Source of the DNA: an uncultured Kofleriaceae bacterium
GTDB taxonomy: Bacteria; Myxococcota_A; Polyangia; Haliangiales; Haliangiaceae
Assembly (NCBI GenBank): GCA_964617845.1
Contig: CAZUAR010000003.1
Coordinates: 69,908-133,907 of the forward strand
Direction of reading: 5' to 3'
Length of the DNA stretch: 64,000 nt
The notes under the pieces were generated by a model. It saw only the letters and a list, made by a program, of their open reading frames with translations, did not search any database and was not told the DNA's origin. Below, piece by piece: positions 1 through 64,000 of this stretch. Positions within the stretch are counted from its first letter, which is position 1. Every line of letters starts with the position of its first letter. The position numbers were made by a program, and so were the translations under genes.

Positions 1-816
1 CTCCAACCGCACGCCCGCTCGCGCCAGCAGCGCATGCACGTCGCGCGCGGAGTGCCCCGTCGCCATCACGACCGCGCGGCCCAGGACCTCGCCGCCATCG
101 GCCAATCGCACGCCGACCGCCCTGCCCTCGTGCACCACCAGGTCCACCACGCGCGCACCGAACCGAACCTCGCTGCCGACGCGCTCGAGCGACTCGCGCA
201 TCGCGGTGATCACCTTCGGCAGCTTGTTGCTGCCGATGTGCGGCCGCGCGTCGACCAGGATATCCCTCGGTGCGCCGTGCAACGCGAGCACCTCGATCAC
301 GTCGCGCACGTCGCCGCGCTTGTGGCTCCGCGTGTACAGCTTGCCGTCGCTGTACGTGCCCGCGCCGCCCTCGCCGAAGCAGTAGTTGCTATCGGGATCC
401 ACGCGCCCGTGCTGCGTGAGCCCCTTGAGGTCGCGCCGCCGGGCCTGCACGGGCTTTCCGCGATCCACGATCACCGCTCGCACGCCCGCGCGCGCGAGCT
501 CGTACGCGCAGAAGAGCCCCGCCGGCCCACCGCCGACGATGACGACCGGCTCCCCGCTCGTCTCGCGCAGCGCCGCGCCGCCGACCCCCTCCTCGCGCTT
601 GGCACCGACCACGAGGTGGAACCGCACGCGCCCTCGCCGTGCGTCGATCGACCGCTTCCGCAGCTCGAGCTCCGGTAATGCCGATACGCTCACCTCGAGC
701 TGCCGGGCCAACCGCGCACCGAGCGCTGCTGCATCATCCGGCTCGTCGAGCCCGAGCTCGACCGTGTAGTCGCGTTCCGGATCCAGCTGCATCGAGCGTT
801 CGGGCGAGCCTAGCAT
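1..816 (-). CDS. FAD-dependent oxidoreductase (COG2509-like), N-terminal part; the 3' end runs off the window
   Basis: Manual reverse-complement translation from ATG (revcomp of cat at 814-816) gives MLGSPERSMQLDPERDYTVELGLDEPDD...VVIVGGGPAGLFCAYELARAGVRAVIVDRGKPV...GEGGAGTYSDGKLYTRSHKRG. This is a Rossmann GxGxxG FAD-binding motif and the conserved core of uncharacterized FAD-dependent dehydrogenases. There is no stop before position 1, so it is absent from the ORF track. Confidence 0.75.
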   Translation of the reverse strand, partial: MLGSPERSMQLDPERDYTVELGLDEPDDAAALGARLARQLEVSVSALPELELRKRSIDARRGRVRFHLVVGAKREEGVGGAALRETSGEPVVIVGGGPAGLFCAYELARAGVRAVIVDRGKPVQARRRDLKGLTQHGRVDPDSNYCFGEGGAGTYSDGKLYTRSHKRGDVRDVIEVLALHGAPRDILVDARPHIGSNKLPKVITAMRESLERVGSEVRFGARVVDLVVHEGRAVGVRLADGGEVLGRAVVMATGHSARDVHALLARAGVRLE

Positions 817-879
817 TCTCCTCGTCGCCTCACGCTGCACGGGCTCGCCGCTGTGCGATCGACCCGGCACGCTTGTCCA

Positions 880-1154
880 TGGCCGACGAACCGAACGCAC
901 CCGTGAAGGACCCGCAGCCCGACCCGCCGAAGAAGGAGCCACCGCTCCCCGATCCGCCCAAGCAGGATCCGCCTCCGACGGAGCCGCCCAAGCAGGACCC
1001 ACCGCCGGCACCGCACGTCCCTCCGGACGAGGCACCGCACAAGACACCGCCCGAGATCGAGCCGCCGAACCCCGGGTTGCCGGACACGCGCCAGCCGGTG
1101 CCGGTCGAGGATCCGCCGGCGACCGATGACCCGCCGCCGAACATCATCGCGTAG
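880..1154 (+). CDS. proline-rich small hypothetical protein (PPxQDPPP repeats)
   Basis: ATG at 880 (MADEPNAPVKDPQPDPPKKEPP...). Third-codon positions are about 88% G/C, consistent with coding in this genome. The opposite-strand ORF 830..1387 is Gly/Thr/Arg junk antisense to the acidic tail of the neighbouring gene. No signal peptide and no recognisable family. Confidence 0.3.
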
Positions 1155-1247
1155 CTCGTCGCGCTTCGGCTCGCCACGCCGACGTCGTACTCGTCGTCCG
1201 CGAGCGACACGTAGCTTGGAGAGCTTCGTCCGGTCGGCGGACGGCGC

Positions 1248-4200
1248 CTAGTTCGTTTCGTCCTCGTCGTCGAGGAGCTCGTCGTCGTCCTCGTCGTCCT
1301 CGTCCTCGTCCTCGTCGTCGTCCTCGTCGTCGTCCTCGTCGTCGTCGTCGTCGTCGTCATCTTCGGCGATCGTCGCGACACCGGCACGCTTGCGCTCTTC
1401 TTCGAACGCTTCGGTCCCTTGACGTGCGGATAGCCATTCCTTGGCCGTCGAGTGTTGCCAGCCCCACTTCGCGGCGAGCACCACGAACATGCCCCCGATG
1501 AGGCGATCGTCGTCGGGCGGCTCTTGCAGCAGCTCCCACTTCACGTGGTGGTTCGAGTGCCGCAGCATTCGATCGAACAGCGCGAACGCGTCGGCGTCGA
1601 GTGGCCCGGTGCGCAGCGCGTGGACCGCCGCTTCGAGGAGCTTGCCATCGGGATCGAGGAGCTCGCCCTGTGGACGCGCGCGATCGATCGCGCCGTGCGC
1701 GGCGTTCACGATCGCCGCGCGCGCGCTGGCGAGATCGCGCCTGCCCGCTTCGGCGACGAGCGACGCGCGGCCGACGAGGTGCGGCTCGGAGAGCAAGGCC
1801 ACGAGAGCGTCGTCGGAGAGGCCACCGACGATCGTCGGGTCGAAGATGGGCGCGGCGGCGATCGGAGCACCGAGCTTGTCGAGGAGCGCGTGCGCGCCGG
1901 CGCGGATGTCGGGCTCCTCGAAGCGCACGAGCCACGCGAGGTCTGCGGCGTCGACGAGCTCGGGGAAGTGATCGGCGATGCGCAGCGCGAAGCGGATGTT
2001 GCGGACGGTGTACTCGTGGTTGTAGTCGACCTCCGAGAGCGCGCGATGGAGCCCGGCGCGAAGCTCGTCGTGCTTCGCGTCGCCGGCCATGGTGAGGGCG
2101 ACGGCGCGGGCGAAGGTCGGCGTGCTGTCGGAGCGGCTCGTGATCCCCTCGGCGAGGCAGGTCCGCATGTGCTCGCGGCGAGCGGGCGTGACGGTGCGCG
2201 CGAGCTTGCCGTAGGCGAAGTGGAGCTCGGCGTTGAGCTCGCCGTCGTTGCGGAGAGCGATCGTCTTCAGCATCGCGTCGATCACCGCGTCGGGAACGTC
2301 GCGCGGCTCGGGTGCGGCGGCGAGACAAGCAGCGAGCGCGTGGGCGGCGGGCGCGCGCGGATCATCGGCGTGCGAGGTGGGTTGCGCGATCACGCGGGCC
2401 AGCGCGGGGACCGCGGACGGGTCGCCGATCGCCGCGAGCGCGTTCGAGGTCTCGGTCAACAAGTCTTCCTTGGTGATCGAGTCGGACATCGACTTGATCG
2501 GCGACGTCTCGAGCACGCGGATCAGCGCGGGGACGCTCGCGCGGTCGCGAAGTGCGCCGAGGATCCGGATCACCCGCGTGCGGCGATGCTCGTAGCGCTC
2601 GGAGGTCGCGAGGATCGGACGCAGCGTGTCGGCGACACGCGCATCGAGGAGCCCGGCGTGCGCGCGTGCGACCAGGACATCGGTCGCGTGGCGGGCGACG
2701 TATCGGCTGCGGTCGTCGTCGCCGTCATCGTCGACATCACCATCGTCGACATCGCCATCGTCGACATCGCCATCGTCGACATCGCCATCGTGGACATCGC
2801 CATCGTCGACATCGCCATCGTCGACATCGCCATCGTCGACATCGCCATCGTCGACATCGCCATCGTCGACATCGTCGACATCGCCATCATCGACATCGCC
2901 ATCGTCATCGGCGCCCTCGTCGTCGGCGGCGACGTCCTCGTCCTCCTCCTCGTCGTCGTCGGCGGCGTCGTGGTCCTGGGCGGCGTCGGCGGGCTCGTCA
3001 TTCGTCGCCCGCAAGGCGGGCATGCGCGTCGTACGCCTCGCATCGTCCTCGTCGCGATCGTCGTCGTCCGCATCGTCCGCATCGTCCGCATCGTCCGCAT
3101 CGTCCGCGTCGGCCGCGTCGTCCGCGTCGTCGAACAGCGCGTCGACGGCCTCCTCGATGTCCTCGACGCCGATCTCCTCGTCCGCGTCATCGTCATCGTC
3201 ATCGTCGTCGTCGTCGTCGTCGGCACCACTCGTGACGATGTCGATCGCCAGCTCGCGCAGCATCTGCGCGACCTCCTCGGGCGACCAGTCACTCTGCGCG
3301 GCGATCCATGCATCGATCGCGTCGTCGCCGCCCTGCGCGTGGACCGCGAGCAGCGGGTTGCCGCCGAGGACGAACGGCTCGCTGGTGTCGCCCATCAGGC
3401 CGCCGTACTTCTGCTGCATCGTGGCGCCGCCGAACCGCGCGTGGATCACCGGCACGATCTCGTCGAGCTTGCTCAGGATCCAGAGGAGGTGGCCGACCTG
3501 CTCCTCGGGCGAGGAGGGCACCGCGAAGCGATCGACCCAGAGGTGCGCCGCGTGGCGCACGCGATCGATCGTCACCGCAGCGTTGCGGTGGCGCCCGCCG
3601 TAGGGCGTCAGCCACAGCGTGTGGAAGCACGCGAGGACCGTGCTCTCGCCGCCGAGCGCGGGGCCCGCGAGCTTGAACGCGATGCCCACGTCCTCCCAGT
3701 CGAGCTCCTCGAGGATCTGCGGATAGCCGTCGACGGGGAAGCGCACGTTGGCGACCATCGGCGGCGGTCCGTGCGACCAGGTGGCGTCGTCGTCGTCCTC
3801 GTCGTCGCCGTAGTCGTCGTCCTCGTCGTCCTCGTCGTCATCGTCGGACGGCGCGGGAAAGATCTGCACGGGCTGCGTGCCTTCGCTCCCGTCGTCGGTA
3901 TAGCCGTCGGCGTCGACCGTCTGCTCCACGATGAAGGCTTCGCCGTCGATGCCGGTGCCCGCGTCGTCCTCGTCGAAGGGATTGCCGTCGTCGCCTCCGA
4001 TGATCGGCAGGCTCGTGCCGGTCTGGAAGAACCACGCCTCCTCGACGCCGTTGGTCGCGGACGCTTCGACGAGGCGGCGTTGCAGCTCGACGTCGGAGCC
4101 GGCCTCGGGCGGCACCCACGGCATGCCCAGGAGGTGGAAGGGCTGATCGTCGTCGCGGGAGGACAGCTCGTCGAGGAAGGCGTCGACGTCGGGCATGATC

Positions 4201-4320
4201 GGCGCGAACTGCCGGACGACGGTGACGAGCGCGGCGTGATCGGCGGGCTGCGCGAAGCGGAGCACGAGGAACGCGAACGCGGTCTCGCCTTGTCGCGGCT
4301 CGAGGCCGTGGATGCGCATC
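1248..4320 (-). CDS. large poly-acidic multidomain protein: unknown N-terminal domains, (DGDVD)n and poly-D/E tracts, C-terminal HEAT/PBS-lyase-like repeats
   Basis: 1083-aa ORF; the likely start is MRIHGLEPRQ (ATG overlapping the upstream stop as TGATG at about 4320). C-terminal repeats of type AVPALIRVLETSP / SAVPALARVIAQP resemble HEAT/PBS-lyase repeats. The terminal 60 aa are almost pure D/E. GC3 and length are far beyond the antisense alternatives. Confidence 0.75.
2735..2905. repeat. tandem 15-bp repeat (atcgtcgacatcgcc, about 11 copies) inside the CDS, encoding (DGDVD)n
   Basis: Directly visible in the sequence 2741-2905: near-perfect tandem copies with occasional single-base variants (tggacatc, atcatcgac). 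Confidence 0.85.
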
Positions 4321-7300
4321 AGTTGCCTTCCTGACGCGCGTGCCACTCGCGGAACAGCGCCTTGAACTCCGGCCACTCGAGGAGCGCGCCGAGGTCGGTG
4401 TCGACCTCGACCTTCTGGACATGATCGTACTCGTGCTCGATCGCGAGCTTCACCTGCTGCAATGCTCGGGCGTAGTCGCCGACGGCGGCGTAGGCGCACG
4501 CGGCCGAGTGATAGATGTACGGGTTCTCGTGGGCGACGGACTGTGCGCGGTCCGCGATCTTGACCGCCGCGGCGAAGGCCTTGGCGGCGTGGGCCTGGAC
4601 GCAGGCGTTGTTGAGCGCGCGCAGGTAGTTCGCGCGGTCGGTGCCGCTCTCGGGGATCGGTTCGGCGAGCACGCGATCGTAGAGCGCCATCGCCGCCTCG
4701 GGCTGCTCGTGCCTGATCGCCTTGTAGGCGAGCGCGGATAGCAGATCGACGCTATCCGGCAGCATCGGCACGAACGCACGCATGCGATCGGGCGCGTGCT
4801 CGAGGATCAGCTCGCCGAGCTCGCCGAACAGCTCGGGCGAGATGTCGCCGAACGAGACCATCGTCGTCGAGAGGACCGTGTCGACGGCGTCGACGAACCG
4901 GGCGTGCCCGCGCTGGCCGAGGCGAACGGCGACGTTGATCCGAGTCCCGGGCTCGAACGCGGAGAGGCGGCCGAGCAGCTCGTCGATCGTCCCCGGCAGG
5001 CCGGCGTCGTCGCCGTCCACGAGGAGGATCGCGTGCGTGAACTGGATGTCGGGGTCCGACGGCGCGAGGCGAAGCGCGCGCGCACTGACCCTCAGCGCGG
5101 CCGCGACTCGCTCGGGTCGTGTCTGCCGCGGCTCGGCATCGTCGGCACCGTCGTCGTCGTCGTCGTCGTCGCCGTCATCGTCGTCCGCGTCGGGCTGGCT
5201 CGCCGCCTTCGCGGCGCGGCGCGCGTTCTCCTCGTCGATCATCGCCTTCGCGCGCGCCGGATCCGCGATGCCCTTGACGTCGACGACGGCTCCGTCGCGC
5301 GCCGTGATGTAGCTCGGCGTCACCTCGATCTCGAGAGCGGGCCACGCCTCGAAGTCGTAGGCACCGGCCTGTGCCTCGCGGAGTTGCACCTCGATCTCGC
5401 GCGCGAGCTCCTGCGTGACGAGCAGCGTCAGCTGATTGTCGGCGAGCGTGTAGCCGACGGCGCCGGCGGGTTGCAGCTCGAGCACCTGGCCGCGCCCGCG
5501 TAGCTCGTAGGGACGGTCGTGTCGCAAGCGCCCGCGCATCGCACGCGGCAGCGCTGGTGCGTACAGGGCGCCGAGCTCGATCCGCACGCGCCCGTCGTCG
5601 ACATCGAGCTTCATCTCTCCCGCAAACGAAAGGTCCTCGGACGATCCCTCGGCGGCGACTCGCTGCTCGACCTCGCGCGCGACGATCGGATCGTCGAGCA
5701 CCGACGAGCGTGCGAGATCGGTGACGAGCACCGGCAGCTTCGTGCGCAAGATGTCGACGAGGCCCGTCGTCGTCCACTCCTGGATCAGGCGGTACTCGTC
5801 GTCGGTGATCCCGACGATCTGCACGAAGCGCGCGGCACCGAACGGCGACTCGATCTCGCCGAGCTCGGGATCATCGGCGAAGCACACGGCCGTGATCTTC
5901 GTGTCGTGATCGAGCGCGATCGGCCCGTTGAGGCCCATCTTGTGCCCCGCGGCGAACGCGTTGCCCGAGTTGAAGACGTAGCGCGCGAGGTTCTGCAGGA
6001 AGTTGAGCGCCCACGTCGGCGGCTCGTGATCGTCGAGCGCGCGCGCGATGCGCAGCGTCAGCTCGAAGCCGAAGCCGCTCTCCTCCGGATCATCGGTCTC
6101 CTTGTGATGGAGGTCCGTGAAGCCATACGTGACGAAGTGCCAGTGCGGCACCGGCTCGACGCGCTCGTAGGCCGACAGTCCGGGTAGCGGATCGTCGCCG
6201 CCGAGGCCGTACGGCATCACCGTGCCCCAGTGCTGCGGCCGCTGGTCGGGATAGATCTTCGCGAGCGCGCGATCGATCGCGTCCCAGCCCGGCATCGCGT
6301 CGTCATCGCGATCGTCGTCGGCGTCGGCGTCGTCGTCTGCGCCGATCGCCGGTGTCGAGCCGCCGGGCTCGGGCTTCATCACGACGCCGCCGAGCGCGTC
6401 ATCGCGCAGCAGGCTCCCGACGAGCACCGCCTCCATCTCGGGCGACAGCTCGGCGGCGATCCGCGGCACCACGACCGCGCGCTGTGCATCGTCGAGCGTC
6501 TCCAGCTCGTCGAGCGCGACGATGGGCGCGGGATCCTCCGCGTTCAGCTTCGCGAGCAGCGTGCGATGCGCGACGCCGTCGTCGATCCACTTCCACGCGA
6601 GCTCGGGCCACGCGCTGCGGCCCGCCCGTTCGAGCTCCGCGGCGACCTCCGCCGCTCGCTTGGCATCCTGCGCGGCTTTCGCGGCGGCGCGCTCCGCCCG
6701 CAGCGCTTCACCGCGCGGGTCGAGATCGAGCGCGCGGAACTCGGCGAGCCATGCACGCACGTCCTTGATCGTGCCGAGCGTGTTGCGCCCGCCGCGCAGC
6801 TCGTCGATCAGCTTCGCAGCATCGCGCACGAGCCGCGCTGCATGAACGCGCGCGATCTCGAGGTAGCGATCGAGCTCCGGCTCGTCGAACAGGTACGCGC
6901 GCCACATCGCGTAGAGCGCCGTCGGGATGAACTTCTCGCACGCCTCGTAGCGTGCGGGCAGCTGCTCCGCCGGCACGACCTGATTGAGCTCGGGCTGGAA
7001 CAGGTCCGGGATGTCCTCGATGTCGACGACGCCGTCGTTCTTGAGCAGCGCGCAGATCCAGCGCGAGCGGTAGAAGAAGAACTCCGACTCGCGACGCTTC
7101 GCCTCGAGGTGCACGAACGCGGAGTCCTTGTCGTCGATCGAGAAGTGCCACGTCGGCGAGACCTTCCCGCGCAGCGCCTGAATGCCGCGGTCGTACGCCT
7201 CCTGCGAGATCTTCTTCGCCTCGCCGAGCTTCACGATCGACGCGAGGTAGACGAGGCTGTCGAGCGAATCGGCGAACACGCCGCTGAACGACGCGGTCTC

Positions 7301-8802
7301 GTGATCGAAGTGGATGATCTGACGAGGGCCGTCCCACTCGTAGATCTCCATGTGATAGGTGTCGCCGTTTCCCTGCGAGCCGATCCCGAACACGCCGCAG
7401 AACGCCTCGACGAGATCCGTCCCGAGATACGCCTGCTGGTTGCGGCGGACCATCAGCTCGAACAGGTTCTTCTCGCCGACATCGGGCCGGATGTCGTTGT
7501 CGAGCCGTAGCTCCTCGAACGTCGACCACGAGTTGGCCCCCTCGATCTTCGACCAGAACGCGACGGCCTCCGGCGGCATCGGCACGCCGTAGATGTCGGC
7601 GAAGTCGTCGGCGTCGCCGGGCTGCGCGAGGACCGAGAACGCCTCCTCGTCGACGGGGTTGCCGTCGTCGTCTACTTCCTGCGTGCCCTGCTCGTCGCCT
7701 TCCTCGTCGTCGTCGTCGTCGTCGTCCTCGTCGTCGTCTTCTTCGCCGTCGTCCTCGCCGTCGTCGTCATCCTCGTCGTCGCCCGCGTCGTCCTCGTCCT
7801 CGTCGACCTCGTCGAGAGACGCGAGGTACAGCGACAGCCCGCGCTCGATGAACCCGGTCGGCCCCGCCGCGAACAGCACGTCGAGATCGCGCGGGCCGCC
7901 GAACACGTCGACTCTCTCGGCCCACGTCAGGTCACCGGGCGGCGCGAGCTTCACGACGAGCCCGTCGTCGCCGCCGATCAGCACGCCGCCGCCGAACCGC
8001 TCGACGCCCCAGAGGTGCACGAGGCCGAGCTTGTTCGGCACGCTCGCCCACGAGCGCCCCTCGTCCGACGACACGAGCACCGTCCCGCGATCACCGACGA
8101 CGACGACGCGTCCATCGCGCAGCGTCGCGATGCCTTCGAGATCGACCTCGCTGTCGACCTTCACCCGCGAGAACCACGTGCCGTCCGGCGAGCGCCCGAT
8201 GAAGCCGCCGTCGCCCGTCACGATCCACGCGGACTTCGTGCACGCGAGCGCGGTCAGCGGCTTGGTCGTGCCCGTGTTGAGCACGGTCACCTTGCCGTCG
8301 ACCCAGCGGCGCAGCTTGCCGTCGAAGCCGAGCACGCAGATCTCGTCGCGCACCGCGTACACCGCCGACAGCCGCGCCGTCGTGTCGAAGTCCACGCGCA
8401 CCGGCCTCTCGCCGAGGATGCGCACCGCGAAGCCGTTGTCGCCGACGCACCAGATCGCCCCGTCGGTTCCCAGCGCGAGACCGAACAGACACAGCTGGGT
8501 ATCGACGTCGATCAGCGTCCAGGTCTCGCCGTGGTCGCGCGACGTCGCGAGCTGACCGTATTCGCCGCACACCCAGATCGCGTCACCGACTGCGAGCGCG
8601 TCGCGCAGCCCGAGGGCGCGCGGCGTGGAGCGCAGCTCGTAGCGACGCGCGTTCGACGACGCCATGATCGTCGCGTGCGATCCCGATCCGCCCGACGCGA
8701 CGACCATCTGGTCGGTCACGGCGAACGCGCTGATGAAGCCCCGATCCCCCGCCGCCGCCTGCAATATCGTCAGCTCGAGCTCCCCGATCATCGCGCGCCG
8801 AT
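4319..8802 (-). CDS. giant multidomain acidic protein: N-terminal BNR/Ycf48-like beta-propeller, SUKH (SMI1/KNR4)-like domain, SUFU-like domain, TPR-like C-terminus, several poly-D/E linkers
   Basis: Start is MIGELELTILQ (ATG revcomp at 8800-8802). BNR motifs SRDHGETW, SPDGTW, SDEGRSW sit in the first about 330 aa. The SUKH-like block is GNGDTYHMEIYEWDGPRQIIHFDHETASFSGVFADSLDSLVYL. The SUFU-like block is YPDQRPQHWGTVMPYGLGGDDPLPGLSAYERVEPVPHWHFVTYGFTDL...GFGFELTLRI. The stop TGA overlaps the next ATG. Confidence 0.75.
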
Positions 8803-8853
8803 TCTGCCCGAACCGATGGATCGCGAGCGTCCGGAGTGCAGCGAATTGCGGCG

Positions 8854-10530
8854 CTAGTCCGTCGCGTCCCAGTAGTCGACTTCGGCTTGCACGGCGGCCG
8901 AGAGATCCTCGCCGCCGCCGCCCTTCACGGCCCACAGATAGTCCGTGAAGAAGTTGTTGCGTACGCGCGTCACGCCGAAGTGCGGCTGGTCCGCGAGGAT
9001 CGCCTCCGCGGTCAGATCCGTTCCGCCGTGCTGGTGGCAACCGATGCAGTTCGTCGCCGCGTTGCCCGGCCCGAGCTCGAGGTACGGGTTACTGCACCAC
9101 GACGGCTCGTTCGTCCCGCGGTTCACCACCGCGAGCGCGTCGCCGAGCGTCCCCGAGAACCCGCCGCGCGGATCCGGATCCCCCTCGAGGTACTGCGTCG
9201 CGACGCACATCTTGTAGTTGCGCCACGGCCCCGCGTTCGCGAGCGCCGCCGGACGATCTGCTCCGAAGTCGGTGTCGGGGAACGGCGAGTACCACAGCGT
9301 GATCCACATCCAGTGGTCGAGCTCCTTCGACATGATGTGCAGCGCCGGCAGCCGGAACTTCGCGCCCGTCGATGGAACGATCATCGTGTAGATGTCCGCC
9401 GGCCCCGGCCCCATCTGGCCATCCTCGTTCCACGTCGACTCGCTCTCGAAGCGCGCGGCCATGCGATCCGCCGACGTGTTGAACACGGGCAGGAGGTCGT
9501 TCAGCTGGAACTGCCGCCGCCAGTCCGCCTTCACGACCACCGCGTCGCGAGGCATCTCTCCATCGAGGCAGGTCGGCAGCCGCACGTCCGCCGTCGTGTA
9601 GGCGACATCGACGTCGACGTCGGCGTCGCTCGCCGCGAACACCGCGACCCACACGGGCCCGCCACCGTCGACCTCGCAGCTCTCGCTCGACGAGTCGCCG
9701 TCGGACTTGCAGTCGTACGTCGCGGCATCCGGTGCCTCTCCGCGACGCACGTAGATGTCGGCGTCGCCGGAGCCGCGCGACGTCACCTTCACGCGCGCGT
9801 CGCCGGCTTGAAACGGACCGAGCACGCGCCACGCGCACTTGTCGAGCGCGAGCTGCTCGCTCGCCGTCGTCGCCTGACCCTCGCGCATCTCGCTCGCGTC
9901 GAACGGCTCGGGCGCCGGGTTCAAGCGGCACTGATGCAGCCGCTCGTAGCTGGAGAGCAGGTGTTTGAGCGCGCCCGGCGAGTAGCCGACCCGCGTCGCG
10001 TTGGTCAGCCCCTGCGCGAGCTCCGGCGAATCGATCGCCGCGAGGTAGTCGAGGTATCGCTGCTCGGGCCACTCGGGGACATCATCGAGCGCGACCGCAT
10101 TCCACGCGAAGCCGCTCGCCGGATCGATCGCCGCGCGAGCGGCGCGCCCCGCCGGGCCGAGTCCCTCGTAGAGGTGCTTGAAGATGCGCTCGAAGTCATC
10201 GCGCGCGTACCACGTCGCCCACGCGGGCACCGTCGGCTGCGTGCCGCCGAAGCTGCTCGCGAGCCGCGGGTCCCCGAGGGGGACCGGTGCGAGAACCTTC
10301 TGCACGACATCCCACGCCGCCGCGCGACGCGACGCGATCGACGTGCGCAGCTCTTCATCGCGCGCCGCGAGCCCGAGGTCGGGCGTGTACGGCGCTGCTT
10401 CACCGACGACGCGCCGGTCTTGAATCAGCGACGCGCTCGACACCTCGCCCATCGACTCGAGATCGCAGTCGGCGGTCTTGTCGTCCGGCCCGCAGGCCGC
10501 GACGAGAACGAGGAGAGCGATACGACGCAT
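8854..10530 (-). CDS. secreted lipoprotein with one CxxCH heme-binding motif and a PPC (pre-peptidase C-terminal)-like domain
   Basis: MRRIALLVLVAAC lipobox signal. CIGCHQHGG is near the C-terminus. The block GDADIYVRRGEAPDAATYDC is shared with the downstream paralog. Confidence 0.7.
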   Translation of the reverse strand: MRRIALLVLVAACGPDDKTADCDLESMGEVSSASLIQDRRVVGEAAPYTPDLGLAARDEELRTSIASRRAAAWDVVQKVLAPVPLGDPRLASSFGGTQPTVPAWATWYARDDFERIFKHLYEGLGPAGRAARAAIDPASGFAWNAVALDDVPEWPEQRYLDYLAAIDSPELAQGLTNATRVGYSPGALKHLLSSYERLHQCRLNPAPEPFDASEMREGQATTASEQLALDKCAWRVLGPFQAGDARVKVTSRGSGDADIYVRRGEAPDAATYDCKSDGDSSSESCEVDGGGPVWVAVFAASDADVDVDVAYTTADVRLPTCLDGEMPRDAVVVKADWRRQFQLNDLLPVFNTSADRMAARFESESTWNEDGQMGPGPADIYTMIVPSTGAKFRLPALHIMSKELDHWMWITLWYSPFPDTDFGADRPAALANAGPWRNYKMCVATQYLEGDPDPRGGFSGTLGDALAVVNRGTNEPSWCSNPYLELGPGNAATNCIGCHQHGGTDLTAEAILADQPHFGVTRVRNNFFTDYLWAVKGGGGEDLSAAVQAEVDYWDATD

Positions 10531-10615
10531 GGGGAAGAGTGACGACAAGTGTAGACGCAAAAAGGGAGACTGGTGTGACCAGTCTCCCGTCGGGGAACTG
10601 CCTATCCGTCCTCGA

Positions 10616-13600
10616 TCAGGGGTTGGTCAGCGCGGCGTCGCTCGCCACCGCGTACTCCTTGCCCGAGTTCGTGTCGCGGACGAGGAAGTAGAACCAGCCG
10701 TCCGAGCGGAAGTGCGGGAACAGCGCGAACTGGCCGGCCTGCATCGTCGTGACGCGAGTGCGAGCACCCGTGAGCATGTTGACGAGGATGATGTTCGCGG
10801 TGCCCTTCTCGAGGAGCGTCCTGAACGCCGGGTCGTTCGCCGACGAGTAGCCGAGGTCGGCGTAGTCCGCCTCCGTGATGTAGTGGTGCGTCACGAAGTA
10901 CTTCTCGTCGAAGGAGATGCTCGGCTTCGCACCCTGCGTGCAGTAGCGACCGACTTCCGTCGTCGTGATCGTGTAGCTCTGGCCGTTCGGGACCGTGTTC
11001 AGCTTGCGAACGACGTAGCCGAGGTGACCGCTCGCGTTACCGATGCGCGAGATGACGAGCTTGGTCGACGGCGAGAGGACGGTGTCACCCTCGTACGGGA
11101 CCTTCACGCGAACCTCCGGCTTGCCGACGTAGTGCGCGCCGTCGAACACCATCGGCGTGAACTTCATCTCGGCATCCGCACCGAACGCCGCCGCCGGGTC
11201 ACCGGTCTCGCCCGCGCTCGGGTTATCCGACGTGAACTGGCTGTTGACCGCGAAGTAGTCGGCGCCCGCGAGGCCCGCACCGAGGTGCTGGTAGAGGCTG
11301 ACCGTTCCGACCGACGAGCACGCCGACTCGGAGAAGTTGATGCTGTCGGGGTTCGACGTGAGCAGCGACATCTTGCAGAACGCCGCGCCGATCGGGGTGC
11401 CCTGGAACATCCAGCCGCGGTTATCCGGGAAGAAGCCGGGGTCGTACGCCGCGTCGACGTTCATGTCCTTGTTGGTCTGGAGGTCGGAGATGACCGCGCC
11501 GTCACCACCCGAGCGCGAGCCGTTCGCCACGAAGCGACCGTCCGCCGAGGAGCGCATCCAGTAGAAGGTGTTGAACGCGAGCTCGCGAATCACGCGCAGC
11601 GTTCCGACCTTCGTCCAGCCGTTCGCGTACGGCTTGCTGGTGGCGTTCGGCGACGACTGGAGGCACTGCTTCGGGTCGGTCGTGCCGGCCGCGCAGCCGA
11701 ACATGTTGATGTTGGCCTGGCGGTTGACCGCGCCCCAGCCGCTGGTCGCCATCGCGTTCACGTGCGTCGACATCTCCGGCTTCACCGACTGCGTGCACGA
11801 GGTCGGGCCCGTGTCGGCCGGCAGGTAGATGGACGCGCGCGGGATGCCACGAGCGAACCACTCGGCGATGATGTCGAACTCCGGCTGCGTGAAGCGCGGG
11901 TGGTTGCCCTTCGGCATCGACACGCGGTTCTTGAACTTGCCGTACTCGAGCGCCCACGTGTCGGCGTTGTTGCCGTCCTGGCCATCCGGGTACGCCTGCT
12001 TGAAGACGTCCTGGAACCAACCGAGGTGCGAGCCCGCGGCGTAGATGCCGAGCTTGCCCGGGTTGAACGGCGAGTCGTCCTGGTCGGGGTCGAGGCGGAA
12101 CTGCGCGACGCGGTCCTTGGCGGGCATCGCGTTCGCGAGCGGCTTGACGTACTTCGTCGTGACCTTGACCGTGCCGTCGTCCGAGCCGAACAGACCGACG
12201 TAGAACGTCGCCGGGCCGGCCGCGTTGAAGATCGTCTTGTCGCACTTCTCCGTCGACGTCTGCGCGAACGGGCGGCAGTCGTACTGCGTCTGCGAGACCT
12301 CCGCACCGCGGCGGACGTAGAGGTCGATGTCACCGGTGCCAGCGATCGAGATCTCGATCTGCGAGCCCGCGGCCACCTCGTACTCGCCGACCTCCTTGAA
12401 CTCGTTGTTCTCGACGCGGATGCCGGCGGACGTGCTGTTCACGGCCTCGCCCTGCGCGTCCGCATCGCGGAACGCGGTCATGACCGCGTGGTCCGTCTTC
12501 TCTTTCCAGTCCTCGAGCGTCGCGATGTTGCCGACGTGGCAGTCCGTGCAGTTGTTCTTGAGCGCGTTCTTGTTCATGCCGAGCAGCGTGGTCGCCTGCT
12601 TCGCGAGCTCGTCGTCCGAGAGGTTGACGGGGTTGCGGAGGCGGCCACCGGCGTCAGCACCACCGAGCGTCTCGGGGACCGGCTTCCAGTCGCAGCCAGC
12701 GCCGGACGGGTTCGTGTTGCACGCCTGGATGAAGTCGAGCGCCTTCTTCTGCTCCGACGCGTCCCACTCCTCTTGCGAGGCGAACACGTGGTCGGTCGGC
12801 ATCCAGTACTTGTTCTCCGGCTTGAGGCCGTGGTTCGTCGTGATGTTGTTCCACGCGGTGTCCGTGCCCTCGAGGCGCGTGAGCCACTGGTCGGCCCAGC
12901 GACCGTCGCCCATGCGGTGGCACTTGGTGCACGCGTTCGCCGCGTCACCCGTGATGTGCTTCGGCATCGTCCAGCCCTGGCCCTTGCGGTTGACGAGAGC
13001 GTACGGCGTGTCGTTCGCGCCGATCGCGAAGTCCGGGTCGATGCCCATCTTCGGGATCACGGGGCGGCCGTTCTGATCCTTCGCGCCGTCGATCCATGGG
13101 CTGTGGATGAACGCGTCGGCGTCGTGGCAGCTCGCGCACTCGATGCCCGAGCCGAGGCCGCCGTGCACGCCGGCCCACAGGTTCGACGACTTCACCTTGT
13201 CGCCGGGGTGCGGGACGTGCGCGCCGTCGGTCTTCTGATAGAGCGCGTTCTGGAAGAAGCAGGTCTTACCGGTGAACGGGTTCGTACCGATCATCGCGAT
13301 GTCGTTGAACTTGGACGACGAGTAGCTGCCACCCGTGCCCGACTCGGCGACGCTCTTGCGGCAGAGCAGCACCCAGCGCGTGCCTTGCTCGTTGATGCGG
13401 GTCGCGACGCGCGGGCCGGACTCGCACAGCGAGTAGATGTACTGCGGGTTGTCGCACTTGGACTCGTTGCCCATCTGCGGCGCGTTGACGGTGCCGTTAT
13501 CGGCGGTGACCGTCATCGGGATCGGCGTCGAGTCGAGGCAGTTGTACGTGCCGTAGTCGCCTTCGCCGAGCTTCTCGAAGAACGGAATCTCGCCGAGCTG

Positions 13601-14125
13601 GTCGACGCAACGCTCCGCGTACGCTTCGGGGCTGTTGAGGCGCTGCTCGCCGCTCGGGTCGTCGGCCTTGCCGCCGATGCCCTTGCTGCGCGCCTTGTCC
13701 CACGCCGCGAACAGGTCGCGCTCCTGCGAGAAGATGACCTCGCTGCCGTCCATGATGCAGACGTCGATGATGGAGTCGGTGCCCTTCTTGGCCTGCTCGA
13801 TCATCTCCGGCGTCGGGTTGAGCCACTGGTCACCCTGGTAGAAGGGCTTCGTCAGGTCCTGGTCGACGATCGGGCCGTCGTTGCGGCCCTCGTTCGCGGA
13901 GATGGACTCCACCTCGTTGACCAGCTGGGCGCAGTCGAGCGTCCCGAAGCTGCCGCGGCGAGCGCGTGTGTAGATCGCTCCGTCCACGCTCTGGTTGAGC
14001 TCGATAACGATGCGGCTGTTCGCATGGTTATAGAGGGGGGTCACCTGCAGCTCTTCGTCACATGCCGTGACTCCGAGCGTGAGCGAGGCGAGGATGGCAA
14101 CTCGAGTGGCCGCGCTAGTCCGCAT
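10616..14125 (-). CDS. large secreted lipoprotein with three CxxCH heme-binding motifs (putative multiheme c-type cytochrome) and a PPC-like domain
   Basis: MRTSAATRVAILASLTLGVTAC lipobox. Motifs CASCH, CTKCH, CTDCH. The block GDIDLYVRRGAEVSQTQYDC is paralogous to the neighbour. GC is lower (about 62-64%) than the surroundings. 1169 aa. Confidence 0.75.
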   Translation of the reverse strand: MRTSAATRVAILASLTLGVTACDEELQVTPLYNHANSRIVIELNQSVDGAIYTRARRGSFGTLDCAQLVNEVESISANEGRNDGPIVDQDLTKPFYQGDQWLNPTPEMIEQAKKGTDSIIDVCIMDGSEVIFSQERDLFAAWDKARSKGIGGKADDPSGEQRLNSPEAYAERCVDQLGEIPFFEKLGEGDYGTYNCLDSTPIPMTVTADNGTVNAPQMGNESKCDNPQYIYSLCESGPRVATRINEQGTRWVLLCRKSVAESGTGGSYSSSKFNDIAMIGTNPFTGKTCFFQNALYQKTDGAHVPHPGDKVKSSNLWAGVHGGLGSGIECASCHDADAFIHSPWIDGAKDQNGRPVIPKMGIDPDFAIGANDTPYALVNRKGQGWTMPKHITGDAANACTKCHRMGDGRWADQWLTRLEGTDTAWNNITTNHGLKPENKYWMPTDHVFASQEEWDASEQKKALDFIQACNTNPSGAGCDWKPVPETLGGADAGGRLRNPVNLSDDELAKQATTLLGMNKNALKNNCTDCHVGNIATLEDWKEKTDHAVMTAFRDADAQGEAVNSTSAGIRVENNEFKEVGEYEVAAGSQIEISIAGTGDIDLYVRRGAEVSQTQYDCRPFAQTSTEKCDKTIFNAAGPATFYVGLFGSDDGTVKVTTKYVKPLANAMPAKDRVAQFRLDPDQDDSPFNPGKLGIYAAGSHLGWFQDVFKQAYPDGQDGNNADTWALEYGKFKNRVSMPKGNHPRFTQPEFDIIAEWFARGIPRASIYLPADTGPTSCTQSVKPEMSTHVNAMATSGWGAVNRQANINMFGCAAGTTDPKQCLQSSPNATSKPYANGWTKVGTLRVIRELAFNTFYWMRSSADGRFVANGSRSGGDGAVISDLQTNKDMNVDAAYDPGFFPDNRGWMFQGTPIGAAFCKMSLLTSNPDSINFSESACSSVGTVSLYQHLGAGLAGADYFAVNSQFTSDNPSAGETGDPAAAFGADAEMKFTPMVFDGAHYVGKPEVRVKVPYEGDTVLSPSTKLVISRIGNASGHLGYVVRKLNTVPNGQSYTITTTEVGRYCTQGAKPSISFDEKYFVTHHYITEADYADLGYSSANDPAFRTLLEKGTANIILVNMLTGARTRVTTMQAGQFALFPHFRSDGWFYFLVRDTNSGKEYAVASDAALTNP

Positions 14126-14251
14126 GCTGTGCGGTAAGAGCAACGTTGGCGCCAACCGTGCACAGTAGTGATCACACGATCATGGGCCTGGCCGGCAACT
14201 CGGGTAGCTGGCGTGACGCGTTTCTTCTGGCCGGCAAACGGCCTGTAGACC

Positions 14252-15427
14252 CTAGCGAATTGCTCGTGATGTGCATCCGGCTGCAGCCTGCCGCGTGGCG
14301 TCCGCGGAGACCTTGCAGGCCGCCCTGGCCGCCTCGAGCGCCTCCCCGGTCAAGCCCGACCACTCCTCGATCGCCTCGTCGTACGCGTCCTTCATCGCGT
14401 CTCGGGTCGCCACGGACAGCGACGCGCACGTCTGGAGCGCCTCGACCGCGAGCGCGTACTCGTCGCACTCCGCGATCCCGGTCAGCTTCATCTTGGAGGT
14501 CGTGATGGCCGCCGGAAAGCCCCACCGGCTCGCCGGCACTCCCGCGAGGACGTAGCACTCGTCGCGATCGTCGCTCACGATGCAGGCGCGCGCGTCGACC
14601 GTCCACTCCTTGCACGCCGCGAGCATCGCGGTCCTCGACGCCGCGATCGCCTTCGTCCGGTTCGAGCCCGTCAGCGCGGGCGCCTGCCCCGTCCACCTCG
14701 CCGTCCCGTAGTGCGCGGCCACGACCTTCGGACACGTGACGTTCGCGGGCCGCGCCTTCGCCTTCACGATCCGGATCCGCAGACCGTCGGCCTGCGCGAT
14801 CGTCTCGTCGACCTGCTTGCGCCCCGCGTCACCGAGCTGATCGATGCACGCCGTGATGCCGCTCGCCGGCGTCGTGGCGATGCAGCTCCGGACCTCGGCG
14901 CTCCAGCGCTCGCTCTCGCACGACGCCCGAAGCGCTGCGCCTCGCAACCTCCACGCGAGCGATCGCTCCGCCTCCACGGTCACGAACGGCGGCCACGCGT
15001 CGACGGACGTCGCCGCGAGCGCCTCGGTGCACGTCGTGTCCGCCACCGCGTCCGCTCCCGCACGATCGCCGTCGGCGTCCCCGGCGCTCGCGCCGTACGT
15101 CTCGAGCGCCTTGTCGTAGCTCGCGCGCAACGCGGGCGAGAGCTGGTCGAGGCAGCCCTGCACCGTCGGCTCGGTCGCGCTCGCCGCGCACGCGAGCACC
15201 GCCGGTGGCCAGTGATCGCGCTCGCACGACGCGATGATCAGCGCTTCCTTCTTCGGTCCCTCGACGTCCTCATCATCGATCGGTCCGCGCAGGAGCGGGC
15301 CCATGTCGGCGCACGTCGGCACCGAGCTCACCGGCGTTCGCACCGCCCGCTGACTCGGTGGCTTCGCGGGCGGCGTCGACGGCGTCGAGCATGCACCGGC
15401 GAGCAGACACGCGAGGACGAGGCGCAC
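14252..15427 (-). CDS. Cys-rich hypothetical lipoprotein
   Basis: MRLVLACLLAGAC lipobox. 391 aa with many paired cysteines. Lies 31 bp downstream of the acyl-CoA dehydrogenase gene on the same strand. Confidence 0.55.
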   Translation of the reverse strand: MRLVLACLLAGACSTPSTPPAKPPSQRAVRTPVSSVPTCADMGPLLRGPIDDEDVEGPKKEALIIASCERDHWPPAVLACAASATEPTVQGCLDQLSPALRASYDKALETYGASAGDADGDRAGADAVADTTCTEALAATSVDAWPPFVTVEAERSLAWRLRGAALRASCESERWSAEVRSCIATTPASGITACIDQLGDAGRKQVDETIAQADGLRIRIVKAKARPANVTCPKVVAAHYGTARWTGQAPALTGSNRTKAIAASRTAMLAACKEWTVDARACIVSDDRDECYVLAGVPASRWGFPAAITTSKMKLTGIAECDEYALAVEALQTCASLSVATRDAMKDAYDEAIEEWSGLTGEALEAARAACKVSADATRQAAAGCTSRAIR

Positions 15428-15458
15428 GCCTCGATGATGTCACGACCGGCGCTGTCCG

Positions 15459-17288
<1,830 letters not shown>

Positions 17289-17324
17289 CGGGAAGCTCCT
17301 CTACGAAGGTCGGCCGCGTGGGCG

Positions 17325-17344
17325 CTGAATGAACCGTCATTCAG
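17325..17344. promoter_or_regulatory. perfect inverted repeat CTGAATGA-N4-TCATTCAG in the divergent promoter region (candidate operator)
   Basis: Seen directly. It sits 37-56 bp upstream of the acyl-CoA dehydrogenase ATG and overlaps the first alternative ATG of the divergent TolB-like gene. Confidence 0.4.
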
Positions 17345-17394
17345 TTTATGGCCACACTTACGCGTCGCGTCAACCACCGTCGGGAGATTCCGTC

Positions 17395-18333
17395 ATGGGA
17401 TGCTGGGACGTGGTCCGGCCTCGCGAACCGCGATGTCTCCCTGCGAGTGGATGCGCGTTCATCGCGCTCCTGCTCGGCTGCGGTCGCATCGGGTTCGATA
17501 CCGGCTCGTCGATCGATGCGCCGGGCGACGGTGGGCCCGACACCTCGATCGACGCACCGCTGGCGTTCGGTCCGTGGCTGACGCCGACCGAGGTCGCCGT
17601 GATGAACACCACCTCGATGGACTTCGGTCCGACGTTCTCGCCCGACGCGAGCGAGGTGTACGTGTCTCAGCGGTTCACCGGTGACGCGGAGATCTTCCGC
17701 TTCACGCGTGCGGATGCCGCGAGCGCGTTCGGAAACAAGACCGCGATCGCCGCCATCAACGTCTCCGGCGGCTCGGAGGAAGGCGAGCCATCGCTGTCCG
17801 ACGATGGGCTCGAGCTGTGGTTCAACAGGTACGCGCCCGATCGGATCTTCGTGAGCACGCGCTCGAGTGTCACCGTGACCGATTGGACCGCGCCGGTGCT
17901 CGTCGACACGATCCATCCGAACCTCGCCGGATTTCATTCGCCTGACTTCTCTGCCGATCGACACATGGTGCTGACGAAGGACGGGATGATCTGGGAAGCG
18001 ACGCGTCCGTCGTCGACGTCGCCGTGGGGCGCACCGGTCTCGCTCGGCATCACCGGCGACGTTCCGTGCATGCGCCGCGACGGGCTCGAGCTGCTCTACG
18101 AAGGCGCGGTCACGATCGCCGGCATGCCGTCCGTCGCGATCATGCGCCGCACGCGCGCGTCGATCGGCGTCGCGTTCGGTCCCGAGGAGCGGCTCTCGTT
18201 CGGCGCGCTCGATGTCGCCGGCGTCGGAGATCCCGAGCTGAGTCACGATGGAAGCACGCTGATCTTTTCGGCGGAGGAGGTGCTCGGAAACGTGACTTAC
18301 GATATCTACATCTCGGAACGAGTCATCGAGTGA
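17395..18333 (+). CDS. TolB-like/PD40 beta-propeller repeat lipoprotein
   Basis: Lipobox IALLLGC after a charged N-region. WD40-like beta-propeller (PD40) repeat character (SPDASEVYVS, SDDGLELWFN, SHDGSTLIFS). Start chosen at ATG 17395, which has a GGGAGA RBS; an alternative ATG is at 17329. Confidence 0.65.
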   Translation: MGCWDVVRPREPRCLPASGCAFIALLLGCGRIGFDTGSSIDAPGDGGPDTSIDAPLAFGPWLTPTEVAVMNTTSMDFGPTFSPDASEVYVSQRFTGDAEIFRFTRADAASAFGNKTAIAAINVSGGSEEGEPSLSDDGLELWFNRYAPDRIFVSTRSSVTVTDWTAPVLVDTIHPNLAGFHSPDFSADRHMVLTKDGMIWEATRPSSTSPWGAPVSLGITGDVPCMRRDGLELLYEGAVTIAGMPSVAIMRRTRASIGVAFGPEERLSFGALDVAGVGDPELSHDGSTLIFSAEEVLGNVTYDIYISERVIE

Positions 18334-19034
18334 GCCCCGCGCGCAGAAAGCCCCGGCGACGAACGTCGAACAACCACGGCGGCGCGCGTCCCGGTGCAGG
18401 TCGCCCGCCCAAGGGCGAGTTCGCCGGGCATCCCCACAAGGGCCGCGAAGCATTTCGCGCGAAGCACCCCGTGCACGTCGTGATGCGCACGCTCCCGGTG
18501 GCCGGAAACCTCCGGCGACCCGCGATCCACGAGGCGGTGCGCAGCGCGTTGACGACGATCGGCAAGCACGAGGACTGCCGCGTCGTTCACCTCTCGATCC
18601 AGCGCGATCACATCCATCTCCTCGTCGAGGCCGATGACCGCGAGGCGTTGTCGCGCGGCATGCGAGCGTTCCAGATCTCGCTCGCGAAGCGGATCAATCG
18701 CGCGGTCAGCTCGTCGACGAGGAAGCGTCGTCGCGGCCAGATCTTCACCGACCGCTACGAGTCGTTCGTCCTCGAGACACCGCGTGCGGTTCGCGACGCG
18801 CTCGTCTACGTGCTCAACGCGTGGCGCAAGTTCGAGAAAGCGGCGCCCAAGGCGCTCGATCCGTACTCGTCCGCGCTCGCGTTCGCAGGCTGGAAGGAGC
18901 CGATCAGCGACGCCGACTCGTCGGACTTCGCGCCGCTCGTGCTCTGGCCTCCGCGTACGGCGCTGTTGACCAGCGTCGGCAAGATCGCCCGCAACGAAGC
19001 GCCGCCGCCGCCCGCGAAGAAGCGTCCGTGGTGA
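18330..19034 (+). CDS. IS200-like Y1 (HuH) transposase homolog (RAYT-like)
   Basis: HuH motif HLSIQRDHIHLLVEA. N-terminal RPGAGRPPKG. GTG start overlapping the upstream stop. Paralog of the 29647..30384 gene. Confidence 0.6.
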   Translation: MSPARRKPRRRTSNNHGGARPGAGRPPKGEFAGHPHKGREAFRAKHPVHVVMRTLPVAGNLRRPAIHEAVRSALTTIGKHEDCRVVHLSIQRDHIHLLVEADDREALSRGMRAFQISLAKRINRAVSSSTRKRRRGQIFTDRYESFVLETPRAVRDALVYVLNAWRKFEKAAPKALDPYSSALAFAGWKEPISDADSSDFAPLVLWPPRTALLTSVGKIARNEAPPPPAKKRPW

Positions 19035-19631
19035 TCACGTAGCGAAGCGCAGCTCGATCGCGTCGTCGCGCATCACCAACGTCCCCTCGTGCAAGCGAAC
19101 CATCGCGCGCGCGTAGACCAGCGCCAGCGATCGCCTGCCGAGCCCGCCGACGGGCGTGCGCGCGAGCGTGCAGGTGATCGCGCCTCCGCCGGCGTCGAGG
19201 GTGATCGCGAGTCGCCCGCCGCGCGCGCGCGTCACGAGATGCTCGAGGAGCAGGTCCACAGTGCGGACGAGCTTGTCCGCGTGCGCGCGCATCTCGACAC
19301 CGGGCGCGAGCTGCGTATCGACCGCGCATCCATGCTCGGCCGCGAGAGGCTGCGCGCGATCGATCGCCGCGGCGAGCAGGCGCGATAGCGAGAGGACCGC
19401 CGCGGGTGCCTCGATGTCGCCTCGAAGCAGGCGCGACAGATCGCGGAGATCCTGCACGAGACGCGTCTCGTGCTGCACGCAGCGTTCGATGGCGTCGAGA
19501 GCACGCGCACGCATTTCGGGATCATCGCTGCGCTCTCGAAGCACCGAGAGCCACATCTGCTGCGCGCCGAGCGGTGTCGCCAGATCGTGGAGAACGAGGT
19601 CGACGCACGCCGCGAGGTCGAGCTCGTCCAT
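19035..19631 (-). CDS. short sensor-less histidine kinase (HisKA dimerisation/phospho-acceptor region plus HATPase_c)
   Basis: The HDLATPL H-box is near the N-terminus (MDELDLAACVDLVLHDLATPL). The C-terminal ATP-binding-like region ends at 19035. The start lies 2 nt after the stop of the upstream response regulator. Confidence 0.7.
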   Translation of the reverse strand: MDELDLAACVDLVLHDLATPLGAQQMWLSVLRERSDDPEMRARALDAIERCVQHETRLVQDLRDLSRLLRGDIEAPAAVLSLSRLLAAAIDRAQPLAAEHGCAVDTQLAPGVEMRAHADKLVRTVDLLLEHLVTRARGGRLAITLDAGGGAITCTLARTPVGGLGRRSLALVYARAMVRLHEGTLVMRDDAIELRFAT

Positions 19632-19633
19632 GG

Positions 19634-20263
19634 TCACAGGCCCAGCGAGTGCGCGAGGACGAGCAACTGCGGGAACGAGCCGACGCCGAGCTTGCGCATC
19701 AGGTTCTGCCGGTGCGTCTCGACAGTGCGCCGCGAGATCGACAATGCGGTCGCGATCGTCTCGTTGGACTCGCCGAGGACGAGGCGCTGGAACACCTGCT
19801 TCTCGCGGTCGGTGAGTCGCTCGACAGGGTTGACGTCGTCGCTCTCCGCCAGATGGCGGATCTGAGTCTCGTCGATGGTCGGCGGCAGATACGACTTCGA
19901 CTCGATGACGGTGCGGATCGCGTCGAGGATCGCCGAGGAGGACTGCGACTTCAGCGCGTACCCATCGGCGCCGGCGCGGATCATGGCCGCGACTCGCACG
20001 GGCGCGTCGTGCGCCGACAGGCCGAGGACCTTGCACGCCGGCGCGATGTCCTTGAGCCGCTTCGTCAGCGACACGCCGCCCGTCGTGGGCAGTACGACAT
20101 CCACGATCGCCAGGTCGATCGGTCGCGATCGCGCGATCTCGAGCGCCTCGCCCGCCGTGCCAACCGCCGCGACCACCTCGCACTGCTGCGTCTCGAGGAG
20201 CTGAGCGATTCCTGCGCGAAACAACGGATGATCATCTACGACAATGGTTCGTGTTCCGATCAT
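19634..20263 (-). CDS. NarL/FixJ-family response regulator (REC plus LuxR HTH)
   Basis: The MIGTRTIVVDDHPLFRAGI receiver domain carries the phospho-acceptor Asp context. The C-terminal LTDREKQVFQRLVLGESNETIATALSISRRTVETHRQNLMRKL is a LuxR-type HTH. A GGAGG RBS precedes the second ATG. Confidence 0.85.
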   Translation of the reverse strand: MIGTRTIVVDDHPLFRAGIAQLLETQQCEVVAAVGTAGEALEIARSRPIDLAIVDVVLPTTGGVSLTKRLKDIAPACKVLGLSAHDAPVRVAAMIRAGADGYALKSQSSSAILDAIRTVIESKSYLPPTIDETQIRHLAESDDVNPVERLTDREKQVFQRLVLGESNETIATALSISRRTVETHRQNLMRKLGVGSFPQLLVLAHSLGL

Positions 20264-20553
20264 CTCTCCTACCTCCATGAATCACGTGTAGCGTTCTTCG
20301 TAGAGGTGAACAGGGGAGACATCGCGAGCATCGCTCGAAGCTCCGCGAGGAGCATCTCACGATCGATGTCATTGGAAGGATTGCGGGTCTGGGTGGTGAG
20401 CATCGCCCCGTTTCGCGACCGCTCGGTGCGGCAAGCTGCCTCACTCCGTCGAACAGCCGGCATGGGAGCGGCTGCGATTTCATTGGCCGAACCGGATCAC
20501 TCGAGCTCGCCCTTCGTGGTCCGTGTCTTGTAGCCCTCCGGCGCGGAGGGCCA

Positions 20554-21456
20554 ATGGACGAGGATTTCGACCTGCGCGAGCTGACCGACGCGAAGATCGC
20601 AGAGGTCCCCTGGTACTTCCGGCTCGGTCGGTACCTGTCGAAGCGACGGATTCGCGGGGGCGATCGCTTGCTGGCGGAAGCGAGACGCCGCGGGATGCTC
20701 GACCAGCTCGCGATCTACTCGCTCGGCGACGTCGAGTTTCGCGTGCCGCTGTGGCGGCCGTGCAACGAGTGGCTCGAAGACGACGTCCGCGACTACGAGG
20801 CGGCGTTCATGCGCGAGCTCGCGGCGGCGGTCTGCCGCATGTCGGGGGAGGTCACGCTGATCGACTGCGGCGCGGATATCGGCACCGTGTCGGCGCACCT
20901 CGTCGCCCGCTGCAAGAACGTCAAGCGCATCTTCGCGTTCGAACCGAACGCCGCCGCGTTCAGCGTGCTCCGCCGAAACCTGTCGGCGATGAGTCTGGAG
21001 ACAGATGCGCGAAACATGGCGGTCGGTGACTTCTGCGGTCGCGGTCGCTTGATGCGCGCATCGCAGGACCGCAGCGCGCACGCGATGTACATCGTCCCCG
21101 ATCCGGCGGGCGGCATCGGCGTTCAACGCGTTGACGACCTCGGGGTGCGGGACACGGGTTCGTGCGTGATCAAGATCGACGTCGAAGGAACGGAAGCGTC
21201 CGTCGTCGCGGGCGCCGCGGAGACGATCCGCCGTGCTCGCGAGGTGATCGTCGCGTTCGAGGCGCACCCGAAGGTCGCGAACCGCCTCGGTCGCGATCCG
21301 ATCGAGGTGATCGCGGCCCTCACCCAGATCCGCGCTGGCTTCACGTTCGACGTCGACACGCGGCCCTCGATGGCGCTGAGCCCGCACGCGCGGGTGTTCG
21401 ATCAGCTTCCTCCGACGCGCGTGTACAACATCATCGCGTCCGCGCGTTCTTCGTGA
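20554..21456 (+). CDS. FkbM-family SAM-dependent methyltransferase
   Basis: VTLIDCGADIGTVSAHL ... VIKIDVEGTEASVV is the typical FkbM signature. A GGAGGG RBS precedes the ATG. Confidence 0.8.
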   Translation: MDEDFDLRELTDAKIAEVPWYFRLGRYLSKRRIRGGDRLLAEARRRGMLDQLAIYSLGDVEFRVPLWRPCNEWLEDDVRDYEAAFMRELAAAVCRMSGEVTLIDCGADIGTVSAHLVARCKNVKRIFAFEPNAAAFSVLRRNLSAMSLETDARNMAVGDFCGRGRLMRASQDRSAHAMYIVPDPAGGIGVQRVDDLGVRDTGSCVIKIDVEGTEASVVAGAAETIRRAREVIVAFEAHPKVANRLGRDPIEVIAALTQIRAGFTFDVDTRPSMALSPHARVFDQLPPTRVYNIIASARSS

Positions 21457-21582
21457 CCGAGCCGTCGATACGACGACTTACGCCGCGTGGATCATGGAGG
21501 CGTCTGCTCCGACGGAGACAGGCGCGCTCTTGCGGATAGAACTTCGGGGGCGGTCGGCCGTAGATGAGTTTCTACTTGCCGC

Positions 21583-21621
21583 GGCGCCACGAGGACCTTA
21601 CAAAGGGCGCCATTGTTTTTT
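21583..21621 (+). terminator. weak candidate intrinsic terminator (GGCGCC-N17-GGCGCC stem followed by ATTGTTTTTT)
   Basis: Seen in the sequence about 125 bp after the FkbM stop. The stem is short and the loop long, so confidence is low. Confidence 0.25.
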
Positions 21622-22096
21622 CCTCCGACCGGGAGGGCTTCCGTGACTCCATGCATCAACCAGTGAGTACATACCTTCGTACCCGGGCGTCGCGGAGCGT
21701 CCGCATCCCGGTCCGGAGTCTGACGTAACGACGCACGCCTGCGTGACAACTTCTCTGGTGGGAGCAGTTGAGGCGTGTCGCCCGGCACTGCGCCCCCTTC
21801 CGCAAGTGGTGCCTTCGAGCTGATTGGATCGTCTCACGCCGTCGACTTCGGTCTCGCGTCGGATCGAGAGTGCCGCTGATCGCAAGGTCAGCTTGTAGCT
21901 CGATCCGAGCAGATCGTCTCCGGACCAGGCGCGCTACCGGTCATCTACGTTGCCTCTGACGAGCGGTGCTCGCGGCTCTTGCGCGCGCTGCCACCCGAGA
22001 GGCCATGGTGATGATCGAGAGCGCAGCGGGCTCCTCGACGCACATTTACGCGCGGCTATCGCCGCGCAACCCGATTTTGTGGACACTCGACTACAC

Positions 22097-25000
22097 AGGA
22101 TGCGCGACCTCGAGCTCTCGCGGCGGATCGACGACGGCATCGTCACGCCCGACGATCTCGCGCCGCTGGCGATGACCCCGCTCGGTGGTCGCGGCGTGTT
22201 CCTCGGCCGGCTCGCGGCGCTCGCGGCGCACGAGGATGCGGCGCTGCGCACGGCGGCGCTCGCGTGCCTGGCGGGTGCGCGCGGAATGCGAGCTGTGCGC
22301 GCCATCGTCGCGCGGCTCGATGACGCCGACGAGAGGGTGCGAGCAGCGGCGGTCGACGCGCTGCGCGTGACCGCCCGCGAGGCGCCGCATCGCTACGCGC
22401 ACGCGCTGTTTCACCCGCGCGTCGACGTGCGGCGGATGGCGCTGCACCAGGTGCCGTCGGGGATCGCGGAGGTCGCGTCGTACCTGCGCGCGGATCCCGA
22501 GTGCGCGGATCTGATCAAGGACGTGCCGTGGCCCGATCCGAGGCTGCCGCTCGTGTTCGACCTGCACGCGACGGCAATGCTCGGCTCGGCGGAGATGATC
22601 CGCATCGTCGCGTGGTCGCCTCCGCACGAGATGAGGTCGTTCCTCGAGCGCGAGCACGGACGCATGGAGTCGGAGGTCGACGCGTACCTCGAGCAGTGCG
22701 CGCGCGATCCGGTGCTCGTGCCCGCGCCGCGCGCGGATGCGATCGATCAGCTGTGGCGCGCGATCGCGGAGGCAGGCGCGTACGAGCGCGAGCTCGAGAT
22801 GGTGATCGTCACCGCGACCCTGGCGAAGAAGAAGAACCCGATCGGGCGGCGCATGGTGGCGTCGCTGCTCTCGCACCTCGCGCGCGATCCGAGGCCCGAG
22901 CTGTGGGGCGCGCTCGCGACGCTGGAGCCGCGCTCGCTCGACTGGGCGTGCTTCGATCGCACGCAGGCGGACGCGGTCGCCGCCGCGCTGATTCGCTTCA
23001 AGTGGCCCGTGCGCCCGCTCGCCGCGCAAGCGCTGCGGCTGTTGAACCTCGCGTGGGTGAAACGCGACCTCGCGCTCGCCGCGGCGATCGCCGGCCTGTT
23101 GCCCGCGAAGCGCCTGCACCGGCTCGCGGAGGCCTTCGGCGAGCCCGCGCTCCTCGACGCGCTCGTCGCGGACGATCGCGGATGGGTCCAGATCTGTCAC
23201 CTGCCGCAGGAGAAGCCGCCGCACGATCAACGCTGGCTCGCACAGATCGAGCGCACGCGGCCCGCGCGAACCGCGGAGCTGGCGGGCATCGCGCTCGGCA
23301 TCTTCAGCGGGAAGCGGCTCGAGGCGTTCATCGATCAACTTCAACGCCGCACGCGCCCGCTCGCGTTCATCGCGCTCGTGCGGCGCACCGCGCTCGAGGC
23401 CGACGATCCGCGCATCCTGACGGCGGCGGCGATGATGTCGACGCGGATCGATCGCGCCGGGTGGACCGAGGTGCTCGCGGCGCTGCTCGAGCCGGGCACG
23501 CCGCAGCGCGAGCTCCTCGTCGCGATCATCGTGATCCGCGCGCTCGCCGACAACATGGTCAAGACCGTCGCGACGGCGCTGTCGGATGCCGCGCTCCTGC
23601 GCGTCGTCGAGATCGTGGACACCGTCGACGGCGAGGACGCGCTGCCGCGCAGTCGCGAGGTCGCGCTCGCCGAGGCCGCGTCGCTGCGCAAGGACCCCGC
23701 GCTGCTCCTGTGGTCCGCGAAGATCCTCGCGCCCGCGACGTCGGCACCCACCGTCGTGGTGCCGCCGGTGCGCGCGAAGCGAACGCTGACCGAGGACGAG
23801 CAGAGGGAGATCATCGCCGCGCCGCTCGCCAAGCTCGAGGAAGCGCTCGCACCCGCGCTCGGCTCGCCGACGGCGGGGCTCGTCGACGCGCTGTCGCGGC
23901 GCGCGGCGCATCCGAGCGTCGCTGCGTGCGCGGCGCTGCTCGGGTGCGTCGATCCGATGCCGGAGGTCGCCGTCCAGCTCGACCGCTTCGCCGAGCGCAC
24001 CGCGAAGTTCGAGTCCGCGCTCGACAACGCGGCCGCGGCCGCGTGGGGCACCGGCCGCCCTGCCCTGTCGAACCTGCCGCTATTCGAGGACTCGCAGCTC
24101 CCGGCGCTCGTGCACGCGAGACTCTGGCGCTGGGAAGCGCACACCGAGCAGCTCGCGAAGTGGATCGCGCGCTTCGGCAGTGCGCACGGCGCGCTGACGG
24201 CGATCGCCGGGCTCGAGGGCTGGCTCGCCGTCTCGACGATGTGGCGCGGCATCGCGGAGGTGCTCGTGTTCGCGCGCTATCGCGATCGCACGCGCTTCTT
24301 CGCCGAGGGCACCGAAGCGCTCGCGAAGTACGCGGCGGAGCGAGTCGACCAGCACTTCGGGCTGCAGGCGGCACGCGTGTGCGTCGCGCTCGTCGAGGGT
24401 GGCGCCGTGCCGATCACGTCGATCCGCTCGATCATCCTCGACCGCACGCCCGACGCCGACGCGGAAACGCGCGATCAGCTCGCGCGCTTGATCCGCCTCG
24501 ACGGCATGCCGACGCCGCCGCGCACGATCGAGATCGGCATCACGTCGGCATCGCTGATCGAGAAGATTCGCTCCACGAAGGATCTCGACGCGCTCGAGCG
24601 GTACTGCGCCGACGCGCGGTTCGCGGTCGTGCAGGAAGCGGTGCTGATGATGCTCACGATGGGCGAGCACGGACAGCTTCGCCTCGCGCACCTGCTCGCG
24701 CGCCTCGGGGAGCTGCCCGCGCCGGTGCCGCTGCTCGCGAGCATCGCGCTGTGGGACTCCCCCGCGGCGCTCGACATCGCGCGCACGCTCGCCGCAAACG
24801 CGAACCTTCCCGCGGAGTGGCAGTTCCATCTGTGCCTCGGTCTCGGCGACATCCAGCGCGCGATCGCGGCGATTCACGTGCCCGGTACGAGCTGGTTCCG
24901 CCGCACCGACTGGGACGCGCTGACCAAGCAGATCACGCTCCGCGAAGCGGCGCTCGCGCTCGTCGATGCGCCGCATCACCACGCCTACGCGCGCTCCGTC

Positions 25001-27118
25001 GAGGTGCTCCTCGAAGATCCGCACACGAACAACCCGGACCTGCGCTCCGCGCTCCATCGCTTCCTCGAGGTCAGCTCCGCGCGACCGACGCACCTGCGCC
25101 GCACCGTCGCGCGCCGCCTCGCGGTCGACATCGACGATCTGCTCGGCATCCCGATCCTCGTCGACGAGCTGATCGACATCGGCCCGGGCGGCTCGAGCTG
25201 GATGGACGCCCTGTCGCGCAGAGCCGGCGAGCAGATCGCGCGCGGCGTCGTCGAGGCCGCGCTCGTCGGCGGTCACGGCGTGTGCGCCGAGAAGCGGCTG
25301 TGGGAGATCCTCGCGAAGCTGGATCACGCGAAGCTGCTCGAGCAAGAGGTCGCCGCCGAGCTCTACGCGCTGATGCTCGACGAGGCGATGACATCGCAGC
25401 TCCGCAACCTGGCCGCGCAGCACGCGATCGGTTCGACGCTCGCCCACTCGCGCTTGCTCGCGGTCGCCGAGGTCTTCGCCTGGGGCGTGCGGCGCGGCAT
25501 CGAGCTGACCGGGCGCCTCATGCGGTTCCACCTCACGAGCAAGGAGAAGGACCTCGGCCACACGTACCTCGACGGCAACCAGGTGTTCGTGTCCGCGCTG
25601 CCGATGCTGCGCGGCGAACCGCACGGCGTCGACGTCGTCGAGGGCCTCGTGCTCCACGAGCTCGGGCACCACGCGTACCACCGCGGCGAGCAGGCGCAGG
25701 CGCTGTGGAAGCAAGCGCACGCCGAGGGCATCGGCCACCTGCTGAACCTGATCGCCGACGAGCACCTCGAGCGAAACCTGCGCGCGCTCGATGCGTCGTA
25801 CGGCGATCGCCTGAAGCGCCTCGACGCGTACGCGTTCCAGCACGCGCCCCAGGAGCTGAGGCTCCACGCGCTGCTCGAGACGCTGCGCGGCTCCGCGGCG
25901 AGCGCGCTCACCGGCACCGAGCTCGGCGTCGCCTTCGACGAGCTGTGCGTCCGCCTCCGCCGCGGCGCGATCCTCACGCAGCTCGAGAAATCGGGCCACC
26001 CGCTCGCTCGCTTCGCGCGCGCGCTCCGCATGGGGCTCGGCAATCGCCATGGCGATCCGCTCGTCGGCGCCGCGCTCGATCTGTGCGGCCGCGATCTGCG
26101 CAAGCACGACATGCAGGGCCTCTACAACCTGACGAAGCAGGTCGCCGCGATGTTCGGAGGCGCGGTCTCCGTCGCCAAGGTCTTCGGTGGGCCCGAGGGC
26201 CTCGGCTTCGGAGAGCGCGACGAGGACGTGTTCGCCGGTGGCATCGACGACGACGTCCTGCAGCGCGAGGTCGAGCGCATCCTCGATCCGAAGCGCGGCA
26301 AGGGCCCGCGCAAGCCCGGCGAGATCGATCGCCTGCAGATCAACGTCAACCCCGACGAAGACTTCGAGCGCATCACGAACGTGCGCAAGATCAAGGGCTC
26401 GCCCGAGGACCATCGCCGGCTCGTCGCCGAGGTCAACCGCCACTCCATTCGCCTGCGCACGCACCTCGACGAGCTCGGCCTGCGCTGGCTCCCCGTGAAG
26501 GCGCGCACGAAGGGCCACGCCCTCGACCGCGGTCGCCTTCGCTCGCTGATCACGCACGGCGATCCGCGGATCCTGCAAGCGCGCACGCCGACGCGCCGCA
26601 CCGACCTCTTCCTCGGCACCATCATCGACTGCTCGGGCTCGATGTCCGCCGGCAACAACCTCGAGCGCGCGCGCAAGTTCGCCGTCCTGATCGCGGAAGC
26701 CGTTCGTCCGCTTCCCGGCGTCGAAGCCCGGTTCTTCGGCTTCACCGACTCGACGATCTACGACGCCGGCGACTCCGCGAATTGCAACGTGACCGCGCTC
26801 CGCTCCGAGGGTGGCAACAACGACGCCGCCGCGCTCTTCCACGCCGCGAACGTCGCGCTCTCCTCGCGCAAGCGCGCGCGCGTCCTCGTGATGATCAGCG
26901 ACGGCCTCCCGACCGAGTGCTCCGTCGCTGCGCTGCGCGGACTCGTCACCACGCTGACCAAGCGCAAGGGCATCGTCTGCGCGCAGGTCGCGGTCCGCGC
27001 CCTCGAAGAAGAGTGCTTCCCGAACTACGTCGTCCTCGACGACGCGGCCATCGAGACCGCGGTCGCCAAGTTCGGCCGCATGATCGGCGACCTCACCCGC
27101 AAGGCGCTCTCCGCCTGA
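22097..27118 (+). CDS. giant HEAT-repeat protein with an HExxH-like motif (HELGHHAYH) and a C-terminal von Willebrand factor A (vWA) domain
   Basis: N-terminal PBS-lyase/HEAT-like repeats (RVRAAAVDALRVTAREAP, VDVRRMALHQ). LVLHELGHHAYHRGE lies near residue 1180. The C-terminal vWA has a MIDAS motif DCSGSMS followed by GFTDS...MISDGLPTE. The start at ATG 22097 is uncertain; the ORF is open back to 21950. Confidence 0.7.
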   Translation, partial: RMRDLELSRRIDDGIVTPDDLAPLAMTPLGGRGVFLGRLAALAAHEDAALRTAALACLAGARGMRAVRAIVARLDDADERVRAAAVDALRVTAREAPHRYAHALFHPRVDVRRMALHQVPSGIAEVASYLRADPECADLIKDVPWPDPRLPLVFDLHATAMLGSAEMIRIVAWSPPHEMRSFLEREHGRMESEVDAYLEQCARDPVLVPAPRADAIDQLWRAIAEAGAYERELEMVIVTATLAKKKNPIGRRMVASLLSHLARDPRPELWGALATLEPRSLDWACFDRTQADAVAAALIRFKWPVRPLAAQALRLLNLAWVKRDLALAAAIAGLLPAKRLHRLAEAFGEPALLDALVADDRGWVQICHLPQEKPPHDQRWLAQIERTRPARTAELAGIALGIFSGKRLEAFIDQLQRRTRPLAFIALVRRTALEADDPRILTAAAMMSTRIDRAGWTEVLAALLEPGTPQRELLVAIIVIRALADNMVKTVATALSDAALLRVVEIVDTVDGEDALPRSREVALAEAASLRKDPALLLWSAKILAPATSAPTVVVPPVRAKRTLTEDEQREIIAAPLAKLEEALAPALGSPTAGLVDALSRRAAHPSVAACAALLGCVDPMPEVAVQLDRFAERTAKFESALDNAAAAAWGTGRPALSNLPLFEDSQLPALVHARLWRWEAHTEQLAKWIARFGSAHGALTAIAGLEGWLAVSTMWRGIAEVLVFARYRDRTRFFAEGTEALAKYAAERVDQHFGLQAARVCVALVEGGAVPITSIRSIILDRTPDADAETRDQLARLIRLDGMPTPPRTIEIGITSASLIEKIRSTKDLDALERYCADARFAVVQEAVLMMLTMGEHGQLRLAHLLARLGELPAPVPLLASIALWDSPAALDIARTLAANANLPAEWQFHLCLGLGDIQRAIAAIHVPGTSWFRRTDWDALTKQITLREAALALVDAPHHHAYARSVEVLLEDPHTNNPDLRSALHRFLEVSSARPTHLRRTVARRLAVDIDDLLGIPILVDELIDIGPGGSSWMDALSRRAGEQIARGVVEAALVGGHGVCAEKRLWEILAKLDHAKLLEQEVAAELYALMLDEAMTSQLRNLAAQHAIGSTLAHSRLLAVAEVFAWGVRRGIELTGRLMRFHLTSKEKDLGHTYLDGNQVFVSALPMLRGEPHGVDVVEGLVLHELGHHAYHRGEQAQALWKQAHAEGIGHLLNLIADEHLERNLRALDASYGDRLKRLDAYAFQHAPQELRLHALLETLRGSAASALTGTELGVAFDELCVRLRRGAILTQLEKSGHPLARFARALRMGLGNRHGDPLVGAALDLCGRDLRKHDMQGLYNLTKQVAAMFGGAVSVAKVFGGPEGLGFGERDEDVFAGGIDDDVLQREVERILDPKRGKGPRKPGEIDRLQINVNPDEDFERITNVRKIKGSPEDHRRLVAEVNRHSIRLRTHLDELGLRWLPVKARTKGHALDRGRLRSLITHGDPRILQARTPTRRTDLFLGTIIDCSGSMSAGNNLERARKFAVLIAEAVRPLPGVEARFFGFTDSTIYDAGDSANCNVTALRSEGGNNDAAALFHAANVALSSRKRARVLVMISDGLPTECSVAALRGLVTTLTKRKGIVCAQVAVRALEEECFPNYVVLDDAAIETAVAKFGRMIGDLTRKALSA

Positions 27119-27807
27119 TGGCGCTCTCGAACATCGAGCTGCTGTCGCGCCAGGTCGACCTCGATCCGTACGGGCTCGCGATCCTCGTCACCGATACGAG
27201 CCACGCGATCCGCACCGGCGCGGACTTCCCGTCGCATGTCCTGTCGTCGATTCGCTTCGCGTTCCTCGAGCTGCCCCGCCGTCCGCCACCGGAGCGCCCA
27301 CACGTCCTCGATCGATTCGCCCCGATGCTCGATCTCGACTACCGCGCGGGACCCGTCTACGCGATTCCACCGTCGCTACCGCTCGATCCCTCGGCACACA
27401 TCGAGCGCGACCTCGCGCGCCTCGCCGACGCGAACCCCGGCAACTGGCACCCGGTCGAGTGGCGCGAGCTCCTCGACGGCAAGCTTGGTCCCGTCACCAT
27501 CGCCACCGTCGACGATCGCGTCGCCTCGATCTGTCACACGCCCTACGCGCCGACACGCGACATCGCCGAAGCCGGCGTGTGGACGCACGCGGACTTCCGC
27601 GGCCGAGGCCTCGCGAGCGCCACCGTCGCTGCGTGGTCACACATCGACTTCGGCGCGCGCCACCTGTTCTACTCGACCACTCACGACAACCTCTCGTCGC
27701 AACGCGTCGCCGCGCGCCTCTCGCTGCCGCTGCTGGGCTGGACGCACCGCCTCGAGTCACCACGGCCTCGGCGAGCACTGCACCCGCTCTGCAGTCTGCA
27801 GACGTGA
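27117..27807 (+). CDS. GNAT-family N-acetyltransferase
   Basis: The ATG overlaps the upstream TGA (ATGA coupling). The motif VWTHADFRGRGLASATVAAWS matches the GNAT acetyl-CoA-binding Q/RxxGxG/A signature. Confidence 0.7.
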
Positions 27808-27928
27808 CATCCATGGACGCCAACGCCGCTGGCTGTGCACCGCTCGTACATCGCAGGCGCCCCCGCGTTGTCCGTCCACGCACCTCCCCGCACCGAGCGC
27901 GGGCACGTGCATTGCTCGGTGCGATCGC

Positions 27929-28282
27929 ATGATTCGCGTTGCCGTCGCCCTCTGTCTGCTGGTTGGCTCCAGCACCCTCGTGGCCTGCGAAGGAGGCAAG
28001 AGCGGTGACGGGCTCGAAGAAGGAGTCACGCCCGCACCGGGCGGCGGCTTCTGCTGCCCGATCGATCCCGGCTCGTGCGACTGCTTCCGCAACGGCGGCT
28101 GGATCGCCGACCGCGCCGACACCTGCCCCGCCATCTGCGATCTCGCGCCCACGAACACCTCGATCAGGATCGACGAGCACGGCTGCGAGGTGCTGACCGG
28201 GCCGGAGTCCTGCCTGACGCCGCTGTTCGACGCGAGCGTCGATGCACCCGACGCCCCACCGCAGGAGCCGCAACAGCCGTGA
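27929..28282 (+). CDS. small Cys-rich lipoprotein
   Basis: MIRVAVALCLLVGSSTLVAC lipobox. 117 aa with a CCPIDPGSCDC cluster. Confidence 0.5.
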   Translation: MIRVAVALCLLVGSSTLVACEGGKSGDGLEEGVTPAPGGGFCCPIDPGSCDCFRNGGWIADRADTCPAICDLAPTNTSIRIDEHGCEVLTGPESCLTPLFDASVDAPDAPPQEPQQP

Positions 28283-28796
28283 TCGCAGCGGCCATCGCGA
28301 GGCGGTGATCGGCGTTCCACGGCGGGCCGAGCTTCTTGCCGGTCTCGCGCACCACCTTGTCGACGCCCGGCGCGGACAGCACCGTCTTTGCGTCGAACCA
28401 CACAATCCTCCACCCGAGCTCGCGCGCGGCCTTCGCCAGCGCCTGGCGATACATGATCCAGTCCGCGTTGTTCTGCGCCCAGTAGTCCGTGATGCGCTCC
28501 TCGATCGTCGCGGGCAGCTCGGGACACACGCGGAGCGCGATCGTCGAAATCTTCACGTCGCCCGCGAGTTCCTTCAACGCCGCGAGCGAACATTTCTCCG
28601 CCGACACGCGCACACGCTCGACGAGCGCCACGCCCTCGTCGAGCGGCAACAGCTGCGCCTCGGTGTGATGCGGGATCGCGGGCAAGCCGTCCTCCACCAA
28701 CGTGACGCGACGGCGATCCACGAGCGCGCCGTCCGCGACCGTCACCAGCACGGCCCAACCGCCGTGATCCGACACGCTGACGACTGCATTCACCAT
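28164..28796 (-). CDS. hypothetical protein
   Basis: 210-aa ORF with a natural-looking composition for the first about 170 aa. Its Arg-rich tail overlaps the convergent lipoprotein gene by about 118 bp, so the true 3' end may differ. Confidence 0.4.
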   Translation of the reverse strand: MVNAVVSVSDHGGWAVLVTVADGALVDRRRVTLVEDGLPAIPHHTEAQLLPLDEGVALVERVRVSAEKCSLAALKELAGDVKISTIALRVCPELPATIEERITDYWAQNNADWIMYRQALAKAARELGWRIVWFDAKTVLSAPGVDKVVRETGKKLGPPWNADHRLAMAAAITAVAAPAVGRRVHRRSRRTAASGRTPARSAPRSRARRS

Positions 28797-28805
28797 GCAG
28801 CGATT

Positions 28806-29108
28806 CTAGCGGACGAGGTCGTGATCTATCTCGTAGGCGCCTCGCGAGAACACATCGTCCATCCTCGGCCCGAACCCGCTCGTGATCGTCGCGTACGACT
28901 TCGCTGGATGCCCGCACAGCGATCGCACGAGCTTCACGTGCGTCTGCCCGCCACGCACCGCGATCGTCAGCGCGCGCGAGCGCCAGACGAACCCACTCGG
29001 CGCCGGATCGCACCTGCCCCGTTCGCCGACCAGCTCGTCGATAGCAGCACCAAGCGCACGCGATCGAGCGCGACCTCGATTGCCACGCGTGGCCACCAGG
29101 GCCGTCAC
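28806..29108 (-). CDS. small hypothetical protein
   Basis: 100-aa ORF ending 10 bp upstream of the next same-strand gene. No recognisable family. Confidence 0.2.
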   Translation of the reverse strand: MTALVATRGNRGRARSRALGAAIDELVGERGRCDPAPSGFVWRSRALTIAVRGGQTHVKLVRSLCGHPAKSYATITSGFGPRMDDVFSRGAYEIDHDLVR

Positions 29109-29169
29109 TCGATCGTTCCCGACCGCCAGCCGCTCCGCGCGAGATGGCCGATACTGTCAAGGGCACGCT

Positions 29170-29634
29170 ATGACGACGACGTTCGCGATTCACCTCCTGC
29201 GCCCTCGGTCTGGTTGGGTCGACGTCGATCTCACCCTCGGCGCGCATCGCGTCCATTTCGCCGCGTCGCACGTCCTGAACGATCCGGTCGAGGAGCTGGC
29301 GGGGTTCGGCTTGTTGCTCATGCAGCCACCAGACGTCGCTCGGCCATCCGTCAGGTTCTGGCTCGAACCGGCCGGGTACGAGCTGCTGGCCTCCGAGGAA
29401 GATCCCACCGAGCTTCGTCTTCGGTATGCGAAGAACGCATATCCGCGGCTCGACGATCCGATCGACGTGACGCGCATGCGTCTACCTCGAAGGACATGCG
29501 GCGCGGAGATCGCGCGCTGCCTCAGAAGCGCGAGCGCGGAGTTCGTCCAAGCGCGCAGCGAGAATCGCCACGCGTGGAACCAACCCTTCCCCGAAGAGCT
29601 CCTCTCGTTGCTGGAGTCGACGCTCCGCAATTGA
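29170..29634 (+). CDS. hypothetical protein
   Basis: 154 aa from ATG 29170 (MTTTFAIHLLRPRSGWVDVDL...). Mixed hydrophobic/charged composition typical of a globular protein. No family recognised. Confidence 0.4.
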   Translation: MTTTFAIHLLRPRSGWVDVDLTLGAHRVHFAASHVLNDPVEELAGFGLLLMQPPDVARPSVRFWLEPAGYELLASEEDPTELRLRYAKNAYPRLDDPIDVTRMRLPRRTCGAEIARCLRSASAEFVQARSENRHAWNQPFPEELLSLLESTLRN

Positions 29635-29646
29635 CGCCTTCGTTCA

Positions 29647-30384
29647 TCATCGACGCTTTGATTTCCGGCGGGGTAGTGGCCTGACCGCCGGAGCTTCTCC
29701 GAGCCGGAGCAAGCCGTGACGGCGCCATCCGACGCGCAGCAACCACACCGTCGCCGGCGCGCACGGGTTCAGCATCGACACGAGCTCGCGCTTCCACCAC
29801 GAATCGATCACGAGTGGCTGTGCCCACCCGTCGAACCACGCGGCGCTCGAGCACGGATCGAACCACGTCGGATCATCGAACGAGCTCGGCGCGTGATGAA
29901 GCGCGTTGTTCAGCACGTAGCGCAACGCGTTCCGCACCTCGGTCGGCGTCCGCAACGGACGGCAGTGATAACGATCACCAAACACGGATCCACGCCGACC
30001 TACGATTCGATTGATCGCTCTCGCGACGCGCACCTCGAACGCGGCGATCCCCGAGCTCCGCGCCAGGTCGTGCGCTGATTCGGTGATGAGGTGCAGGTGG
30101 TTCGACTCGACGTTGAAGTGAACGATGCGGAAGTCCGCGCGATGCGAGCGCGCGATCGCGTCGCGAATCGCGATCACGAATCGACGCTGTCGCAACGAGG
30201 GCAGCCCTTCGAGCAGCCGCAACGTGACGTGCTGCGGAAGAACCGATGCGGGGATCGATTCGCGCGCTTCATGGCCGACCCGCGACTTGCCACGCGGTCG
30301 GCCGGCGCCAGGACGCCAGCCACCGTGCCCAGACGGAACGCGTGCGTCATCGAATGTCAGTTGTGGTGATCGTCGACGACGCAC
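29647..30384 (-). CDS. IS200-like Y1 (HuH) transposase homolog (RAYT-like), second copy
   Basis: HuH motif HFNVESNHLHLITES. N-terminal GWRPGAGRPRGKS matches the RPGAGRP of the first copy. GTG start proposed at 30384. Flanked by about 30-bp direct repeats. Confidence 0.6.
   Translation of the reverse strand: MRRRRSPQLTFDDARVPSGHGGWRPGAGRPRGKSRVGHEARESIPASVLPQHVTLRLLEGLPSLRQRRFVIAIRDAIARSHRADFRIVHFNVESNHLHLITESAHDLARSSGIAAFEVRVARAINRIVGRRGSVFGDRYHCRPLRTPTEVRNALRYVLNNALHHAPSSFDDPTWFDPCSSAAWFDGWAQPLVIDSWWKRELVSMLNPCAPATVWLLRVGWRRHGLLRLGEAPAVRPLPRRKSKRR
29650..29683. repeat. flanking repeat copy 1 (ttgatttccggcggggtagtggcctgacc) with an internal hairpin TCCGGCGG-N13-CCGCCGGA
   Basis: Seen directly. 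A near-identical copy is at 30408..30438. Confidence 0.55.
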
Positions 30385-30407
30385 ACAACCGATCTCGCAC
30401 ACGAGTC

Positions 30408-30438
30408 TGATCTTGATTTCCGGCGGGGAAGTGGTCAG
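30408..30438. repeat. flanking repeat copy 2 (ttgatttccggcggggaagtggtcaggcc)
   Basis: Seen directly. About 27/30 identity to the copy at 29650. It lies immediately upstream of the transposase-like gene start. Confidence 0.55.
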
Positions 30439-30709
30439 GCCAAGTTGCTGATCACGCCGCGACGGCGATTTCGAAACTCTTCCATTCGCGCCAACGTCTT
30501 TGTTCCTCAAGCTGAGCTGCGAGGCCCCGGGGACGATCCCGCAATGATCGCTGCGGCTCATGCGGAGGCGCTACGCGCTCGCCGTTCTGAATCTTCCGCG
30601 CCATTCACAGACGGCGAATAGTGTCGACCAACACTTCGCTGCGACCATCGCGTTGGCAAAACCGAGGTCGCGGCCGTGAAGAGTCCCGTGACGTCGTCAG
30701 GTCGATGTG

Positions 30710-30760
30710 ATCAACACCAAAACAAATGCCCGCGAGGACCTCGTCGATCCCCGCGGGCTT
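30710..30760 (-). terminator. Rho-independent terminator of the rtcB-mvp operon
   Basis: On the minus strand, GCCCGCGGGGAtcgacgagGTCCTCGCGGGC (11-bp arms with one non-canonical G·T pair, 9-nt loop) is followed by AUUUGUUUUGGUGUU, 5 nt after the MVP stop codon. Confidence 0.65.
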
Positions 30761-30763
30761 CTT

Positions 30764-33244
30764 CTAGTCACCGTTGCCGTTCGTCAGCGTGAGCTTGTCG
30801 ACCAGCGGCTTGAGCGGCGTGTTGTGGAACAGGCGCGACAGCGTGTCTCCGAGCGACTCGCCCTCGACCACGCGCTGCACACCCCACGCCTCCGCCACCT
30901 TGACCAGCGTCTCGTGACGCGACAGCTGCATGAGCGCCTCGCTGAAGTTGCCCGACGCAGCCGTGAACCGCTGCACGGCGGTCTCGGCCTCGGCGCGCAG
31001 CAGCTCGATGCGCTTCTCCTGCTCGCGCGCGAAGAAGTGCAGCTCCTGCTCGCGCTCGCGCTTCACGCGCTCGATGCGCTGCCCCAGCTTGAACGACTCG
31101 ATCGACTGCTCCGCCTCCACCAGCTTCTTGCGCTCGTCGGTCTCGCGCAGCGTGTTGGCGATGCGAGCGAGAGCCGTTGCCAGCTCGCTCGTTGCCAGCT
31201 CGCGCGCGAGGTCGTCGGTGCGCATCTTGGTGAGGGCCTTGACCTCCGCCGTTTCGCGCATGATCGCCTCGCGCTGCTTGGTGACCGAGAGCTCGCGGCT
31301 CAGGTTGGACACGTCGATGTTCGACTTCACGACGTCATGCTGTGCCGCCTCCAGCAGCGCGCGGATCTTGTCGTCCTTCAGGGCTACCTGGAGGACGTCG
31401 ACATCCTGGATGCGCATGCCGTTGGCGGGGAACTCCATGCCGGCGATCAGGGAACGGATCGTGTCCGTCGAGGTCGAGTAGAACTGCTCGACGGTCAGCT
31501 TGCGGACGGCGCCCTTCAGCGTCGAGCGAACGTGGTCGCACAGGTACTTCACGTAGTTCTCGACGGCGAACCACTTGAGCGGGTCGCCGGCGAAGCTCAC
31601 GCGGTAGGACATGCGCAGCTGGACATAGACGTGGTCGAAGGTCTCGACCTCGACGATGTCCGTGACCTGGTTGTTCTCGACGCGAAGGAACGGAGTCTCG
31701 AGGAGCTTGTCCGTCGTCTTCGGCTTGCCCGTGGAGAGCGTCAGCGCCTCGATGGTCTCGTCGTAGTCGAGCAGCACCGTGGTGGGACCCACCTCGACGC
31801 GGCGGCGGCCCGTCTTCGCCGTCACGAGGACTGCGTAGCCGGTCCACACCGCGAGCTGCGGGGCACCCTGGTACTTGTTGTCGAGCAGCGCCATGCGCGG
31901 CTGCGAGTACGTCGACGCGCGAGAGAACTCGTCGGCGACGAGCGCCTGGTCACCCGAGACGCGAGACGACTCCATCACCATGCCGGCCGCGGCCTTCGCC
32001 ACACGCTTGCCGCCGCGCTCCACGTCGCCCTCGGAGAGGACGCCCTGGCGCGTGGTGGGAACGTTGTGGATCAGCTGACGCAGCGACTGGTTGTAGGCGA
32101 GCGCCTCGGCGTTGCCGGGGTACCAGAGCGCGCACTCGCGATCGGTGAGCACGCGGCGGACGATCACTTCGTGACGCGGGTCCGGCAGGAGCATGGCGGG
32201 GCCCCGCACCGTCCGGATCGCACCCGTGAGGCGGTCCATCACGTAGCGGGCTTCGCCCGCGGGGATGGCCGTCGCGAAGTGCTTCGCCTTGCCGTCGTAC
32301 TTGATCGCCGAGTGCTCCTCGCGCGGGAAGTAGATCGCCGTGTCCTTGCCGGTGATGAAGAGCTCATCGCCGGCGCGGTGCGCGACGCCGTTCTCCGTGT
32401 AGTCCGCGATCACCTTGATGTGAAGGCCCTGGATCTCGTTGAGCTCGACCGCACGGAACTTCTTGCTCGGACGACCTCCGTCGTCGCGAGCTTCGACGAA
32501 CCGCTCGGTGGGCAGCGGAAACACGACCTGCGGACCGACCTCGTAGCGCTTCTTGCCGTTCTCGTCGACGAGGATCGCGTACTCGAGACGCTCGAGGGTC
32601 AGCGCTTCACGCGCGTACCACTCGCCGTCGCGAACGACCTCGATTCCCGTCGGCGGGATGTAGAACGAGACTTCGGTGCCGCGGATGATGAGCTGCTTGC
32701 CGACCGTGAGGTCCTGCGGCGCCGACGACACGGCCGTTGCCGGAGCAACAACCTCGCCGTCGACAGCCGCGGGCTTCACGACCGCCTTGCTCCAGTTCTT
32801 GCGCGCCTCGTCTTCGTTGTAGACGCGGACGAGCAGGTACTGGTTCGAGCGCAGGTGATGACCCTCGACGACCTCGGCTGCCTGACCCGGCCACAGTGCA
32901 AACGTGGCGGGGCCCGGCACGATGATCGTGCGACCGATCTCCTGTTCGGCGCTCGGCTGCGCGCTTCCCTCGTCGGGATGCTTGTTCCCCTTCGCCGGGT
33001 TGCGAAGGATGATGTAGTGACCTTCCGCTGCGATCGGCGAGATACGCATCGCCTCCTCGAGTGAGGACGCCGTGCGGAACGTGTTCTTCTCCGCGTCGTA
33101 GATCACCGGCCGCTCCTGCGCGGTCGGGTTGATCACGGTCGGACCCGAGTACGTCTTCACGACGCCCTTGGTCACGTCCTGCATGTACGCGTAGCTGCCG
33201 GGCGGCAGTACGAGGTCCCGCTTCTGTACTTCTGACATTGCCAT
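30764..33244 (-). CDS. mvp: major vault protein (MVP) homolog
   Basis: 826 aa. The N-terminal MVP repeat pattern (MAMSEVQKRDLVLPPGSYAYMQDVTKGVVKTYSGPTVINPTAQERPVIYDAEKNTFRTA... with repeated beta-rich about 55-aa vault repeats) is followed by a shoulder and a long coiled-coil cap-helix region (ELSVTKQREAIMRETAEVKALTKMRTDDLARELA...). Architecture and length match eukaryotic MVP, whose bacterial homologs are rare. Confidence 0.88.
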   Translation of the reverse strand: MAMSEVQKRDLVLPPGSYAYMQDVTKGVVKTYSGPTVINPTAQERPVIYDAEKNTFRTASSLEEAMRISPIAAEGHYIILRNPAKGNKHPDEGSAQPSAEQEIGRTIIVPGPATFALWPGQAAEVVEGHHLRSNQYLLVRVYNEDEARKNWSKAVVKPAAVDGEVVAPATAVSSAPQDLTVGKQLIIRGTEVSFYIPPTGIEVVRDGEWYAREALTLERLEYAILVDENGKKRYEVGPQVVFPLPTERFVEARDDGGRPSKKFRAVELNEIQGLHIKVIADYTENGVAHRAGDELFITGKDTAIYFPREEHSAIKYDGKAKHFATAIPAGEARYVMDRLTGAIRTVRGPAMLLPDPRHEVIVRRVLTDRECALWYPGNAEALAYNQSLRQLIHNVPTTRQGVLSEGDVERGGKRVAKAAAGMVMESSRVSGDQALVADEFSRASTYSQPRMALLDNKYQGAPQLAVWTGYAVLVTAKTGRRRVEVGPTTVLLDYDETIEALTLSTGKPKTTDKLLETPFLRVENNQVTDIVEVETFDHVYVQLRMSYRVSFAGDPLKWFAVENYVKYLCDHVRSTLKGAVRKLTVEQFYSTSTDTIRSLIAGMEFPANGMRIQDVDVLQVALKDDKIRALLEAAQHDVVKSNIDVSNLSRELSVTKQREAIMRETAEVKALTKMRTDDLARELATSELATALARIANTLRETDERKKLVEAEQSIESFKLGQRIERVKREREQELHFFAREQEKRIELLRAEAETAVQRFTAASGNFSEALMQLSRHETLVKVAEAWGVQRVVEGESLGDTLSRLFHNTPLKPLVDKLTLTNGNGD

Positions 33245-33253
33245 TCTCCTCTC

Positions 33254-34474
33254 CTAGCCCTTCACGCAGACGATCTGCTTCAGGGTGTAAACGACGTCGA
33301 CGAGGTCGGCCTGCGCCGCCATCACGTCGTCGATCGACTTGTATGCAGCAGGCGTCTCGTCGATGACGTCTGCGTCCTTGCGGCACTCGACACCCGCCGT
33401 CGCTGCGGCGTGATCCTCGAGCGTGAACAGCTTCTTTGCCTTCGTGCGCGACATCGAGCGGCCCGCGCCGTGCGAGCACGACGTGAACGACTCGGGGTTA
33501 CCCTTCCCGCGAACGATGAACGACTTCGCGCCCATCGAGCCCGGGATGATGCCGAGCTCACCCTCGCGCGCACGCACCGCGCCCTTGCGGGTCACGATCA
33601 CGTTCGCGCCGTAGTGATGCTCGAACGACACGTAGTTGTGGTGGCAGTTGACGGCTTCGAGGTGAGCGGTGAACGCCGGCAGCAGGCCCGTGTTGCGAAG
33701 CGCCTCGATCGTGGCCGCCATCATCAGCTCGCGGTTGGTGCGCGCGTACTGCTGCGCCCACTCGACCGCGTGCACGTAGTCGTCGAACAGCTCCGAGCCC
33801 TGCGGCAGGTACGCGAGGTCCTCGTCCGGCAGGTTCACGAACCAGCGACGCATCTCTGCCTTCGCGCGCTCGATGAAGTACGAGCCGATGCGGTTACCCA
33901 CACCGCGCGAACCCGAGTGCAGCATCACCCACACCGCGCCTGCCTCGTCGAGGCACAGCTCGATGAAGTGGTTGCCCGTGCCGAGCGTACCGAGCTGGTT
34001 CACGCGCTGCGCGTTACCCGCCGAAGCGTGCTTCGACAGGATCTGCGCGTAGCCCGGAGCGAGCTCGTCCCACGCGGCGATCGTGCGCGCCGGCGGCGTG
34101 CCGTACGCACCGCGGTCGTTCGCGCCGCCCTTGTCGGTGCGGCCGTGCGGAACCGCCGACTCGATCGCGAGGCGCAGCGCGCGGAGGTCATCCGGGAGCT
34201 GGTCCGCGCGAAGCGACGTCTTCACCGCCATCATGCCGCAGCCGATGTCGACGCCGACCGCCGCCGGGATGACCGCGCGCTTGCACGCGATCACCGAGCC
34301 GACCGTTGCACCGATGCCCGCGTGCACGTCCGGCATGACCGCGATCCACTGGTGAACGAACGGGAGCGCTGCCACGCGGCGCAGCTGCGCCTCCGCCTCC
34401 GGCTCGAACGGGACGCCCTGCGTCCACGCCTTGATCGGAGCGAAGTCGGTGTTGATGAGGTGGTAGTTCGTCAT
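33254..34474 (-). CDS. rtcB: RNA-splicing ligase RtcB (3'-phosphate/2',3'-cyclic phosphate RNA ligase)
   Basis: 406 aa. The conserved metal/GTP-binding motifs DIGCGMM, GTGNHF, HSGSRG and HNY...NCHHNY are all present. Its stop lies 10 bp upstream of the MVP start. Confidence 0.95.
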   Translation of the reverse strand: MTNYHLINTDFAPIKAWTQGVPFEPEAEAQLRRVAALPFVHQWIAVMPDVHAGIGATVGSVIACKRAVIPAAVGVDIGCGMMAVKTSLRADQLPDDLRALRLAIESAVPHGRTDKGGANDRGAYGTPPARTIAAWDELAPGYAQILSKHASAGNAQRVNQLGTLGTGNHFIELCLDEAGAVWVMLHSGSRGVGNRIGSYFIERAKAEMRRWFVNLPDEDLAYLPQGSELFDDYVHAVEWAQQYARTNRELMMAATIEALRNTGLLPAFTAHLEAVNCHHNYVSFEHHYGANVIVTRKGAVRAREGELGIIPGSMGAKSFIVRGKGNPESFTSCSHGAGRSMSRTKAKKLFTLEDHAAATAGVECRKDADVIDETPAAYKSIDDVMAAQADLVDVVYTLKQIVCVKG

Positions 34475-34486
34475 GGCGAGCCGGCC

Positions 34487-34506
34487 CTGTGCAGCTCGCG
34501 AACCAA
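34487..34506 (-). promoter_or_regulatory. candidate sigma-54 promoter (TGGttc-N5-cTGCA, GG-N10-GC spacing) for rtcB-mvp
   Basis: The reverse complement of 34489-34505 reads TTGGTTCGCGAGCTGCA, about 15 nt upstream of the rtcB ATG. Divergent rtcR encodes a sigma-54 enhancer-binding protein (known RtcR biology). The match to TGGCAC-N5-TTGCA is imperfect. Confidence 0.45.
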
Positions 34507-34581
34507 CCTGCTCGCTGTGTGATTGCCAACGGTTGCGATGTCTGTCGATATCGAAGGCGATAGCGTATTATCCTTTTGGAT

Positions 34582-36153
<1,572 letters not shown>

Positions 36154-36239
36154 TCGCCCTCCGGATGCGCTCGCACCGGCCGCCCGACCTTCCACGCGGA
36201 TCCAGACGAGCTTCTTCAGCTCGCGATCCGATCGTCATG

Positions 36240-37565
36240 TCACGCCCTCGCGAGCAAACGGTGCCCGAGGTTCGAGCCCGGGCGATGCACGAAGCGCTCG
36301 TTCAGGTAGTGACGGGCGAGGTCGCGCCGGCCGCTGCGCCGCGCTGACTCGGCGATCGTCAGCGTGATGAGATCGCGCTGCGCATGGCTGCCTCCGAAGC
36401 GATGCGCGATGTCGCGAACCGCCTCGAGCTGGACGAGCGCTCGTCTGTCGTCCCCGCGCGCGAACGCCGCGAAGCCCCGCGCCAGCGGCAGACCGACCTC
36501 GCGCGCCATGCCGGCGTTGGTGGTCGCACCGACCGCGGCGGACTCCAGGTCGTGCACCACGCGGCTCGTCAGCTCTTCGCGATCGGTCATCGCGAAGGCC
36601 AGCATGGCGTGGACGTCGTTGAACGCGTAGAACCCCCGCTCGCCATCGAGCTTGGATTCCCACGCCTTCGCGACGCGCTCCGCACGCGAGCGCACGTCGA
36701 TGCCGAGCAGGTGCATGCGCCACAGAAGCGACGAGGCGTCCACCAACACGAGCGCGATGTCGATGTCCTCGGGGAAGATGTCGCGATCGTAGATCTCCAG
36801 CACCTTCGCGTCGTCTCCACGGTCGAGATAGAGGAGCGCGCGATGCCAGTGGTTGTGGAACGCGAAGCCGTTGCCGGTCCACTGCGGCATCCGCGACTCG
36901 AGCCACGTCATCCCTTCGGCGATCTTCCCCTGCATCTCGAAGCAGTGCAGGCCGGCATGGATCGCCCACGCATCGGTTGGCTCGATCTCGAGCGCGCGGC
37001 TCGCGGTCTCGAGCGCCTCGTCATATTGGTTGCACTCCTCGAGACCGAACGCGTGGAACCCGAGCACGTAGCTGTATCCGGGGATTCGCGGCGACCACGA
37101 TGGCAGCACGCGCGAGATCCGGTTGCGCAGGTTGATCGCGTCGCCGCGGGCGAAGTCGAACAGGTGGGCGATCTGGATCGCGACCACATCACGCGGGTTC
37201 GCGACCAGCGCGCGATCGAGCGCGACGTTCGCGCCGTGCCAGTCGCCGTCGACCAGCTTGCGCAGTGCGATGGCGAGCGCGGCCTCGCGATCGTTCGCGA
37301 CGTTGCGCTCGACCAGGGCCTCGAGCGCGCCGACGTTGACCCGAGCCATCTCGAAGAACCGAGCCTCGGCCAACGAGATCAGCGCGGCAGCGCGGAGCGC
37401 GTGTCCCATCGCGAAGTCGGGCTGCGCTTCGAGCGCGCGATCGAGCGTCGCGACCGGATCGCCGACGTACGACTGGAACTGCCGGAGCGCCTGCTCGAAC
37501 AGATCGAGGGTGGGTTTGTCGTCGAGCGAGATCGGAGCGCCGCGGGTATCGAGATTCTTCGTCAT
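36240..37565 (-). CDS. TPR-repeat protein
   Basis: 441 aa starting MTKNLDTRGAP with a perfect AGGAGG RBS. Multiple TPR-like helical repeats (YDEALETASRALEIEPTDAWAIHAGLHCFEMQGKIAEG etc.). Confidence 0.7.
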   Translation of the reverse strand: MTKNLDTRGAPISLDDKPTLDLFEQALRQFQSYVGDPVATLDRALEAQPDFAMGHALRAAALISLAEARFFEMARVNVGALEALVERNVANDREAALAIALRKLVDGDWHGANVALDRALVANPRDVVAIQIAHLFDFARGDAINLRNRISRVLPSWSPRIPGYSYVLGFHAFGLEECNQYDEALETASRALEIEPTDAWAIHAGLHCFEMQGKIAEGMTWLESRMPQWTGNGFAFHNHWHRALLYLDRGDDAKVLEIYDRDIFPEDIDIALVLVDASSLLWRMHLLGIDVRSRAERVAKAWESKLDGERGFYAFNDVHAMLAFAMTDREELTSRVVHDLESAAVGATTNAGMAREVGLPLARGFAAFARGDDRRALVQLEAVRDIAHRFGGSHAQRDLITLTIAESARRSGRRDLARHYLNERFVHRPGSNLGHRLLARA

Positions 37566-37596
37566 GACATCCTCCTGAGTGCTTTCCTCCCTGGCG

Positions 37597-37611
37597 TTCC
37601 ACGGCGTGGAA
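37597..37611. promoter_or_regulatory. palindrome TTCCACG-g-CGTGGAA in the divergent intergenic region
   Basis: Seen directly between the TPR gene and the STAND NTPase gene, 28 nt upstream of the proposed ATG at 37639. Confidence 0.3.
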
Positions 37612-37638
37612 CAACCGTTCCGCGGTAGTTTCGAGCAC

Positions 37639-40600
37639 ATGGATGCGCTGGTCGGTCGAGACCGCGAGCTCGCGCAGCTCGTCGAGGCGGCGCGGATCGC
37701 GAGCGCCGGCCAGCGGGCGATCGTGATGATCAGCGGCGAGCCGGGGATCGGAAAGACACGTCTCCTGGAGGAGATCGCCGCGACGATCGAGCAGGAGGGC
37801 GGGACGGCAGCATGGGGCCGCACGTGGGAGGTCGGGATGACCCCGGCGTTCTGGCCGTGGACACAGCTGCTCGCGCTGCTGGCCACGCCGGACGATCCCG
37901 CCCCCGAGCTGGTCGGGCTCGACGACCGCGCCGACGCCGCCACGCGCCTCGCGCGGTTCGACGCCGTCGCCGTGTTCCTGACTCGCCGAGCCGCGCACCG
38001 ACCGCTCGCGCTGCTGTTCGACGACATGCACGCGGCGGATCCATCGTCGCTGCTGCTCGTCGAGTACCTCGCCCGGCAGGTGCGCGCGGCGCGACTCCTG
38101 ATCGCGATCACGGCGCGCGATGGCGAGGCGCCGCCCGAGAGCGAGGCCGCGCTCGCGCGGATCCGGCGCGACGCCCGGCGGATCGTCGTCGGGCGCCTCG
38201 CTGCCGAGGATGTCGCGCGCTTCGTCGGCGAGCGCGCGGACGCCGCGATGATCGCCAGGGTGTACGAGCTGTCGGATGGCAACCCGCTGTTCGTCGAGGA
38301 GCTGGTCGCCTGCATCGAAGCGCATGGCGATCTCGATCGCGTCGGGCAGATCACCGGGGTCCGCGCGGTGATCCGCGATCGCATCGCGCGACTTCCCGAG
38401 GTGTCCGCGACCATCCTCGGAGCCGGCGCGCTCGCCGGTCGCGAGTTTCGTGGCGTCGTGGTCGCGGACGCGCTCGATATCGCGCCTCGCGACCTCGACG
38501 CGCACCTCGCACCGGCGTTGCGGCTCGGCGTGATCACGCGCGCCGGACCCGATCGGTACCGGTTCTCGCATGGCCTCGTCGCGGAATCGCTGGCGGAGCA
38601 GGGGCACGTTCTGCACGCGCGACTCGCCGACGCACTCGAGCGGCTCGAGGGTGACGACGGCGCCTCCGCGATCGCACATCACCGCCTCGCGATCGCGCAC
38701 CTCGATCCGATCGCCGCCGCGACGTCTGCCGAGCGTGCGGCCCGCGTCGCGCTCGCACACCTCGCGTTCGAGGACGCGGCGGCCCTGCTCGACCGCGCGA
38801 TCGGCGCTCTCCCCGATGCTCCCGCGACCCGCAAGCAACGCGCCGCCCTGATCTGCGCACGCGCCGAGGCCCTCCAGCACGCCGGCGAGCACACGACCGC
38901 GCGCGAGCTCTGCGATCGCGCCGCCGAGCTCGCTCGCGAGACTGGAGACGGTGTCTTGCTCGCACGCATCGCGCTCGCGCGCGGGATCGAGTTCCACTTC
39001 GGCTCGACGGATCGCGGCCTCGTCGAGCTCTTGCGAGAGGCGCTCGCCGCGATGCCGCCCGGGGACTCGAGCCTGCGTGCCCGATGCCTCGCACGTCTCG
39101 CCGCCGCCGAGCAGCCCGCCACCGACTCGCGGATCCCGATCGAAGCCGCGCGCGATGCGATCGCGATGGCGCGCCGGATCGGCGAGCGCCGGACGCGGCT
39201 CGACGTACTTCACGTCGCGTTCGCGGCGTTGATCGAGTACGTGCCACCGCAAGAGCTCGACGTGCTCCTCCGCGAGCTGTTCGTGCTGGCCTCCAGCCCC
39301 GGCGATCGCCTGATCGCCCTGCGCAACCGGTTGCGCCATTGCTTCGTCGCGCTCGAGCTCGGCGATCGCACCGCGTTCGAGGCGGCCGCGTTCGCCCATG
39401 CCGAGCTGGCCGAGAGCATCGGCATGCCGCGCTGGCTCTGGCCGGTCAAGCTGATCGCCTCGATGCAGGCCACGTTCGAGGGCCGATTCGCCGAGGCCGC
39501 CGCCCTCACGAGTGAAGCCGAAACGATCGGTGCCGGTGATCCGCAGGGCGAACGCACGTTCACCTATCACCGCTGGGCAACCGCGTGGATCGCGACGCGA
39601 CCGAGCGCGACGCTCGCGCGGCGTGTCGGCGAGTGCTACGCGTACGCGCGCCCGGTGATGTCGATCGTCGCCGCGCTCGACGAACAGGATCACGCGACCC
39701 TGCATTCCGCGATCGCCGCCGCTACCCCGCTCGTGGAGCACGACGCGTTCTCGGCGACCGCCCTCGCCGACGCGATCGCGATGTATCGTGATCGCGAGCT
39801 GGCGCACCGGTGCTACGACCTGATCGCGCAGCAGTCCTGCCGGATCTGGGTCGCGACCATGACCGGCTTCGCTCTCCAGGACTTCGCCGATCGTTGCTTG
39901 CTCGTGCTCGCCACCGTCCTCGAGCGGTGGGACGCGGTCGATCAGCATGCTCGCATCGCGCTCGAGCTAGCGCGCAGGCTCGACGCTGTTCCGTGGATCG
40001 CGCGGATCCAGGCCGACTGGGCCACCGCGCTCGATGCGCGAGGCGATCGCGCTCGCGCCGACGAGCTCTGGGATGCGGCGCGCGCGGTGGCCGAACGACT
40101 CGACATGCCGGGTCTGGCCGCGCGCTGTCGCGCAGCCCGCGCGGGTCACACCGAAGCGACGGCGCCGCACGTCCCGCCCACCAGCATCGATGTCCCTGCC
40201 ACCGAGGAGCTCTCCATCTCCCGCGATGGTGCGCTCTGGGTCATCCGCGGGCGCGGCACGATCGCGCGTGTCCGCGATTCGCGCGGCATGCAGATGCTCG
40301 CGCGCCTGATCGGCGAGCCCGGATGCGAGGTGCACGCGATCGATCTCGACGGAGATGGCGGGACCGCCGACGGCGGCGACGCCGGCGAGATGCTCGATCC
40401 GAAGGCCAAGGCGGCCTACCGCAAGCGACTCGCAGAGCTGACGCAGGACCTCGAGGAGGCCGAGGCCTGGCGCGATGCCGAGCGTGCGGAGCGAGTGCGT
40501 CTGGAGATCGACGCGCTCGCGCGCGAGCTATCGCGCGCCGTCGGGCTCGGTGGACGCGACCGCCGCGTCGGGGCCGCTGCCGAGCGCGCGCGGATCAACG

Positions 40601-40719
40601 TGCAGCGTCGGATCGCCTACGCGATCCAGCAGATCAAGAGCTCCGCCCCGCCGCTCGGCGAGCATCTCGCAGCACGGATCCGTACCGGCACGTGCTGCAT
40701 CTACGACCCACACGCGTGA
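37639..40719 (+). CDS. STAND/MalT-like AAA+ NTPase with C-terminal TPR-like helical repeats and no HTH
   Basis: Walker A ISGEPGIGKTRLLEE, then Walker B LLFDDMHAADP and a GNPLFVEEL motif typical of LuxR-type large ATP-binding (MalT/LAL) STAND NTPases. A helical repeat region of about 700 aa follows. No DNA-binding domain is recognisable. Alternative GTG start at 37579. Confidence 0.7.
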   Translation: MDALVGRDRELAQLVEAARIASAGQRAIVMISGEPGIGKTRLLEEIAATIEQEGGTAAWGRTWEVGMTPAFWPWTQLLALLATPDDPAPELVGLDDRADAATRLARFDAVAVFLTRRAAHRPLALLFDDMHAADPSSLLLVEYLARQVRAARLLIAITARDGEAPPESEAALARIRRDARRIVVGRLAAEDVARFVGERADAAMIARVYELSDGNPLFVEELVACIEAHGDLDRVGQITGVRAVIRDRIARLPEVSATILGAGALAGREFRGVVVADALDIAPRDLDAHLAPALRLGVITRAGPDRYRFSHGLVAESLAEQGHVLHARLADALERLEGDDGASAIAHHRLAIAHLDPIAAATSAERAARVALAHLAFEDAAALLDRAIGALPDAPATRKQRAALICARAEALQHAGEHTTARELCDRAAELARETGDGVLLARIALARGIEFHFGSTDRGLVELLREALAAMPPGDSSLRARCLARLAAAEQPATDSRIPIEAARDAIAMARRIGERRTRLDVLHVAFAALIEYVPPQELDVLLRELFVLASSPGDRLIALRNRLRHCFVALELGDRTAFEAAAFAHAELAESIGMPRWLWPVKLIASMQATFEGRFAEAAALTSEAETIGAGDPQGERTFTYHRWATAWIATRPSATLARRVGECYAYARPVMSIVAALDEQDHATLHSAIAAATPLVEHDAFSATALADAIAMYRDRELAHRCYDLIAQQSCRIWVATMTGFALQDFADRCLLVLATVLERWDAVDQHARIALELARRLDAVPWIARIQADWATALDARGDRARADELWDAARAVAERLDMPGLAARCRAARAGHTEATAPHVPPTSIDVPATEELSISRDGALWVIRGRGTIARVRDSRGMQMLARLIGEPGCEVHAIDLDGDGGTADGGDAGEMLDPKAKAAYRKRLAELTQDLEEAEAWRDAERAERVRLEIDALARELSRAVGLGGRDRRVGAAAERARINVQRRIAYAIQQIKSSAPPLGEHLAARIRTGTCCIYDPHA

Positions 40720-40725
40720 CCGCGA

Positions 40726-41484
40726 TCAGAACGCCAGCACGTGCCAGCTCGGTCGCTGCTCGACACCGTCGCAGTCGTGCCCGCCCATCCCGAGCCCTGT
40801 CTTGAACAAGATCACGCGTCCCGATGCGCTCGCGCCGACGAGCTCGAACGCGGGCAGGTTGCACCGAGGCGGCGCACTCCACGCGGCCTCCGTATCCGTG
40901 CGCTCGACGAGGACGCGCCCCGAGGCATCCTCCACGCGGATCTGGGACGGCGGCAGCCACGTGTTGCCGTCGCTGCGCCGCTTGTAGCGCGCGGTATACG
41001 TGCCGAACGTGAGCTCCGTCTCGGAGCTGATATCGGAGAGCTCGCGTACGTTGCGGATCGGCGGCTCGAGCCTCGACCACGCGTGCTTCGCCAGCTCGCG
41101 ATTGACGGTGATCGCCGCGACCCTCGCGTCCGCCCCGGCGCCGGCGATCGGGAGCCACCGCACGCTCGTGCCCGTTCGATCGAGCAGCCGCACGCCGGGG
41201 ACCGGGACGTGTCCCCATCCATCGCGCTCCTCGGCGACCGCGACGAGCTCTCCGTCCTGCGTGACCGCGGGCAGCTGGAGGAAGCGCAGCGGAGCGGCGC
41301 CCTCGCGCAGTTGATCCTCGCAGTCGGGGCAGACCGCCCACTCCGCGTCGCTGAAGATCTCGACGGACGGCACCACGCCGACCACCGCGGTCACCGTGGA
41401 TGTATTGGCCGGAGGCTCGGCCGTCGGGCGCTCCGCGTTCCAGCAGCCAGCGACGAGGACCAGGAGCGCGAGGCGAGCGTGCAT
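40726..41484 (-). CDS. hypothetical lipoprotein
   Basis: MHARLALLVLVAGC lipobox. 252 aa. Confidence 0.5.
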   Translation of the reverse strand: MHARLALLVLVAGCWNAERPTAEPPANTSTVTAVVGVVPSVEIFSDAEWAVCPDCEDQLREGAAPLRFLQLPAVTQDGELVAVAEERDGWGHVPVPGVRLLDRTGTSVRWLPIAGAGADARVAAITVNRELAKHAWSRLEPPIRNVRELSDISSETELTFGTYTARYKRRSDGNTWLPPSQIRVEDASGRVLVERTDTEAAWSAPPRCNLPAFELVGASASGRVILFKTGLGMGGHDCDGVEQRPSWHVLAF

Positions 41485-41514
41485 TTCGCTGCCATAACGG
41501 ATCGCCGACCGAGC

Positions 41515-41949
41515 CTATTCACGGTGACGACGCTCGGAGAGAACGAGCTGCGAGCAGGTCTCGTCGGGCTCGCTCGTCCGCGGGCACAGCGAGATCGTGG
41601 AGTAGCCGGCGGCGTTGGCAGTGCCGAGGACTGCGTTGATGACGATGGCCGACGTGTCCTTGTCGGCGCGAAGCACGAGCCCGCGGTCGCTCGAGGCACC
41701 GCTATTTCCGAGCGCGTCCCGCAGCGGCGCGATCGTCTCTGCGCCAGGCGGAACGTCGGCGACCTTCACGATCTCCACGCCGTCGAGGAGCACGCGGCCT
41801 GCATCGATCGCGACCACCGGCGGACCCGCGGGCCGCGCGGTCGCGGCGCTCGCTTCTGTGGTGGTCTGCGTTTCGGTCGGCGCGGGTGTCGATCTACTGC
41901 CGCCGCATGCGACGAGCGTGCAGGCAATGGTGGTCGCGAGCAGGCGCAT
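41515..41949 (-). CDS. lipoprotein with an ExbD/TolR-like C-terminal domain
   Basis: MRLLATTIACTLVAC lipobox. LVLRADKDTSAIVINAVLGTANAAGY resembles the ExbD/TolR periplasmic domain. Confidence 0.45.
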   Translation of the reverse strand: MRLLATTIACTLVACGGSRSTPAPTETQTTTEASAATARPAGPPVVAIDAGRVLLDGVEIVKVADVPPGAETIAPLRDALGNSGASSDRGLVLRADKDTSAIVINAVLGTANAAGYSTISLCPRTSEPDETCSQLVLSERRHRE

Positions 41950-41999
41950 CGTGCGGACGTATTCTCACTTCACGTTTGCGATCACAACGCCGTCGCGAG

Positions 42000-42680
42000 C
42001 TATTCGCGGATGCCGCGCAGCACGAGCTCGACGAGCTCGGGAATAACGACCGATGCACGCGCACGCGAGACGTCGCGGCCGCGCAGGTGCGCGTAGAGGA
42101 TCGCTTCGGTCGCACCGATCACGGCCATCGCCGACACCTGCGGATCGACGTTGCGGATCAGCTTCTGCGCGCGCGCGGTCTCCGTGAGCGCGACGCCGCG
42201 CGCGGCGACCTGATCGGCGAACGCGTGCACCGCGGCGCGCGTGCCACCGGGCGGCGAGCGCGCTTCCTGGAGATAGAGCAGCACGCGAGAGGCGTGACGC
42301 GGGATCGCCTGCGAGAGCTCCATGCCGAGCTGCAGGTAGACCGCGGTCACCTGCGCGGGCTTCGCGCTTCGCAGCGCCGCTTCGCAGCGATCGAGCGCGC
42401 CGAGCGTGTCGGCGACCATCGGCTCGAGGATGCGGGCGACGAGCTCGGCCTTGTCCTCGACATAGCGGTAGAAGCTGCCCTTGGCCATGCCCGCGCGCGC
42501 GGCGATCTGGTCGATCGTGACCGCGGCGGTGCCCTCGGCGAGGAACAGGGCCAAGCCCGCCTCGCAGAGGCGATCGAGGTTCGCCTTGCGGTTGGTGTCA
42601 CGCGTGCCGCCCTCGGGCCCCGGTCGGTGCCGGGGCGTTTTCGGGGGCTTCAGTTTGGGGCTTGTCCTCGGTCGGGCCAC
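42000..42680 (-). CDS. TetR-family transcriptional regulator
   Basis: N-terminal HTH LFLAEGTAAVTIDQIAARAGMAKGSFYRYVEDKAELV. GTG start proposed at 42680; the upstream part of the ORF track extends antisense into the next gene. Confidence 0.8.
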   Translation of the reverse strand: MARPRTSPKLKPPKTPRHRPGPEGGTRDTNRKANLDRLCEAGLALFLAEGTAAVTIDQIAARAGMAKGSFYRYVEDKAELVARILEPMVADTLGALDRCEAALRSAKPAQVTAVYLQLGMELSQAIPRHASRVLLYLQEARSPPGGTRAAVHAFADQVAARGVALTETARAQKLIRNVDPQVSAMAVIGATEAILYAHLRGRDVSRARASVVIPELVELVLRGIRE

Positions 42681-42691
42681 GGAGTAATAAT

Positions 42692-42707
42692 GTGACCAAC
42701 TAGTCAC
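42692..42707. promoter_or_regulatory. inverted repeat GTGAC-caacta-GTCAC, candidate TetR operator
   Basis: Seen directly in the 45-bp divergent intergenic region, 19 bp upstream of the hydroxylase ATG. Confidence 0.45.
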
Positions 42708-42725
42708 GATTTTCAAGAGGTCGCC

Positions 42726-43271
42726 ATGCTCGGAATTCCCATCGGTCTCGTTGTCGCCAATGCCACGGAGTGGGCCTTTCACAAGTACGTGGAGCACGGG
42801 CTCGGGCTCGATCGAAAGAGCTTCTGGGCGTTCCACTGGCACGACCATCATCGGAATGCGCGACGCAACGGCAACGTCGACGCGGACTACAAGGAGCCGC
42901 TTCGCAAGTGGAACGGCCAGAGCAAGGAGGTGCTCGCCCTCACGCTCACCGGCGTCGCGCTGATGCCGCTCGCGCCGATCGCGCCGTTCTTCGTGGGCAC
43001 GATGATCTACTCGGGCATCAAGTACTACCGCGTGCACAAGCGCGCGCACCTCGATCCCGCGTGGGCGCGCGAGCACCTGCCGTGGCACTACGATCACCAC
43101 ATGGGGCCGAACCAGCACGCGAACTGGTGCGTGACGCACCCGTGGTTCGACGAGCTCATGGGCACGCGCGAGCCGTACGTCGGCACGGAGCGCGAGCAAC
43201 GCGACCGTGCGAAGCGCGAGCAGCGCGCGGCGAACGCGGACACGCCGGAGCCGGTGGCGGCGCACGGCTGA
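42726..43271 (+). CDS. fatty acid hydroxylase / sterol desaturase-superfamily membrane protein
   Basis: Three histidine boxes HKYVEH, HWHDHH, HYDHH plus hydrophobic segments. 181 aa. Confidence 0.75.
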   Translation: MLGIPIGLVVANATEWAFHKYVEHGLGLDRKSFWAFHWHDHHRNARRNGNVDADYKEPLRKWNGQSKEVLALTLTGVALMPLAPIAPFFVGTMIYSGIKYYRVHKRAHLDPAWAREHLPWHYDHHMGPNQHANWCVTHPWFDELMGTREPYVGTEREQRDRAKREQRAANADTPEPVAAHG

Positions 43272-43460
43272 TCGCGCGGGCCGCGACGCCTGCGGAGATC
43301 GTTTCCGAGGACGCACCAGTCAGGCGATTCACAGCGCTCGTGCGCCTCGCGAGATTATTCCGCCAGAAGCGCGTTCCTCGACGCGCCAATTGATCGTTCC
43401 GACGCGCCACGCGCTCGAATCGAGTTGACCTCCTCCGACGGGATTCACTACAACCCGCGC

Positions 43461-44048
43461 ATGATCGCTCGCTCGGTGGTGTTCGCTGTCGTGCTCGTCG
43501 GTTGTGCCGCGCAGGATCAACAGGTCACGCCGAACTGGGCCGCTGCGCCACCGCCGCCGTACGGATACGGCACGCCGCAGCTGCCGCCCGCGGGCGCGCC
43601 GCCGCCGCCGTACGGTTATCCGCAGCCGGAGGTCTACGAGACGAGCGGCGTCTACCTCTCCGCGGGCGTGACCGCGAGCGCGGGCACGTATCCCGCGACG
43701 CCCGTGTATGAGGGTCACCCGGCGTCGAGCTGCAAGCTCGGTTCGGATGGTCGTCGAGCGTGCGGCTACGACTGCAAGCTCGGCTCCGACGGTGTCGCCG
43801 CGTGCGCGAGCGATCCGGGCGGCGCGTGCGCCCTCGGCGCGGATGGTCGCGTGTATTGCTCCGAGGGTCGCTCGCGCCGCGGTCATCGGCGCCACAGCGG
43901 CGCAAAGGCCGAGTGCAAGCTCAACTCGGACGGCACGCAGACGTGCGGGCACGGCTGCAAGCTCGGAAGCCGTGGACGCTGGTACTGCGCATCGGAGCCC
44001 GGCGGCACGTGCGGCTTGAACAGCGACGGCACGTACACCTGCTCCTGA
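43461..44048 (+). CDS. Cys-repeat lipoprotein (CKLGSDG-type repeats)
   Basis: MIARSVVFAVVLVGCA lipobox. The N-terminal PPPYGYP repeats are followed by six CKLGSDGxxACG-like cysteine repeats. Confidence 0.55.
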   Translation: MIARSVVFAVVLVGCAAQDQQVTPNWAAAPPPPYGYGTPQLPPAGAPPPPYGYPQPEVYETSGVYLSAGVTASAGTYPATPVYEGHPASSCKLGSDGRRACGYDCKLGSDGVAACASDPGGACALGADGRVYCSEGRSRRGHRRHSGAKAECKLNSDGTQTCGHGCKLGSRGRWYCASEPGGTCGLNSDGTYTCS

Positions 44049-44067
44049 GCGCGTCTACAATGCGCGC

Positions 44068-45864
44068 ATGAAGCGCACGTCGATCGCCGAGGGCCTCGCG
44101 CGGCTCGGCGTGCGCCGGTTGCTGCTCGCGATCCACGACGTGTCGTTTCCGTCGGATCTCGACGAGGACACGGGGCGTGGCTCGCCGGCGACCAAGGCGG
44201 CCGCGCGCCTGTTCGCGTACGCGAAGTCGCTCGGGTTCACCGGCATCCAGCTCGGCCCGCAAGGGCAGACGTCGCGATCGAACCCATCGCCGTACGACAG
44301 CACGATCTTCGGTCGGCACGTCGGCAACATCGCGATCCAGTCGTTGCGATCGGGTGGCGCGCTGGAGCGTCTCGTCTCCGAGGAGGACATCGATCGCGTC
44401 CTGGGGCTCGACCCACCGGTTCGCGATGTCACGAACGCGGATGCGTTGCTCGCGCGCGACGGCAGCGCGCGGGCCCGCCATCTCGCCGCTCACGACGCGA
44501 TGCACTCGCTCGTCGACCTCGCGTGGCGCGCGTTTCGCGACGGCGCTCGTCCCGATCTCGCCCGGCCGCTCCGTGACTTTCGCGCCACGAACGCGAGCTG
44601 GATCGAACGCGAAGCGCTCTATCTCGCGTTGTGCGCCGCGCACGATGGTCACGGCTTTCGCAGCTGGCCCGCCTACGAGCGTGACCTCTGGCTGCGCACA
44701 GACGCCGTCACCGATCTCGATCGCCGGCGATACGCCGACACGATCGATCGTCACGCCTTCGGTCAGTTCCTCGTGCACGAGGAGCACCGACGCGTGTGTG
44801 TCGAGGCCGAGCGCGTCGGCCTCGCGCTGTATGGCGACCTGCAGGTCGGCTACGCGGACGCGGACGCGTGGGCGTACGCGCCGGTGTTTCGACGCGACTA
44901 CGCGATGGGCGCGCCTCCGAGCCGCACGAACCCCGAGGGTCAACCGTGGGGCTATCCCGTGCTCGATCCCGCGCAGTACGGCGGCGCCGCGCGGGACCTC
45001 GTGATCGCGCGCGCCGAGAAGATGTTCGCCGAGTACGACAGCATCCGCATCGACCATCCGCACGGGCTGGTGTGCCCGTGGGTGTATCGCGCCGACGACC
45101 CGGATCCCGCGACGGCGGTGCGAGCGGGCGCGCGCCTGTTCGAGTCGCCCGACCTGGCGGACCACCCTGCCCTCGCGCAGCTCGCGATCGCGCGCGCCGA
45201 TCAGATCGATCGCGCGCAGCCGCGCTATGCGGACCGCTGGGTTCGCGCGCTCGATGCCGCGCAGGTCGAGCGCTACGCGACGCTGTTCGATGCGCTCGTC
45301 GAGTGCGCGCGTCGACACGGACGCGATGCGAGCGACCTGTCGTGCGAGGTGCTGTCGACGATGCCGACGCCGCTGGAGGCGGTGCTGGCACGGTACGACC
45401 TCGGGCGATGGCGCATCACGCAGAAGGCGAACCTCGACGACCCGAGCGACGTGTATCGCGCGGAGAACGCCCAGCGGCAGGACTGGGTCATGCTCGGCAA
45501 CCACGACACCGCGCCGATCTTCGCGCTGCTGAAGAGCTGGCCGGCGGCGAAGCGCGAGCAGTGGGCGCGGCACCTCGCGGCGCGACTGCGGTTGGAGCGC
45601 CCCGAGCGGCTGGCGAGCGACGGGTTCTTCGCGAGCGCGATGCTGGCCGAGCTGTTCGTGTCGCGCGCCCAGAACGTGTCGATCTTCTTCGCCGACCTGT
45701 TCGGCCTCGAGGAGCGCTTCAACGTGCCGGGGCTCGTCGACGAGGCGAACTGGTCGCTGCGGCTGCCGGCGGACTTCGACGTCATGTACGCGGAGCGGCG
45801 CGCGCGCGGAGCGGCGCTGGATCTCGAGCTCGCCGTCGAGCTCGCGCTCACAGCTTCCGGGTGA
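44068..45864 (+). CDS. malQ: 4-alpha-glucanotransferase (amylomaltase, GH77)
   Basis: 598 aa. GH77 signatures FTGIQLGPQG, IRIDHPHGLV, DWVMLGNHDT. Convergent with the glg operon, overlapping it by 17 bp. Confidence 0.88.
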   Translation: MKRTSIAEGLARLGVRRLLLAIHDVSFPSDLDEDTGRGSPATKAAARLFAYAKSLGFTGIQLGPQGQTSRSNPSPYDSTIFGRHVGNIAIQSLRSGGALERLVSEEDIDRVLGLDPPVRDVTNADALLARDGSARARHLAAHDAMHSLVDLAWRAFRDGARPDLARPLRDFRATNASWIEREALYLALCAAHDGHGFRSWPAYERDLWLRTDAVTDLDRRRYADTIDRHAFGQFLVHEEHRRVCVEAERVGLALYGDLQVGYADADAWAYAPVFRRDYAMGAPPSRTNPEGQPWGYPVLDPAQYGGAARDLVIARAEKMFAEYDSIRIDHPHGLVCPWVYRADDPDPATAVRAGARLFESPDLADHPALAQLAIARADQIDRAQPRYADRWVRALDAAQVERYATLFDALVECARRHGRDASDLSCEVLSTMPTPLEAVLARYDLGRWRITQKANLDDPSDVYRAENAQRQDWVMLGNHDTAPIFALLKSWPAAKREQWARHLAARLRLERPERLASDGFFASAMLAELFVSRAQNVSIFFADLFGLEERFNVPGLVDEANWSLRLPADFDVMYAERRARGAALDLELAVELALTASG

Positions 45865-46485
45865 GCTCGGCGATCGACGAGAACACCGCGGTGCAGCCCG
45901 CGAGCTCCCTCGTGGTCCAGCCGCCGCTCGTGACGCCGATGCACGCGATGCCGGCGCGGCGAGCGGCCTGGACGTCGTAGGGCGTGTCTCCGACCATCAC
46001 GGCGCCGTCGGTCGGTGCGCCGAGCTTGGTCAGCGCGGCCTCGATGATCTCGGGATCGGGCTTGCTCTCGTCGACGTCGCTCGAGCTCGTGCGAACGGTG
46101 ACGAGATCCTTGATGCCTGCGATGCCGAGCAGCGGCTCGAGCTCCTCGTCCTTCGCAGCGCTGGCGATCGCGTAGGCGTGGCCGCGCTCGCGGAGGGCGA
46201 GCAGGAGCTCGCGTGCGCCGGGGATGGGCCGAACGCGCGAGACGTACGTGTCGAGGAACCGCCGGCCGCGCTCCTCGCCGATCGCCTTGTTCTGCGCGGA
46301 CCCGCGCGCGATGCCCGTCAGCTCCTCGATCAAGCGGTCACCGCCCATGCCGATGTACGGCCGTACGCGGGCGGGCTCGATCGCGTGGCCGTGGGCGGTC
46401 AGCACCTCGGACCACGCGGCGGCGTGGACGTCGTTGCTGTCGACGAGCGTCCCGTCGACGTCGATCAGGTACGTGCGAAACTCGA

Positions 46486-46489
<4 letters not shown>
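45848..46489 (-). CDS. HAD-superfamily hydrolase (phosphatase/beta-phosphoglucomutase-like)
   Basis: N-terminal LIDVDGTLVDS is HAD motif I. The C-terminal VMVGDTPYDVQAARRAG is motif IV. The ATG overlaps the glgB stop (ATGA). Confidence 0.8.
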
Positions 46490-48356
<1,867 letters not shown>

Positions 48357-48360
<4 letters not shown>

Positions 48361-51300
48361 GCACCGCCCGCCATCAGCTCGAGGAGCCCGCGCAGCGGGA
48401 TCTCGACCCAGTCCGGTCGATTGTTGAGCTCGTACCCGATCTCGTAGATGCACTTCTCGAGGAGGAAGAACTCGAGGAGCAGCGCGAGGTCGGAGTCCGT
48501 GCGCGGCAGGAGTCGCGTGCCCTGCGCCTTCTCGAGGTAGCCGCCGAGGAACGAGGCCGTGACCCAGTGCGTCCACGCATGTGCCCACGGCTCCATGCGG
48601 GGGATGTCCTCGGGACGCTGGCTGCTGCGCAGCGCCGCTGCACTCGCGTAGCGCAGCGACCGCAGCATGCCGCTCACGTCGCGCAGCGGCTGGCGCTTCA
48701 CGCGGCGCTGCGACAGCGGTCGGCCCGGCTCTCCCTCGAAGTCGATGATCTTGAAGTCCTCGCCGGTCCACAGCACCTGAGCGAGGTGATAGTCACCGTG
48801 CGAACGAATGCGCGTGCCGTCGATGCGGCGCTTCGTGATCCGTCCGAACACGCCGTCGAGCTCTCCCTCGCGGGCCAGCACTTGCTCCGCGAGCGCTCGT
48901 TGCTCGGGCGTCATGTCGCGCAGACGCGCGCGCACGAGGTCGAACGTACGTGCCGTGTGCGCGATCACCGAGCCGTACATCGACTGCTGATGCATGATGT
49001 CGTACGGATCGGGCGCGAACAGCGGATCGTCCGGCGGCGCGTCGACGAACTGCCGGTGGAGCTCGGCGGTGCGCACGCCGAGGAGGCGCACGCGGTCGAG
49101 GAACGGTCCGATCCAGTCGACGACCATGTCCGACGGCGGCCGGCGCGCGCGCTCGAGCAACGAGCCCGACTCGATGGGCGGGACCTCCGGACGCTTCGCG
49201 TCGGCGAGCACGCGATCGAAGAACCGGCCGAGCGAGTCGAGCGCGAGCTGCCAGGCATCGCCCTGATTGGGGACATACTCGAACAGCGTACCGAGCGTGC
49301 TCGGCTCGCGATCCGGCTGCGAGTACTCGATCGATCCCGCGATCCGCGGCACGCCGCGATAGCTCGGATCGTGCGTCGCGAGGTAGCGCCCCATCTCGAG
49401 CTCCGCGTTCGGTCCCTCCTCGATCACGCGGAACAGCTTGAGCATGAAGCGGTCGCCGTACACGACACCGCTGTTGCTCTGATCGGCCGAGGTCGCGCGC
49501 GGAACGAGCGCCGACTCGGAGTCGACCTCGCGCAGCGCAGCGAACGCGTCGCCGCTCAGGCGTCCGTGCTCGCCGGTGCCGCGGAAGCCACCGGCCATCG
49601 CTCGCATCAGCTTGGTGTTGAATGCCTCCGAGCACAGCGCGTCGTACAGCACACCGCCGACGATGCCGCGATCCGGTACGTCCGTCACCTCGACCCGCGC
49701 GATCACCATCGAGGGCACGCGCGTCGTCTCCGCCGGATCGGAATCCTCTCCCCACGCGAGCGGCAGGACGTACGTCTCCGCGGGGCCGTGATCGTACTCG
49801 ACGTGAAGCAGCGCGATCGCGAACCGATGTGGCCCCTCGAACGAGATCACGTCCCTGACCGCCACGTGCTTGCGCTTGCGCGCCTTCCCGCGGAACCAGC
49901 GGCGTTGCATCGCGTACGCGAGGAGCACACTCGCGAGCTCCTTGCGCCGCGACGGCGCGAGCACCTCGTTCCACGTCGTCTTCGCGCGCAGTGGAGGTCG
50001 CTCTGCCGCGGTCTCCGTCTGGTGCGCTCGCACGAGCTGCAGCCAGTAGAAGTCGTGCGGACCGAGCGAGATGAAGTACGGCGCGTCGGTGATCTCCGGG
50101 AAGGTCATGCGACCGAACAGCTCCGTCGGGACTGCTCCCTTGAGCTGCTCGAGGTTGAGTCGCGCGCACTGCACGAACCGCGACAGGTTCGCGAGCACGA
50201 GCACGGCTTCACCCTCGTACTCGCGCACGAACGCGAGCACGCGCGGATTGTCGCCCGTCATGAACTCGATGCTGCCGCGCCCGAACAGGCGGTGCTCCTT
50301 GCGCTTCGCGATCAGGCGCTTCGTCCACCACAACAGCGACGACGGGTTCGCCTGCTGCGCTTCGACGTTGATCGCCTCGTAGTGATACTCGGGATCGATG
50401 ATCGTCGGCAGATACAGCTTCTGCGGGTTCGCGCGAGAGAAGCCGCCGTTGCGATCGCTCGACCATTGCATCGGCGTGCGCACGCCGTCGCGATCGCCGA
50501 GGTACACGTTGTCGCCCATCCCGATCTCGTCGCCGTAGTAGAGGACCGGCGTCCCGGGGAGCGAGACGAGCAGCGCGTTCATCAGCTCGATCTTGCGGCG
50601 CACGCCGAGGAGCGGCGCGAGCCGGCGGCGGATGCCGAGGTTGACGCGCGCGGCGCGCTCGGCCGCGTAGCCGCGGTACATCATGTCGCGATCGTCCTCC
50701 GTGACCATCTCCAGCGTGAGCTCGTCGTGGTTGCGCAAGAACGTCGCCCACTGACAGGTCTCGGGGATCTGCGGCGTGCGCTTGAGGATGTTGACGATCG
50801 GGAAGCTGTCCTCGGTCTCGAGCGCCATGAACATCCGCGGCATCAGCGGGAAGTGGAAGTTCATGTGGCACTCGTCGCCTTCACCGAAGTACGCGGCGGC
50901 GTCGGCGGGCCACTGGTTCGCCTCGGCGAGGAGCATGCGGTTCTTGAACTTGCCGTCGATGTACGCGCGCAGCTTCTTCAGGAAGTCGTGCGTCTCGGGC
51001 AGGTTCTCGCAGCTCGTGCCCTCGCGCTCGTAGAGGTAAGGCACGGCATCGAGGCGAACACCGTCGACGCCCATCTCCATCCAGAAGTCGATCACGCGAA
51101 ACAGCGCCTCGTGCACCGCCGGGTTCTCGAAGTTGAGATCGGGCTGATGCGTGTAGAAGCGGTGCCAGTAGTACGCCTTCGCGACCGGGTCCCACGCCCA
51201 GTTCGAGGTCTCGTAGTCCTGGAAGATGATGCGCGTGTCTTCGTAGCGTGCGGGCGTATCGCTCCACACGTAGAAGTCGCGCTGCGGGCTGCCCGGCGGA

Positions 51301-51674
51301 GCGCGTCGCGCCGCCTGAAACCACGGGTGCTCCGACGACGTGTGATTGAGAACGAGCTCGGTGATCACGCGGAGGCCGCGGCGATGCGCCTCGTCGAGCA
51401 GCTCGCGGATGTCATCGCGCGTCCCGTAGTGGGGATGGACGTTCGTGTAGTCCGCGATGTCGTAGCCGCCGTCCTTGAGCGGTGACGGATAGAACGGCAA
51501 CAGCCAGATCGCCGTGATGCCGAGGTCGCACAGATAATCGAGGCGGCTGATCAGGCCCCTGATGTCGCCGATGCCGTCGTTCGTGGAGTCCTGGAACGCG
51601 CGGATGTGGATCTCGTAGATGATCGCGTCCTTGAACCAGAGCGGATCATCCGGAAGCATGGGTGTTTCGTTCAT
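48357..51674 (-). CDS. treS: trehalose synthase fused to maltokinase (TreS-Pep2/Mak)
   Basis: The N-terminal GH13 TreS region (WFKDAIIYEIHIRAFQDS, GVDGVRLDAVPYL, FLRNHDELTLEMVT) is followed by a C-terminal maltokinase region (HGDYHLAQVLWTGEDFKIIDFEGEP). About 1105 aa. Confidence 0.9.
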
Positions 51675-53623
51675 AGGAAGTACTCGAACTGGTTCTCGCT
51701 GCGGAGGAAGCGCCGCACCTCGAACAGGTGTGCAGGGGTTTGGTCGGGGGCGAGCTCGATGAAGCTGCGAGCTCCGCGCCACGCGTAATGCGCGCCGCCG
51801 AGGAGATCATGTACCTGAAAGCCCTCGTCGGGGCCGATTCCGAGCGCGACAAGATCGAGCGTGAGCCACGCGCGGTGCGTGTGGTGCGGGTCGAGGTTCA
51901 CGACGACGAGGATCGTGTCCTCGCCCGCGCGCTTCGAGTAGCAGAGGACGAAGTCGTTGTCGGTCTCGTGGAAGCGCAGCTCGTGTCCTTGCAGGGCCGG
52001 GTGCGCGCGGCGGATCTGGTTCGTGCGCGCGATCAAGTGGCGCAGCGATCCCTCGTCGTCGAGGTTCCACGCGCGGATCTGGTACTTCTCGTTGCGCGCG
52101 AGCTCCTCGACGCCGGCGCGCGGAACCGCCTCGCACAGCTCGTACGACGGACCGTAGATGCCGTAGCTCGCCGACATCGTCGCCGCCAGCACGAAGCGGA
52201 GCGCGAACGCAGGGCGCCCCCCGTGCACGAGGTGCTCGGGGAAGATGTCCGGAGTCGTCGGCCAGAAGTTCGGGCGGAAGAAGTCGGTGACCTCGGCGAG
52301 CTCGCTCGCGTAGTGCTGCAGCTCGTACTTCGACACGCGCCACGTGAAGTACGTGTACGACTGCGAGAAGCCCGACTTGGCGAGCGCGTACATGAGCTTC
52401 GGTCGCGTGAACGCCTCGGACAGAAAGATCGCGTCGGGGAAGCGATCGTGGATCTCGCGCAGGCACCACTCCCAGAACGGAATGGGCTTGGTGTGCGGAT
52501 TGTCGACGCGAAACGCGCGCACGCCGTGCTCGCACCAGAACAGGAATACGTCGCGCAGCGCGGCCCACAGGGCCTCGCGATCGGCCGTGTCGAAGTCGAA
52601 GGGATAGACGTCCTGGTACTTCTTCGGCGGATTCTCGGCGTACTGGATCGTCCCGTCGGGGCGCTGCTTGAACCAGCTCGGGTGATCCTTGACCCACGGG
52701 TGATCGGGCGACGCCTGGAACGCGATGTCGAGCGCGATCTCGAGACCGTGCGCGCGCGCCGCGGCGACGAGGTGATCGAAGTCGGCGATCGTCCCGAGCG
52801 CGGGATGCACCGCGGTGTGACCGCCCGTGCGATCGCCGACGGCCCACGGGCTGCCCGGATCATCCGGCCCCGCCGTCGGCGAGTTGTCGGGGCCCTTGCG
52901 GAACGCGTGGCCGATCGGATGGATCGGCGGCAGGTAGAGGATGTCGAAACCGAGCTCGCGCACGTACGGCAGGCGCGCCTCGACATCGCGCAAGGTCCCG
53001 TGCGTGCCATCGCCGCGCGCCGAGCGCGGGAACAGCTCGTACCACGCCGAGCACACCGCGAGCGGACGCTCGACGAGCACCTCGAGGTCGTGCCGATAGC
53101 GCGCCGCCGCGGAGCGATCGGGAGCGAGCGCCATCAGCGCCGCGAGCTCGGGCGAGAGCGCGATCGCCGCCCGATCCGCGGGCGACTCGGAGCCGCGCAA
53201 CCTCGCCGCGTGGGCGCGCAGCGCCGGATCGCCGCCTCGTGCGAGCGCTTCGTCGACGAGGATCGCGCCTTCGAGGAGCTCGACGCGAACGTCGACGCCG
53301 GCGGCGAGCTTGCGCTCGAGGCCACGCTTCCAGGTCGCGAACGCGTCGACCCACGCGATCGCCGTGAACCGATGGCGGCCGAGTTGCGCGAGCGCGACCT
53401 CGGCCCGCCACGCGTCGTTGCCGGCGTGGACCAGCTCGAGCTCGCGCCACGCCGCCCCCGGTGCTTGTACGAGCGCCATCGCGCGGAGCACGTCATGCCC
53501 GTCGGTGACGATGTCCGCCTCGATCGCGAGGGTCTCGCCGAGGACCCGCTTCGCGGGATAGCGACCACCGTCGACCTCCGGCCGGACCGCGAGGACGACT
53601 GCGCGCGGGCTGCTTCCGGACAT
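51671..53623 (-). CDS. glgE: alpha-1,4-glucan:maltose-1-phosphate maltosyltransferase GlgE
   Basis: 650 aa. The N-terminal domain (DVLRAMALVQ ... AWYELFPRS) and the GH13_3 core (AFRVDNPHTKPIPFWEW, FFRPNFWPTTPDI) are present. First gene of the operon. Confidence 0.9.
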   Translation of the reverse strand: MSGSSPRAVVLAVRPEVDGGRYPAKRVLGETLAIEADIVTDGHDVLRAMALVQAPGAAWRELELVHAGNDAWRAEVALAQLGRHRFTAIAWVDAFATWKRGLERKLAAGVDVRVELLEGAILVDEALARGGDPALRAHAARLRGSESPADRAAIALSPELAALMALAPDRSAAARYRHDLEVLVERPLAVCSAWYELFPRSARGDGTHGTLRDVEARLPYVRELGFDILYLPPIHPIGHAFRKGPDNSPTAGPDDPGSPWAVGDRTGGHTAVHPALGTIADFDHLVAAARAHGLEIALDIAFQASPDHPWVKDHPSWFKQRPDGTIQYAENPPKKYQDVYPFDFDTADREALWAALRDVFLFWCEHGVRAFRVDNPHTKPIPFWEWCLREIHDRFPDAIFLSEAFTRPKLMYALAKSGFSQSYTYFTWRVSKYELQHYASELAEVTDFFRPNFWPTTPDIFPEHLVHGGRPAFALRFVLAATMSASYGIYGPSYELCEAVPRAGVEELARNEKYQIRAWNLDDEGSLRHLIARTNQIRRAHPALQGHELRFHETDNDFVLCYSKRAGEDTILVVVNLDPHHTHRAWLTLDLVALGIGPDEGFQVHDLLGGAHYAWRGARSFIELAPDQTPAHLFEVRRFLRSENQFEYFL

Positions 53624-53710
53624 GCGGAACTCTAACGCCGATGAGGGGTTCGCTCGTCGATTGATCGCCGCCTTACGAGTGCCTCACATACGGGATTGGT
53701 AGGTTCGGCC

Positions 53711-54853
53711 ATGCCCGCGAAGTGGACCCTCGAGGAGCTGACGCCCGGCCGCACGGTCGAGGCGACGTTCTTCCCGAACACCCTCGAAGACTCGGAGTTC
53801 AAGTTCCGCGCGACGCACCTCGACGGCCGCCGCGCTCCCAAGGTCGTGCTCTCGAACGACGAGCGGATCGTCGCCGGCATCCCGTGCATCGTGCGCATCG
53901 TCGCCGTGCACAAGCCCGATCGCGAGGACCGCGGCCGCATCGAGGTCGAGTACACGGGCCGCGCACCGTTCCGGATCGAGGGCGTGTACCTCGACCCGAT
54001 CGTCTCGAAGAAGCTGCAGGTCCTGCTCGAGAGCGGACTCAACATCCTGCTCGACGGGCCCCAGGGCTGTGGCAAGACGGTGCTCGCGCGCTCGATCGCC
54101 GAGAGCCTCGGCATGGTGTTCGTGTTCTTCAACTGCGGCGCCGTCGTCGAGGCGAGCGACTTCTTCGTGTCGATCCAGGTCCGCGCATCGGCATCGGGCT
54201 CCCCGGTCACGGACTTCGTGAAGACCGACATCCTCACGGCGCTCGAAGAAGCGGCGGAGAATCCGGAGCGCCGCTACCTCGTGTTCCTCGACGAGCTGAA
54301 CCGCTGCCAGGAGAGCGCGCGCAACGCACTCATGCCGGCGCTCGACGCCACGCGCCGCGTGTTCCATCCGATCGAGAACACGTTCATCCCGATCCCGGAC
54401 AACGTGCAGTTCATCGCCGCCGTCAATCGCGGTCGCGAGTTCACGGGCACGTTCGGCATCGATGCCGCGCAGCTCGATCGCTTCGCGCCGCTCCAGATGG
54501 ACTATCCGCCGCCCAAGGCCGAGCTCGACATCCTCACCAAGCGTCATCCCTCGATCGCGGCGATCAACATCGAGACGATCATCGAGGTCGCCGACGCGAT
54601 CCGCAACGCGCCCGACTTGCCGGGCAGCCTGAGCGTGCGCGCGACCGACGAGGCCTGCGTGTACCTCGAGCACCCGCTGTTCGCCGACGACGGCAAGCGC
54701 TCGCTCCCCGAGATCCTGAAGACGTCGTTCTGCGGGCGGTTCCCCGGTCGCTGGGATGACGTCACCACGGACGCGGGTGCCGTCTGGGCCCTCGTCCGCA
54801 AGACACTCGCGGCCCGTAAGGTGCCAGTCCCCGACGACGACAACGCGAAATAG
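53711..54853 (+). CDS. MoxR-like AAA+ ATPase with an about 100-aa N-terminal extension
   Basis: Walker A LLDGPQGCGKT, Walker B YLVFLDELNRC, sensor/arginine-finger region and the AAA_5-type lid. A preceding about 100-aa beta-rich domain (TFFPNTLEDSEFKFRATHLDG...RIEVEYTGRAPFRIEGV) has no recognised family. ATG at 53711. Confidence 0.8.
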   Translation: MPAKWTLEELTPGRTVEATFFPNTLEDSEFKFRATHLDGRRAPKVVLSNDERIVAGIPCIVRIVAVHKPDREDRGRIEVEYTGRAPFRIEGVYLDPIVSKKLQVLLESGLNILLDGPQGCGKTVLARSIAESLGMVFVFFNCGAVVEASDFFVSIQVRASASGSPVTDFVKTDILTALEEAAENPERRYLVFLDELNRCQESARNALMPALDATRRVFHPIENTFIPIPDNVQFIAAVNRGREFTGTFGIDAAQLDRFAPLQMDYPPPKAELDILTKRHPSIAAINIETIIEVADAIRNAPDLPGSLSVRATDEACVYLEHPLFADDGKRSLPEILKTSFCGRFPGRWDDVTTDAGAVWALVRKTLAARKVPVPDDDNAK

Positions 54854-54913
54854 CGACATGTGGGCGTGCGGCCGGCGGTTGCGCTGTCCACGCGAACCGG
54901 CGATCCTGGCTCC

Positions 54914-55894
54914 ATGCGATGGGCGGCAATCGTCCTCGGGCTGGCGACGGGTTGCTTCGACCCGAGCGTGCAGCCCGGTGCCCCGTGCGCGTCGAACGGC
55001 GCGTGCCCGGGCTCGCTCGTCTGCGTGGACGGCTACTGCGAGCGCGCCGGCGGCGCAGACCCGGACGCGCCGATCGACAGCGCCGTCGTCGACGCCGCCC
55101 CCGACGCGGACATCGACGCGATGATCGATGCGATGACGACGCCGGCGGACACGGACGGCGACGGCGTCGCGAACATGCAGGACAACTGCGCGGCGATGGC
55201 CAACGCGGATCAGCACGACGAGGACAACGACTCGATCGGCGATGTCTGCGACAACTGCCCGCACGTCGCGAACGCGAACCAGGCCAACGCGATGGACAAC
55301 GACTCGGTCGGCGACGTGTGCGATCCGAACCCGACGCTGGGCGGCGACTCGATCGCGCGCTTCCTCCCGATGCACGTCGTGCCGCCGATGGTGACGACCA
55401 GCGGTGGGTGGAGCATCGTCGGCGACGCCTATGTCCACGGCAACAACATGGACGCGTCGCTGATCGTGCAGGGCGGTCCGTGGACGAACACGACGATCGT
55501 GATCAGCGGAGCGCAGCTCGCGAACATCGTGCCTTTCGTGTGGATCGCCGCCACCGTCGGTGAGTCCGCGGGCGGCTACTACCACTGCGGCTACGAGGAC
55601 GAGAACGACGGCGCTCCCGACTATCACCGCGGAGTCTGGGGGTACGGCATCAACTTCGACTGGGAGTTCTACGACGCGTACGATCACTTCAACGCCGCGC
55701 GCCTCATGGGGCCGTTCACGATCCAGCTCCACGGCAACGCGATGGCGGACGAGATCGATTGCACCATGACCGACACGCGCGGCACCGTGAGCACGGGCAC
55801 GCTGCCGGCGGACTCGCTCGCTCCCGGCAACGCGGGCATCCGGTCCGAGGGCATCAGCTACCAGGTGAACTACATCGTCGTGTTCAAGCGCTGA
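54914..55894 (+). CDS. lipoprotein with thrombospondin type-3-like calcium-binding repeats
   Basis: MRWAAIVLGLATGC lipobox. Repeats DTDGDGVANMQDNC / DEDNDSIGDVCDNC / DNDSVGDVCD match the DxDxDGxxDxxDNC TSP3 pattern. The C-terminal about 200-aa domain is unknown. Confidence 0.65.
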   Translation: MRWAAIVLGLATGCFDPSVQPGAPCASNGACPGSLVCVDGYCERAGGADPDAPIDSAVVDAAPDADIDAMIDAMTTPADTDGDGVANMQDNCAAMANADQHDEDNDSIGDVCDNCPHVANANQANAMDNDSVGDVCDPNPTLGGDSIARFLPMHVVPPMVTTSGGWSIVGDAYVHGNNMDASLIVQGGPWTNTTIVISGAQLANIVPFVWIAATVGESAGGYYHCGYEDENDGAPDYHRGVWGYGINFDWEFYDAYDHFNAARLMGPFTIQLHGNAMADEIDCTMTDTRGTVSTGTLPADSLAPGNAGIRSEGISYQVNYIVVFKR

Positions 55895-55935
55895 ACCACC
55901 CGGCCGGCCCGGCGAGCAGTGATAGCGTCCCAGCC

Positions 55936-56679
55936 ATGCTGAAGGACAAGGTCATCGTCATCACGGGCGCGAGTCGCGGCATCGGCGAGGCGATCGCACG
56001 CGCATGCGTACAGGATGGCGCGCGCGTCGTGCTCGCGTCGCGCAAGCAGGCGGACCTCGACAAGGTCGCCACCGCGCTCGGCGAGCACGCCATCGCGGTC
56101 GCGTGTCACACGGGCAAGGCCGACGAGGTCGACGCGCTGATGGCCAAGGCCGTCGAACGCTTCGGCCGCGTCGACGGCTGGGTCAACAACGCGGCGACGA
56201 ACCCGTACTTCGGCCCGCTGGTCGACATCCCCGATGCGGCGATGGAGAAGACGTTCGAGGTGAACGTGCGCGGCTACCTGTACGGGGCCCGCGCCTTCGT
56301 CAAGCACGCGCGCACGCGCGACGGCGGCGGCTCGATCGTGAACGTCGCGAGCATCGCGGGGATGCGCGCGGCGCCGATGCAAGGCTTCTACGGCGCGACG
56401 AAGGCGGCGGTGATCAGCATGACGCAGACGCTGGCGTTCGAGCTCGGTGGCTCGAAGATCCGCGTGAACGCGATCGCTCCCGGCGTTGTCGACACGAAGT
56501 TCGCATCGGCGATCGTGCAGAATCCGATGCTGCTCGATCACTTCACGAAGCGCGCGCCGCTCGCGCGGTACGGAACGCCCGACGAGATCTCGGGCGCGGT
56601 GACGTACCTGCTCTCCGATGCCTCGTCGTTCACGACCGGCACCACGATCGTCCTCGACGGCGGGTTCACGGCGGTATGA
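55936..56679 (+). CDS. SDR-family oxidoreductase (FabG-like)
   Basis: TGASRGIGEAIA cofactor motif and a YGATKAAV active-site YxxxK. 247 aa. Confidence 0.9.
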   Translation: MLKDKVIVITGASRGIGEAIARACVQDGARVVLASRKQADLDKVATALGEHAIAVACHTGKADEVDALMAKAVERFGRVDGWVNNAATNPYFGPLVDIPDAAMEKTFEVNVRGYLYGARAFVKHARTRDGGGSIVNVASIAGMRAAPMQGFYGATKAAVISMTQTLAFELGGSKIRVNAIAPGVVDTKFASAIVQNPMLLDHFTKRAPLARYGTPDEISGAVTYLLSDASSFTTGTTIVLDGGFTAV

Positions 56680-56999
56680 CGCGCATCCTGGTGCTGCTCG
56701 TCGCACTCGTCGTGTCGAGCCACGCCGACGCGAAGCGGCCCGGCTACATCGACGCGCGGGCGATCAACCTCGTCATCCAGCGCGCCGACCAGCTGATCAC
56801 CGTGGACAAGGGCGCCGATCGCGGGATCACGAAGGACTGGATCCCGCAGCTGCTCGTGAACGACAAGGTGTTCGAGACGGCGAAGGTCACGATCGTCCGG
56901 GTCGACCGGAAGACGACGATCGTCAAGACGAACGTGACGTTCGATCAGATGCCAAAGAAGCTCGGCGTGCGGTTCCTCCCGCCGGGCTCGGCCCCCTAG
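56676..56999 (+). CDS. small secreted hypothetical protein
   Basis: The ATG overlaps the SDR stop (ATGA). MTRILVLLVALVVSSHADA looks like a signal peptide. 107 aa. Confidence 0.4.
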   Translation: MTRILVLLVALVVSSHADAKRPGYIDARAINLVIQRADQLITVDKGADRGITKDWIPQLLVNDKVFETAKVTIVRVDRKTTIVKTNVTFDQMPKKLGVRFLPPGSAP

Positions 57000-59900
57000 C
57001 GCTTCGCGAGGCCCGCGGCGATCGTCTCCGCGATCGTCGGATCGGCGTCCATCGCCGCGGTCCACGCCCGCGCGACCTCGAGGTACGACGCATCGTCGAG
57101 ACCGAACTGCTTGATCGCCTCGCGCGGATCGATCGCGGCGAGGTCGCGCAGCAGCGCGATGTAGTCGCTCGCACGCGCGATCGGGCTCCCGGGAACGACG
57201 ACGCGGTCCTTGAACGGCGGCGGAGGAGGCGCGTCCTCGCCGAGGACCACGCCGCCGCGGGCGCGGAACTCCTGATAGAACGCCTCGCGCGTCATGCGAT
57301 CGCCGAGCGCGGGAATCGGATCGCGCGCGAACGCGGACTGCTCGCGGATCTGCATCGCGGTGCAGCGCGCGATCGCGACGTCGCGATCGCGGTACTGCGG
57401 AGTCTCGGCGAGGAGGGCCGCGGCCGCGGCACGTGCGCGCGGGGTGACCGCGACCGCGTTCTCCGACGAGAAGCGGAAGCGCACGGCCTCGATCGCGGCG
57501 CGCTTCACGCGCCAGCTCTTGTCCTTGTCGGGTGCGTTGGCCGCGGCCGCGAGATCGCTCGCGTCGATCAGCGCGTAGATCGGATCGCGCTGCTTGCCCG
57601 GCGGTGTGGCGACCGCGGGCGCGGTCTTCGTCTTCTTCTTCGCGCGGTCGAGCGTCGCTTCGAAGCCGGCGGTGTTGTCGGGCAGCGGGTTCTTCGCGAC
57701 CGCGTCGGCCGCGAGCTTCTCGGCCTCGTCGAACCTGCCCTGCCCGATCCGCGCGCACGCGAGGTGGTTCCACGCGTTCGTGATCCACATGATGTCGTCC
57801 TTGGCGACGCGCAGCAGGTGGTTCGCGATCGTCTCGCACGTGTCGTAGTCGCCGACCTCGTCGAGGACGCCGGCGTACGCGTTGAGCTGGGTCGCGTCGA
57901 ATGCGTCGAGATCGAGCTGGTACGCGAGCGCGTACGCGCGAACCGTGCGCGGGTTGTCCATCGCCGCATACGCGATGCCGCCGTAGGTGAGCCACTGATC
58001 GGCGCGGACGTACCAGCGGCTCGCGTAGTCGAGGACCGCCATCGCGTCGGGGAGCTTTCCGGCCTGATAGAGCACGCCCGACAGGATCTGCGTCGCTTGA
58101 TCGGGCGTCGCGCGCACGAGGTGGACGAGCGCGTCGGCGATCTTGCCCTGCTGTGCGAGGGCGAGCCCGAGGTTGCGATGCGCCTCGGCGTTCGTCGGGT
58201 CGAACGCGACGGCCCAGCGTCCGAGCTTCTCGGCGCGCGCGGAGTCGCCTTTCTGCAGGGCCTCGAACATCTGCGTCGCGACCTTCGCGAAGTCGAACGG
58301 GATGTCGATCGACAGCTTGTTCCACTTCTCCTCGAGCGTCGCGAACTGCTCGTCGCGCCACGCGGGCTCGGCCGCGGGGAGCCCGGCGACCAGCACGGCC
58401 ACGGCTGCGGGACCGCGGTTGGCGCCGAGGAGCACGCGCGCGGCGTGCATCGCCGGACGCGCCGACAGCCCCTGCGTCAGGTAGCAGGTCGTGTGCAGCT
58501 CGTCGATCGCGTCCTCGAGCTCGATCTCCTTCGCCGCGAGCTGCGCGACGATCGCGTCGGCCCACTCCTCGGCACCGAGGTACCCGGTGTGGAGCGCGAG
58601 CTGGGTCGCCTGCGAGACGACGGCGGCGGCCCAGTTCTTCGGCTGCTCGCGATGGAGGCGCGCGATCGACGCGGCCAGCACCGCGGACTCCTCGGGCCCG
58701 AGGACGCGCGCCGCGATCGTCGCTTGATCGCGCGCGAAGCCGGCGACGTCGCCCGCCGCACGCTCGTCGATGCCGAGGCTGCGCTCGACGGTGCCGAGCC
58801 ACGCGCTGCCGATCCAGCGGTCGACGCGGCGGAGCAGCGGCTCGACCATGCGTAGCAGCGCGCGAGCGTCGCGATCGGTGACCGACTCGCGGTGCGTGCG
58901 CACGAGCGCGAGCGACTCCGCGGCGATCGTGCGCAGCGCGCCGGTGATCGGGGTCGCCGGCATCGTGGTCGCGGCGAGGTAGCGAGCGAGCGAGTGCGCG
59001 GCCATGTACGTCGCGGCTTGCGCGAGCGCGCGGACGTCGTCCTCTCCCGCTTCGGCGTAGGTCGTCTCGAGCCAGCGCGACACGAGCTGGTCGGCCTGCT
59101 GGACGAGTCGCGCGTCGTCGATGTCCTTCTCGGGATCGCGCTTCACGGTGATGCCGTCGAAGAACTTGTCGATCGCCTTCTTGCTGCGCGTGTCCGGCGA
59201 GAAACCGCCGAACGTCGAGGGGTCGACCTCGATCGTCGCCATCGTCTTCCCCTGGCCGAGAGCGCGCGTGACGACGGAGCTCTTCGCGGCGCCCGGGATG
59301 AAATCGGCGATATCTCGCGCCATGCGCCGTGCGATGGACGTAGCTCCGATCGCGACGCGCTCCCCCAGCGCAGCCTCGGCGACATCGATCGGCGCGCACG
59401 ACAGCAGCTGCCCGCACCGCGCGATCGCCACGTGCTCGTCGCGCCCCGGCTCGCCGAGCTCCACGCGCCACATCTCTTCCATGCCGCGCCGCCACTCGCC
59501 CGCGGAGAGCAGAGCCCGCGCCGCCGCGAGCCGCGCGACCGGCCCCGTGTTGTCGCGACCGAGCCCGAACTCCGCCCACGCGAGCGTGACCTCGTCCTCG
59601 CGCCCGGTGGCGACGAGGGCGTCGAGGAGCGCGGCGACATCGACGTCGTCGGCGGGCTGGATGCGACCGAACCCCTCGACGGTGCGCGCCGGGTCGCCGC
59701 GGAAGTAGCCCTCGAGCGCGTAGCACCACGCGACGAACCGCGGGTCCTTCCGCCAGCGCTGGAGGATCCGCGTGTGGCGCGGCCACGTCGCTTCCCGCCC
59801 CTCGAGTCGATTCGCGCGCAGTGCGATCGCCTCGTCGAGCCGCCCGACGTTCATCAGCGCGTCCGCGACCGAGAGGTCGACCTGGATCTGATCCGGGTAC

Positions 59901-61099
59901 CACGGCAAGTGCATGTCCATCGGACAGCCGTGCACGCGCGCGCTGCGCTGCGCCTGCCACAGCCACGCACCGACCCTCCCGGTCAACGGATACAGACCGA
60001 GGAGCGCGAGGTGCGCGCGCGACTGCTCGGCGTGCACCGTCTGCGCGCGTTGCAGCAAGCGGATGCCCTCGTCGACGAGACCCGATCCTTCGAGCAGCGA
60101 CGCCACGCGCTCGATCACGTCGAGGTGCTGCGGCCGGCACAGCGCGGCGATGCCCGCGCCTGCCACGATCTCGAGCTCGCTGCTCGTCGCGCGACCGAGC
60201 TCCGCGTACGGCTTCGCCCAGCACGGCGCTGCAGCGATCACTCGACGGAGCAGCGTGAAGTCGGGCGCGCCCTCGCGGAACTGCGTGAACAGCGCCTGGG
60301 GTTGCTCGGGATCGATCGCGAGGATCAGGTCGTCGAGGTCCTCGCGCAGCGCGAGCTGCAGCACCCGAAGCGCGACGACCTTGAGCGGGTTCTGCGGCAG
60401 CTTGTTCGCCACCGGACGGCCGAGCAGCGAGTGCACCTTGGGCTTCGCCGGCTCGCCTTCGACCGCATCGATCTCGATCTCCAGCGACACGTCCGCGTGC
60501 GCATCCTCGATGCCGGGCGCGCTGTCATCGGCGCTGTTGTCGACGACGAGCGACCACGTCGGCGCCGTCGGCAGCGCCCAGGCGCGCGCTTGCTCGACGA
60601 GGACCGGTGCGATCGGCCGCACGATCGCGATCAGGTCCGTCCACTCGTGCGCGGGATGCCGGCGCGTCAGCGGCGGGAGACCCCGCGACGCGAGCCACGT
60701 GGTGAACAGATGGTTGATCTGATCGCCGAGGTTCGCCGCGCCCGTCGCGGTGAACGCCTCGCGCTTCCCGTCGCGACCGAGGACGTGCAGCTTCGTGTCG
60801 TGGTGCTTGGGCAACGCGACCTCGAGCCACACGAGCTCGTCGCGGCGCGTCGTCGCGTAGAACGAGTCCGTCGGCGTCGCGCCGATCACCGCGTGTTGCG
60901 GCGTGAAGTGCGCGTCGTGCGGAAACAGCGGCGTCGACTCCGCGTCGTAGATCGCGAGCCCTGGATGACGCTGACACGCCTCGATGCACGCGACCCACAA
61001 CACGAGCGCGACCTCGTGCGCGAGACCGACGTCGGATCCCGTGATCGTCACCGAGGGCAACAGGAAGCCCACGCGATGTGGTTTGCGAAGGGCCGGCAT
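56996..61099 (-). CDS. giant TPR/alpha-helical repeat protein
   Basis: About 1367 aa from MPALRKPHRVG (the ATG overlaps the upstream stop as TGATG). Multiple TPR-like units (NAEAHRNLGLALAQQGKIADALVHLVRA, WNHLACARIGQGRFDEAEKLAADAVAKNP). Confidence 0.65.
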   Translation of the reverse strand: MPALRKPHRVGFLLPSVTITGSDVGLAHEVALVLWVACIEACQRHPGLAIYDAESTPLFPHDAHFTPQHAVIGATPTDSFYATTRRDELVWLEVALPKHHDTKLHVLGRDGKREAFTATGAANLGDQINHLFTTWLASRGLPPLTRRHPAHEWTDLIAIVRPIAPVLVEQARAWALPTAPTWSLVVDNSADDSAPGIEDAHADVSLEIEIDAVEGEPAKPKVHSLLGRPVANKLPQNPLKVVALRVLQLALREDLDDLILAIDPEQPQALFTQFREGAPDFTLLRRVIAAAPCWAKPYAELGRATSSELEIVAGAGIAALCRPQHLDVIERVASLLEGSGLVDEGIRLLQRAQTVHAEQSRAHLALLGLYPLTGRVGAWLWQAQRSARVHGCPMDMHLPWYPDQIQVDLSVADALMNVGRLDEAIALRANRLEGREATWPRHTRILQRWRKDPRFVAWCYALEGYFRGDPARTVEGFGRIQPADDVDVAALLDALVATGREDEVTLAWAEFGLGRDNTGPVARLAAARALLSAGEWRRGMEEMWRVELGEPGRDEHVAIARCGQLLSCAPIDVAEAALGERVAIGATSIARRMARDIADFIPGAAKSSVVTRALGQGKTMATIEVDPSTFGGFSPDTRSKKAIDKFFDGITVKRDPEKDIDDARLVQQADQLVSRWLETTYAEAGEDDVRALAQAATYMAAHSLARYLAATTMPATPITGALRTIAAESLALVRTHRESVTDRDARALLRMVEPLLRRVDRWIGSAWLGTVERSLGIDERAAGDVAGFARDQATIAARVLGPEESAVLAASIARLHREQPKNWAAAVVSQATQLALHTGYLGAEEWADAIVAQLAAKEIELEDAIDELHTTCYLTQGLSARPAMHAARVLLGANRGPAAVAVLVAGLPAAEPAWRDEQFATLEEKWNKLSIDIPFDFAKVATQMFEALQKGDSARAEKLGRWAVAFDPTNAEAHRNLGLALAQQGKIADALVHLVRATPDQATQILSGVLYQAGKLPDAMAVLDYASRWYVRADQWLTYGGIAYAAMDNPRTVRAYALAYQLDLDAFDATQLNAYAGVLDEVGDYDTCETIANHLLRVAKDDIMWITNAWNHLACARIGQGRFDEAEKLAADAVAKNPLPDNTAGFEATLDRAKKKTKTAPAVATPPGKQRDPIYALIDASDLAAAANAPDKDKSWRVKRAAIEAVRFRFSSENAVAVTPRARAAAAALLAETPQYRDRDVAIARCTAMQIREQSAFARDPIPALGDRMTREAFYQEFRARGGVVLGEDAPPPPPFKDRVVVPGSPIARASDYIALLRDLAAIDPREAIKQFGLDDASYLEVARAWTAAMDADPTIAETIAAGLAKR

Positions 61100-62883
61100 C
61101 AGACGCCCTCGAGCTCTCCGGGCTTCACGCGCCGAGCGCCTTGCCGCTCGAGCTGCGCGATCGTCTGCACCAGGCACCAGTCACCGTGGACGTAGTAGTC
61201 GGTGCCGGGGAACGGGCCCGAGACAATGCGCGCGCCCGCCTTCTCGATCGCCGCCGTGATCGCGGCCTTGTCGAGGTGCTTGAACTCGCCGGCGAGGTAC
61301 ACCGTCGCACCGGCGAACCCGCGGCCGAGCCGGCGCATCACCGCTTGCAACGGCTCGAGCGATGCGAGGTCGGGCTCGGCATCGATCGGCGCGGGCTCCG
61401 ACAGCTCGAGCACGCCGGCGAGCCCTTTCGCGAGCGCGCCGATCGCCGGCCGCGCGTCGGGCACACGCTCGATCATCCACTGCTCGTGCGGGCCGGGGAA
61501 CGGCTTGACCGACTCGTCGTCGACGATCTCCGCCGCGGGCAGATCCTCGGCGAGGATGCGCGTCGCGAGGTCCGGACGCCCCGCGCGATAACACGCGAGC
61601 GCACGCGCGCAGACGAGCTCCGGCGTATGCAGCCGCGCGGTCGACGCGAGCTCGAGCGCCGCGAACGGCCGGCCCCAGATCGCGAGCTGCAACGCACCCG
61701 CGTCCGCGCCCTGTAGCGCCTGCGCGGCCGCGGCGAGTTGCTTCACGCGACCGCGGCGCGCGAGGTCCTCCATGTACAGCTCGCGCACGAGGTGCTGCGA
61801 CTCGGGATGCGCGGTGACGAGCTCGCGCGCGCGGGCCGGATCGCCCGAGCCCCGCACGGCCCATCCCCACATCGTGTAGAGGTACGCCTCGCTGTGCCGC
61901 GCGAACTTCGTCAGCGCGCCGAGGTCATCCGCCGCTTGCCGGCACCGCGGCGCGCGATCCGCCGGCGCGGTCACCGCGGTGGTACGCGCGACGCGTAGCC
62001 CGCGCACCGTCGGCACGACCTTGGGATGCTGCAGGTGCCACTTCGCGCGCTGCCGCAGGAGATCGATGTACTTCATCCCCTTCAGCGCCGCCTCGAGGCG
62101 CGGCAGGTGCTTCTCGCCGCCGAACGTGATCGCGAGGAACAGCATCTCGAGCTGCTCGTCGATCGCGACATCGGCCGAGCGAGAGACGAGCAACGGCACG
62201 GCCTCCTCGCCGAGCGTCGCCGCGATCAACCGCAGGATGCGAATGCGATGCTGCGACGGGATATCGCCGATCGACACGAACAGCACGCGCGCGAGCGGCG
62301 GCGTCGCGAAGCACTCGAGCGCGTCGCCCCACAGCCCCGGCGCCTTCGCGAAGATCGCCGCCGTCATGTCCGACTGCACGTGGCGAAGCGCGTGCGGCAA
62401 GCGCTCGCTCGCGACCTTGCCCGCGGCCGTCGCCGCATCCGCGAGCTTCGCGAGCGCCTCGTCGGCGATCTGCACCGCATCGGCGGGCCACTGCGTCGAC
62501 GGATGCATCCCGCGCAGCTGGCGATACCCGAGCGTCCACGTCGCTTGCTCGCGCACCGGCTCCGGCGTCTGCGGATCCGCGAGCACGCGCGACAGCCGCT
62601 TGACCGTCTCGACCGAGGGAAACCTCGTCAACCACACGCAGCCCTGCCGCCGCATCTCGACGGAGTGCTTGCTGTCGATCATCCAGTAGCCGACCTCCGC
62701 GAGCGAGGGATCGGCGCCGAGCCAGCCTTCGCCGTCGGTGATCACCCGCGCGAGCCGCTCCGCCGCGAGCCCTTCGAGCGGCCCGCCATCGCGCGGCAAC
62801 AGCTGGAGCGCGTCGCGCAACCGGTAACGCAATGCCGGCGGCACTCCGTCCAAGCCCCCCAGCTTCACGGGCAGTTCGGCCAC
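61099..62883 (-). CDS. hypothetical protein with a C-terminal BRCT domain
   Basis: 594 aa. The last about 90 aa (GATVYLAGEFKHLDKAAITAAIEKAGARIVSGPFPGTDYYVHGDWCLVQTIAQLERQGARRV) fit the BRCT fold signature (hydrophobic core, G-[FY] ... W). It is translationally coupled to the downstream TPR gene. Confidence 0.55.
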   Translation of the reverse strand: MAELPVKLGGLDGVPPALRYRLRDALQLLPRDGGPLEGLAAERLARVITDGEGWLGADPSLAEVGYWMIDSKHSVEMRRQGCVWLTRFPSVETVKRLSRVLADPQTPEPVREQATWTLGYRQLRGMHPSTQWPADAVQIADEALAKLADAATAAGKVASERLPHALRHVQSDMTAAIFAKAPGLWGDALECFATPPLARVLFVSIGDIPSQHRIRILRLIAATLGEEAVPLLVSRSADVAIDEQLEMLFLAITFGGEKHLPRLEAALKGMKYIDLLRQRAKWHLQHPKVVPTVRGLRVARTTAVTAPADRAPRCRQAADDLGALTKFARHSEAYLYTMWGWAVRGSGDPARARELVTAHPESQHLVRELYMEDLARRGRVKQLAAAAQALQGADAGALQLAIWGRPFAALELASTARLHTPELVCARALACYRAGRPDLATRILAEDLPAAEIVDDESVKPFPGPHEQWMIERVPDARPAIGALAKGLAGVLELSEPAPIDAEPDLASLEPLQAVMRRLGRGFAGATVYLAGEFKHLDKAAITAAIEKAGARIVSGPFPGTDYYVHGDWCLVQTIAQLERQGARRVKPGELEGV

Positions 62884-62906
62884 TGTGGGAGCATACTAGC
62901 GAGAGC

Positions 62907-63611
62907 ATGCGCGCCGCCATCCTGGCCACGGTCACGTTCTGGGCGTTCGGGAGTCCCGTCCTCGCCCAGCCGCGGAAGGGCTCGATCAAGGGCACCGTCA
63001 TCTTCGAGGGCGAGGCTCCGACGCGCGCCCCGCTCCGCCGCGACGCAGATCCATACTGTGCAAAGACGCCGAAGCTCGACGAGGACGTCATCGTCACGAA
63101 GGGCAAGCTCAAGGACGTCCTGGTCCGCATCAAGAACGGAACGATGGGCACCCACCCGACGCCCGGCGCGCCCGTCGTCCTCGATCAGAAGGACTGCACG
63201 TACGTCCCGCGCGTCGTCGGCGTCATGCCCGGCCAGAAGCTCGTCGTGAAGAACAGCGACGGGACGTTCCACAACGTCAATGGCCAGGTGCAGGGCGGCA
63301 AGTCGCTGTTCAACAAGCCGCACGAGCCCAAGGGCGCGGACCTCTCGCTCGACGCGAAGGCGGGCGCCGGCGACGTCATCGACATCGTGTGCAACGTGCA
63401 CCCCTGGATGCACTCCTACGCGCTCGTGCAGGACCATCCGTACTTCGCCGTCACCGGCGAGGACGGGACCTTCGAGATCAAGGGCCTGGCGCCGGGCACG
63501 TACACGCTCGAGGCATGGCACCCGACGCTCGGCGCGAAGTCGATGACGGTGAAGATCGGCATCGGCGCGAAGGCAACCATCAGCGCGCGCTTCAGCTACA
63601 AACCGTCGTGA
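62907..63611 (+). CDS. secreted protein with carboxypeptidase-regulatory-like / cupredoxin-like beta-sandwich domains
   Basis: MRAAILATVTFWAFGSPVLA signal peptide. Two repeated blocks GTVIFEGEAP...VVKNSDGTFHNV and VTGEDGTFEIKGLAPGTYTLEAWH, the second typical of CarbopepD_reg-like domains. 234 aa. Confidence 0.6.
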   Translation: MRAAILATVTFWAFGSPVLAQPRKGSIKGTVIFEGEAPTRAPLRRDADPYCAKTPKLDEDVIVTKGKLKDVLVRIKNGTMGTHPTPGAPVVLDQKDCTYVPRVVGVMPGQKLVVKNSDGTFHNVNGQVQGGKSLFNKPHEPKGADLSLDAKAGAGDVIDIVCNVHPWMHSYALVQDHPYFAVTGEDGTFEIKGLAPGTYTLEAWHPTLGAKSMTVKIGIGAKATISARFSYKPS

Positions 63612-64000
63612 CTACCAGTGCGCGCGGCGCACCTCGCGCAGCCACGCATCGACCGCCGCGATCGCCGAGTCCGGCGCATCGGGCGGCAACACCGACGTGG
63701 GCCACGCTGCGTCGATCGCGGCGATCGCGGCGACGAGCCGCTCGCGCCACGTCGCGACCTGCGCGGCATCGAGCTGCGTGCGCTCGCCTTGCTGCTTGAT
63801 CGCGATCAGCTCGTCGATCTCGGGCGGCACGAAGTCGCGCAGCGCCGCCACGTCGGTGATCACCTCGCCGCGCGCGAGCACGCAGCGCCCGGTCGCCGCG
63901 GTGCGCAGCACGTAGAGCGCACGCTTCGCGCTCGGCTTCTCGTCGAACAGCTTCAGCTGACTCGTCGCGAAGCCTCCGTAGTGCTTCGCGCAGCGACGCG
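63612..64000 (-). CDS. hypothetical protein, C-terminal part; the 5' end runs off the window
   Basis: The reading frame is open from 64000 down to the TAG at 63612-63614 (...LRTAATGRCVLARGEVITDVAALRDFVPPEIDELIAIKQQGE...). No family assigned. Confidence 0.3.
   Translation of the reverse strand, partial: RRCAKHYGGFATSQLKLFDEKPSAKRALYVLRTAATGRCVLARGEVITDVAALRDFVPPEIDELIAIKQQGERTQLDAAQVATWRERLVAAIAAIDAAWPTSVLPPDAPDSAIAAVDAWLREVRRAHW

Follow-up and report, generated by a model that had tools for sequence, protein, structure and literature searches.

The window analysed here is a 64,000-nucleotide stretch of DNA from an uncultured soil myxobacterium of the family Kofleriaceae (GCA_964617845.1, CAZUAR010000003.1:69908-133907). 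Near its start we identified two adjacent genes, A and B, both on the minus strand and both with uninterrupted reading frames. Their features are as follows (window coordinates, strand, description and basis).

4319..8791, minus: gene A, 1490 aa (ORF, start and GC3; ATG at 8791, stop TGA at 4321-4319)
7853..8791, minus: A 1-313, BNR/Ycf48-type beta-propeller (PSII_BNR, relatives, PDB sequence matches)
7628..7852, minus: A 314-388, poly-D/E linker 1 (tandem repeats at 7661-7814)
7202..7627, minus: A 389-530 (s2), putative divergent SUKH-fold domain
6344..7201, minus: A 531-816 (s3), all-helical domain of no known family
6296..6343, minus: A 817-832, short acidic linker DDDADADDDRDDD (sequence)
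5702..6295, minus: A 833-1030, SUFU N-terminal domain (Pfam PF05076, 1.4e-40; human SUFU 4km8, 3e-39)
5222..5701, minus: A 1031-1190 (s5), SUFU C-terminal domain (profile A5; SUFU chains in PDB)
5096..5221, minus: A 1191-1232, poly-D/E linker 2 (D/E content, relatives, tandem repeats)
4322..5095, minus: A 1233-1490, helical/TPR C-terminal module, or TPR end (NCBIfam TPR_END_plus)
4317..4331, minus: A/B junction, Shine-Dalgarno GGAAGG (4331-4326), CAAC and TGATG stop/start overlap
1248..4319, minus: gene B, 1023 aa (ATG at 4319-4317, stop at 1250-1248)
3885..4319, minus: B 1-145 (n1), ferredoxin-like alpha/beta domain
3747..3884, minus: B 146-191, poly-D/E loop between n1 and n2 (disordered in the predicted model)
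3279..3746, minus: B 192-347 (n2), second alpha/beta domain (alignment, confident model)
2688..3278, minus: B 348-544, ~200-aa poly-D/E tract with GDVDD repeats (D/E content)
1422..2687, minus: B 545-966, HEAT-repeat module (Pfam HEAT_PBS; PDB profile matches)
1251..1421, minus: B 967-1023, acidic C-terminal tail (3-nt repeat at 1279-1375)

The stop codon of A overlaps the start codon of B by 1 nt within TGATG, behind GGAAGG, as expected from the translational coupling proposed in an earlier, sequence-only reading of this DNA. The overlap implies roughly equimolar co-production of the two proteins. GC3 is 0.86-0.89 in both frames, like that of real genes in this 69% GC genome, and an NCBI protein (P0001) is 100% identical to A. 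Homologues form 112 clusters for A and 110 for B, with the same architecture and similar lengths, which excludes the concern that the ORFs might be pseudogenes. Two large proteins are encoded, as first reported, but they had been listed in plus-strand order: the upstream protein is A, with 1490 aa, and the end coordinate then given, 8802, lies 11 nt upstream of its ATG. The domain list of the sequence-only reading already implied a 1490-aa protein upstream.

Profile searches recovered most of the domains named in that reading, at differing strength. For the propeller, the match to PSII_BNR (PF14870) is borderline in A itself (26.8 bits for the isolated domain and 20.6 bits for the full protein, against a cut-off of 27), yet the same family matches 25 of 32 relatives at E <= 0.01 (best E 2e-7), and the top PDB sequence matches are Ycf48-like proteins (E 0.02-0.07). 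The TPR assignment rests on TPR_END_plus (NF047558) at residues 1429-1480, which exceeds its curated cut-off (33.5 versus 32 bits); all Pfam TPR families are below threshold on this module, and PDB matches to SGT, TOM71 and Hop are weak.

The SUKH assignment holds only indirectly. No SUKH or SMI1_KNR4 HMM (PF09346, SUKH_3-6) matches A 389-600 at E <= 10 or any of 32 family members (A and 31 relatives) at E <= 0.01, and neither a PDB profile search nor Foldseek found anything for s2. However, a profile of s2 retrieves 146 representatives of remote homologues. Among these, SMI1_KNR4 matches 15 of 40 short proteins (best 9.5e-10) and 9 of 32 long proteins, and SUKH_6 matches six. These matches coincide with the region aligned to s2, for example at residues 27-147 versus 27-159 in one homologue (P0310), and s2 has the alpha+beta fold of SUKH domains. 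Membership of s2 in the SUKH superfamily is supported indirectly, through these intermediate sequences. The s3 domain always follows this SUKH variant, and a joint model of the two reached high confidence (pTM 0.77).

SUFU is the firmest assignment. PF05076 matches residues 865-1028 over model positions 1-171 of 172 with 139.4 bits against a cut-off of 25, and the match to human SUFU (4km8, 3e-39) extends over 218 residues with closely similar motif blocks. A profile of the C-terminal region (A5) retrieves only SUFU chains from the PDB (6e-5), the C domain included, and positions 4-316 of a profile of the bacterial 'long SUFU' family (A8) are colinear with 4km8 52-410, covering both domains (E 7.6e-67). 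Pfam SUFU_C matches weakly, in 4 of 32 family members (best E 0.0011). Stand-alone bacterial SUFUs of ~350 aa, which PGAP calls 'suppressor of fused domain protein', span 95% of A 833-1190. From these comparisons we regard as solid the prediction that A carries a complete SUFU of N and C domains. This SUFU subfamily is slow-evolving, with 40-50% identity across bacterial phyla; one stand-alone member, in Lysobacter, is located among metabolic genes.

Human SUFU clamps the SYGHL strand of GLI between its N and C domains, with pocket residues Tyr147, Asp159, His164 and Glu376 (PMC3852661). In the bacterial SUFU family of A, the equivalent of Tyr147 is invariant, as is the C-domain motif RGRxxHGR (human R386 and R388). 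His stands in place of Asp159 and Asn in place of His164, suggesting that the ligand here is not a GLI-like SYGH motif.

Protein B contains two ferredoxin-like domains (n1 and n2) in addition to HEAT repeats. The n2 domain is the best-conserved part of B, with 24 of 28 invariant columns in an alignment of 43 sequences; its predicted model is confident and searches returned no family match for it. The description of B as HEAT-rich agrees with the match to HEAT_PBS (PF03130; 29.4 bits, cut-off 20.9), HEAT_2 being weak, and the HEAT profile matches CpcE-type (phycocyanobilin) lyase and alphaRep chains in the PDB.

Acidic tracts separate the modules, as the sequence-only reading had it. Scanning for at least 50% D/E per 30 aa revealed tracts at residues 314-388 and 1185-1232 of A and at 145-191, 348-544 and 967-1022 of B; none occur in the other 28 of the window's 30 ORFs. 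Net charges are -137 for A and -188 for B, with the remaining 28 ORFs between -35 and +30. The DNA encoding the tracts consists of tandem repeats with periods of 3, 9, 12 and 15, including a 15-nt repeat of 12.5 copies at 2726-2906 in the long tract of B. Most relatives also have a linker of variable length at the position of linker 1, and the short linker at A 817-832 has grown to 42-66 aa in some of them.

We compared 56 loci, all from Kofleriaceae/Haliangiales/Myxococcota metagenome-assembled genomes. In all 41 Kofleriaceae/Haliangiales type I/II loci long enough to hold both genes, A and B are neighbours, and the junction, CAGGAGGGCAAC followed by TGATG or TAGTG, is kept in 39 of 41 related loci. 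The conserved order is cytochrome lipoproteins, A, B and an FAD oxidoreductase (order fixed in ~40 of the 56 loci), and about 40 species-level genomes carry the pair in single copy and with fixed synteny. GC content is uniform across the window. Across 18 orthologues, mean pairwise identity is highest for the TPR end (0.72) and the SUFU N domain (0.69), placing SUFU among the most conserved modules of A, followed by s3 (0.63), propeller (0.60) and SUKH (0.54); the acidic tracts are least conserved (0.37-0.46). The pair is real and conserved across Kofleriaceae, and its evolution resembles that of a housekeeping gene passed on vertically. Shared descent alone could account for conserved synteny inside a single bacterial family.

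Module content varies across the wider family. We counted 66 full A proteins, 18 A variants without SUFU, 10 propeller-SUKH-s3-HEAT proteins, 8-10 n1-n2-TPR proteins and 2 in which SUFU and HEAT co-occur. Depending on the lineage, the C-terminal TPR and HEAT modules have traded places between the A and B partners. At one variant locus (L002), the TPR end is preceded not by SUFU but by SMI1_KNR4 (37.7 bits) and TsiV (PF11876; 56.8 bits). Where SUFU is a separate gene it bears a long charged tail, which in one protein (P0369) is ~200 aa, basic and histone-H1-like. The best reading of these architectures is that A and B belong to a wider Myxococcota family with a core of SUKH-s3, HEAT and beta-propeller.

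The gene neighbourhoods examined gave no functional hint. A Pfam scan at E <= 0.001, covering ~1.2 kb beyond the end of B to the window start and ~18 kb upstream of A, with one ORF giving no result, detected no toxin family, nor did precomputed Pfam tables of three related loci; within this range the earlier statement that no toxin gene is adjacent stands. PADLOC returned no match for A, a weak match of WGR_XIII to the HEAT region of B (19.9 bits) and a match of PDC-M20B to the TsiV part of the L002 protein. No module of A or B matches a catalytic, membrane, toxin or NTPase family, and every recognisable one is a protein-protein interaction module.

Given these results, we propose that A and B constitute a two-subunit, lineage-specific and vertically inherited adaptor or sequestration scaffold of Kofleriaceae, predicted to be cytoplasmic from our reading of the N-termini; we put the probability of this reading at roughly 45%. 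The scaffold or sponge suggested in the sequence-only reading would be in line with it. The two proteins would form a single complex whose globular modules may each bind one partner. By analogy with human SUFU-GLI, the two-domain SUFU probably grips a short linear peptide with its N domain on one side and its C domain on the other, and the SUKH-s3 unit probably provides a second binding cleft. The D/E tracts would act as flexible spacers, possibly also as electrostatic bait for basic clients. SUKH and SUFU would serve here as adaptors, as in eukaryotes. The high conservation of SUFU and other modules and the lack of toxin families among the neighbours examined suggest that the clients are conserved endogenous proteins rather than polymorphic toxins.

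The main alternative is a fixed polyimmunity sponge, akin to the polyvalent immunity proteins of Zhang et al. 2012, in which SUKH and SUFU (and TsiV in variants) neutralise toxins that competitors deliver via T6SS, outer-membrane exchange or Rhs, with the polyacidic tracts helping to catch basic nuclease toxins. In bacteria, SUKH and SuFu have been described mostly as immunity domains. They are the two most widespread immunity superfamilies, and their fusions, also with TPR or ankyrin repeats, are known in polyimmunity proteins (PMC3113570, PMC3482391). Several immunity-type domains share one polypeptide both in A (SUKH-fold and SUFU) and in the L002 relative, where the T6SS immunity family TsiV and SMI1_KNR4 show that the slot before the TPR end takes different immunity-type domains. 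SUFU is optional in the family, being missing from the 18 A variants, and the stand-alone SUFU of Lysinibacillus has Ank/DUF4274 and small genes of unknown function as neighbours, a context reminiscent of polyimmunity loci. However, polyimmunity loci are strain-variable and often recombinase-linked (PMC3482391), unlike this single-copy, syntenic pair. The immunity-type modules of A are as conserved as the remainder of the protein or more so, about half of each protein (propeller, HEAT, s3 and n1-n2) has no immunity precedent, no toxin family occurs among the Pfam-annotated neighbours in the window and at three related loci, and A has no PADLOC match. We consider the sponge possible but rather unlikely.

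A broader version of the scaffold proposal appears doubtful at present. In it, the pair represents, for Kofleriaceae, an undescribed cytoplasmic machine common to Myxococcota, in which SUKH and two-domain SUFU tether conserved endogenous clients, much as SUFU tethers GLI, and have no immunity role. If true, the adaptor role of SUKH and SUFU so far credited to eukaryotes would have a bacterial forerunner, which would open a way towards the ancestral ligand of SUFU.

Two further explanations seem improbable. Bacterial STAND/NLR-like systems typically use WD40, HEAT and TPR repeats as sensor parts, and the pair might be the sensing or decoy component of a conflict system, its immunity-like domains baiting invading effectors while propeller, HEAT and TPR pass the signal on to an effector encoded at another site. 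Module shuffling within the family and the PADLOC matches fit this idea, but those matches are weak and on repeat regions, A, B and the annotated flanks yielded no NTPase, effector, nuclease, protease or TIR-type match, and the housekeeping-like synteny and vertical inheritance argue against it. Alternatively, the polyanionic tracts themselves may be the functional part, as a cation or polyamine buffer, nucleic-acid mimic, chaperone of basic proteins (compare histone chaperones) or condensate former, with the folded modules serving only for localisation. The net charges are unique in the window, the tracts recur at the same module boundaries family-wide despite varying sequence and length, and the charged tails of separate SUFUs hint at charge-based docking. 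Against this, the tracts are the least conserved parts and originate from slippage-prone DNA repeats, and P0072, P0076 and most propeller-SUKH-s3-HEAT proteins have few or none. The pair does not fit the pattern of a classical toxin-immunity locus: annotated neighbourhoods show no toxin family, and the gene order is fixed.

The claim that this architecture is not a described family was overstated. SUKH-SuFu fusions and TPR- or ankyrin-containing 'polyimmunity proteins' have been described (Zhang et al. 2011, 2012; PMC3113570, PMC3482391), and NCBI names relatives of A 'suppressor of fused domain protein'; the pair itself and the s3 and n1-n2 domains were not found in the literature searched. 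Like A, the polyimmunity proteins (Zhang, Iyer, Aravind et al.) combine SUKH, SuFu and TPR-type repeats in one polypeptide, have no catalytic domain and, as predicted for A, are cytoplasmic, and the L002 combination of SMI1_KNR4 and TsiV adds to the likeness. In contrast, A and B are inherited vertically across the whole family with no toxin or recombinase found in the neighbourhoods examined, their immunity-type modules are not fast-evolving, they add propeller, s3, n1-n2 and HEAT modules and long poly-D/E linkers, and they are split as a translationally coupled pair.

Eukaryotic SUFU of the Hedgehog pathway (4km8, 4bl9) shares with A the colinear N and C domains, the Tyr147 equivalent and RGRxxHGR, and by analogy an adaptor or tether role is plausible for A. 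SUFU is, however, a single module within the 1490-aa protein A, has no human-type intrinsically disordered insert and carries His/Asn in place of Asp159/His164; its ligand cannot be GLI. The stand-alone 'long' SUFUs (Lysinibacillus, Lysobacter, Spirillospora and Planctomycetota) have the same two-domain layout and are 40-50% identical over 95% of A 833-1190, but each is one module, without propeller, SUKH, TPR or acidic linkers. Compared with SMI1/KNR4 (SUKH-1) proteins (YobK 2prv, 3d5p and yeast Knr4 5j1b), the domain in A fails every SUKH HMM and is always extended by the 290-aa helical s3.

Proteins of SUKH-s3-HEAT-WD40 architecture occur in Bradymonadales, for example WP_164855860.1 of Lujinxingia sediminis, named 'PQQ-binding-like beta-propeller repeat protein'. 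No SUFU, n1-n2 or TPR_END match was seen in them, and their WD40 propeller is C-terminal, whereas A has an N-terminal BNR-type propeller. On one polypeptide they carry three elements of the combined A and B set, namely the SUKH-s3 unit, HEAT repeats and a beta-propeller, and they probably represent the ancestral single-chain form of this module set.

The window is about 69% GC with uniform composition, and it carries two long minus-strand open reading frames (ORFs), genes A and B, both with GC3 of 0.86-0.89:

Gene A: ATG at 8791 to TGA at 4321-4319, minus strand, ORF of 1490 aa.
Gene B: ATG at 4319-4317 to stop at 1250-1248, minus strand, ORF of 1023 aa.

The A/B junction reads GGAAGG-CAAC-TGATG, with one base common to stop and start and the Shine-Dalgarno motif for B within the last codons of A. 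The sequence-only reading had the sizes, the TGATG overlap and the strand logic of the pair right; the right-hand end that it gave lies 11 nt upstream of the ATG of A. A pseudogene or low-complexity artefact was ruled out, because both ORFs are intact and each has about 110 homologue clusters. Scanning for promoters and terminators gave no informative signal in this GC-rich DNA. The exact B sequence (window 1251-4319, minus strand) is missing from a collection of 15 billion proteins that does include A of this contig, and the public annotation of B probably uses a different start codon.

Aspartate and glutamate make up 18.8% of A (net charge -137) and 26% of B (net charge -188). Acidic tracts, defined as at least 50% D/E per 30 residues, were identified in both proteins, and no comparable tract occurs in any of the 28 other ORFs of the window:

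Acidic tracts in A: residues 314-388 and 1185-1232.
Acidic tracts in B: residues 145-191, 348-544 and 967-1022.

The DNA encoding these tracts consists of tandem repeats with periods of 3, 9, 12 and 15, such as a GDVDD-coding 15-mer repeated in 12.5 copies. Across the family, acidic linkers of differing length and sequence lie at the same module boundaries. Between them we recognized the following modules, besides the candidate SUKH domain s2 (A 389-530):

Propeller: A 1-313, minus strand; PSII_BNR (Ycf48) borderline at 26.8 bits (cut-off 27).
s3: A 531-816, minus strand; helical, about 290 aa, always directly after the SUKH domain.
SUFU N domain: A 833-1030, minus strand; PF05076 at 1.4e-40.
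SUFU C domain: A 1031-1190, minus strand; profile of the region matches only SUFU chains in the PDB.
TPR end: A 1233-1490, minus strand; helical, NCBIfam TPR_END_plus above cut-off.
n1 and n2: B 1-145 and 192-347, minus strand; two ferredoxin-like alpha/beta domains with an acidic loop between them.
HEAT repeats: B 545-966, minus strand; HEAT_PBS at 29.4 against a cut-off of 20.9, with PDB support.

Most domain calls made from the sequence are borne out by these matches. The BNR/Ycf48-type propeller, borderline in A itself, is matched by Pfam PSII_BNR in 25 of 32 relatives, and its top PDB sequence matches are Ycf48-like proteins. The SUFU-like module is unambiguous, the TPR call holds with TPR_END_plus (Pfam TPR models are sub-threshold on A 1233-1490), and the downstream protein is indeed HEAT-rich.

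The proposed SUKH module is supported by fold and intermediate-sequence homology but not by direct searches. SUKH HMMs from Pfam and NCBIfam did not match A 389-530 or its counterparts in 31 relatives; an s2 profile gave only spurious LRR matches among PDB sequences, and Foldseek with the s2+s3 model found nothing in the PDB at E < 1. The profile recovered just 146 representatives among 1.84 billion proteins. Among remote s2 homologues, Pfam SMI1_KNR4 matched 15 of 40 short proteins and 9 of 32 long ones (best 9.5e-10), over the same stretch as the s2 match. An AlphaFold2 model of A 376-832 is confident (pLDDT 91.7, pTM 0.77). We accept s2 as a predicted divergent SUKH domain on the basis of fold and transitive homology, without a direct HMM match. 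The adjoining s3, which contains most of the invariant residues of the family, has neither a sequence nor a fold match. The n1 and n2 domains modelled together reach a pTM of 0.81. s3 and n1-n2 are two domains without a family match, defined in the present analysis.

Human SUFU matches the SUFU N domain of A at 3e-39, and the motif blocks of the two resemble each other closely over 218 residues. Stand-alone bacterial SUFUs of about 350 aa align with 95% of A 833-1190 and are 40-50% identical to it, and a profile of the long bacterial family (A8, built from P0379-P0478) aligns colinearly with both human domains in 4bl9 and 4km8 (7.6e-67). The idea that the module is a eukaryote-like oddity of the Kofleriaceae lineage was rejected, because two-domain SUFUs of 350 aa are widespread in bacteria. 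These stand-alone proteins come from several phyla, and precomputed Pfam lists show only PF05076 for them; a 2010 structure paper reportedly compares, in its title, bacterial Sufu-like proteins with the N-terminal domain only. In human SUFU the C domain carries the motif LRGRLLHGRHF (R386, R388), which corresponds here to an invariant RGRxxHGR. Among the pocket residues, whose roles in human SUFU have been described (PMC3852661), Tyr147 is retained, Asp159 is replaced by His and His164 by Asn. Human SUFU grips a beta-strand of GLI between its N and C domains (PMC3852661), and by analogy the module of A probably clamps a short peptide; given the altered pocket, the peptide motif would have to differ from that of GLI.

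Homologues of A and B form 112 and 110 clusters, respectively, nearly all from Kofleriaceae/Haliangiales metagenome-assembled genomes (MAGs). In NCBI, relatives of A go under the name ‘suppressor of fused domain protein’. Full A architectures account for 66 clusters, 18 lack SUFU (propeller-SUKH-s3-TPR), 10 are propeller-SUKH-s3-HEAT, two combine SUFU and HEAT in a single chain, and 8-10 are n1-n2-TPR. Thus, the C-terminal TPR and HEAT modules swap between the partners. In the one genome checked whose A-like gene lacks SUFU, the two-domain SUFU is encoded by a gene of its own and ends in a long, charged tail of low complexity. The tail of one separate SUFU (P0369; L066 6001-7722, GCA_041389925.1) is basic, K/A/S-rich and histone-H1-like over about 200 aa, and those of four others (P0364, P0365, P0372 and P0373) are acidic and of low complexity. 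It is conceivable that charged tails dock by charge complementarity on polyacidic partners. A further variant, at locus L002, lies downstream of two tandem propeller-SUKH-s3-HEAT genes:

744-aa protein: 15730-17964 on a contig shared with locus L045; SMI1_KNR4 (37.7 bits), polyD, TsiV/PF11876 (56.8 bits), and the TPR-end module also present in gene A.

TsiV (PF11876) is a T6SS immunity family for VRR-NUC. The L002 record is labelled ‘Actinomycetota’, and its genes look Kofleriaceae-like. An hhalign comparison showed no relation between n1-n2 of B and this protein.

Scanning one genome per species yielded 56 loci, all in MAGs. The carriers found for the pair are all uncultured; the cultured organisms, such as Lujinxingia, have only wider relatives outside Kofleriaceae, SUKH-s3-HEAT-WD40 proteins of about 1500 aa. 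B directly follows type I/II A in 41 of 41 loci with room downstream, and 39 of these retain the junction CAGGAGGGCAAC plus TGATG or TAGTG. The conserved order is two cytochrome-like lipoproteins, 0-5 genes, A, B, and a DUF8436/HI0933-type FAD oxidoreductase, represented in the window by:

PPC lipoprotein (predicted), nearer A: 8854-10560, minus strand; one CxxCH haem motif.
PPC lipoprotein (predicted), farther from A: 10616-14155, minus strand; three CxxCH haem motifs.
FAD-dependent oxidoreductase (DUF8436 + HI0933-like): 1-1047, minus strand, cut by the window edge, 3' of B.

The oxidoreductase follows B in about 33 related loci, in some with an overlap or a spacing of tens of nucleotides, and may be co-transcribed with the pair. 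The PPC lipoproteins are paralogous (lipoboxes LVAAC and LGVTAC) and, in most of the 56 loci from Kofleriaceae, lie upstream of A. As haem-motif lipoproteins we take them to be extracytoplasmic, and with up to five genes between them and A in places they were ruled out as partners or toxins. Elsewhere in the window, a 1722-aa protein (21950-27118, plus strand) weakly matches HEAT at its N-terminus and VWA at its C-terminus. It lacks acidic tracts and did not come up among the homologues of A or B. Two long ORFs with gene-like GC3 (36240-38537, minus strand; 37579-40719, plus strand) share about 1 kb on opposite strands; at most one of them can be correct at full length.

The identified modules of A and B are all protein-binding, without a match to any catalytic, membrane or effector family. 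Given the coupling, pair conservation and module swapping, we infer that the two proteins work jointly, a single complex being the simplest form. We tentatively favour, at a probability of about 0.45, a conserved scaffold that would act on endogenous clients as an adaptor or by sequestration. A fixed polyimmunity sponge is a less likely alternative: SUKH and SuFu are classic immunity superfamilies whose TPR fusions are described as polyimmunity proteins (PMC3113570, PMC3482391), and the L002 variant bears TsiV, but about 40 species-level genomes have a single copy of the gene in fixed synteny. The sequence-only reading had stated that no toxin gene is adjacent, and no Pfam toxin family occurs among annotated neighbours in the window or three related loci. 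Conservation also runs opposite to a sponge, with mean pairwise identities among 18 orthologues of 0.69 for SUFU-N and 0.72 for the TPR end, whereas SUKH reaches 0.54 and the linkers 0.37-0.46; the SUFU subfamily, moreover, has evolved slowly across phyla, as far as humans. These same features lead us to prefer the adaptor scaffold. PADLOC gave no match for A and only a weak one for B, on the repeat region. The neighbourhoods of stand-alone relatives, housekeeping contexts without a hint of function, were dropped as a clue. Two further readings, a sensor or decoy function and a polyanion function centred on the tracts, both seem improbable.

Multi-domain SUKH/SuFu proteins are already a known kind, which makes the suggestion that the architecture is not a described family an overstatement. 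In the searchable literature we found nothing specific on the pair's architecture, nor the coupled pair, s3, n1-n2, polyacidic linkers, partner-swapping C-terminal modules, family-wide vertical conservation or a SUKH-s3-HEAT-propeller family. The design is unusual in that interaction modules on repeat-encoded polyanionic linkers are divided between two coupled genes and exchange their C-terminal modules. To our knowledge, bacterial SUKH and SuFu are known almost solely as toxin-immunity domains, and adaptor roles (FBXO3, Smi1/Knr4, SUFU-GLI) are considered innovations of eukaryotes. The pair places SUKH and a two-domain SUFU, matched at 3e-39 by the human protein, in a conserved, toxin-less, housekeeping-like setting, and thus offers a tangible case for asking what they bind without a toxin. 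Should it prove to be an ordinary polyimmunity protein, it would nonetheless be the first of its kind fixed throughout a whole bacterial family.

Follow-up and report, generated by a model that had tools for sequence, protein, structure and literature searches.

Two adjacent genes, A and B, lie on the minus strand of the 64,000-nucleotide stretch of DNA analysed here (the window). On balance, their products appear to form a conserved two-subunit haem c redox module that lies outside the cytoplasm and exchanges electrons with the cytochrome c pool. Conserved haem-binding motifs, a recurring domain layout, gene linkage, and events of gene fusion and fission were all observed among their homologues. 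The genes and their export signals are as follows:

8854-10530, minus strand: gene A, an ORF for a predicted mono-haem lipoprotein of 558 aa, the conserved partner of B
10492-10530, minus strand: predicted signal peptide and lipobox of A, MRRIALLVLVAAC (from the translation; Cys13 invariant)
10616-14125, minus strand: gene B, an ORF for a predicted tri-haem lipoprotein of 1169 aa
14060-14125, minus strand: predicted signal peptide and lipobox of B, MRTSAATRVAILASLTLGVTAC (from the translation; Cys22 present in at least 90% of 57 homologues)

The initial annotation described two neighbouring lipoprotein genes on one strand, with products of 559 and 1169 aa. The arrangement and the length of B were confirmed, but A has 558 residues rather than 559. 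Both proteins begin with a signal peptide ending in the lipobox pattern [LVI][ASTVI][GAS]C (VAAC in A and VTAC in B), and the signal peptide, together with the conserved lipobox cysteine, predicts that A and B are exported, lipid-anchored proteins that reach the compartment in which haem is attached. Searches recovered 644 homologues of A and 285 full-length homologues of B (52-100% identity), and AF2 models of the two proteins were obtained with pLDDT values of 81.9 (A) and 82.6 (B).

Domain architecture and candidate haem ligands

The larger protein is predicted to consist of the following elements, listed from its N-terminus:

13676-14053, minus strand: N-terminal alpha/beta domain, residues ~25-150 (secondary structure of the model)
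12671-13633, minus strand: di-haem core domain, residues ~165-485 (phmmer relatives, alignment A4)
13124-13138, minus strand: haem site 1, CASCH (C330, C333, H334), invariant in the B family
12917-12931, minus strand: haem site 2, CTKCH (C399, C402, H403), invariant
12797-12805, minus strand: WMP motif (W441, M442, P443), with a candidate axial Met for haem 2
12536-12550, minus strand: haem site 3, CTDCH (C526, C529, H530), invariant
12140-12454, minus strand: PPC domain (PF04151), residues 558-662, which splits the third haem module
11606-12139, minus strand: helical region, residues 663-840 (helices in the model), containing MPKG
11906-11917, minus strand: MPKG motif, in which M737 is a candidate axial ligand for haem 3
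10640-11599, minus strand: six-bladed beta-propeller, residues ~843-1162, with an invariant polar pocket

The one CxxCH motif of A (CIGCH) and the three of B had been counted correctly at the outset, and covalently bound c-type haem in exported lipoproteins is indeed their natural reading. None of the four motifs varies among 57 homologues of B and 54 of A, and they are retained in 14 distant B-like and nine distant A-like ORFs (38-57% identity), so that conservation in orthologues, on which the initial annotation had made its proposal depend, holds even at 38-46% identity. Given the Cys and His content of each protein, chance alone would yield 0.003 CxxCH motifs in A and 0.0096 in B. The sole A-like ORF that has no CxxCH, in L071, is clipped by the end of its locus.

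An arrangement in which A and B are secreted hydrolases or adhesins, with the CxxCH motifs serving as disulfide or metal sites to which no haem is attached, is quite improbable. The PPC domain is the sole recognised domain, and the proteins are named accordingly in databases ('PPC domain-containing protein'); the propeller resembles those of sialidases, and conserved cysteines are numerous, with 16 invariant non-haem Cys in B. However, no peptidase or glycosidase domain was detected, the His of each CxxCH is as invariant as both Cys, haem is indicated by the Met-Pro motifs and by fusion to true cytochrome c domains, and the PPC domain is missing from the distant orthologues tested.

Haem sites 1 and 2 of the proposed redox module are separated by 69 residues in 13 of 14 distant orthologues checked, and by 76 in L073. 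Site 1 is changed to a CxxxCH variant, not lost, in Pendulispora, and the same variant occurs in P0421. No invariant Met was found near site 1 among the B sequences. In the B family, His341 (13103-13105) never varies; it is replaced in four of the 15 sequences of alignment A4, which comprises B and 14 distant stand-alone di-haem relatives. The WMP motif is invariant in 22 B sequences (38-89% identity), and its Met is also invariant across the wider di-haem family (M293 of alignment A4). Residues M737, P738, K739, and G740 are invariant as well. The invariance of WMP and MPKG marks their Met residues as candidate ligands for haems 2 and 3. Haem 2 and haem 3, the latter within a cytochrome-c-like module, are probably electron-transfer haems with His/Met ligation. 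Haem 1, with no conserved Met, may be the reactive haem.

The N-terminal domain is kept in a Pendulispora protein of 577 aa that aligns to residues 19-485 of B. The counterpart of site 3 in that genus is a CTRCH motif at residue 76 of a separate 639-aa protein. A phmmer search of a representative set of 1.84 billion proteins returned 527 relatives of the di-haem domain, and many stand-alone proteins of 340-390 aa, including lipoproteins, match this stretch of B. Both CxxCH motifs, TGxTC, and WMP are invariant in alignment A4. The first half of the domain is rich in beta-strands in the predicted model, and the domain found no match in Pfam, NCBIfam, or the PDB. Judged by sequence, it constitutes an uncurated family. 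The predicted propeller superposes on solved six-bladed propellers and is TolB/sialidase-like; the propeller families PD40, BNR, and GSDH of Pfam gave no match in B or 15 B homologues, and the propeller was therefore left unassigned to TolB, sialidase, or PQQ-sugar dehydrogenase.

The smaller protein is predicted to contain three domains:

9916-10428, minus strand: N-terminal helical domain, residues ~35-205
9589-9879, minus strand: PPC domain, residues 218-314
8857-9573, minus strand: C-terminal alpha/beta haem domain, residues 320-558, with CIGCH at 9034-9048

Invariant residues of A include C495, C498, H499, Q500, and H501 at the haem motif, as well as H398, K402, E403, Y439, K440, and Y531. 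Conservation among homologues revealed no invariant Met in the C-terminal haem domain. The model has low pLDDT around the haem site, which is attributed to its having been built without haem. Orthologues of A from Sandaracinaceae/Polyangiales (L069, L072, L073, and L078) carry an extra C-terminal class-I cytochrome c domain (PF13442, 58-70 bits against a cutoff of 27). A relationship between A and the di-haem domain was considered and rejected, hhalign giving a probability of 3.9% for A3 against A4.

PPC domains and comparison with known families

Both proteins contain the PPC-like block pointed out by the initial annotation (GDADIYVRRG..YDC in A and GDIDLYVRRG..YDC in B). PF04151 matches residues 242-288 of A with 29.4 bits and residues 583-646 of B with 35.5 bits, above the gathering score of 25.9 bits, and was found in all 15 B-family members scanned. 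The PDB entry 2luw matches the PPC domain of B (E=2e-11), and both A and B have the PPC beta-sandwich fold. They share this fold with the C-terminal domain of the Vibrio vEP metalloprotease (2luw) and with the collagen-binding domains of clostridial collagenase, but their PPC domains are internal and lie within haem proteins, whereas that of the vEP-type protease is C-terminal. The suggestion that the two genes form a paralogous pair was not borne out, since hhalign of the family profiles pairs the PPC domains alone (A 218-314 with B 559-662), and a view of A and B as duplicates of each other was rejected on the same grounds by BLASTP. PPC was undetected in the four Sandaracinaceae/Polyangiales B orthologues tested, and in the Pendulispora orthologues of both A and B. 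On these alignments, the PPC domains are regarded as lineage-specific, dispensable accessory inserts rather than the core of either protein. Accessory domains of surface type found across the family include PPC, LTD, P-domain, and fn3.

The impression that neither protein resembles a standard cytochrome family proved sound, in that no significant Pfam, NCBIfam, or PDB match was obtained outside PPC. Searched against Pfam and NCBIfam, A and B, 15 homologues of B, distant stand-alone relatives, and proteins from Pendulispora matched nothing other than PPC and the class-I cytochrome c domains of the fusions. PDB searches with profiles A2, A3, and A4 returned only PPC (2luw) and insignificant matches local to CxxCH, such as SoxA (E=0.07). 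Class I cytochrome c (PF00034/PF13442) had no match in A or B; the best family-wide result for PF13442 was E=0.0024, in three of 15 B members. The di-haem domain is also joined to PF13442 and fn3 in distant proteins, with PF13442 above its gathering score in two of the three tested. For the MtrC/OmcA decahaem family, TIGR03507 scored 11.8 against 209 in a distant relative. Of the planctomycete-type cytochrome modules, PSCyt1 was found in none of 15 members, and PSCyt2 gave one faint match in one of 15 (E=0.32); B and A resemble these families, which are short CxxCH...MP...W/helix modules within big exported multidomain proteins, but are not members of them. A literature search on Kofleriaceae cytochromes and Myxococcota CXXCH proteins found nothing on the A/B family.

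The proposed architecture of B recalls oxidoreductases that combine haem c with a propeller (NirS, a cytochrome cd1 nitrite reductase; type II quinohaemoprotein alcohol dehydrogenases; the alpha subunit of hydrazine synthase; and a fungal PQQ pyranose dehydrogenase bearing a cytochrome domain). Such enzymes are extracytoplasmic, join cytochrome domains to an active-site propeller, and exchange electrons with soluble cytochrome c, as proposed for A and B. However, A and B have no sequence match to these families, the propeller of B is six-bladed and TolB/sialidase-like, its di-haem domain has no known relative, and both proteins are lipoproteins, A being a separate conserved haem partner.

It is rather unlikely that the pair functions as a di-haem peroxidase or oxygenase of the MauG/bacterial cytochrome c peroxidase type. 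In such a scheme, the Met-less haem 1 or the haem of A would react with H2O2 or O2, the His/Met haems would bring electrons from cytochrome c, and the propeller would hold a protein, lipid, or polymer substrate. As in MauG/cytochrome c peroxidase, the di-haem domain of B has one haem with an invariant Met and one without, and fusions to class-I cytochrome c, the usual partner of and electron donor to bacterial cytochrome c peroxidases, occur in the family. One stand-alone di-haem gene lies 11 bp upstream of a gene for a LodA-like quinoprotein, LodA-type oxidases being producers of H2O2, and genes for the oxidation of lipids or hydrophobic compounds recur nearby (acyl-CoA dehydrogenase, fatty-acid desaturase, fatty-acid hydroxylase, and SDR). 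However, CCP_MauG (PF03150) had no match at E<=1 in A, B, or 15 B homologues, neither another peroxidase family nor a structural match was found, the LodA context is seen in one of the five stand-alone contexts examined and is lacking in the other four, and the families represented among the lipid-related neighbours are very common ones. The di-haem peroxidase fold is largely helical, apparently unlike the predicted strand-rich first half of the di-haem domain, and any likeness to B would be a functional analogy only.

An outer-surface role in extracellular electron transfer to minerals or cells, like that of MtrC/OmcA, is improbable. A and B share a lipoprotein anchor and c-type haem motifs with MtrC/OmcA, surface-type accessory domains occur across the family, and sub-threshold matches were obtained to Mtrc-MtrF_II-IV_dom (13.3 bits, cutoff 30) and, in all 15 members, to Paired_CXXCH_1. 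These scores, however, are far under threshold, and B has three motifs rather than about ten. The predicted haems are 69 and ~125 residues apart, three per 1169 aa with one more per 558 aa in A, which would not form a packed wire. Candidate Met ligands would suggest high-potential haems, whereas the haems of Mtr proteins are bis-His. MtrC/OmcA proteins bear ten haems and have porin-cytochrome partners, and no porin or periplasmic decahaem partner was seen in the loci inspected.

Gene neighbourhood and base composition

The linkage of the two genes is consistent with a two-subunit redox module. In about 48 of 76 loci, A is the gene immediately downstream of B, and in L069 and L073 the genes share 4 bp. 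In the cultured Pendulispora albinea, three consecutive genes correspond to residues 19-485 of B, residues 665-1169 of B, and A. Paralogues of B with no adjacent A also exist (58-64% identity), which counts against this reading. Two further features accompany A and B:

10554-10588, minus strand: terminator-like hairpin of 11 bp (7 GC) followed by a T-tract, between B and A
14252-15427, minus strand: upstream Cys-rich lipoprotein of 391 aa, possibly associated, in Kofleriaceae only

Equivalent hairpins of differing sequence are found 3′ of B in L001, L003, L004, L005, L009, L010, L014, and L020, and no such hairpin follows B in L002, L006, or L045. Because a hairpin between B and A is conserved in this lineage, strict co-expression of the two genes is not assured.

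The 391-aa lipoprotein has a Cys content of 4.6% and no Pfam match, and homologues with 30-60% identity are located upstream of B in about 20 loci. Together with an acyl-CoA dehydrogenase gene, it is syntenic within Kofleriaceae only; other neighbours surround the pair in Sandaracinaceae, Polyangiales, and Pendulispora. No conserved third gene (transporter, regulator, or substrate-pathway gene) was present in the loci inspected. At the locus of the stand-alone di-haem gene described above, radical-SAM genes flank the LodA-like gene, and BLASTP of A and B against the neighbours at that locus gave no match. The A/B module is limited to Polyangia lineages (Kofleriaceae/Haliangiales, Sandaracinaceae, Polyangiales, and Pendulisporaceae).

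The pair had also been described as lying in a lower-GC segment, and a horizontal origin of B had been raised. The GC difference is real for B alone, and modest (GC of 0.661, at the 6th percentile of 3.5-kb windows, whose mean is 0.6875 and sd 0.017), whereas the GC of A (0.697) is above the mean. A horizontally acquired island of lower GC would account for the deficit of B, but is very improbable. The GC3 of B (0.94) exceeds the gene mean of 0.889 (sd 0.036), and the AT-richness is confined to codon position 1 (GC1 of 0.57), with a FYMINK fraction of 0.245 vs. 0.168, indicating that the lower GC results from a FYMINK-rich amino-acid composition. The housekeeping acyl-CoA dehydrogenase gene two genes upstream of B shows the same pattern (codon-position GC of 0.61/0.41/0.92, mean ~0.65), and its GC is no higher than that of B. 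Furthermore, the genes for acyl-CoA dehydrogenase, lipoprotein, B, and A keep this order across Kofleriaceae, and members of the family occur in a single bacterial class only.

Proposed function and significance

In the proposed model, B would carry three covalent haems, with haems 1 and 2 in the di-haem domain and haem 3 in the cytochrome-c-like module, and this chain would be fused to the six-bladed propeller, whose invariant Arg/Asp/His/Tyr pocket is a likely substrate- or cofactor-binding site. A would contribute the fourth haem, also with no conserved Met, and would be the likely link to soluble class-I cytochrome c. From these features we infer haem occupancy of the four sites, the axial ligands, contact between A and B, and catalysis, whereby the module would oxidise or reduce a periplasmic or surface substrate, with electrons passing to or from the cytochrome c pool.

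It is possible, though doubtful, that the pair represents a new class of extracytoplasmic haem enzyme, with a di-haem fold unrelated to known peroxidases, oxygenases, or cytochromes, and a substrate that is lipid-like or derived from the cell envelope. In such an enzyme, a catalytic di-haem domain would work with the substrate-binding propeller and a dedicated mono-haem partner, A. Polyangia might use it to oxidise lipid-like or envelope-derived substrates, for example, during predation or in the handling of oxidised lipids, and the same chemistry would be represented in its minimal form by the stand-alone di-haem lipoproteins of ~350 aa found in other bacteria.

Hundreds of proteins are named only 'PPC domain-containing protein', a name that refers to an accessory insert and masks a conserved module with four predicted haems. 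Recognising the module defines an uncurated di-haem family with no Pfam, NCBIfam, or PDB counterpart, and Pendulispora albinea, in which the system is naturally divided among three genes, offers a cultured, testable target. Polyangia myxobacteria are abundant predators in soil and wastewater, and their redox chemistry outside the cytoplasm is, to our knowledge, poorly characterised. If the module serves as an electron carrier only, it would be an ordinary addition to the cytochrome repertoire; if it is catalytic, it would provide a new haem-enzyme scaffold.

Putative haem-binding motifs in two neighbouring lipoproteins

Genes A and B are neighbours, with A located downstream of B:

10616-14125, minus strand: gene B, lipoprotein of 1169 aa with three CxxCH motifs
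8854-10530, minus strand: gene A, lipoprotein of 558 aa with one CxxCH motif

The initial annotation had the length of B right and gave 559 aa for A. In each protein, an N-terminal signal peptide ends in a lipobox (...LGVTAC in B, ...LVAAC in A), the Cys of which is kept among homologues, and PPC (PF04151) was the sole Pfam domain recognised in either, above threshold in each. The motif counts reported earlier were confirmed, with CIGCH at residue 495 of A and CASCH (330), CTKCH (399) and CTDCH (526) at sites 1, 2 and 3 of B. By chance, ~0.003 such motifs would be expected in A and ~0.01 in B, as calculated from the Cys and His content of each protein.

A large protein collection contained 285 homologues of B and 644 of A; among the matches listed, identities were 52-100% and nearly all aligned near full length. 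Sources that named them used "PPC domain-containing protein" and gave metagenome-assembled genomes of Kofleriaceae or Myxococcales as the origin. Scanning one genome per species revealed 166 relatives, and all 76 loci kept (L-numbers, with locus-internal coordinates) were from Myxococcota assemblies, at 50-90% identity in Kofleriaceae/Haliangiales and 38-46% in Sandaracinaceae, Polyangiales and Polyangia. Non-conservation of CxxCH in orthologues, proposed earlier as a refutation, was clearly not seen: the three motifs of B (alignment of 57 sequences) and the single motif of A (54 sequences) were invariant, in distant orthologues as well. Of 14 distant B-like ORFs checked, 13 showed a spacing of 69 residues between sites 1 and 2. 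Site 1 reads CMGSCH in Pendulispora albinea and some relatives, which is a CxxxCH variant rather than a loss of the site.

Across 22 B sequences of 38-89% identity, W441-M442-P443 (WMP), M737-P738-K739-G740 (MPKG), H306 and H341 near haem 1, and 16 further Cys were invariant. Judging from this conservation, the Met residues of WMP and MPKG are candidate ligands of haems 2 and 3. That the pair instead represents a non-haem hydrolase or adhesin appears quite improbable.

With a GC content of 0.661, B ranks at the 6th percentile among 3.5-kb windows, whose mean is 0.6875 (sd 0.017), and the initial annotation had suggested a lower-GC segment of possible horizontal origin. However, GC3 of B is 0.94, above the gene mean of 0.889, and the deficit sits at codon position 1 (0.57), together with a FYMINK fraction of 0.245 compared to a mean of 0.168. 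The "aac/aag" codons that had drawn attention are Asn and Lys codons ending in C/G. The neighbouring acyl-CoA dehydrogenase gene has the same composition profile. The lower-GC, horizontal-origin reading is wrong, the probability that B lies in a foreign island being very low.

Domain anatomy and the origin of the PPC domains

An AF2 model of B (pLDDT 82.6) outlined the following architecture:

Residues ~25-150: N-terminal alpha/beta domain
Residues ~165-485: domain of haems 1 and 2 (di-haem domain), first half rich in beta-strands
Residue 526 onward: helical haem 3 module
Residues 558-662: PPC domain, interrupting the haem 3 module
Residues 663-840: remaining helices, including MPKG
Residues 843-1162: six-bladed propeller

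The propeller carries many invariant polar residues (R858, D862, R864, Y894, D895, D901, Y945, H947, D956, D1014, R1027, K1067, E1074, H1080 and H1138), which suggests a putative binding or catalytic pocket. In A (model pLDDT 81.9), the invariant residues include H398, K402, E403, Y439, K440, H501 and Y531, and no Met is among them.

A and B had been described as a paralogous pair, which is wrong. BLASTP and profile-profile comparison aligned the PPC domains only (A 218-314 with B 559-662), with an hhalign probability of 98.7% and E=2e-16 over this block. In cultured P. albinea (CP089984.1; L081, 8001-13175), the system consists of three consecutive genes. The 577-aa product matches B residues 19-485, the 639-aa product matches residues 665-1169 and has its own CxxCH just 28 residues ahead of the aligned part, and the 479-aa product is the A orthologue. 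The separate genes for the two halves of B record a fission/fusion event that links these halves to each other, and the A orthologue comes immediately after them. PPC was found in none of the three P. albinea proteins and in none of four Sandaracinaceae/Polyangiales B orthologues tested, and the A orthologues of the latter groups have just ~21 residues in its place. PPC is dispensable in A and B; both partners therefore acquired it by insertion within a single lineage. All four Sandaracinaceae/Polyangiales A orthologues tested carry an appended, genuine class-I cytochrome c domain (PF13442, 58-70 bits). One of these (L073, 11396-13558) also bears a proprotein-convertase P-domain, both domains being at its C-terminus, and so shows again how beta-sandwich accessory domains are exchanged in the family.

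Gene neighbourhood and the di-haem family

A directly follows B in about 48 of the 76 loci, the most distant included, and their coding sequences share 4 bp in L069 and L073. In the window, the 85-bp gap contains a strong terminator-like hairpin (10554-10588, minus strand; 11 bp stem with 7 GC pairs, followed by TTTTTG). In eight related loci, a hairpin of different sequence with a T-tract is found at the equivalent position after B; three others lack one. The hairpin may attenuate expression of A relative to B. In a close relative (89% identity), B and A lie further apart, with ~1.9 kb of additional sequence between them (L003, 11504-13461). Paralogues of B at 58-64% identity also occur without an adjacent A, some with a lamin-tail domain. 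In L036 (6123-12299) and L048 (6115-12320), paralogues of ~1440 aa have this domain at the C-terminus and adjoin a ~370-aa gene and a divergent gene whose N-terminal sequence resembles, by eye, an ECF sigma factor.

No conserved third component was found beside A and B in the loci compared. Only in Kofleriaceae do the genes run in the order acyl-CoA dehydrogenase, Cys-rich lipoprotein, B, A, SUFU-domain giant protein. Neighbours in the window include:

4319-8788, minus strand: SUFU-domain protein, 1489 aa (bacterial SUFU PF05076, E=1e-40), downstream of A
14252-15427, minus strand: Cys-rich lipoprotein, 391 aa, 4.6% Cys, directly upstream of B
17329-18333, plus strand: 334-aa ORF whose match to PD40 (the TolB-like propeller repeat) is borderline, just past the acyl-CoA dehydrogenase gene

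The SUFU-domain protein, which recurs downstream of A in roughly 30 related loci, contains long poly-Asp/Glu tracts, and its N-terminal region gives a weak match of BNR/YCF48-like type. The Cys-rich lipoprotein has no Pfam match; about 20 Kofleriaceae loci have a weak homologue (30-60% identity) at this position.

A phmmer search of 1.84 billion representative proteins with B residues 25-556 gave 527 matches. The di-haem domain recurs as stand-alone lipoproteins of 340-390 aa (~30% identity), in which both CxxCH motifs, TGxTC, the Met of WMP and the paired Cys are all invariant. It also occurs in forms of about 480-600 aa, and at the C-terminal end of proteins of 730-880 aa whose N-terminal part is a class-I cytochrome c domain plus fn3. 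No relatives of these forms were found in Pfam, NCBIfam or PDB sequences, and the di-haem domain is a separate, uncurated family. In L079 (8001-11650), a stand-alone lipoprotein member of 364 aa is followed after 11 bp by a LodA_N/LodA_C quinoprotein-like gene, with radical-SAM genes on both sides; of five stand-alone contexts, only this one had such a neighbour.

Family members also lie near the acyl-CoA dehydrogenase gene in Kofleriaceae, a fatty-acid desaturase gene upstream of B (L072 and L074), a fatty-acid hydroxylase adjoining two stand-alone relatives, short-chain dehydrogenases (SDRs) and a MAPEG protein:

L072 6762-7745, L074 2-250, L085 5013-5879, L088 3629-5349, L086 5087-5899, L033 8381-9145: desaturase, hydroxylase and short-chain dehydrogenase neighbours

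These neighbours from lipid or hydrophobic-compound oxidation may hint at a lipid-related substrate.

A proposed haem-c oxidoreductase module

We favour, with moderate confidence, the reading that A and B form an extracytoplasmic haem-c oxidoreductase module, a variation on the theme of known haem-plus-propeller oxidoreductases; for it we infer haem occupancy, haem ligands, A-B contact and catalysis. Haem 1 of B or the haem of A, both of which lack a conserved Met, would be the reactive centre. A module acting as a peroxidase or oxygenase is possible, if unlikely. His/Met haems 2 and 3 would pass electrons along; an extracellular electron conduit seems improbable. The substrate would be held by the B propeller, and the module would be joined to cytochrome c through A. 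The PF13442 domains of A orthologues and the cytochrome c fusions of distant di-haem proteins point to exchange of electrons with a soluble cytochrome c pool. A redox-enzyme role for the uncurated A/B family is plausible but unproven, and the feature, which databases mis-describe, is real and strongly conserved.

Follow-up and report, generated by a model that had tools for sequence, protein, structure and literature searches.

RAYT-type genes are the best-known domesticated bacterial transposases. Such genes have been described with flanking cognate REPs or TIRs (PMC2817692, PMC3733652, PMC6006769), and in Marinomonas the REPs are confined to the vicinity of tnpA (PMC8266576). The TIRYT/TIRtron class (Di Nocera et al. 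2013, PMC3733652), which corresponds approximately to TnpA-Y1 subclass 2.1 (Quentin et al. 2018, PMC6006769) and to Bertels group 1, was reported to be prevalent in delta-proteobacteria (PMC3733652). Every experimentally studied RAYT substrate has the palindrome/GTAG (PMC8266576), unlike the motif of the clade described below.

The window, i.e. the whole stretch of DNA that was analysed, is 64 kb long and belongs to the genome of an uncultured Kofleriaceae (myxobacterial) bacterium. It contains two old, intact Y1 HUH genes, rayT1 and rayT2, whose proteins share 39% identity over 188 aa (E 2e-32); no third family copy was found in the 64-kb window by tblastn. An earlier note on this DNA had put the likeness at about 40% and held that the genes are not recent copies, which agrees with the present result: rayT1 and rayT2 are old paralogues. 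At least two divergent paralogues occur less than 12 kb apart. The features of the locus are the following.

17329..18333, plus strand: PD40-repeat lipoprotein-like gene, its TGA overlapping the GTG of rayT1 (GTGA)
18330..19034, plus strand: rayT1 (gene 1), 234 aa, predicted Y1 HUH protein (RAYT-like), GTG start
29647..30384, minus strand: rayT2 (gene 2), 245 aa, GTG start at 30384, predicted Y1 HUH protein (RAYT/TIRYT-like)
29652..29688, no strand assigned: downstream flanking repeat, oriented as the upstream copy, covering the last ~12 rayT2 codons
29664..29693, plus strand: 8-bp hairpin of the downstream copy only, formed with adjacent coding sequence
30407..30443, no strand assigned: upstream flanking repeat, 23-59 nt 5' of the rayT2 start, plus-strand sequence GATCTTGATTTCCGGCGGGGAAGTGGTCAGGCCAA
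30718..30758, minus strand: intrinsic terminator of the mvp-like gene, a 13-bp stem and T-run (30758..30728) directly after the mvp stop at 30764
30763..30764, no strand assigned: left border of the conserved mvp-rtcB-rtcR cassette (30763-36153)

The stretch 29652-30443 is best explained, with a probability of roughly 60%, as a compact REPtron/TIRtron-like module, in which an intact RAYT-class gene for a predicted Y1 HUH single-strand-DNA endonuclease/transposase, rayT2, has one copy of a cognate motif on either side. The layout recalls a REPtron or TIRtron, here with direct repeats, an unusual form, and with no palindrome. By analogy, the closer published counterpart appears to be the TIRYT/TIRtron class (PMC3733652) or the locally confined REPtrons (PMC8266576).

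Each of the two genes codes for a Y1 HUH protein in which the HuH motif is intact and a tyrosine helix is present. RayT1 contains RPGAGRP, DHIHLLVE (HuH DHIH) and the tyrosine helix ALVYVLNAW, and is matched by Pfam Y1_Tnp at 44.8 bits (cut-off 23). The rayT2 reading frame extends to 30561, and the starts of homologues cluster near 30384. The N-terminus of RayT2 is disordered and contains GGWRPGAGRP, the HuH region reads NHLHLITE, and the C-terminal extension carries the conserved DPCSSAAWFDGW. Its residues include H96/H98 (NHLH), E102, F-DRYH and Y156 (RYVLNN..HH); the HuH, E, F-DRYH and Y are invariant in 42 aligned members of the rayT2 family, as are S179 and S180 within DPCSSA. Pfam Y1_Tnp scores 19.5-20.1 bits on rayT2, just under the cut-off of 23, and matches 41 of the 42 members at E <= 0.01. 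Apart from two spurious single hits, no Pfam family beyond Y1_Tnp was found in the 42 members, nor was a C-terminal HTH (Bac_DnaA_C, HTH_23, HTH_28). The family comprises ~1,900 clusters at 50% identity (E <= 1e-30), mostly from Myxococcota.

Since neither RayT2 (phmmer) nor the family profile gave a significant match among the PDB sequences, the comparison had to be made at the level of the fold. The AlphaFold2 model of RayT2 has a pLDDT of 85, and its best solved structure in Foldseek is 4er8_A, the E. coli REP-associated transposase (RAYT), followed by ISDra2, IS608 and IS200 TnpA structures; the matches include 2xm3, 2f4f and 2a6m. The suggestion of two Y1 transposase homologs with HuH and RPGAGRP is thereby borne out, both motifs being present. 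The invariant Y156 is located in the predicted helix 147-159, and the tyrosine of rayT1 (VYVLNAW) aligns with the Y of kkYIeeqW in the IS200 TnpA 2f4f; the check for the catalytic tyrosine that had been proposed finds a predicted one in each protein. The dN/dS is 0.09-0.16 for rayT2 and 0.14-0.16 for rayT1 against its orthologues. RayT2 is under purifying selection and has the catalytic fold and motifs.

The repeats around rayT2, which had also been noticed earlier, are confirmed. The bracketed module spans ~790 bp. The pattern TTGATTTCCGGCGGGG-N-AGTGG has exactly two matches, at 29658-29679 and 30413-30434, both on the plus strand, and two matches were obtained in 0 of 100 shuffles. The repeats extend over 29 nt at 86% identity, or ~37 nt by profile, and the window version of the motif core is CTTGATTTCCGGCGGGGAAGTGG. 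The outer edge of the downstream copy is 5 nt from the rayT2 stop codon. A hairpin in one repeat had been described as reminiscent of REP/BIME-associated RAYT loci. The 8-bp stem does exist in the downstream copy, where TCCGGCGG (29664-29671) pairs with CCGCCGGA (29686-29693), but it is only modestly better than shuffled sequence (z = -2.0; 8 of 200 shuffles fold equally well). The upstream copy folds into a different stem (z for the two window copies about -2), and the copies at the related locus L004 form no stem (z about 0); a conserved (REP) hairpin was therefore rejected. Of the four closely related repeat copies, those of the window and of L004, a single one contains GTAG. The Rfam scan of 28500-31000 gave sub-threshold chance matches only. 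The locus does look RAYT-type and not like a complete IS200/IS605 element, but the REP/BIME analogy is not supported, as the hairpin is unconserved, the repeats are direct, GTAG is mostly missing and 190 kb of this and related genomes contain no dispersed copies.

It is very improbable that the locus is an IS200/IS605-type insertion sequence, active and autonomous, with the two repeats as its ends. RayT2 is a Y1 HUH transposase homologue and shares with the IS200/IS605 TnpA proteins (IS608, ISDra2) the Y1 HUH fold and the HuH with a single tyrosine on the C-terminal helix, and in relatives the unit has other surroundings. Its end sequences are in direct orientation, and so, on one strand, are the left- and right-end hairpins of IS608. 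Against this, neither a second copy nor several identical ones are present in the 64 kb, the closest homologues found are 75-79% identical in DNA, and tnpB and a conserved subterminal hairpin are missing. RayT2 is also ~100 aa longer than these TnpA proteins, with N- and C-terminal extensions. The tyrosine motif is YVLNN in RayT2 (Y---N, no P) and YVLNA in RayT1 (Y---A), instead of the Y---Q of IS200 transposases (Table 1, PMC6006769). NCBIfam transpos_IS200 does not match rayT2 and reaches 29 bits on rayT1 (cut-off 55). Neither rayT1 nor rayT2 is an IS200-type insertion sequence.

The motif was followed at eight related loci, mostly on short contigs. At L004 the RayT2 protein has 83% aa identity and both direct repeats are present in a wholly different gene context; the homology between window and L004 stops at the outer edges of the repeats. 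The upstream copies of the two loci are identical at 33 of 37 positions, compared with 57% at 4-fold degenerate sites (dS 1.06). The motif is conserved well above neutral expectation. In the clade its core measures ~20 nt, CTTGATTTC-N-GGCAGAGAA, with 18 copies from 8 loci in one alignment, and it is found beside or within ~1 kb of the gene at 8 of 8 clade loci with readable flanks. The copies are arranged in direct or inverted orientation (arms up to 117 bp) or as a doublet, as at the following loci.

L013: a direct pair and a distant inverted copy
L015: a 25-nt inverted pair and a 20-bp doublet
L016: an inverted pair upstream
L055: five direct copies
L061: 117-bp inverted arms, 96-97% complementary, bounding the whole gene

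Copies downstream of the stop are as regular as the upstream ones at the clade loci. A 22-nt motif profile gave 13 hits at E<0.01 in 189,733 nt of this and related genomes, all within ~1 kb of a rayT2-type gene and none away from one. The search of TTGATTTCCGGCGGNGNAGTGG against public genome contigs, a set without the source genome and the L004 contig, yielded 8 single chance hits in Clostridiales, Oscillospiraceae, Verrucomicrobiae and other unrelated taxa, at least three of them inside conserved coding sequence. No convincing RayT homologue lies beside these hits; there is one weak protein match (L009, 27% identity, E 3.6e-4). The search of GNCCACTNNNNNGCCGGAAATCAA against metagenome contigs, again without the source genome and the L004 contig, gave 36 single hits with no RayT near. 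The genome-wide search proposed in the earlier note thus met chance hits only, as the scanned collections lack the source genome and its relatives.

These loci bear on two further accounts of the repeats. It is hardly credible that one insertion event produced them as attL/attR-like scars or as a long target-site duplication and that they have no function now: direct repeats do tightly bracket one gene at a synteny break, but a duplicated target would vary from locus to locus, the same core flanks homologues in unrelated contexts and also in inverted orientation, and the repeats of window and L004 are conserved far above neutral. A target-site duplication or att site was rejected on the recurrence of the core in other contexts and orientations. 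The repeats might instead be cis-regulatory sites, with a promoter or operator upstream and a terminator- or operator-like element downstream, possibly in rayT2 autoregulation and with no role in cleavage or mobility. This is considered unlikely. The position of the upstream copy shortly before the start fits such a role, as do its resemblance to a weak -35/-10 pair (TTGACC-17 nt-CAAGAT, in the window and in L004), the conserved 5'-UTR bases that come after it and the non-palindromic motif without a conserved hairpin. Equally regular copies downstream of the stop, copies in both orientations, up to five copies at a locus and 117-bp inverted arms would not be expected of a promoter or operator. 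No sigma-70-like promoter was detected by a scan of 29300-30900, and the loci cease to be homologous exactly where the repeats have their outer edges.

The REPtron/TIRtron-like module shares several characters with the TIRYT class. The proteins are of ~240 aa (234 and 245 aa; ~238 aa for the class), longer than core RAYTs; RayT2 has N-H-u-H and a C-terminal extension with a conserved SS (DPCSSA); non-REP repeats, at most moderately repeated, lie on both sides of the gene; and the relatives L061 (117 bp) and L015 (25 nt) carry terminal inverted repeats with the same core motif. It differs from that class in that the repeats of window and L004 are direct and not inverted, the motif departs from the published GGGGWSAS consensus and the rayT2 clade has Y---N-[NA]..HH in place of Y---NP. 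The rayT2 family showed no DnaA_C or HTH domain at the C-terminus and has a conserved N-terminal QLTLD..GGWRPGAGRP segment.

With the RAYT/REPtron system (E. coli TnpAREP, 4er8; Nunvar 2010, PMC2817692; Corneloup 2021, PMC8266576) the locus has in common the best structure match of RayT2, short cognate repeats of its own that flank the gene and co-vary with the protein lineage, and housekeeping-like purifying selection. Unlike that system, the repeats lack the GTAG-plus-palindrome architecture and are not inverted here, and dispersal of the motif is not seen in 190 kb. NCBIfam REP_Tyr_transpos scores 33.9 and 36.5 bits on the two genes (cut-off 80), the Y---NP motif is absent, and at least two divergent paralogues occur within 12 kb as against one copy per genome.

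The cassette 30763-36153 has 91-94% identity to the relative L002, while the segment to the left of 30763, the rayT2 module included, is variable and not syntenic. The rayT2 homologues of L002 and L016 sit beyond rtcR, on the opposite side of the cassette, at 77-79% DNA identity. The module occupies different chromosomal positions in close relatives. An insertion or rearrangement boundary had been surmised here, and rayT2 does sit at a synteny break, with the homology to the L002 cassette stopping at 30763 and two relatives carrying the copy on the other side. The terminator that the gene was said to adjoin immediately is real, but it lies ~285 bp from the nearer repeat and ~345 bp from the rayT2 start, so the adjacency is loose. 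The idea that the module had simply been inserted, as compared with L002, was rejected, as homology does not resume leftward and the break falls at the mvp stop, not at a repeat edge. Among the 13 genes common to the window and the cassette relative, rayT2 has the highest dS (1.19), with a low dN; the syntenic genes have dS values of 0.15-1.0. This excess is suggestive and not decisive, since dS also reaches 0.75-1.0 in syntenic genes that evolve fast.

In the REPtron/TIRtron-like module the motif would be a putative DNA site bound by RayT2, which may cleave and rejoin it through Tyr156, as RAYTs do with REPs. Inverted motif pairs, i.e. terminal inverted repeats or REPIN-like doublets, could serve as hairpin-forming substrates. 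The two window copies cannot pair with each other because of their direct orientation; since direct repeats cannot form such a hairpin, the window copy is probably largely immobile and retained by the host. Over evolutionary time the module may relocate or be exchanged, and it may mark a rearrangement-prone junction beside the mvp-rtcB-rtcR cassette. It is improbable that the rayT2 clade is a distinct Y1 HUH class which recognises a linear, non-hairpin end motif of ~20 nt and shuffles short cassettes locally. Recognition would then perhaps proceed via the conserved GRP-containing (AT-hook-like) N-terminus and the W-rich C-terminal domain, and the presence of the module at three positions around the cassette in three related genomes would be explained. 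If true, this would be a mode of substrate recognition undescribed for any Y1 transposase.

The rayT2 locus extends the existing RAYT picture and does not change it, being a modest variation on REP/TIR-associated tyrosine transposase loci. A very large, little-described and mostly myxococcotal family has a conserved and non-palindromic motif of its own in its flanks; long terminal inverted repeats are one extreme of the motif's arrangement and short direct repeats the other. RayT2 and the motif constitute a defined candidate protein/DNA-site pair for in vitro testing, and in these large genomes the module may serve to mark junctions that are prone to rearrangement.

The gene rayT1 is a paralogue from the sister clade of rayT2. 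No repeats shared between the flanks of rayT1 and its orthologues were found beyond GC-rich chance matches, and the upstream neighbours are conserved in relatives. The GTGA overlap with the preceding lipoprotein gene also occurs in L058-L060 and suggests translational coupling of rayT1 to that gene; PD40 scores 20.8 bits on the latter (cut-off 20.9), with a faint hit on the orthologues of L057-L060. This pattern of missing repeats, kept upstream neighbours and translational coupling fits a fully domesticated copy. A clade member with 53% identity, L063, has two 74-nt direct repeats, both located upstream.

The window, with a G+C content of 68.8%, contains two RAYT-like Y1 HUH genes, rayT1 and rayT2. 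The features under discussion are:

18330..19034, forward strand: rayT1, 234 aa, GTG start
29647..30384, reverse strand: rayT2, 245 aa from GTG 30384, within the enclosing ORF 30561..29647
29652-29688 and 30407-30443, direct: flanking repeat of rayT2, about 37 nt by profile extent
30758..30728, reverse strand: mvp terminator

The start of rayT2 at GTG 30384 was set by the family alignment, and the start GTG of rayT1 shares bases with the TGA closing ORF 17329..18333 just upstream. The rayT1 product shares 99% identity with a protein recorded as 'MAG: transposase [Kofleriaceae bacterium]', which makes a Kofleriaceae (Myxococcota) MAG the source of the window. The earlier note described two Y1 transposase homologues with an HuH motif and RPGAGRP, about 40% alike, which is borne out: RPGAGRP is common to both proteins, HuH reads DHIHLLVE in rayT1 and NHLHLITE in rayT2, and the identity is 39% over 188 aa. 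No third copy was found by tblastn across the 64 kb window. The dN/dS ratio is 0.09-0.16 for rayT2 (five homologues) and 0.14-0.16 for rayT1 (three orthologues); both are predicted to be functional genes.

The near-identical direct repeats reported around rayT2 are present, with an exact core, TTGATTTCCGGCGGGG-N-AGTGG, at 29658-29679 and 30413-30434; two matches of this pattern occurred in 0 of 100 shuffles. The hairpin noted in one repeat fared less well: the 8-bp stem exists in the downstream copy but beats shuffled sequence only modestly (z = -2.0), another stem forms in the upstream copy, and L004, the locus of a close homologue in another assembly, shows no stem in its orthologous repeats.

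The repeats belong to a motif that flanks rayT2 genes throughout the clade. Close homologues of RayT2 were located via exact-protein look-up, and their repeats are arranged as follows.

Repeat arrangement at rayT2-type loci in other assemblies (locus; amino acid identity to RayT2; arrangement)
L004; 83%; both repeats direct, 32/33 identical to each other; gene context differs
L013; 77%; direct pair in opposite orientation at the gene borders, and an inverted copy about 1 kb upstream
L014/L015; 76%; 25-nt terminal inverted pair, 96% complementary; also a REPIN-like doublet (20-nt arms, 20 nt apart)
L016; 83%; inverted pair upstream
L002; 84%; single copy 640 bp downstream
L055; 61%; five direct copies of TYGAATT(T)CGGCAGACA
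L061; 60%; 117-bp terminal inverted repeats, 96-97% complementary, outer ends CTTGAATTCGGCAGAGATC

A further homologue, L062 (55% identity), was left out for too little downstream sequence; its assembly stops 144 bp downstream of the gene. The consensus of 18 copies from eight loci (alignment A3) is CTTGATTTC(N)GGCAGAGAA. A 22-nt profile gave 13 matches at E < 0.01 in 189,733 nt (the window and 15 loci), every one of them no more than about 1 kb from a rayT2-type gene. Homology between the window and L004 runs from one outer repeat edge to the other, with a dS of 1.06 and 57% identity at 4-fold sites. Since the upstream repeat copies are 33/37 identical despite this divergence and the outer flanks are unrelated, the motif is under selection and tied to rayT2.

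Scans of public genome and metagenome contigs, collections without the source genome, yielded nothing beyond chance matches in unrelated organisms, because the repeat patterns coincide with conserved coding sequences of those bacteria. Such 20-24-nt patterns were seen in L010-L012, L017, L029, L035, L041 and L042; a GTPase-like ...FLISGGEVD... segment accounts for one group and a helicase-like ...SATFSPEIKKLA... segment for another. In L061 (2450-4200), blocks of ~60 nt and ~48 nt are duplicated downstream of the gene, and further upstream part of the inverted arm occurs a second time. The P0015 locus is cut off 240-400 bp upstream of its rayT gene in three independent assemblies (L053, L054, L055); contig ends near rayT genes may reflect multi-copy sequence that breaks assemblies.

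The rayT family is a large one: an initial homologue search gave >6,500 matches, many labelled RayT by JGI, and a profile search 1,932 clusters at 50% identity (E <= 1e-30). Pfam Y1_Tnp scores 44.8 bits for rayT1 and 19.5-20.1 bits for rayT2 (cut-off 23); it is matched by 41 of the 42 members of alignment A2, among which no other Pfam domain was found. Neither NCBIfam equivalog was reached: REP_Tyr_transpos gave 34-36 bits against a threshold of 80, and transpos_IS200 gave 29 bits against 55. Invariant in A2, in RayT2 numbering, are H96, H98 and E102, F135, R138 and Y139 (F-DRYH), and Y156, V157 and L158 (RYVLNN..HH). Also conserved are an N-terminal segment, QLTLD..GHGGWRPGAGRP, and a C-terminal extension, (W/F)-x-DPCSSAAWFDGW ... 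WLL-VGWRRHG. The VYVLNAW tyrosine of the rayT1 protein aligns with that of IS200 TnpA 2f4f (phmmer); the check for a catalytic tyrosine proposed earlier points to Y156 and its rayT1 counterpart. In the AlphaFold2 model of RayT2 (mean pLDDT 85, pTM 0.77) Y156 lies within helix 147-159 and residues 1-45 are of low confidence (pLDDT about 43-52). Foldseek against PDB ranked 4er8_A, a complex of the E. coli REP-associated transposase with a REP hairpin, first (E 6.8e-5), followed by ISDra2, IS200 and IS608 TnpA. The disordered basic N-terminus contains a conserved G-G-W-R-P-G-A-G-R-P (rayT2 30281-30326, residues 20-34; rayT1 18381-18410). Speculatively, this GRP-containing segment resembles an AT-hook and might make contact with the A/T-rich GAAATCAA stretch of the flanking motif.

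IS200 transposases carry Y---Q and class 2 (RAYT) proteins Y---NP (Quentin et al. 2018, PMC6006769, Table 1), whereas the genes here have Y---N-N (rayT2) and Y---A (rayT1). An IS200/IS605 element at rayT2 was rejected because the tyrosine motif, hairpins and tnpB of such an element are lacking, as are multiple identical copies within the 64 kb, in agreement with the earlier reading of a RAYT-type locus rather than a complete IS. Subclass 2.1 (Bertels group 1, 'TIRYT') is similar in length, N-H-u-H motif and 'SS' tail, but its HTH tail is absent here. A RAYT-class gene with cognate flanking repeats constitutes a REPtron or TIRtron (PMC2817692, PMC3733652, PMC6006769), and in Marinomonas REPs are confined to the neighbourhood of tnpA (PMC8266576). 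The rayT2 locus would work most like a REPtron or TIRtron; REP-like and TIR-like behaviour are told apart chiefly by how many copies of the motif a genome has. It differs in its non-palindromic motif, in the distinctive N- and C-terminal segments of the protein, and in the two copies being direct in the window and the L004 lineage, so that they cannot pair. From association, co-variation and conservation, the motif is a putative binding or cleavage site of RayT2. The locus is well supported as a direct-repeat, non-palindromic form of the known RAYT/TIRYT-with-flanking-repeats type.

L002 and L056 both lie on a single 47-kb contig from a related MAG, whose gene order broadly follows that of the window (ACAD, rayT1, methyltransferase, 1672-aa gene, acetyltransferase, ..., mvp-rtcB-rtcR). 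The cassette of mvp-like gene, rtcB and rtcR (30763-36153) is 91-94% identical between the window and L002, with sharp homology borders at the mvp stop and the rtcR end; on both sides, the gene content is different in the window, L002 and L016. In the window, rayT2 and a 154-aa ORF stand left of mvp; in the related MAG unrelated genes stand there, and its rayT2 homologue lies 2.8 kb beyond rtcR in opposite orientation, and that of L016 1.2 kb beyond rtcR. Among 13 genes common to the window and this MAG, rayT2 has the highest dS (1.19) with low dN; syntenic genes have dS 0.15-1.0. The insertion or rearrangement boundary proposed earlier at this point stands as a break in synteny left of mvp; the high dS and shifted position suggest, but do not prove, relocation or replacement of rayT2. 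The spot beyond rtcR that holds a rayT2-like gene in relatives is occupied in the window by a 1046-aa AAA_16 and TPR (STAND-like NTPase) ORF (37579-40719). The 1672-aa ORF (22100-27115), without a Pfam domain, is syntenic in the related MAG (84% aa identity) and flanked by a Methyltransf_21 gene and an acetyltransferase gene.

The upstream neighbours of rayT1 (ACAD and a PD40 gene) and the GTGA start/stop overlap are kept in four other assemblies, and the downstream neighbour is not conserved. Both rayT genes adjoin variable segments. No repeats were found in the rayT1 flanks; rayT1 is a probable domesticated paralogue without repeats. In the window, rayT1 is followed directly (19035-20540) by a small histidine-kinase-like ORF and a GerE response regulator; the same slot in relatives (L056 10688-12025; L058 6856-8073) holds an unrelated 390-445-aa gene, and the PD40 gene is mostly deleted in L056. 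L063, a rayT1-clade homologue (53% identity), has no copy downstream of its gene of a 74-nt direct repeat that occurs twice upstream (2169-2242 and 2328-2401, 97% identical).

Follow-up and report, generated by a model that had tools for sequence, protein, structure and literature searches.

We lean towards the view that the divergent gene pair at positions 36240–40719 of the window (the whole stretch of DNA analysed, 64,000 nucleotides) consists of a regulator and its target, and that the larger product, a STAND NTPase, is a MalT-like transcription factor, gated by a signal, whose new output domain would bind DNA. The NTPase is most likely a variant of an ordinary transcription switch rather than an effector-less oddity.

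A conserved divergent gene pair

An earlier note on this DNA had described a 441-aa TPR protein encoded divergently, across 73 bp, from a 1026-aa MalT/LAL-type STAND NTPase. Both open reading frames and their coordinates are as claimed:

36240–37565, minus strand: TPR-family gene (441 aa), apparently monocistronic, convergent with rtcR; probable regulated target
37566–37638: divergent intergenic region (73 bp), which holds the shared control site
37570–37575, minus strand: Shine-Dalgarno-like GGAGGA of the TPR gene (reverse complement of the plus strand)
37639–40719, plus strand: STAND NTPase gene (1026 aa), divergent from the TPR gene

The TPR gene starts at an ATG (CAT at 37563–37565), with GGAGGA upstream of it; the CTCC core of this Shine-Dalgarno sequence is retained in the window and in loci L001, L002 and L006, the intergenic regions of L168 and L169 being too short. 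The NTPase reading frame opens at a GTG (37579), and the ATG at 37639 is the start conserved across orthologues. As the note also said, the pair lies just after rtcR (34576–36153, plus strand; Pfam RtcR, 9e-69), which ends 87 bp from the TPR gene and is convergent with it; a TetR gene is found about 1.3 kb past the NTPase gene.

Conservation of the gene pair had been set beforehand as a test, and both pair and palindrome recur in orthologous loci. The pair was found at eight loci in total, with differing flanks: the window, L001, L002, L006, L168, L169, the P0008 contig and P0265 (98% identity).

Architecture of the NTPase and its C-terminal domain

The NTPase is organized as follows:

37639–38193, plus strand: P-loop nucleotide-binding domain (NBD; residues 1–185), with Walker A at 37735–37758
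38203–38592, plus strand: helical domain (HD; GNPLFVEEL), then winged-helix domain (WHD) of the STAND module (residues 189–318)
38605–40143, plus strand: alpha-solenoid (TPR/SUPR-like) sensor domain (residues 323–835)
40213–40704, plus strand: C-terminal conserved domain (CDOM; residues 859–1022), probable DNA-binding output

It has the traits of the MalT/AAA_16 clade of STAND proteins: Walker A (GEPGIGKT, residues 33–40), Walker B (LLFDDMH, read from the translation, with D129 invariant), a predicted HD and WHD, and a C-terminal TPR/SUPR repeat sensor. Among 48 homologues, G214, N215, P216, L217, F218 (the GNPLF motif, residues 214–218) and E221 are invariant. The full-length AF2 model (pLDDT 90.2) comprises NBD, HD, WHD, solenoid, a disordered linker (residues 838–855) and CDOM. 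Its secondary structure (helices 189–250, 254–266, 272–278 and 283–296; strands 269–271, 299–303 and 306–309) predicts a helix/beta-hairpin unit (254–318) directly after helices 189–250, corresponding to HD plus WHD. No significant relative of the whole NTPase was found among PDB sequences, and the Pfam lists of 120 homologues contained NTPase families only.

The note had further stated that the NTPase lacks both an N-terminal effector and a LuxR HTH, and the Pfam search bears this out. There is no N-terminal effector because the AAA_16 match (residues 4–155, 2.7e-21) begins at residue 4; a LuxR/GerE HTH is absent from the NTPase, and residues 788–1026 are without any Pfam family at E ≤ 10. 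A standard C-terminal LuxR HTH hidden by a frameshift was not found either: homologues are colinear across 100% of the length, so that there is no frameshift to correct. The present protein has a long alpha-solenoid sensor like MalT domain III; whereas members of the MalT/LAL family carry a C-terminal LuxR/GerE HTH, it ends in CDOM, a domain of about 170 residues with a different predicted fold and without an earlier description as a family.

CDOM, with 10,608 representatives, turns up within short proteins of stand-alone size, behind AAA_16 NTPases, behind TPR-only proteins and, in one case, N-terminally; it is therefore a separate module. The CDOMs linked to TPR genes do not form one clade, as they are not mutual closest relatives by identity ranking. 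An Arg/Asn/Gln-rich helix, ERARxNVQRR, is invariant and makes a DNA-binding fold plausible. Foldseek comparison of CDOM with the PDB gave nothing significant (best E 0.45), and neither did the profiles of CDOM and of its N-half against PDB sequences. The SARP-type STAND regulators (AfsR, EmbR-like; OmpR-type wHTH plus BTAD, with or without NTPase and TPR) have their output at the N terminus, whereas CDOM is C-terminal, and no profile similarity between the two is detectable. Indeed, neither Trans_reg_C nor BTAD matched the NTPase or its C terminus in Pfam, and alignment of CDOM with 18 SARP domains (hhalign) gave a probability of 0.2, the aligned part being the putative recognition helices only and not significant.

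A three-half-site putative operator

The palindrome reported in the intergenic region is real and one base longer per side than first described, GTTCCACG-g-CGTGGAAC at 37596–37612. This sequence has no other match in the 64-kb window, even with three mismatches permitted. An 8+1+8 palindrome within 73 bp is only mildly improbable by chance; it rises above chance because it is conserved in six orthologous intergenic regions with differing flanking bases. Across these six loci, GGCGTTCCA and TGGAAC are invariant, and the central 5 nt and the flanks vary. CACG-N-CGTG was considered as the conserved core and rejected, since L168 and L169 show a variable centre and conserved outer hexamers. The phylogenetic footprint reads GTTCCA-N5-TGGAAC-N4-GTTCC, followed by a TAnnnT box just upstream of the NTPase start:

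37593–37622, plus strand: three-half-site putative operator, GGC-GTTCCA(37596–37601)-cggcg-TGGAAC(37607–37612)-aacc-GTTCCG(37617–37622)
37626–37631, plus strand: -10-like hexamer TAGTTT, 7 nt ahead of the STAND start codon

The half-site centres are 11 bp and 10 bp apart. By eye, the TAnnnT box is present in six of six orthologues (TAGTTT three times, TAGGGT, TAAGTT and TAGGTT), 4–5 nt past the third half-site (13 nt in L002) and 7–13 nt before the start codon; judged by the position of this hexamer, the NTPase mRNA would be leaderless or have a very short leader. A scan of 37300–37900 for the sigma-70 consensus gave no full promoter, and no sigma-54 or ECF-type spacing was seen by eye. The arrangement, three hexamers in forward–reverse–forward order, is unlike MalT boxes; by its inverted pair it also differs from the sites of SARPs, which are direct repeats only.

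In the 1.48 Mb of DNA searched, TTCCR-N5-YGGAA occurs 17 times, and in 11 of these cases it stands in the regulatory region of a STAND-CDOM gene. In L003, L004, L007 and L098, where a small secreted-protein gene replaces the TPR gene, the motif precedes a paralogous STAND-CDOM operon; the site therefore follows the NTPase and not the TPR gene. In two distant CDOM lineages the half-sites differ (GTGACC in L029, GTGAGA in L075 and L077) and the layout, H-N5-rcH-N3-H, is kept. That the operator is flipped in these three loci was ruled out: parsed as H-N5-rcH-N3/4-H, it has an identical orientation with respect to the regulator gene in all cases. The background of the architecture H6-N5-rcH6-N3/4-H6 is 0.23 per kb. 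The architecture is absent from all SARP-type and AraC-type loci of the TPR family, and in generic triple half-site searches, which are too noisy in 70% GC DNA, it was not enriched upstream of about 27 other CDOM genes from metagenomes. The operator rule is thus supported only for this clade and the two distant lineages, and no general rule is claimed.

Genomic position provides a further line of evidence. Relatives of the TPR gene were compared at 80 loci for the gene that lies upstream and divergent. At 19 of them it encodes a SARP(wHTH+BTAD)-cyclase-AAA16-TPR protein or a SARP protein of shorter length, at 9 a DJ-1/AraC regulator and at 3 a CDOM protein; CDOM proteins therefore occupy the position of known DNA-binding regulators. 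That CDOM proteins stand in for SARP and AraC regulators there speaks against the view that CDOM is instead an oligomerization module, a module binding RNA polymerase or a sigma factor, or another protein-interaction module, the site then belonging to an unlinked factor or consisting of promoter elements such as back-to-back GGAAC-type ECF -35 boxes. We regard that view as unlikely: the site accompanies the STAND-CDOM gene in two different gene contexts, the architecture is retained with non-GGAAC half-sites in the distant CDOM loci, and no conserved ECF-type -10 is found at the proper spacing.

We therefore propose, tentatively and with slightly less than even confidence, that CDOM is an unrecognized and very widespread DNA-binding output (more than 10,000 clusters at 50% identity). 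STAND transcription factors with this domain would then form a third class, next to LuxR-type (LAL/MalT) and SARP-type ones, and the domain would read a forward–reverse–forward array of three hexamers one helical turn apart. Its specificity may reside in the invariant ERARxNVQRR helix and/or in a derived OmpR-like recognition helix.

The TPR-family protein as probable target

The note had set the 441-aa protein against the background of STAND NTPases that act with TPR partners; that it is a typical partner of this kind is not supported by its family. Only weak, single TPR matches were obtained (TPR_14/TPR_11 at residues 175–215, Pfam), and no solved structure in the PDB is a sequence relative. 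The 4136 homologues are 55–60% identical in Rokubacteria, Gamma- and Betaproteobacteria and Oligoflexus, and the family is rich in invariant His, Asp, Glu and Arg residues; the invariant polar residues include H203, H207, H237, H241, N316-D317-x-H319 and GGSHAQRD at 391–398. TTC38/StaR-like TPR proteins, which we take as a lead to possible relatives, presumably share with it a length of about 440–470 aa, a single recognizable TPR, high cross-lineage conservation and His-rich invariant motifs. None of the homologues bears the name TTC38, databases calling them only 'tetratricopeptide repeat protein', and the literature searched on TTC38, StaR, CDOM-like STANDs and MVP with RtcB yielded nothing of relevance. 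Since its gene faces SARP-cyclase-AAA16 or AraC-type regulators elsewhere, it looks like a regulated target and not a sensor partner. The family is cross-phylum and enzyme-like, and its gene is probably the regulated target of the NTPase. As a corollary of CDOM being a new output domain, the protein could be an inducible enzyme, a suggestion that we hold a little short of an even chance.

Could the TPR protein instead work with the NTPase in signalling (as co-sensor, anti-activator or ligand presenter), the pair regulating distant genes and the intergenic site being autoregulatory only? MalT itself is subject to the anti-activators MalY, Aes and MalK; TPR folds commonly mediate protein contacts, every orthologue at ≥62% identity shows the TPR–NTPase pairing, and the TPR family recurs beside three unrelated classes of large sensors or regulators. 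Moreover, the operator has a precise position with respect to the NTPase promoter, whereas its distance from the TPR start codon ranges from 3 to about 31 nt; autoregulation is therefore better anchored than control of the TPR gene. Against this, the family is far wider and more conserved across phyla than any neighbouring regulator, its many invariant residues are of the kind expected in an enzyme or small-molecule pocket, simple AraC-type regulators are among its divergent neighbours (the classic regulator-and-target layout), and paralogous STAND-CDOM proteins function without a TPR protein. We consider a signalling partner improbable. Note that such a role is partly compatible with that of a regulated target.

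A defence role, also raised in the note, would make the pair an anti-phage or conflict (Avs-like) system with CDOM as effector and the TPR protein as accessory. It is common for defence systems to have a STAND NTPase with a C-terminal repeat sensor, and the NTPase family is expanded in Myxococcota (2580 relatives found). However, PADLOC gave no meaningful match, the only one being a marginal P-loop (mad8, E 1e-3), and no nuclease, protease, TIR or other toxic domain was found in the pair (Pfam, NCBIfam, PADLOC; isolated C terminus at E ≤ 10). The flanks of the pair loci are ordinary chromosomal genes and not defence islands, the sensor is MalT-like, the partner is a conserved, housekeeping-like protein, and the conserved operator indicates transcription control, all of which makes defence very improbable.

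Finally, proximity is all that favours the neighbouring RtcR or TetR regulator as the binder of the palindrome, and this suggestion can practically be set aside: the site is invariant in L001, L002, L006, L168 and L169, where neither gene adjoins, it travels with paralogous NTPases lacking the TPR gene, and the target of rtcR is its own divergent neighbour rtcB, which has a sigma-54-like promoter. The adjacency of rtcR is incidental, and the rtcR and TetR neighbours are unrelated to the TPR/NTPase unit.

Proposed mechanism and significance

With the pair seen as regulator and target, the following sequence of events can be envisaged. In the resting, ADP-bound state, the sensor would keep the NTPase closed. 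A ligand, possibly a substrate or product of the TPR-family protein encoded next to it, would bind the solenoid, and nucleotide exchange and oligomerization would then gather several CDOMs, by analogy with MalT and AfsR. These would occupy the conserved GTTCCA-N5-TGGAAC-N4-GTTCCG site, whose half-sites are about one helical turn apart. The putative operator is centred near the -35 of the NTPase promoter and immediately upstream of the divergent TPR gene, and binding could control both promoters, the NTPase being autoregulated and the TPR gene induced or repressed.

Bacteria with complex lifestyles, myxobacteria and actinomycetes among them, have large STAND regulators in abundance, and these often control secondary metabolism. 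To our knowledge, those that lack a LuxR or SARP domain carry no annotation beyond 'AAA family ATPase' and are overlooked as regulators. If CDOM is their DNA-binding output, thousands of such proteins would become interpretable and would bring with them a testable operator rule: three hexamers ahead of the gene that encodes the regulator. Through this unit, a conserved, enzyme-like TPR family also becomes more accessible; its gene has acquired dedicated regulators of at least three unrelated kinds, and should the TPR protein be an inducible enzyme, the several sensors dedicated to it could show what its substrate is.

Two divergent genes flank a palindromic site

The window has a GC content of ~69%, and its closest database relatives bear the names Kofleriaceae, Polyangiaceae or Myxococcota. 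An earlier note had described a 441-aa TPR gene divergent from a 1026-aa STAND NTPase gene next to rtcR, with a palindrome between the two, and we recovered both ORFs, the 73-bp gap and the palindrome:

36240–37565, minus strand: TPR gene (441-aa ORF; ATG complementary to 37563–37565, with GGAGGA ahead of the start)
37639–40719, plus strand: STAND NTPase gene (1026-aa ORF)
40726–41484, minus strand: lipoprotein-like ORF (lipobox LVAGC)
41515–41949, minus strand: lipoprotein-like ORF (lipobox LVACG)

The NTPase starts at ATG 37639, which is common to the orthologues, the ORF itself opening earlier, at GTG 37579. The palindrome, GTTCCACG-g-CGTGGAAC, lies at 37596–37612 and is the sole match in the window when 3 mismatches are allowed. 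The rtcR gene, whose 3' end is at 36153, is convergent with the TPR gene, and the NTPase gene is followed by the two convergent lipoprotein-like ORFs, neither of which gave a family match, and then by a TetR gene. From the mapped ORFs, the convergent rtcR gene and the convergent downstream ORFs, the unit therefore apparently consists of two monocistronic genes placed back to back.

On its other side, rtcR (region 34475–36153) is divergent from rtcB (33254–34474, minus strand), after which comes, on the same strand, an 826-aa major-vault-protein-like gene (30764–33244, minus strand; Pfam MVP_shoulder, 1.3e-20, and Vault_3, 3.6e-12). Given this gene order, the divergent rtcR and a sigma-54-like TGGTTC-N5-CTGCA element ahead of rtcB (reverse complement of 34481–34496), a bacterial homologue of vault proteins seemingly belongs to the RtcR regulon here. 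In 26000–44000, no Y RNA, vault RNA or other Rfam RNA scored above threshold. Downstream of the vault-like gene lies a 304-aa ORF (29647–30561, minus strand) with a weak match to IS200-like Y1 transposases (E 1.1e-3).

The NTPase ends in a compact conserved domain

The NTPase contains Walker A (GEPGIGKT, residues 33–40), Walker B (LLFDDMH) and GNPLFVEEL motifs; Pfam recognizes in it AAA_16 (residues 4–155, 2.7e-21) and a weak TPR_12 alone, to which NCBIfam and PADLOC added nothing useful. An AlphaFold2 model of the full-length protein, built with 48 homologues as input (pLDDT 90.2, pTM 0.78), predicts the following succession:

Residues 1–185: P-loop domain
Residues 189–250: helical domain
Residues 254–318: winged helix
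Residues 323–835: alpha-solenoid
Residues 838–855: disordered linker
Residues 859–1022: compact last domain (hereafter CDOM)

The protein had been called effector-less. This stands as regards a LuxR HTH: Pfam at E ≤ 10 returned no family, LuxR HTH included, for the last 239 residues, and because the gene is intact and its homologues are colinear with it across 100% of its length, no frameshift conceals such a domain. It probably does not stand as regards an output, the C-terminus being occupied by the compact, conserved CDOM. Lacking the LuxR HTH, a LAL feature, the NTPase falls outside the LAL family; nor does it demonstrably belong to the SARP family.

CDOM is a modular and widespread domain. 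With residues of the NTPase as query (the last 190), exhaustive HMMER searching retrieved 10,608 cluster representatives (E ≤ 1e-3), of which 1,569 reach E ≤ 1e-30. Its position is C-terminal in 258 of the 262 proteins examined, which comprise proteins of 160–250 aa (possibly including fragments), AAA_16 NTPases of ~1000–1100 aa and shorter AAA_16 proteins. It is N-terminal once (P0198, residues 5–169 of 1058, ahead of an AAA_16 NTPase), and it is preceded by a TPR-only region in two Rhodobacterales loci. In the source databases these proteins are 'hypothetical' or, through annotation transfer, carry the name 'serine/threonine protein kinase'; the Ser/Thr kinase names given by JGI to some short CDOM proteins (listed with P0253 and P0134) hint at kinase–AAA16–TPR–CDOM architectures.

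The invariant motifs of CDOM are G-LW, SRG, a His, GDxG..LD, Y..R, GLGGR, ERARxNVQRR and TG..C.Y.P. A model of the isolated domain (pLDDT 82.7) agrees in secondary structure with the full-length model: the domain begins with three strands and two short helices, passes through an acidic, Gly-rich loop of low confidence and a long helix, and ends in a helical bundle and one final strand. We use 'derived winged helix' for a resemblance of the predicted structure and not for family membership, because Foldseek (best E 0.45), hhalign against 18 SARP domains (probability 0.2) and CDOM profile searches of PDB sequences (no match) do not corroborate it.

The gene pair is conserved within one clade

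The TPR–NTPase pairing singled out in the earlier note is a conserved feature of one clade: a divergent TPR relative of 435–453 aa adjoins every inspectable NTPase orthologue of at least 62% identity (loci L001, 77%; L002, 68%; L006, 65%; L168 and L169, 63%; P0008 contig, 62%). The remaining neighbours differ among these loci, none of which has rtcR or the TetR gene beside the pair.

The partner gene differs where NTPase identity is 54% or below. In L003, L004, L007 and the P0010 contig, the STAND+CDOM gene is directly preceded, on its own strand, by a gene for a secreted (signal-peptide) protein of 172–202 aa (L003 5318–5926, L004 5450–5989, L007 5431–5949). These small proteins are ~50% identical among themselves, with a weak DUF1579 match, and the STAND+CDOM proteins of the same loci form a paralogous subfamily at ~50% identity. 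A Sorangium paralogue has neither partner. Some fairly close TPR relatives, in L008 (74% identical), L025 and L027, stand without an NTPase neighbour and have upstream of them a BrkB-like gene, a transposase and a metallopeptidase-like gene; seen from the TPR side, the pairing is therefore not universal even inside Myxococcota.

The TPR-family gene is kept while its putative regulator is exchanged

A word-indexed search retrieved 4136 relatives of the TPR protein, identity being still 55–60% in Rokubacteria, Gamma- and Betaproteobacteria, Tectomicrobia and Oligoflexus. The family presumably resembles TTC38/StaR-like proteins, on which the literature yielded nothing functional. An alignment of 38 sequences contains ~60 invariant columns, many of them polar (first half: R93, E94, D126, D137, R147, R149, E176, Y181, D198, W200, H203, H207, E210; second half: H237, H241, D260, D276, R283, N316, D317, H319, GGSHAQRD 391–398, E423, R424). 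Such polar invariants would suit an enzyme or a small-molecule pocket better than a scaffold. The His-rich motifs (H203, H207, H237, H241, N-D-x-H at 316–319, GGSHAQRD), kept from Streptomyces to Myxococcota, suggest a catalytic or metal/ligand site.

We then surveyed 80 genomic loci around TPR-gene relatives, with domains mapped and Pfam confirmation on examples. The direct upstream divergent gene encodes a Trans_reg_C+BTAD (SARP)–guanylate-cyclase–AAA_16–TPR protein (~1200–1300 aa) or a shorter SARP–TPR protein at 19 loci, a DJ-1/PfpI+AraC regulator at nine and a CDOM protein at three (L029, a full STAND+CDOM protein of 35–48% identity; L075 and L077, TPR+CDOM proteins); one additional locus has a SARP-type regulator on the same strand as the TPR relative. 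The giant divergent regulators (OmpR-type wHTH+BTAD+guanylate-cyclase-like+AAA_16+TPR) occur in Gammaproteobacteria and Polyangiaceae (L009, L032–L036, L039, L041, L044, L047, L048, L053, L054, L068), and the divergent DJ-1/PfpI+AraC (GlxA-like) regulators in Betaproteobacteria (L012, L015, L024, L026, L040, L043, L051, L067, L072). Across loci, the putative TPR-family target is constant and the regulator is swapped. With the target thus kept, CDOM proteins fill a slot otherwise held by proven DNA-binding regulator classes, and the TPR protein looks like a regulated target rather than a sensor partner.

A three-part site goes along with the NTPase gene

The hexamers GGCGTTCCA and TGGAAC of the intergenic palindrome are invariant across six orthologous intergenic regions, in which the five bases between them (CGGCG, CGCCG, CCGCA, TCGGG) and the flanks vary. 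In the window the two hexamers occupy 37596–37601 and 37607–37612, with a third at 37617–37622. This third half-site, CGTTCC (CGTTCT in L168), lies 4–5 nt past TGGAAC, and a TAnnnT hexamer 4–5 nt further (13 nt in L002), 7–13 nt ahead of the NTPase start codon. A consensus promoter scan of 37300–37900 found no promoter. From these spacings, the inverted pair would sit near the −35 of a putative promoter giving a leaderless or short-leader NTPase mRNA; in the window, TAGTTT would be its −10 box and the transcript would begin at A37639 or a few nt away. Because it is only 3 nt (L168) to ~31 nt (window) from the TPR start codon, the site must also overlap the putative TPR promoter or leader.

Across the 1.48 Mb of DNA examined, TTCCR-N5-YGGAA turns up 17 times, 11 of them at STAND–CDOM control regions: the six TPR-paired loci, four paralogue loci (L003, L004, L007, L098) and the window. 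At the paralogue loci the motif is placed ahead of the gene for the small secreted protein and again has a third half-site, GTKCCR, 3 nt on; the full site of this subfamily is GTTCCR-N5-TGGAAC-N3-GTKCCR. The NTPase is the only element common to the TPR-paired and secreted-protein contexts; the three-part site goes along with its gene.

The distant CDOM loci display the same architecture, in the same orientation towards the regulator gene, with different hexamers: GTGACC-N5-GGTCAC-N3-GTGACC in L029 and GTGAGA-N5-(T/C)CTCAC-N3-GTGAGA in L075 and L077. The architecture is present in three independent lineages, for a background of 0.23 per kb (both strands, at most 1 mismatch), or ~0.02–0.05 expected per intergenic region. 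With an earlier 7-mer definition, the counts were 7/7 CDOM-type TPR-family loci versus 6/77 other loci and 36/1680 shuffles. No SARP- or AraC-type locus had a CAC(G/A)-N-(C/T)GTG version beside the gene, and generic scans upstream of ~27 other CDOM genes showed no enrichment.

The TPR-linked CDOMs are not mutually closest relatives. In the GTGAGA-type proteins (L075, L077), the sequence of the ERARxNVQRR helix (NTPase residues 982–991, 40582–40611) is ERARTTVTWR, with T, T and W in place of N987, Q989 and R990, and AYRxRL, the putative recognition helix, has become ALKARI; the ERARTTVTWR change is found in exactly the proteins whose half-site is GTGAGA and not GTTCCA. These differences, seen in three groups only, suggest that CDOM helix and half-site may covary with specificity.

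A putative ligand-gated regulator

The best-supported reading, to which we give somewhat better than even chances, is that the NTPase is a MalT-like, ligand-gated, oligomerizing transcription factor that controls the divergent TPR-family gene as well as its own promoter. A presumed ligand would gate the NTPase and oligomerization would follow; the clustered CDOMs, as putative operator binders, would contact three half-sites one helical turn apart, and this binding would control both genes, with a sign of regulation that we infer. We propose that the unit may thereby work like both LAL and SARP regulators.

CDOM could instead be a protein-interaction module, the site being read by another factor or sigma. 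We consider this unlikely; the presence of the site beside STAND–CDOM genes in two gene contexts, the same architecture with other hexamers at distant CDOM loci and the regulator slot filled by CDOM proteins speak against it. A role of the TPR protein as co-sensor or anti-activator is more unlikely still. The conserved pairing is compatible with such a role, and the idea of a STAND signalling partner, held in the earlier note, fares badly against the enzyme-like invariants and the exchanged regulators (SARP, AraC, CDOM) beside its gene. A defence system is very improbable, PADLOC having added nothing useful for the NTPase. Binding of RtcR or TetR to the palindrome, also suggested earlier, is scarcely credible, the paired loci having neither neighbour and the site going along with the NTPase. 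Under the preferred reading of a ligand-gated transcription factor, the point of interest is not a missing output: it is CDOM, a putative and undescribed output domain, together with the operator logic.
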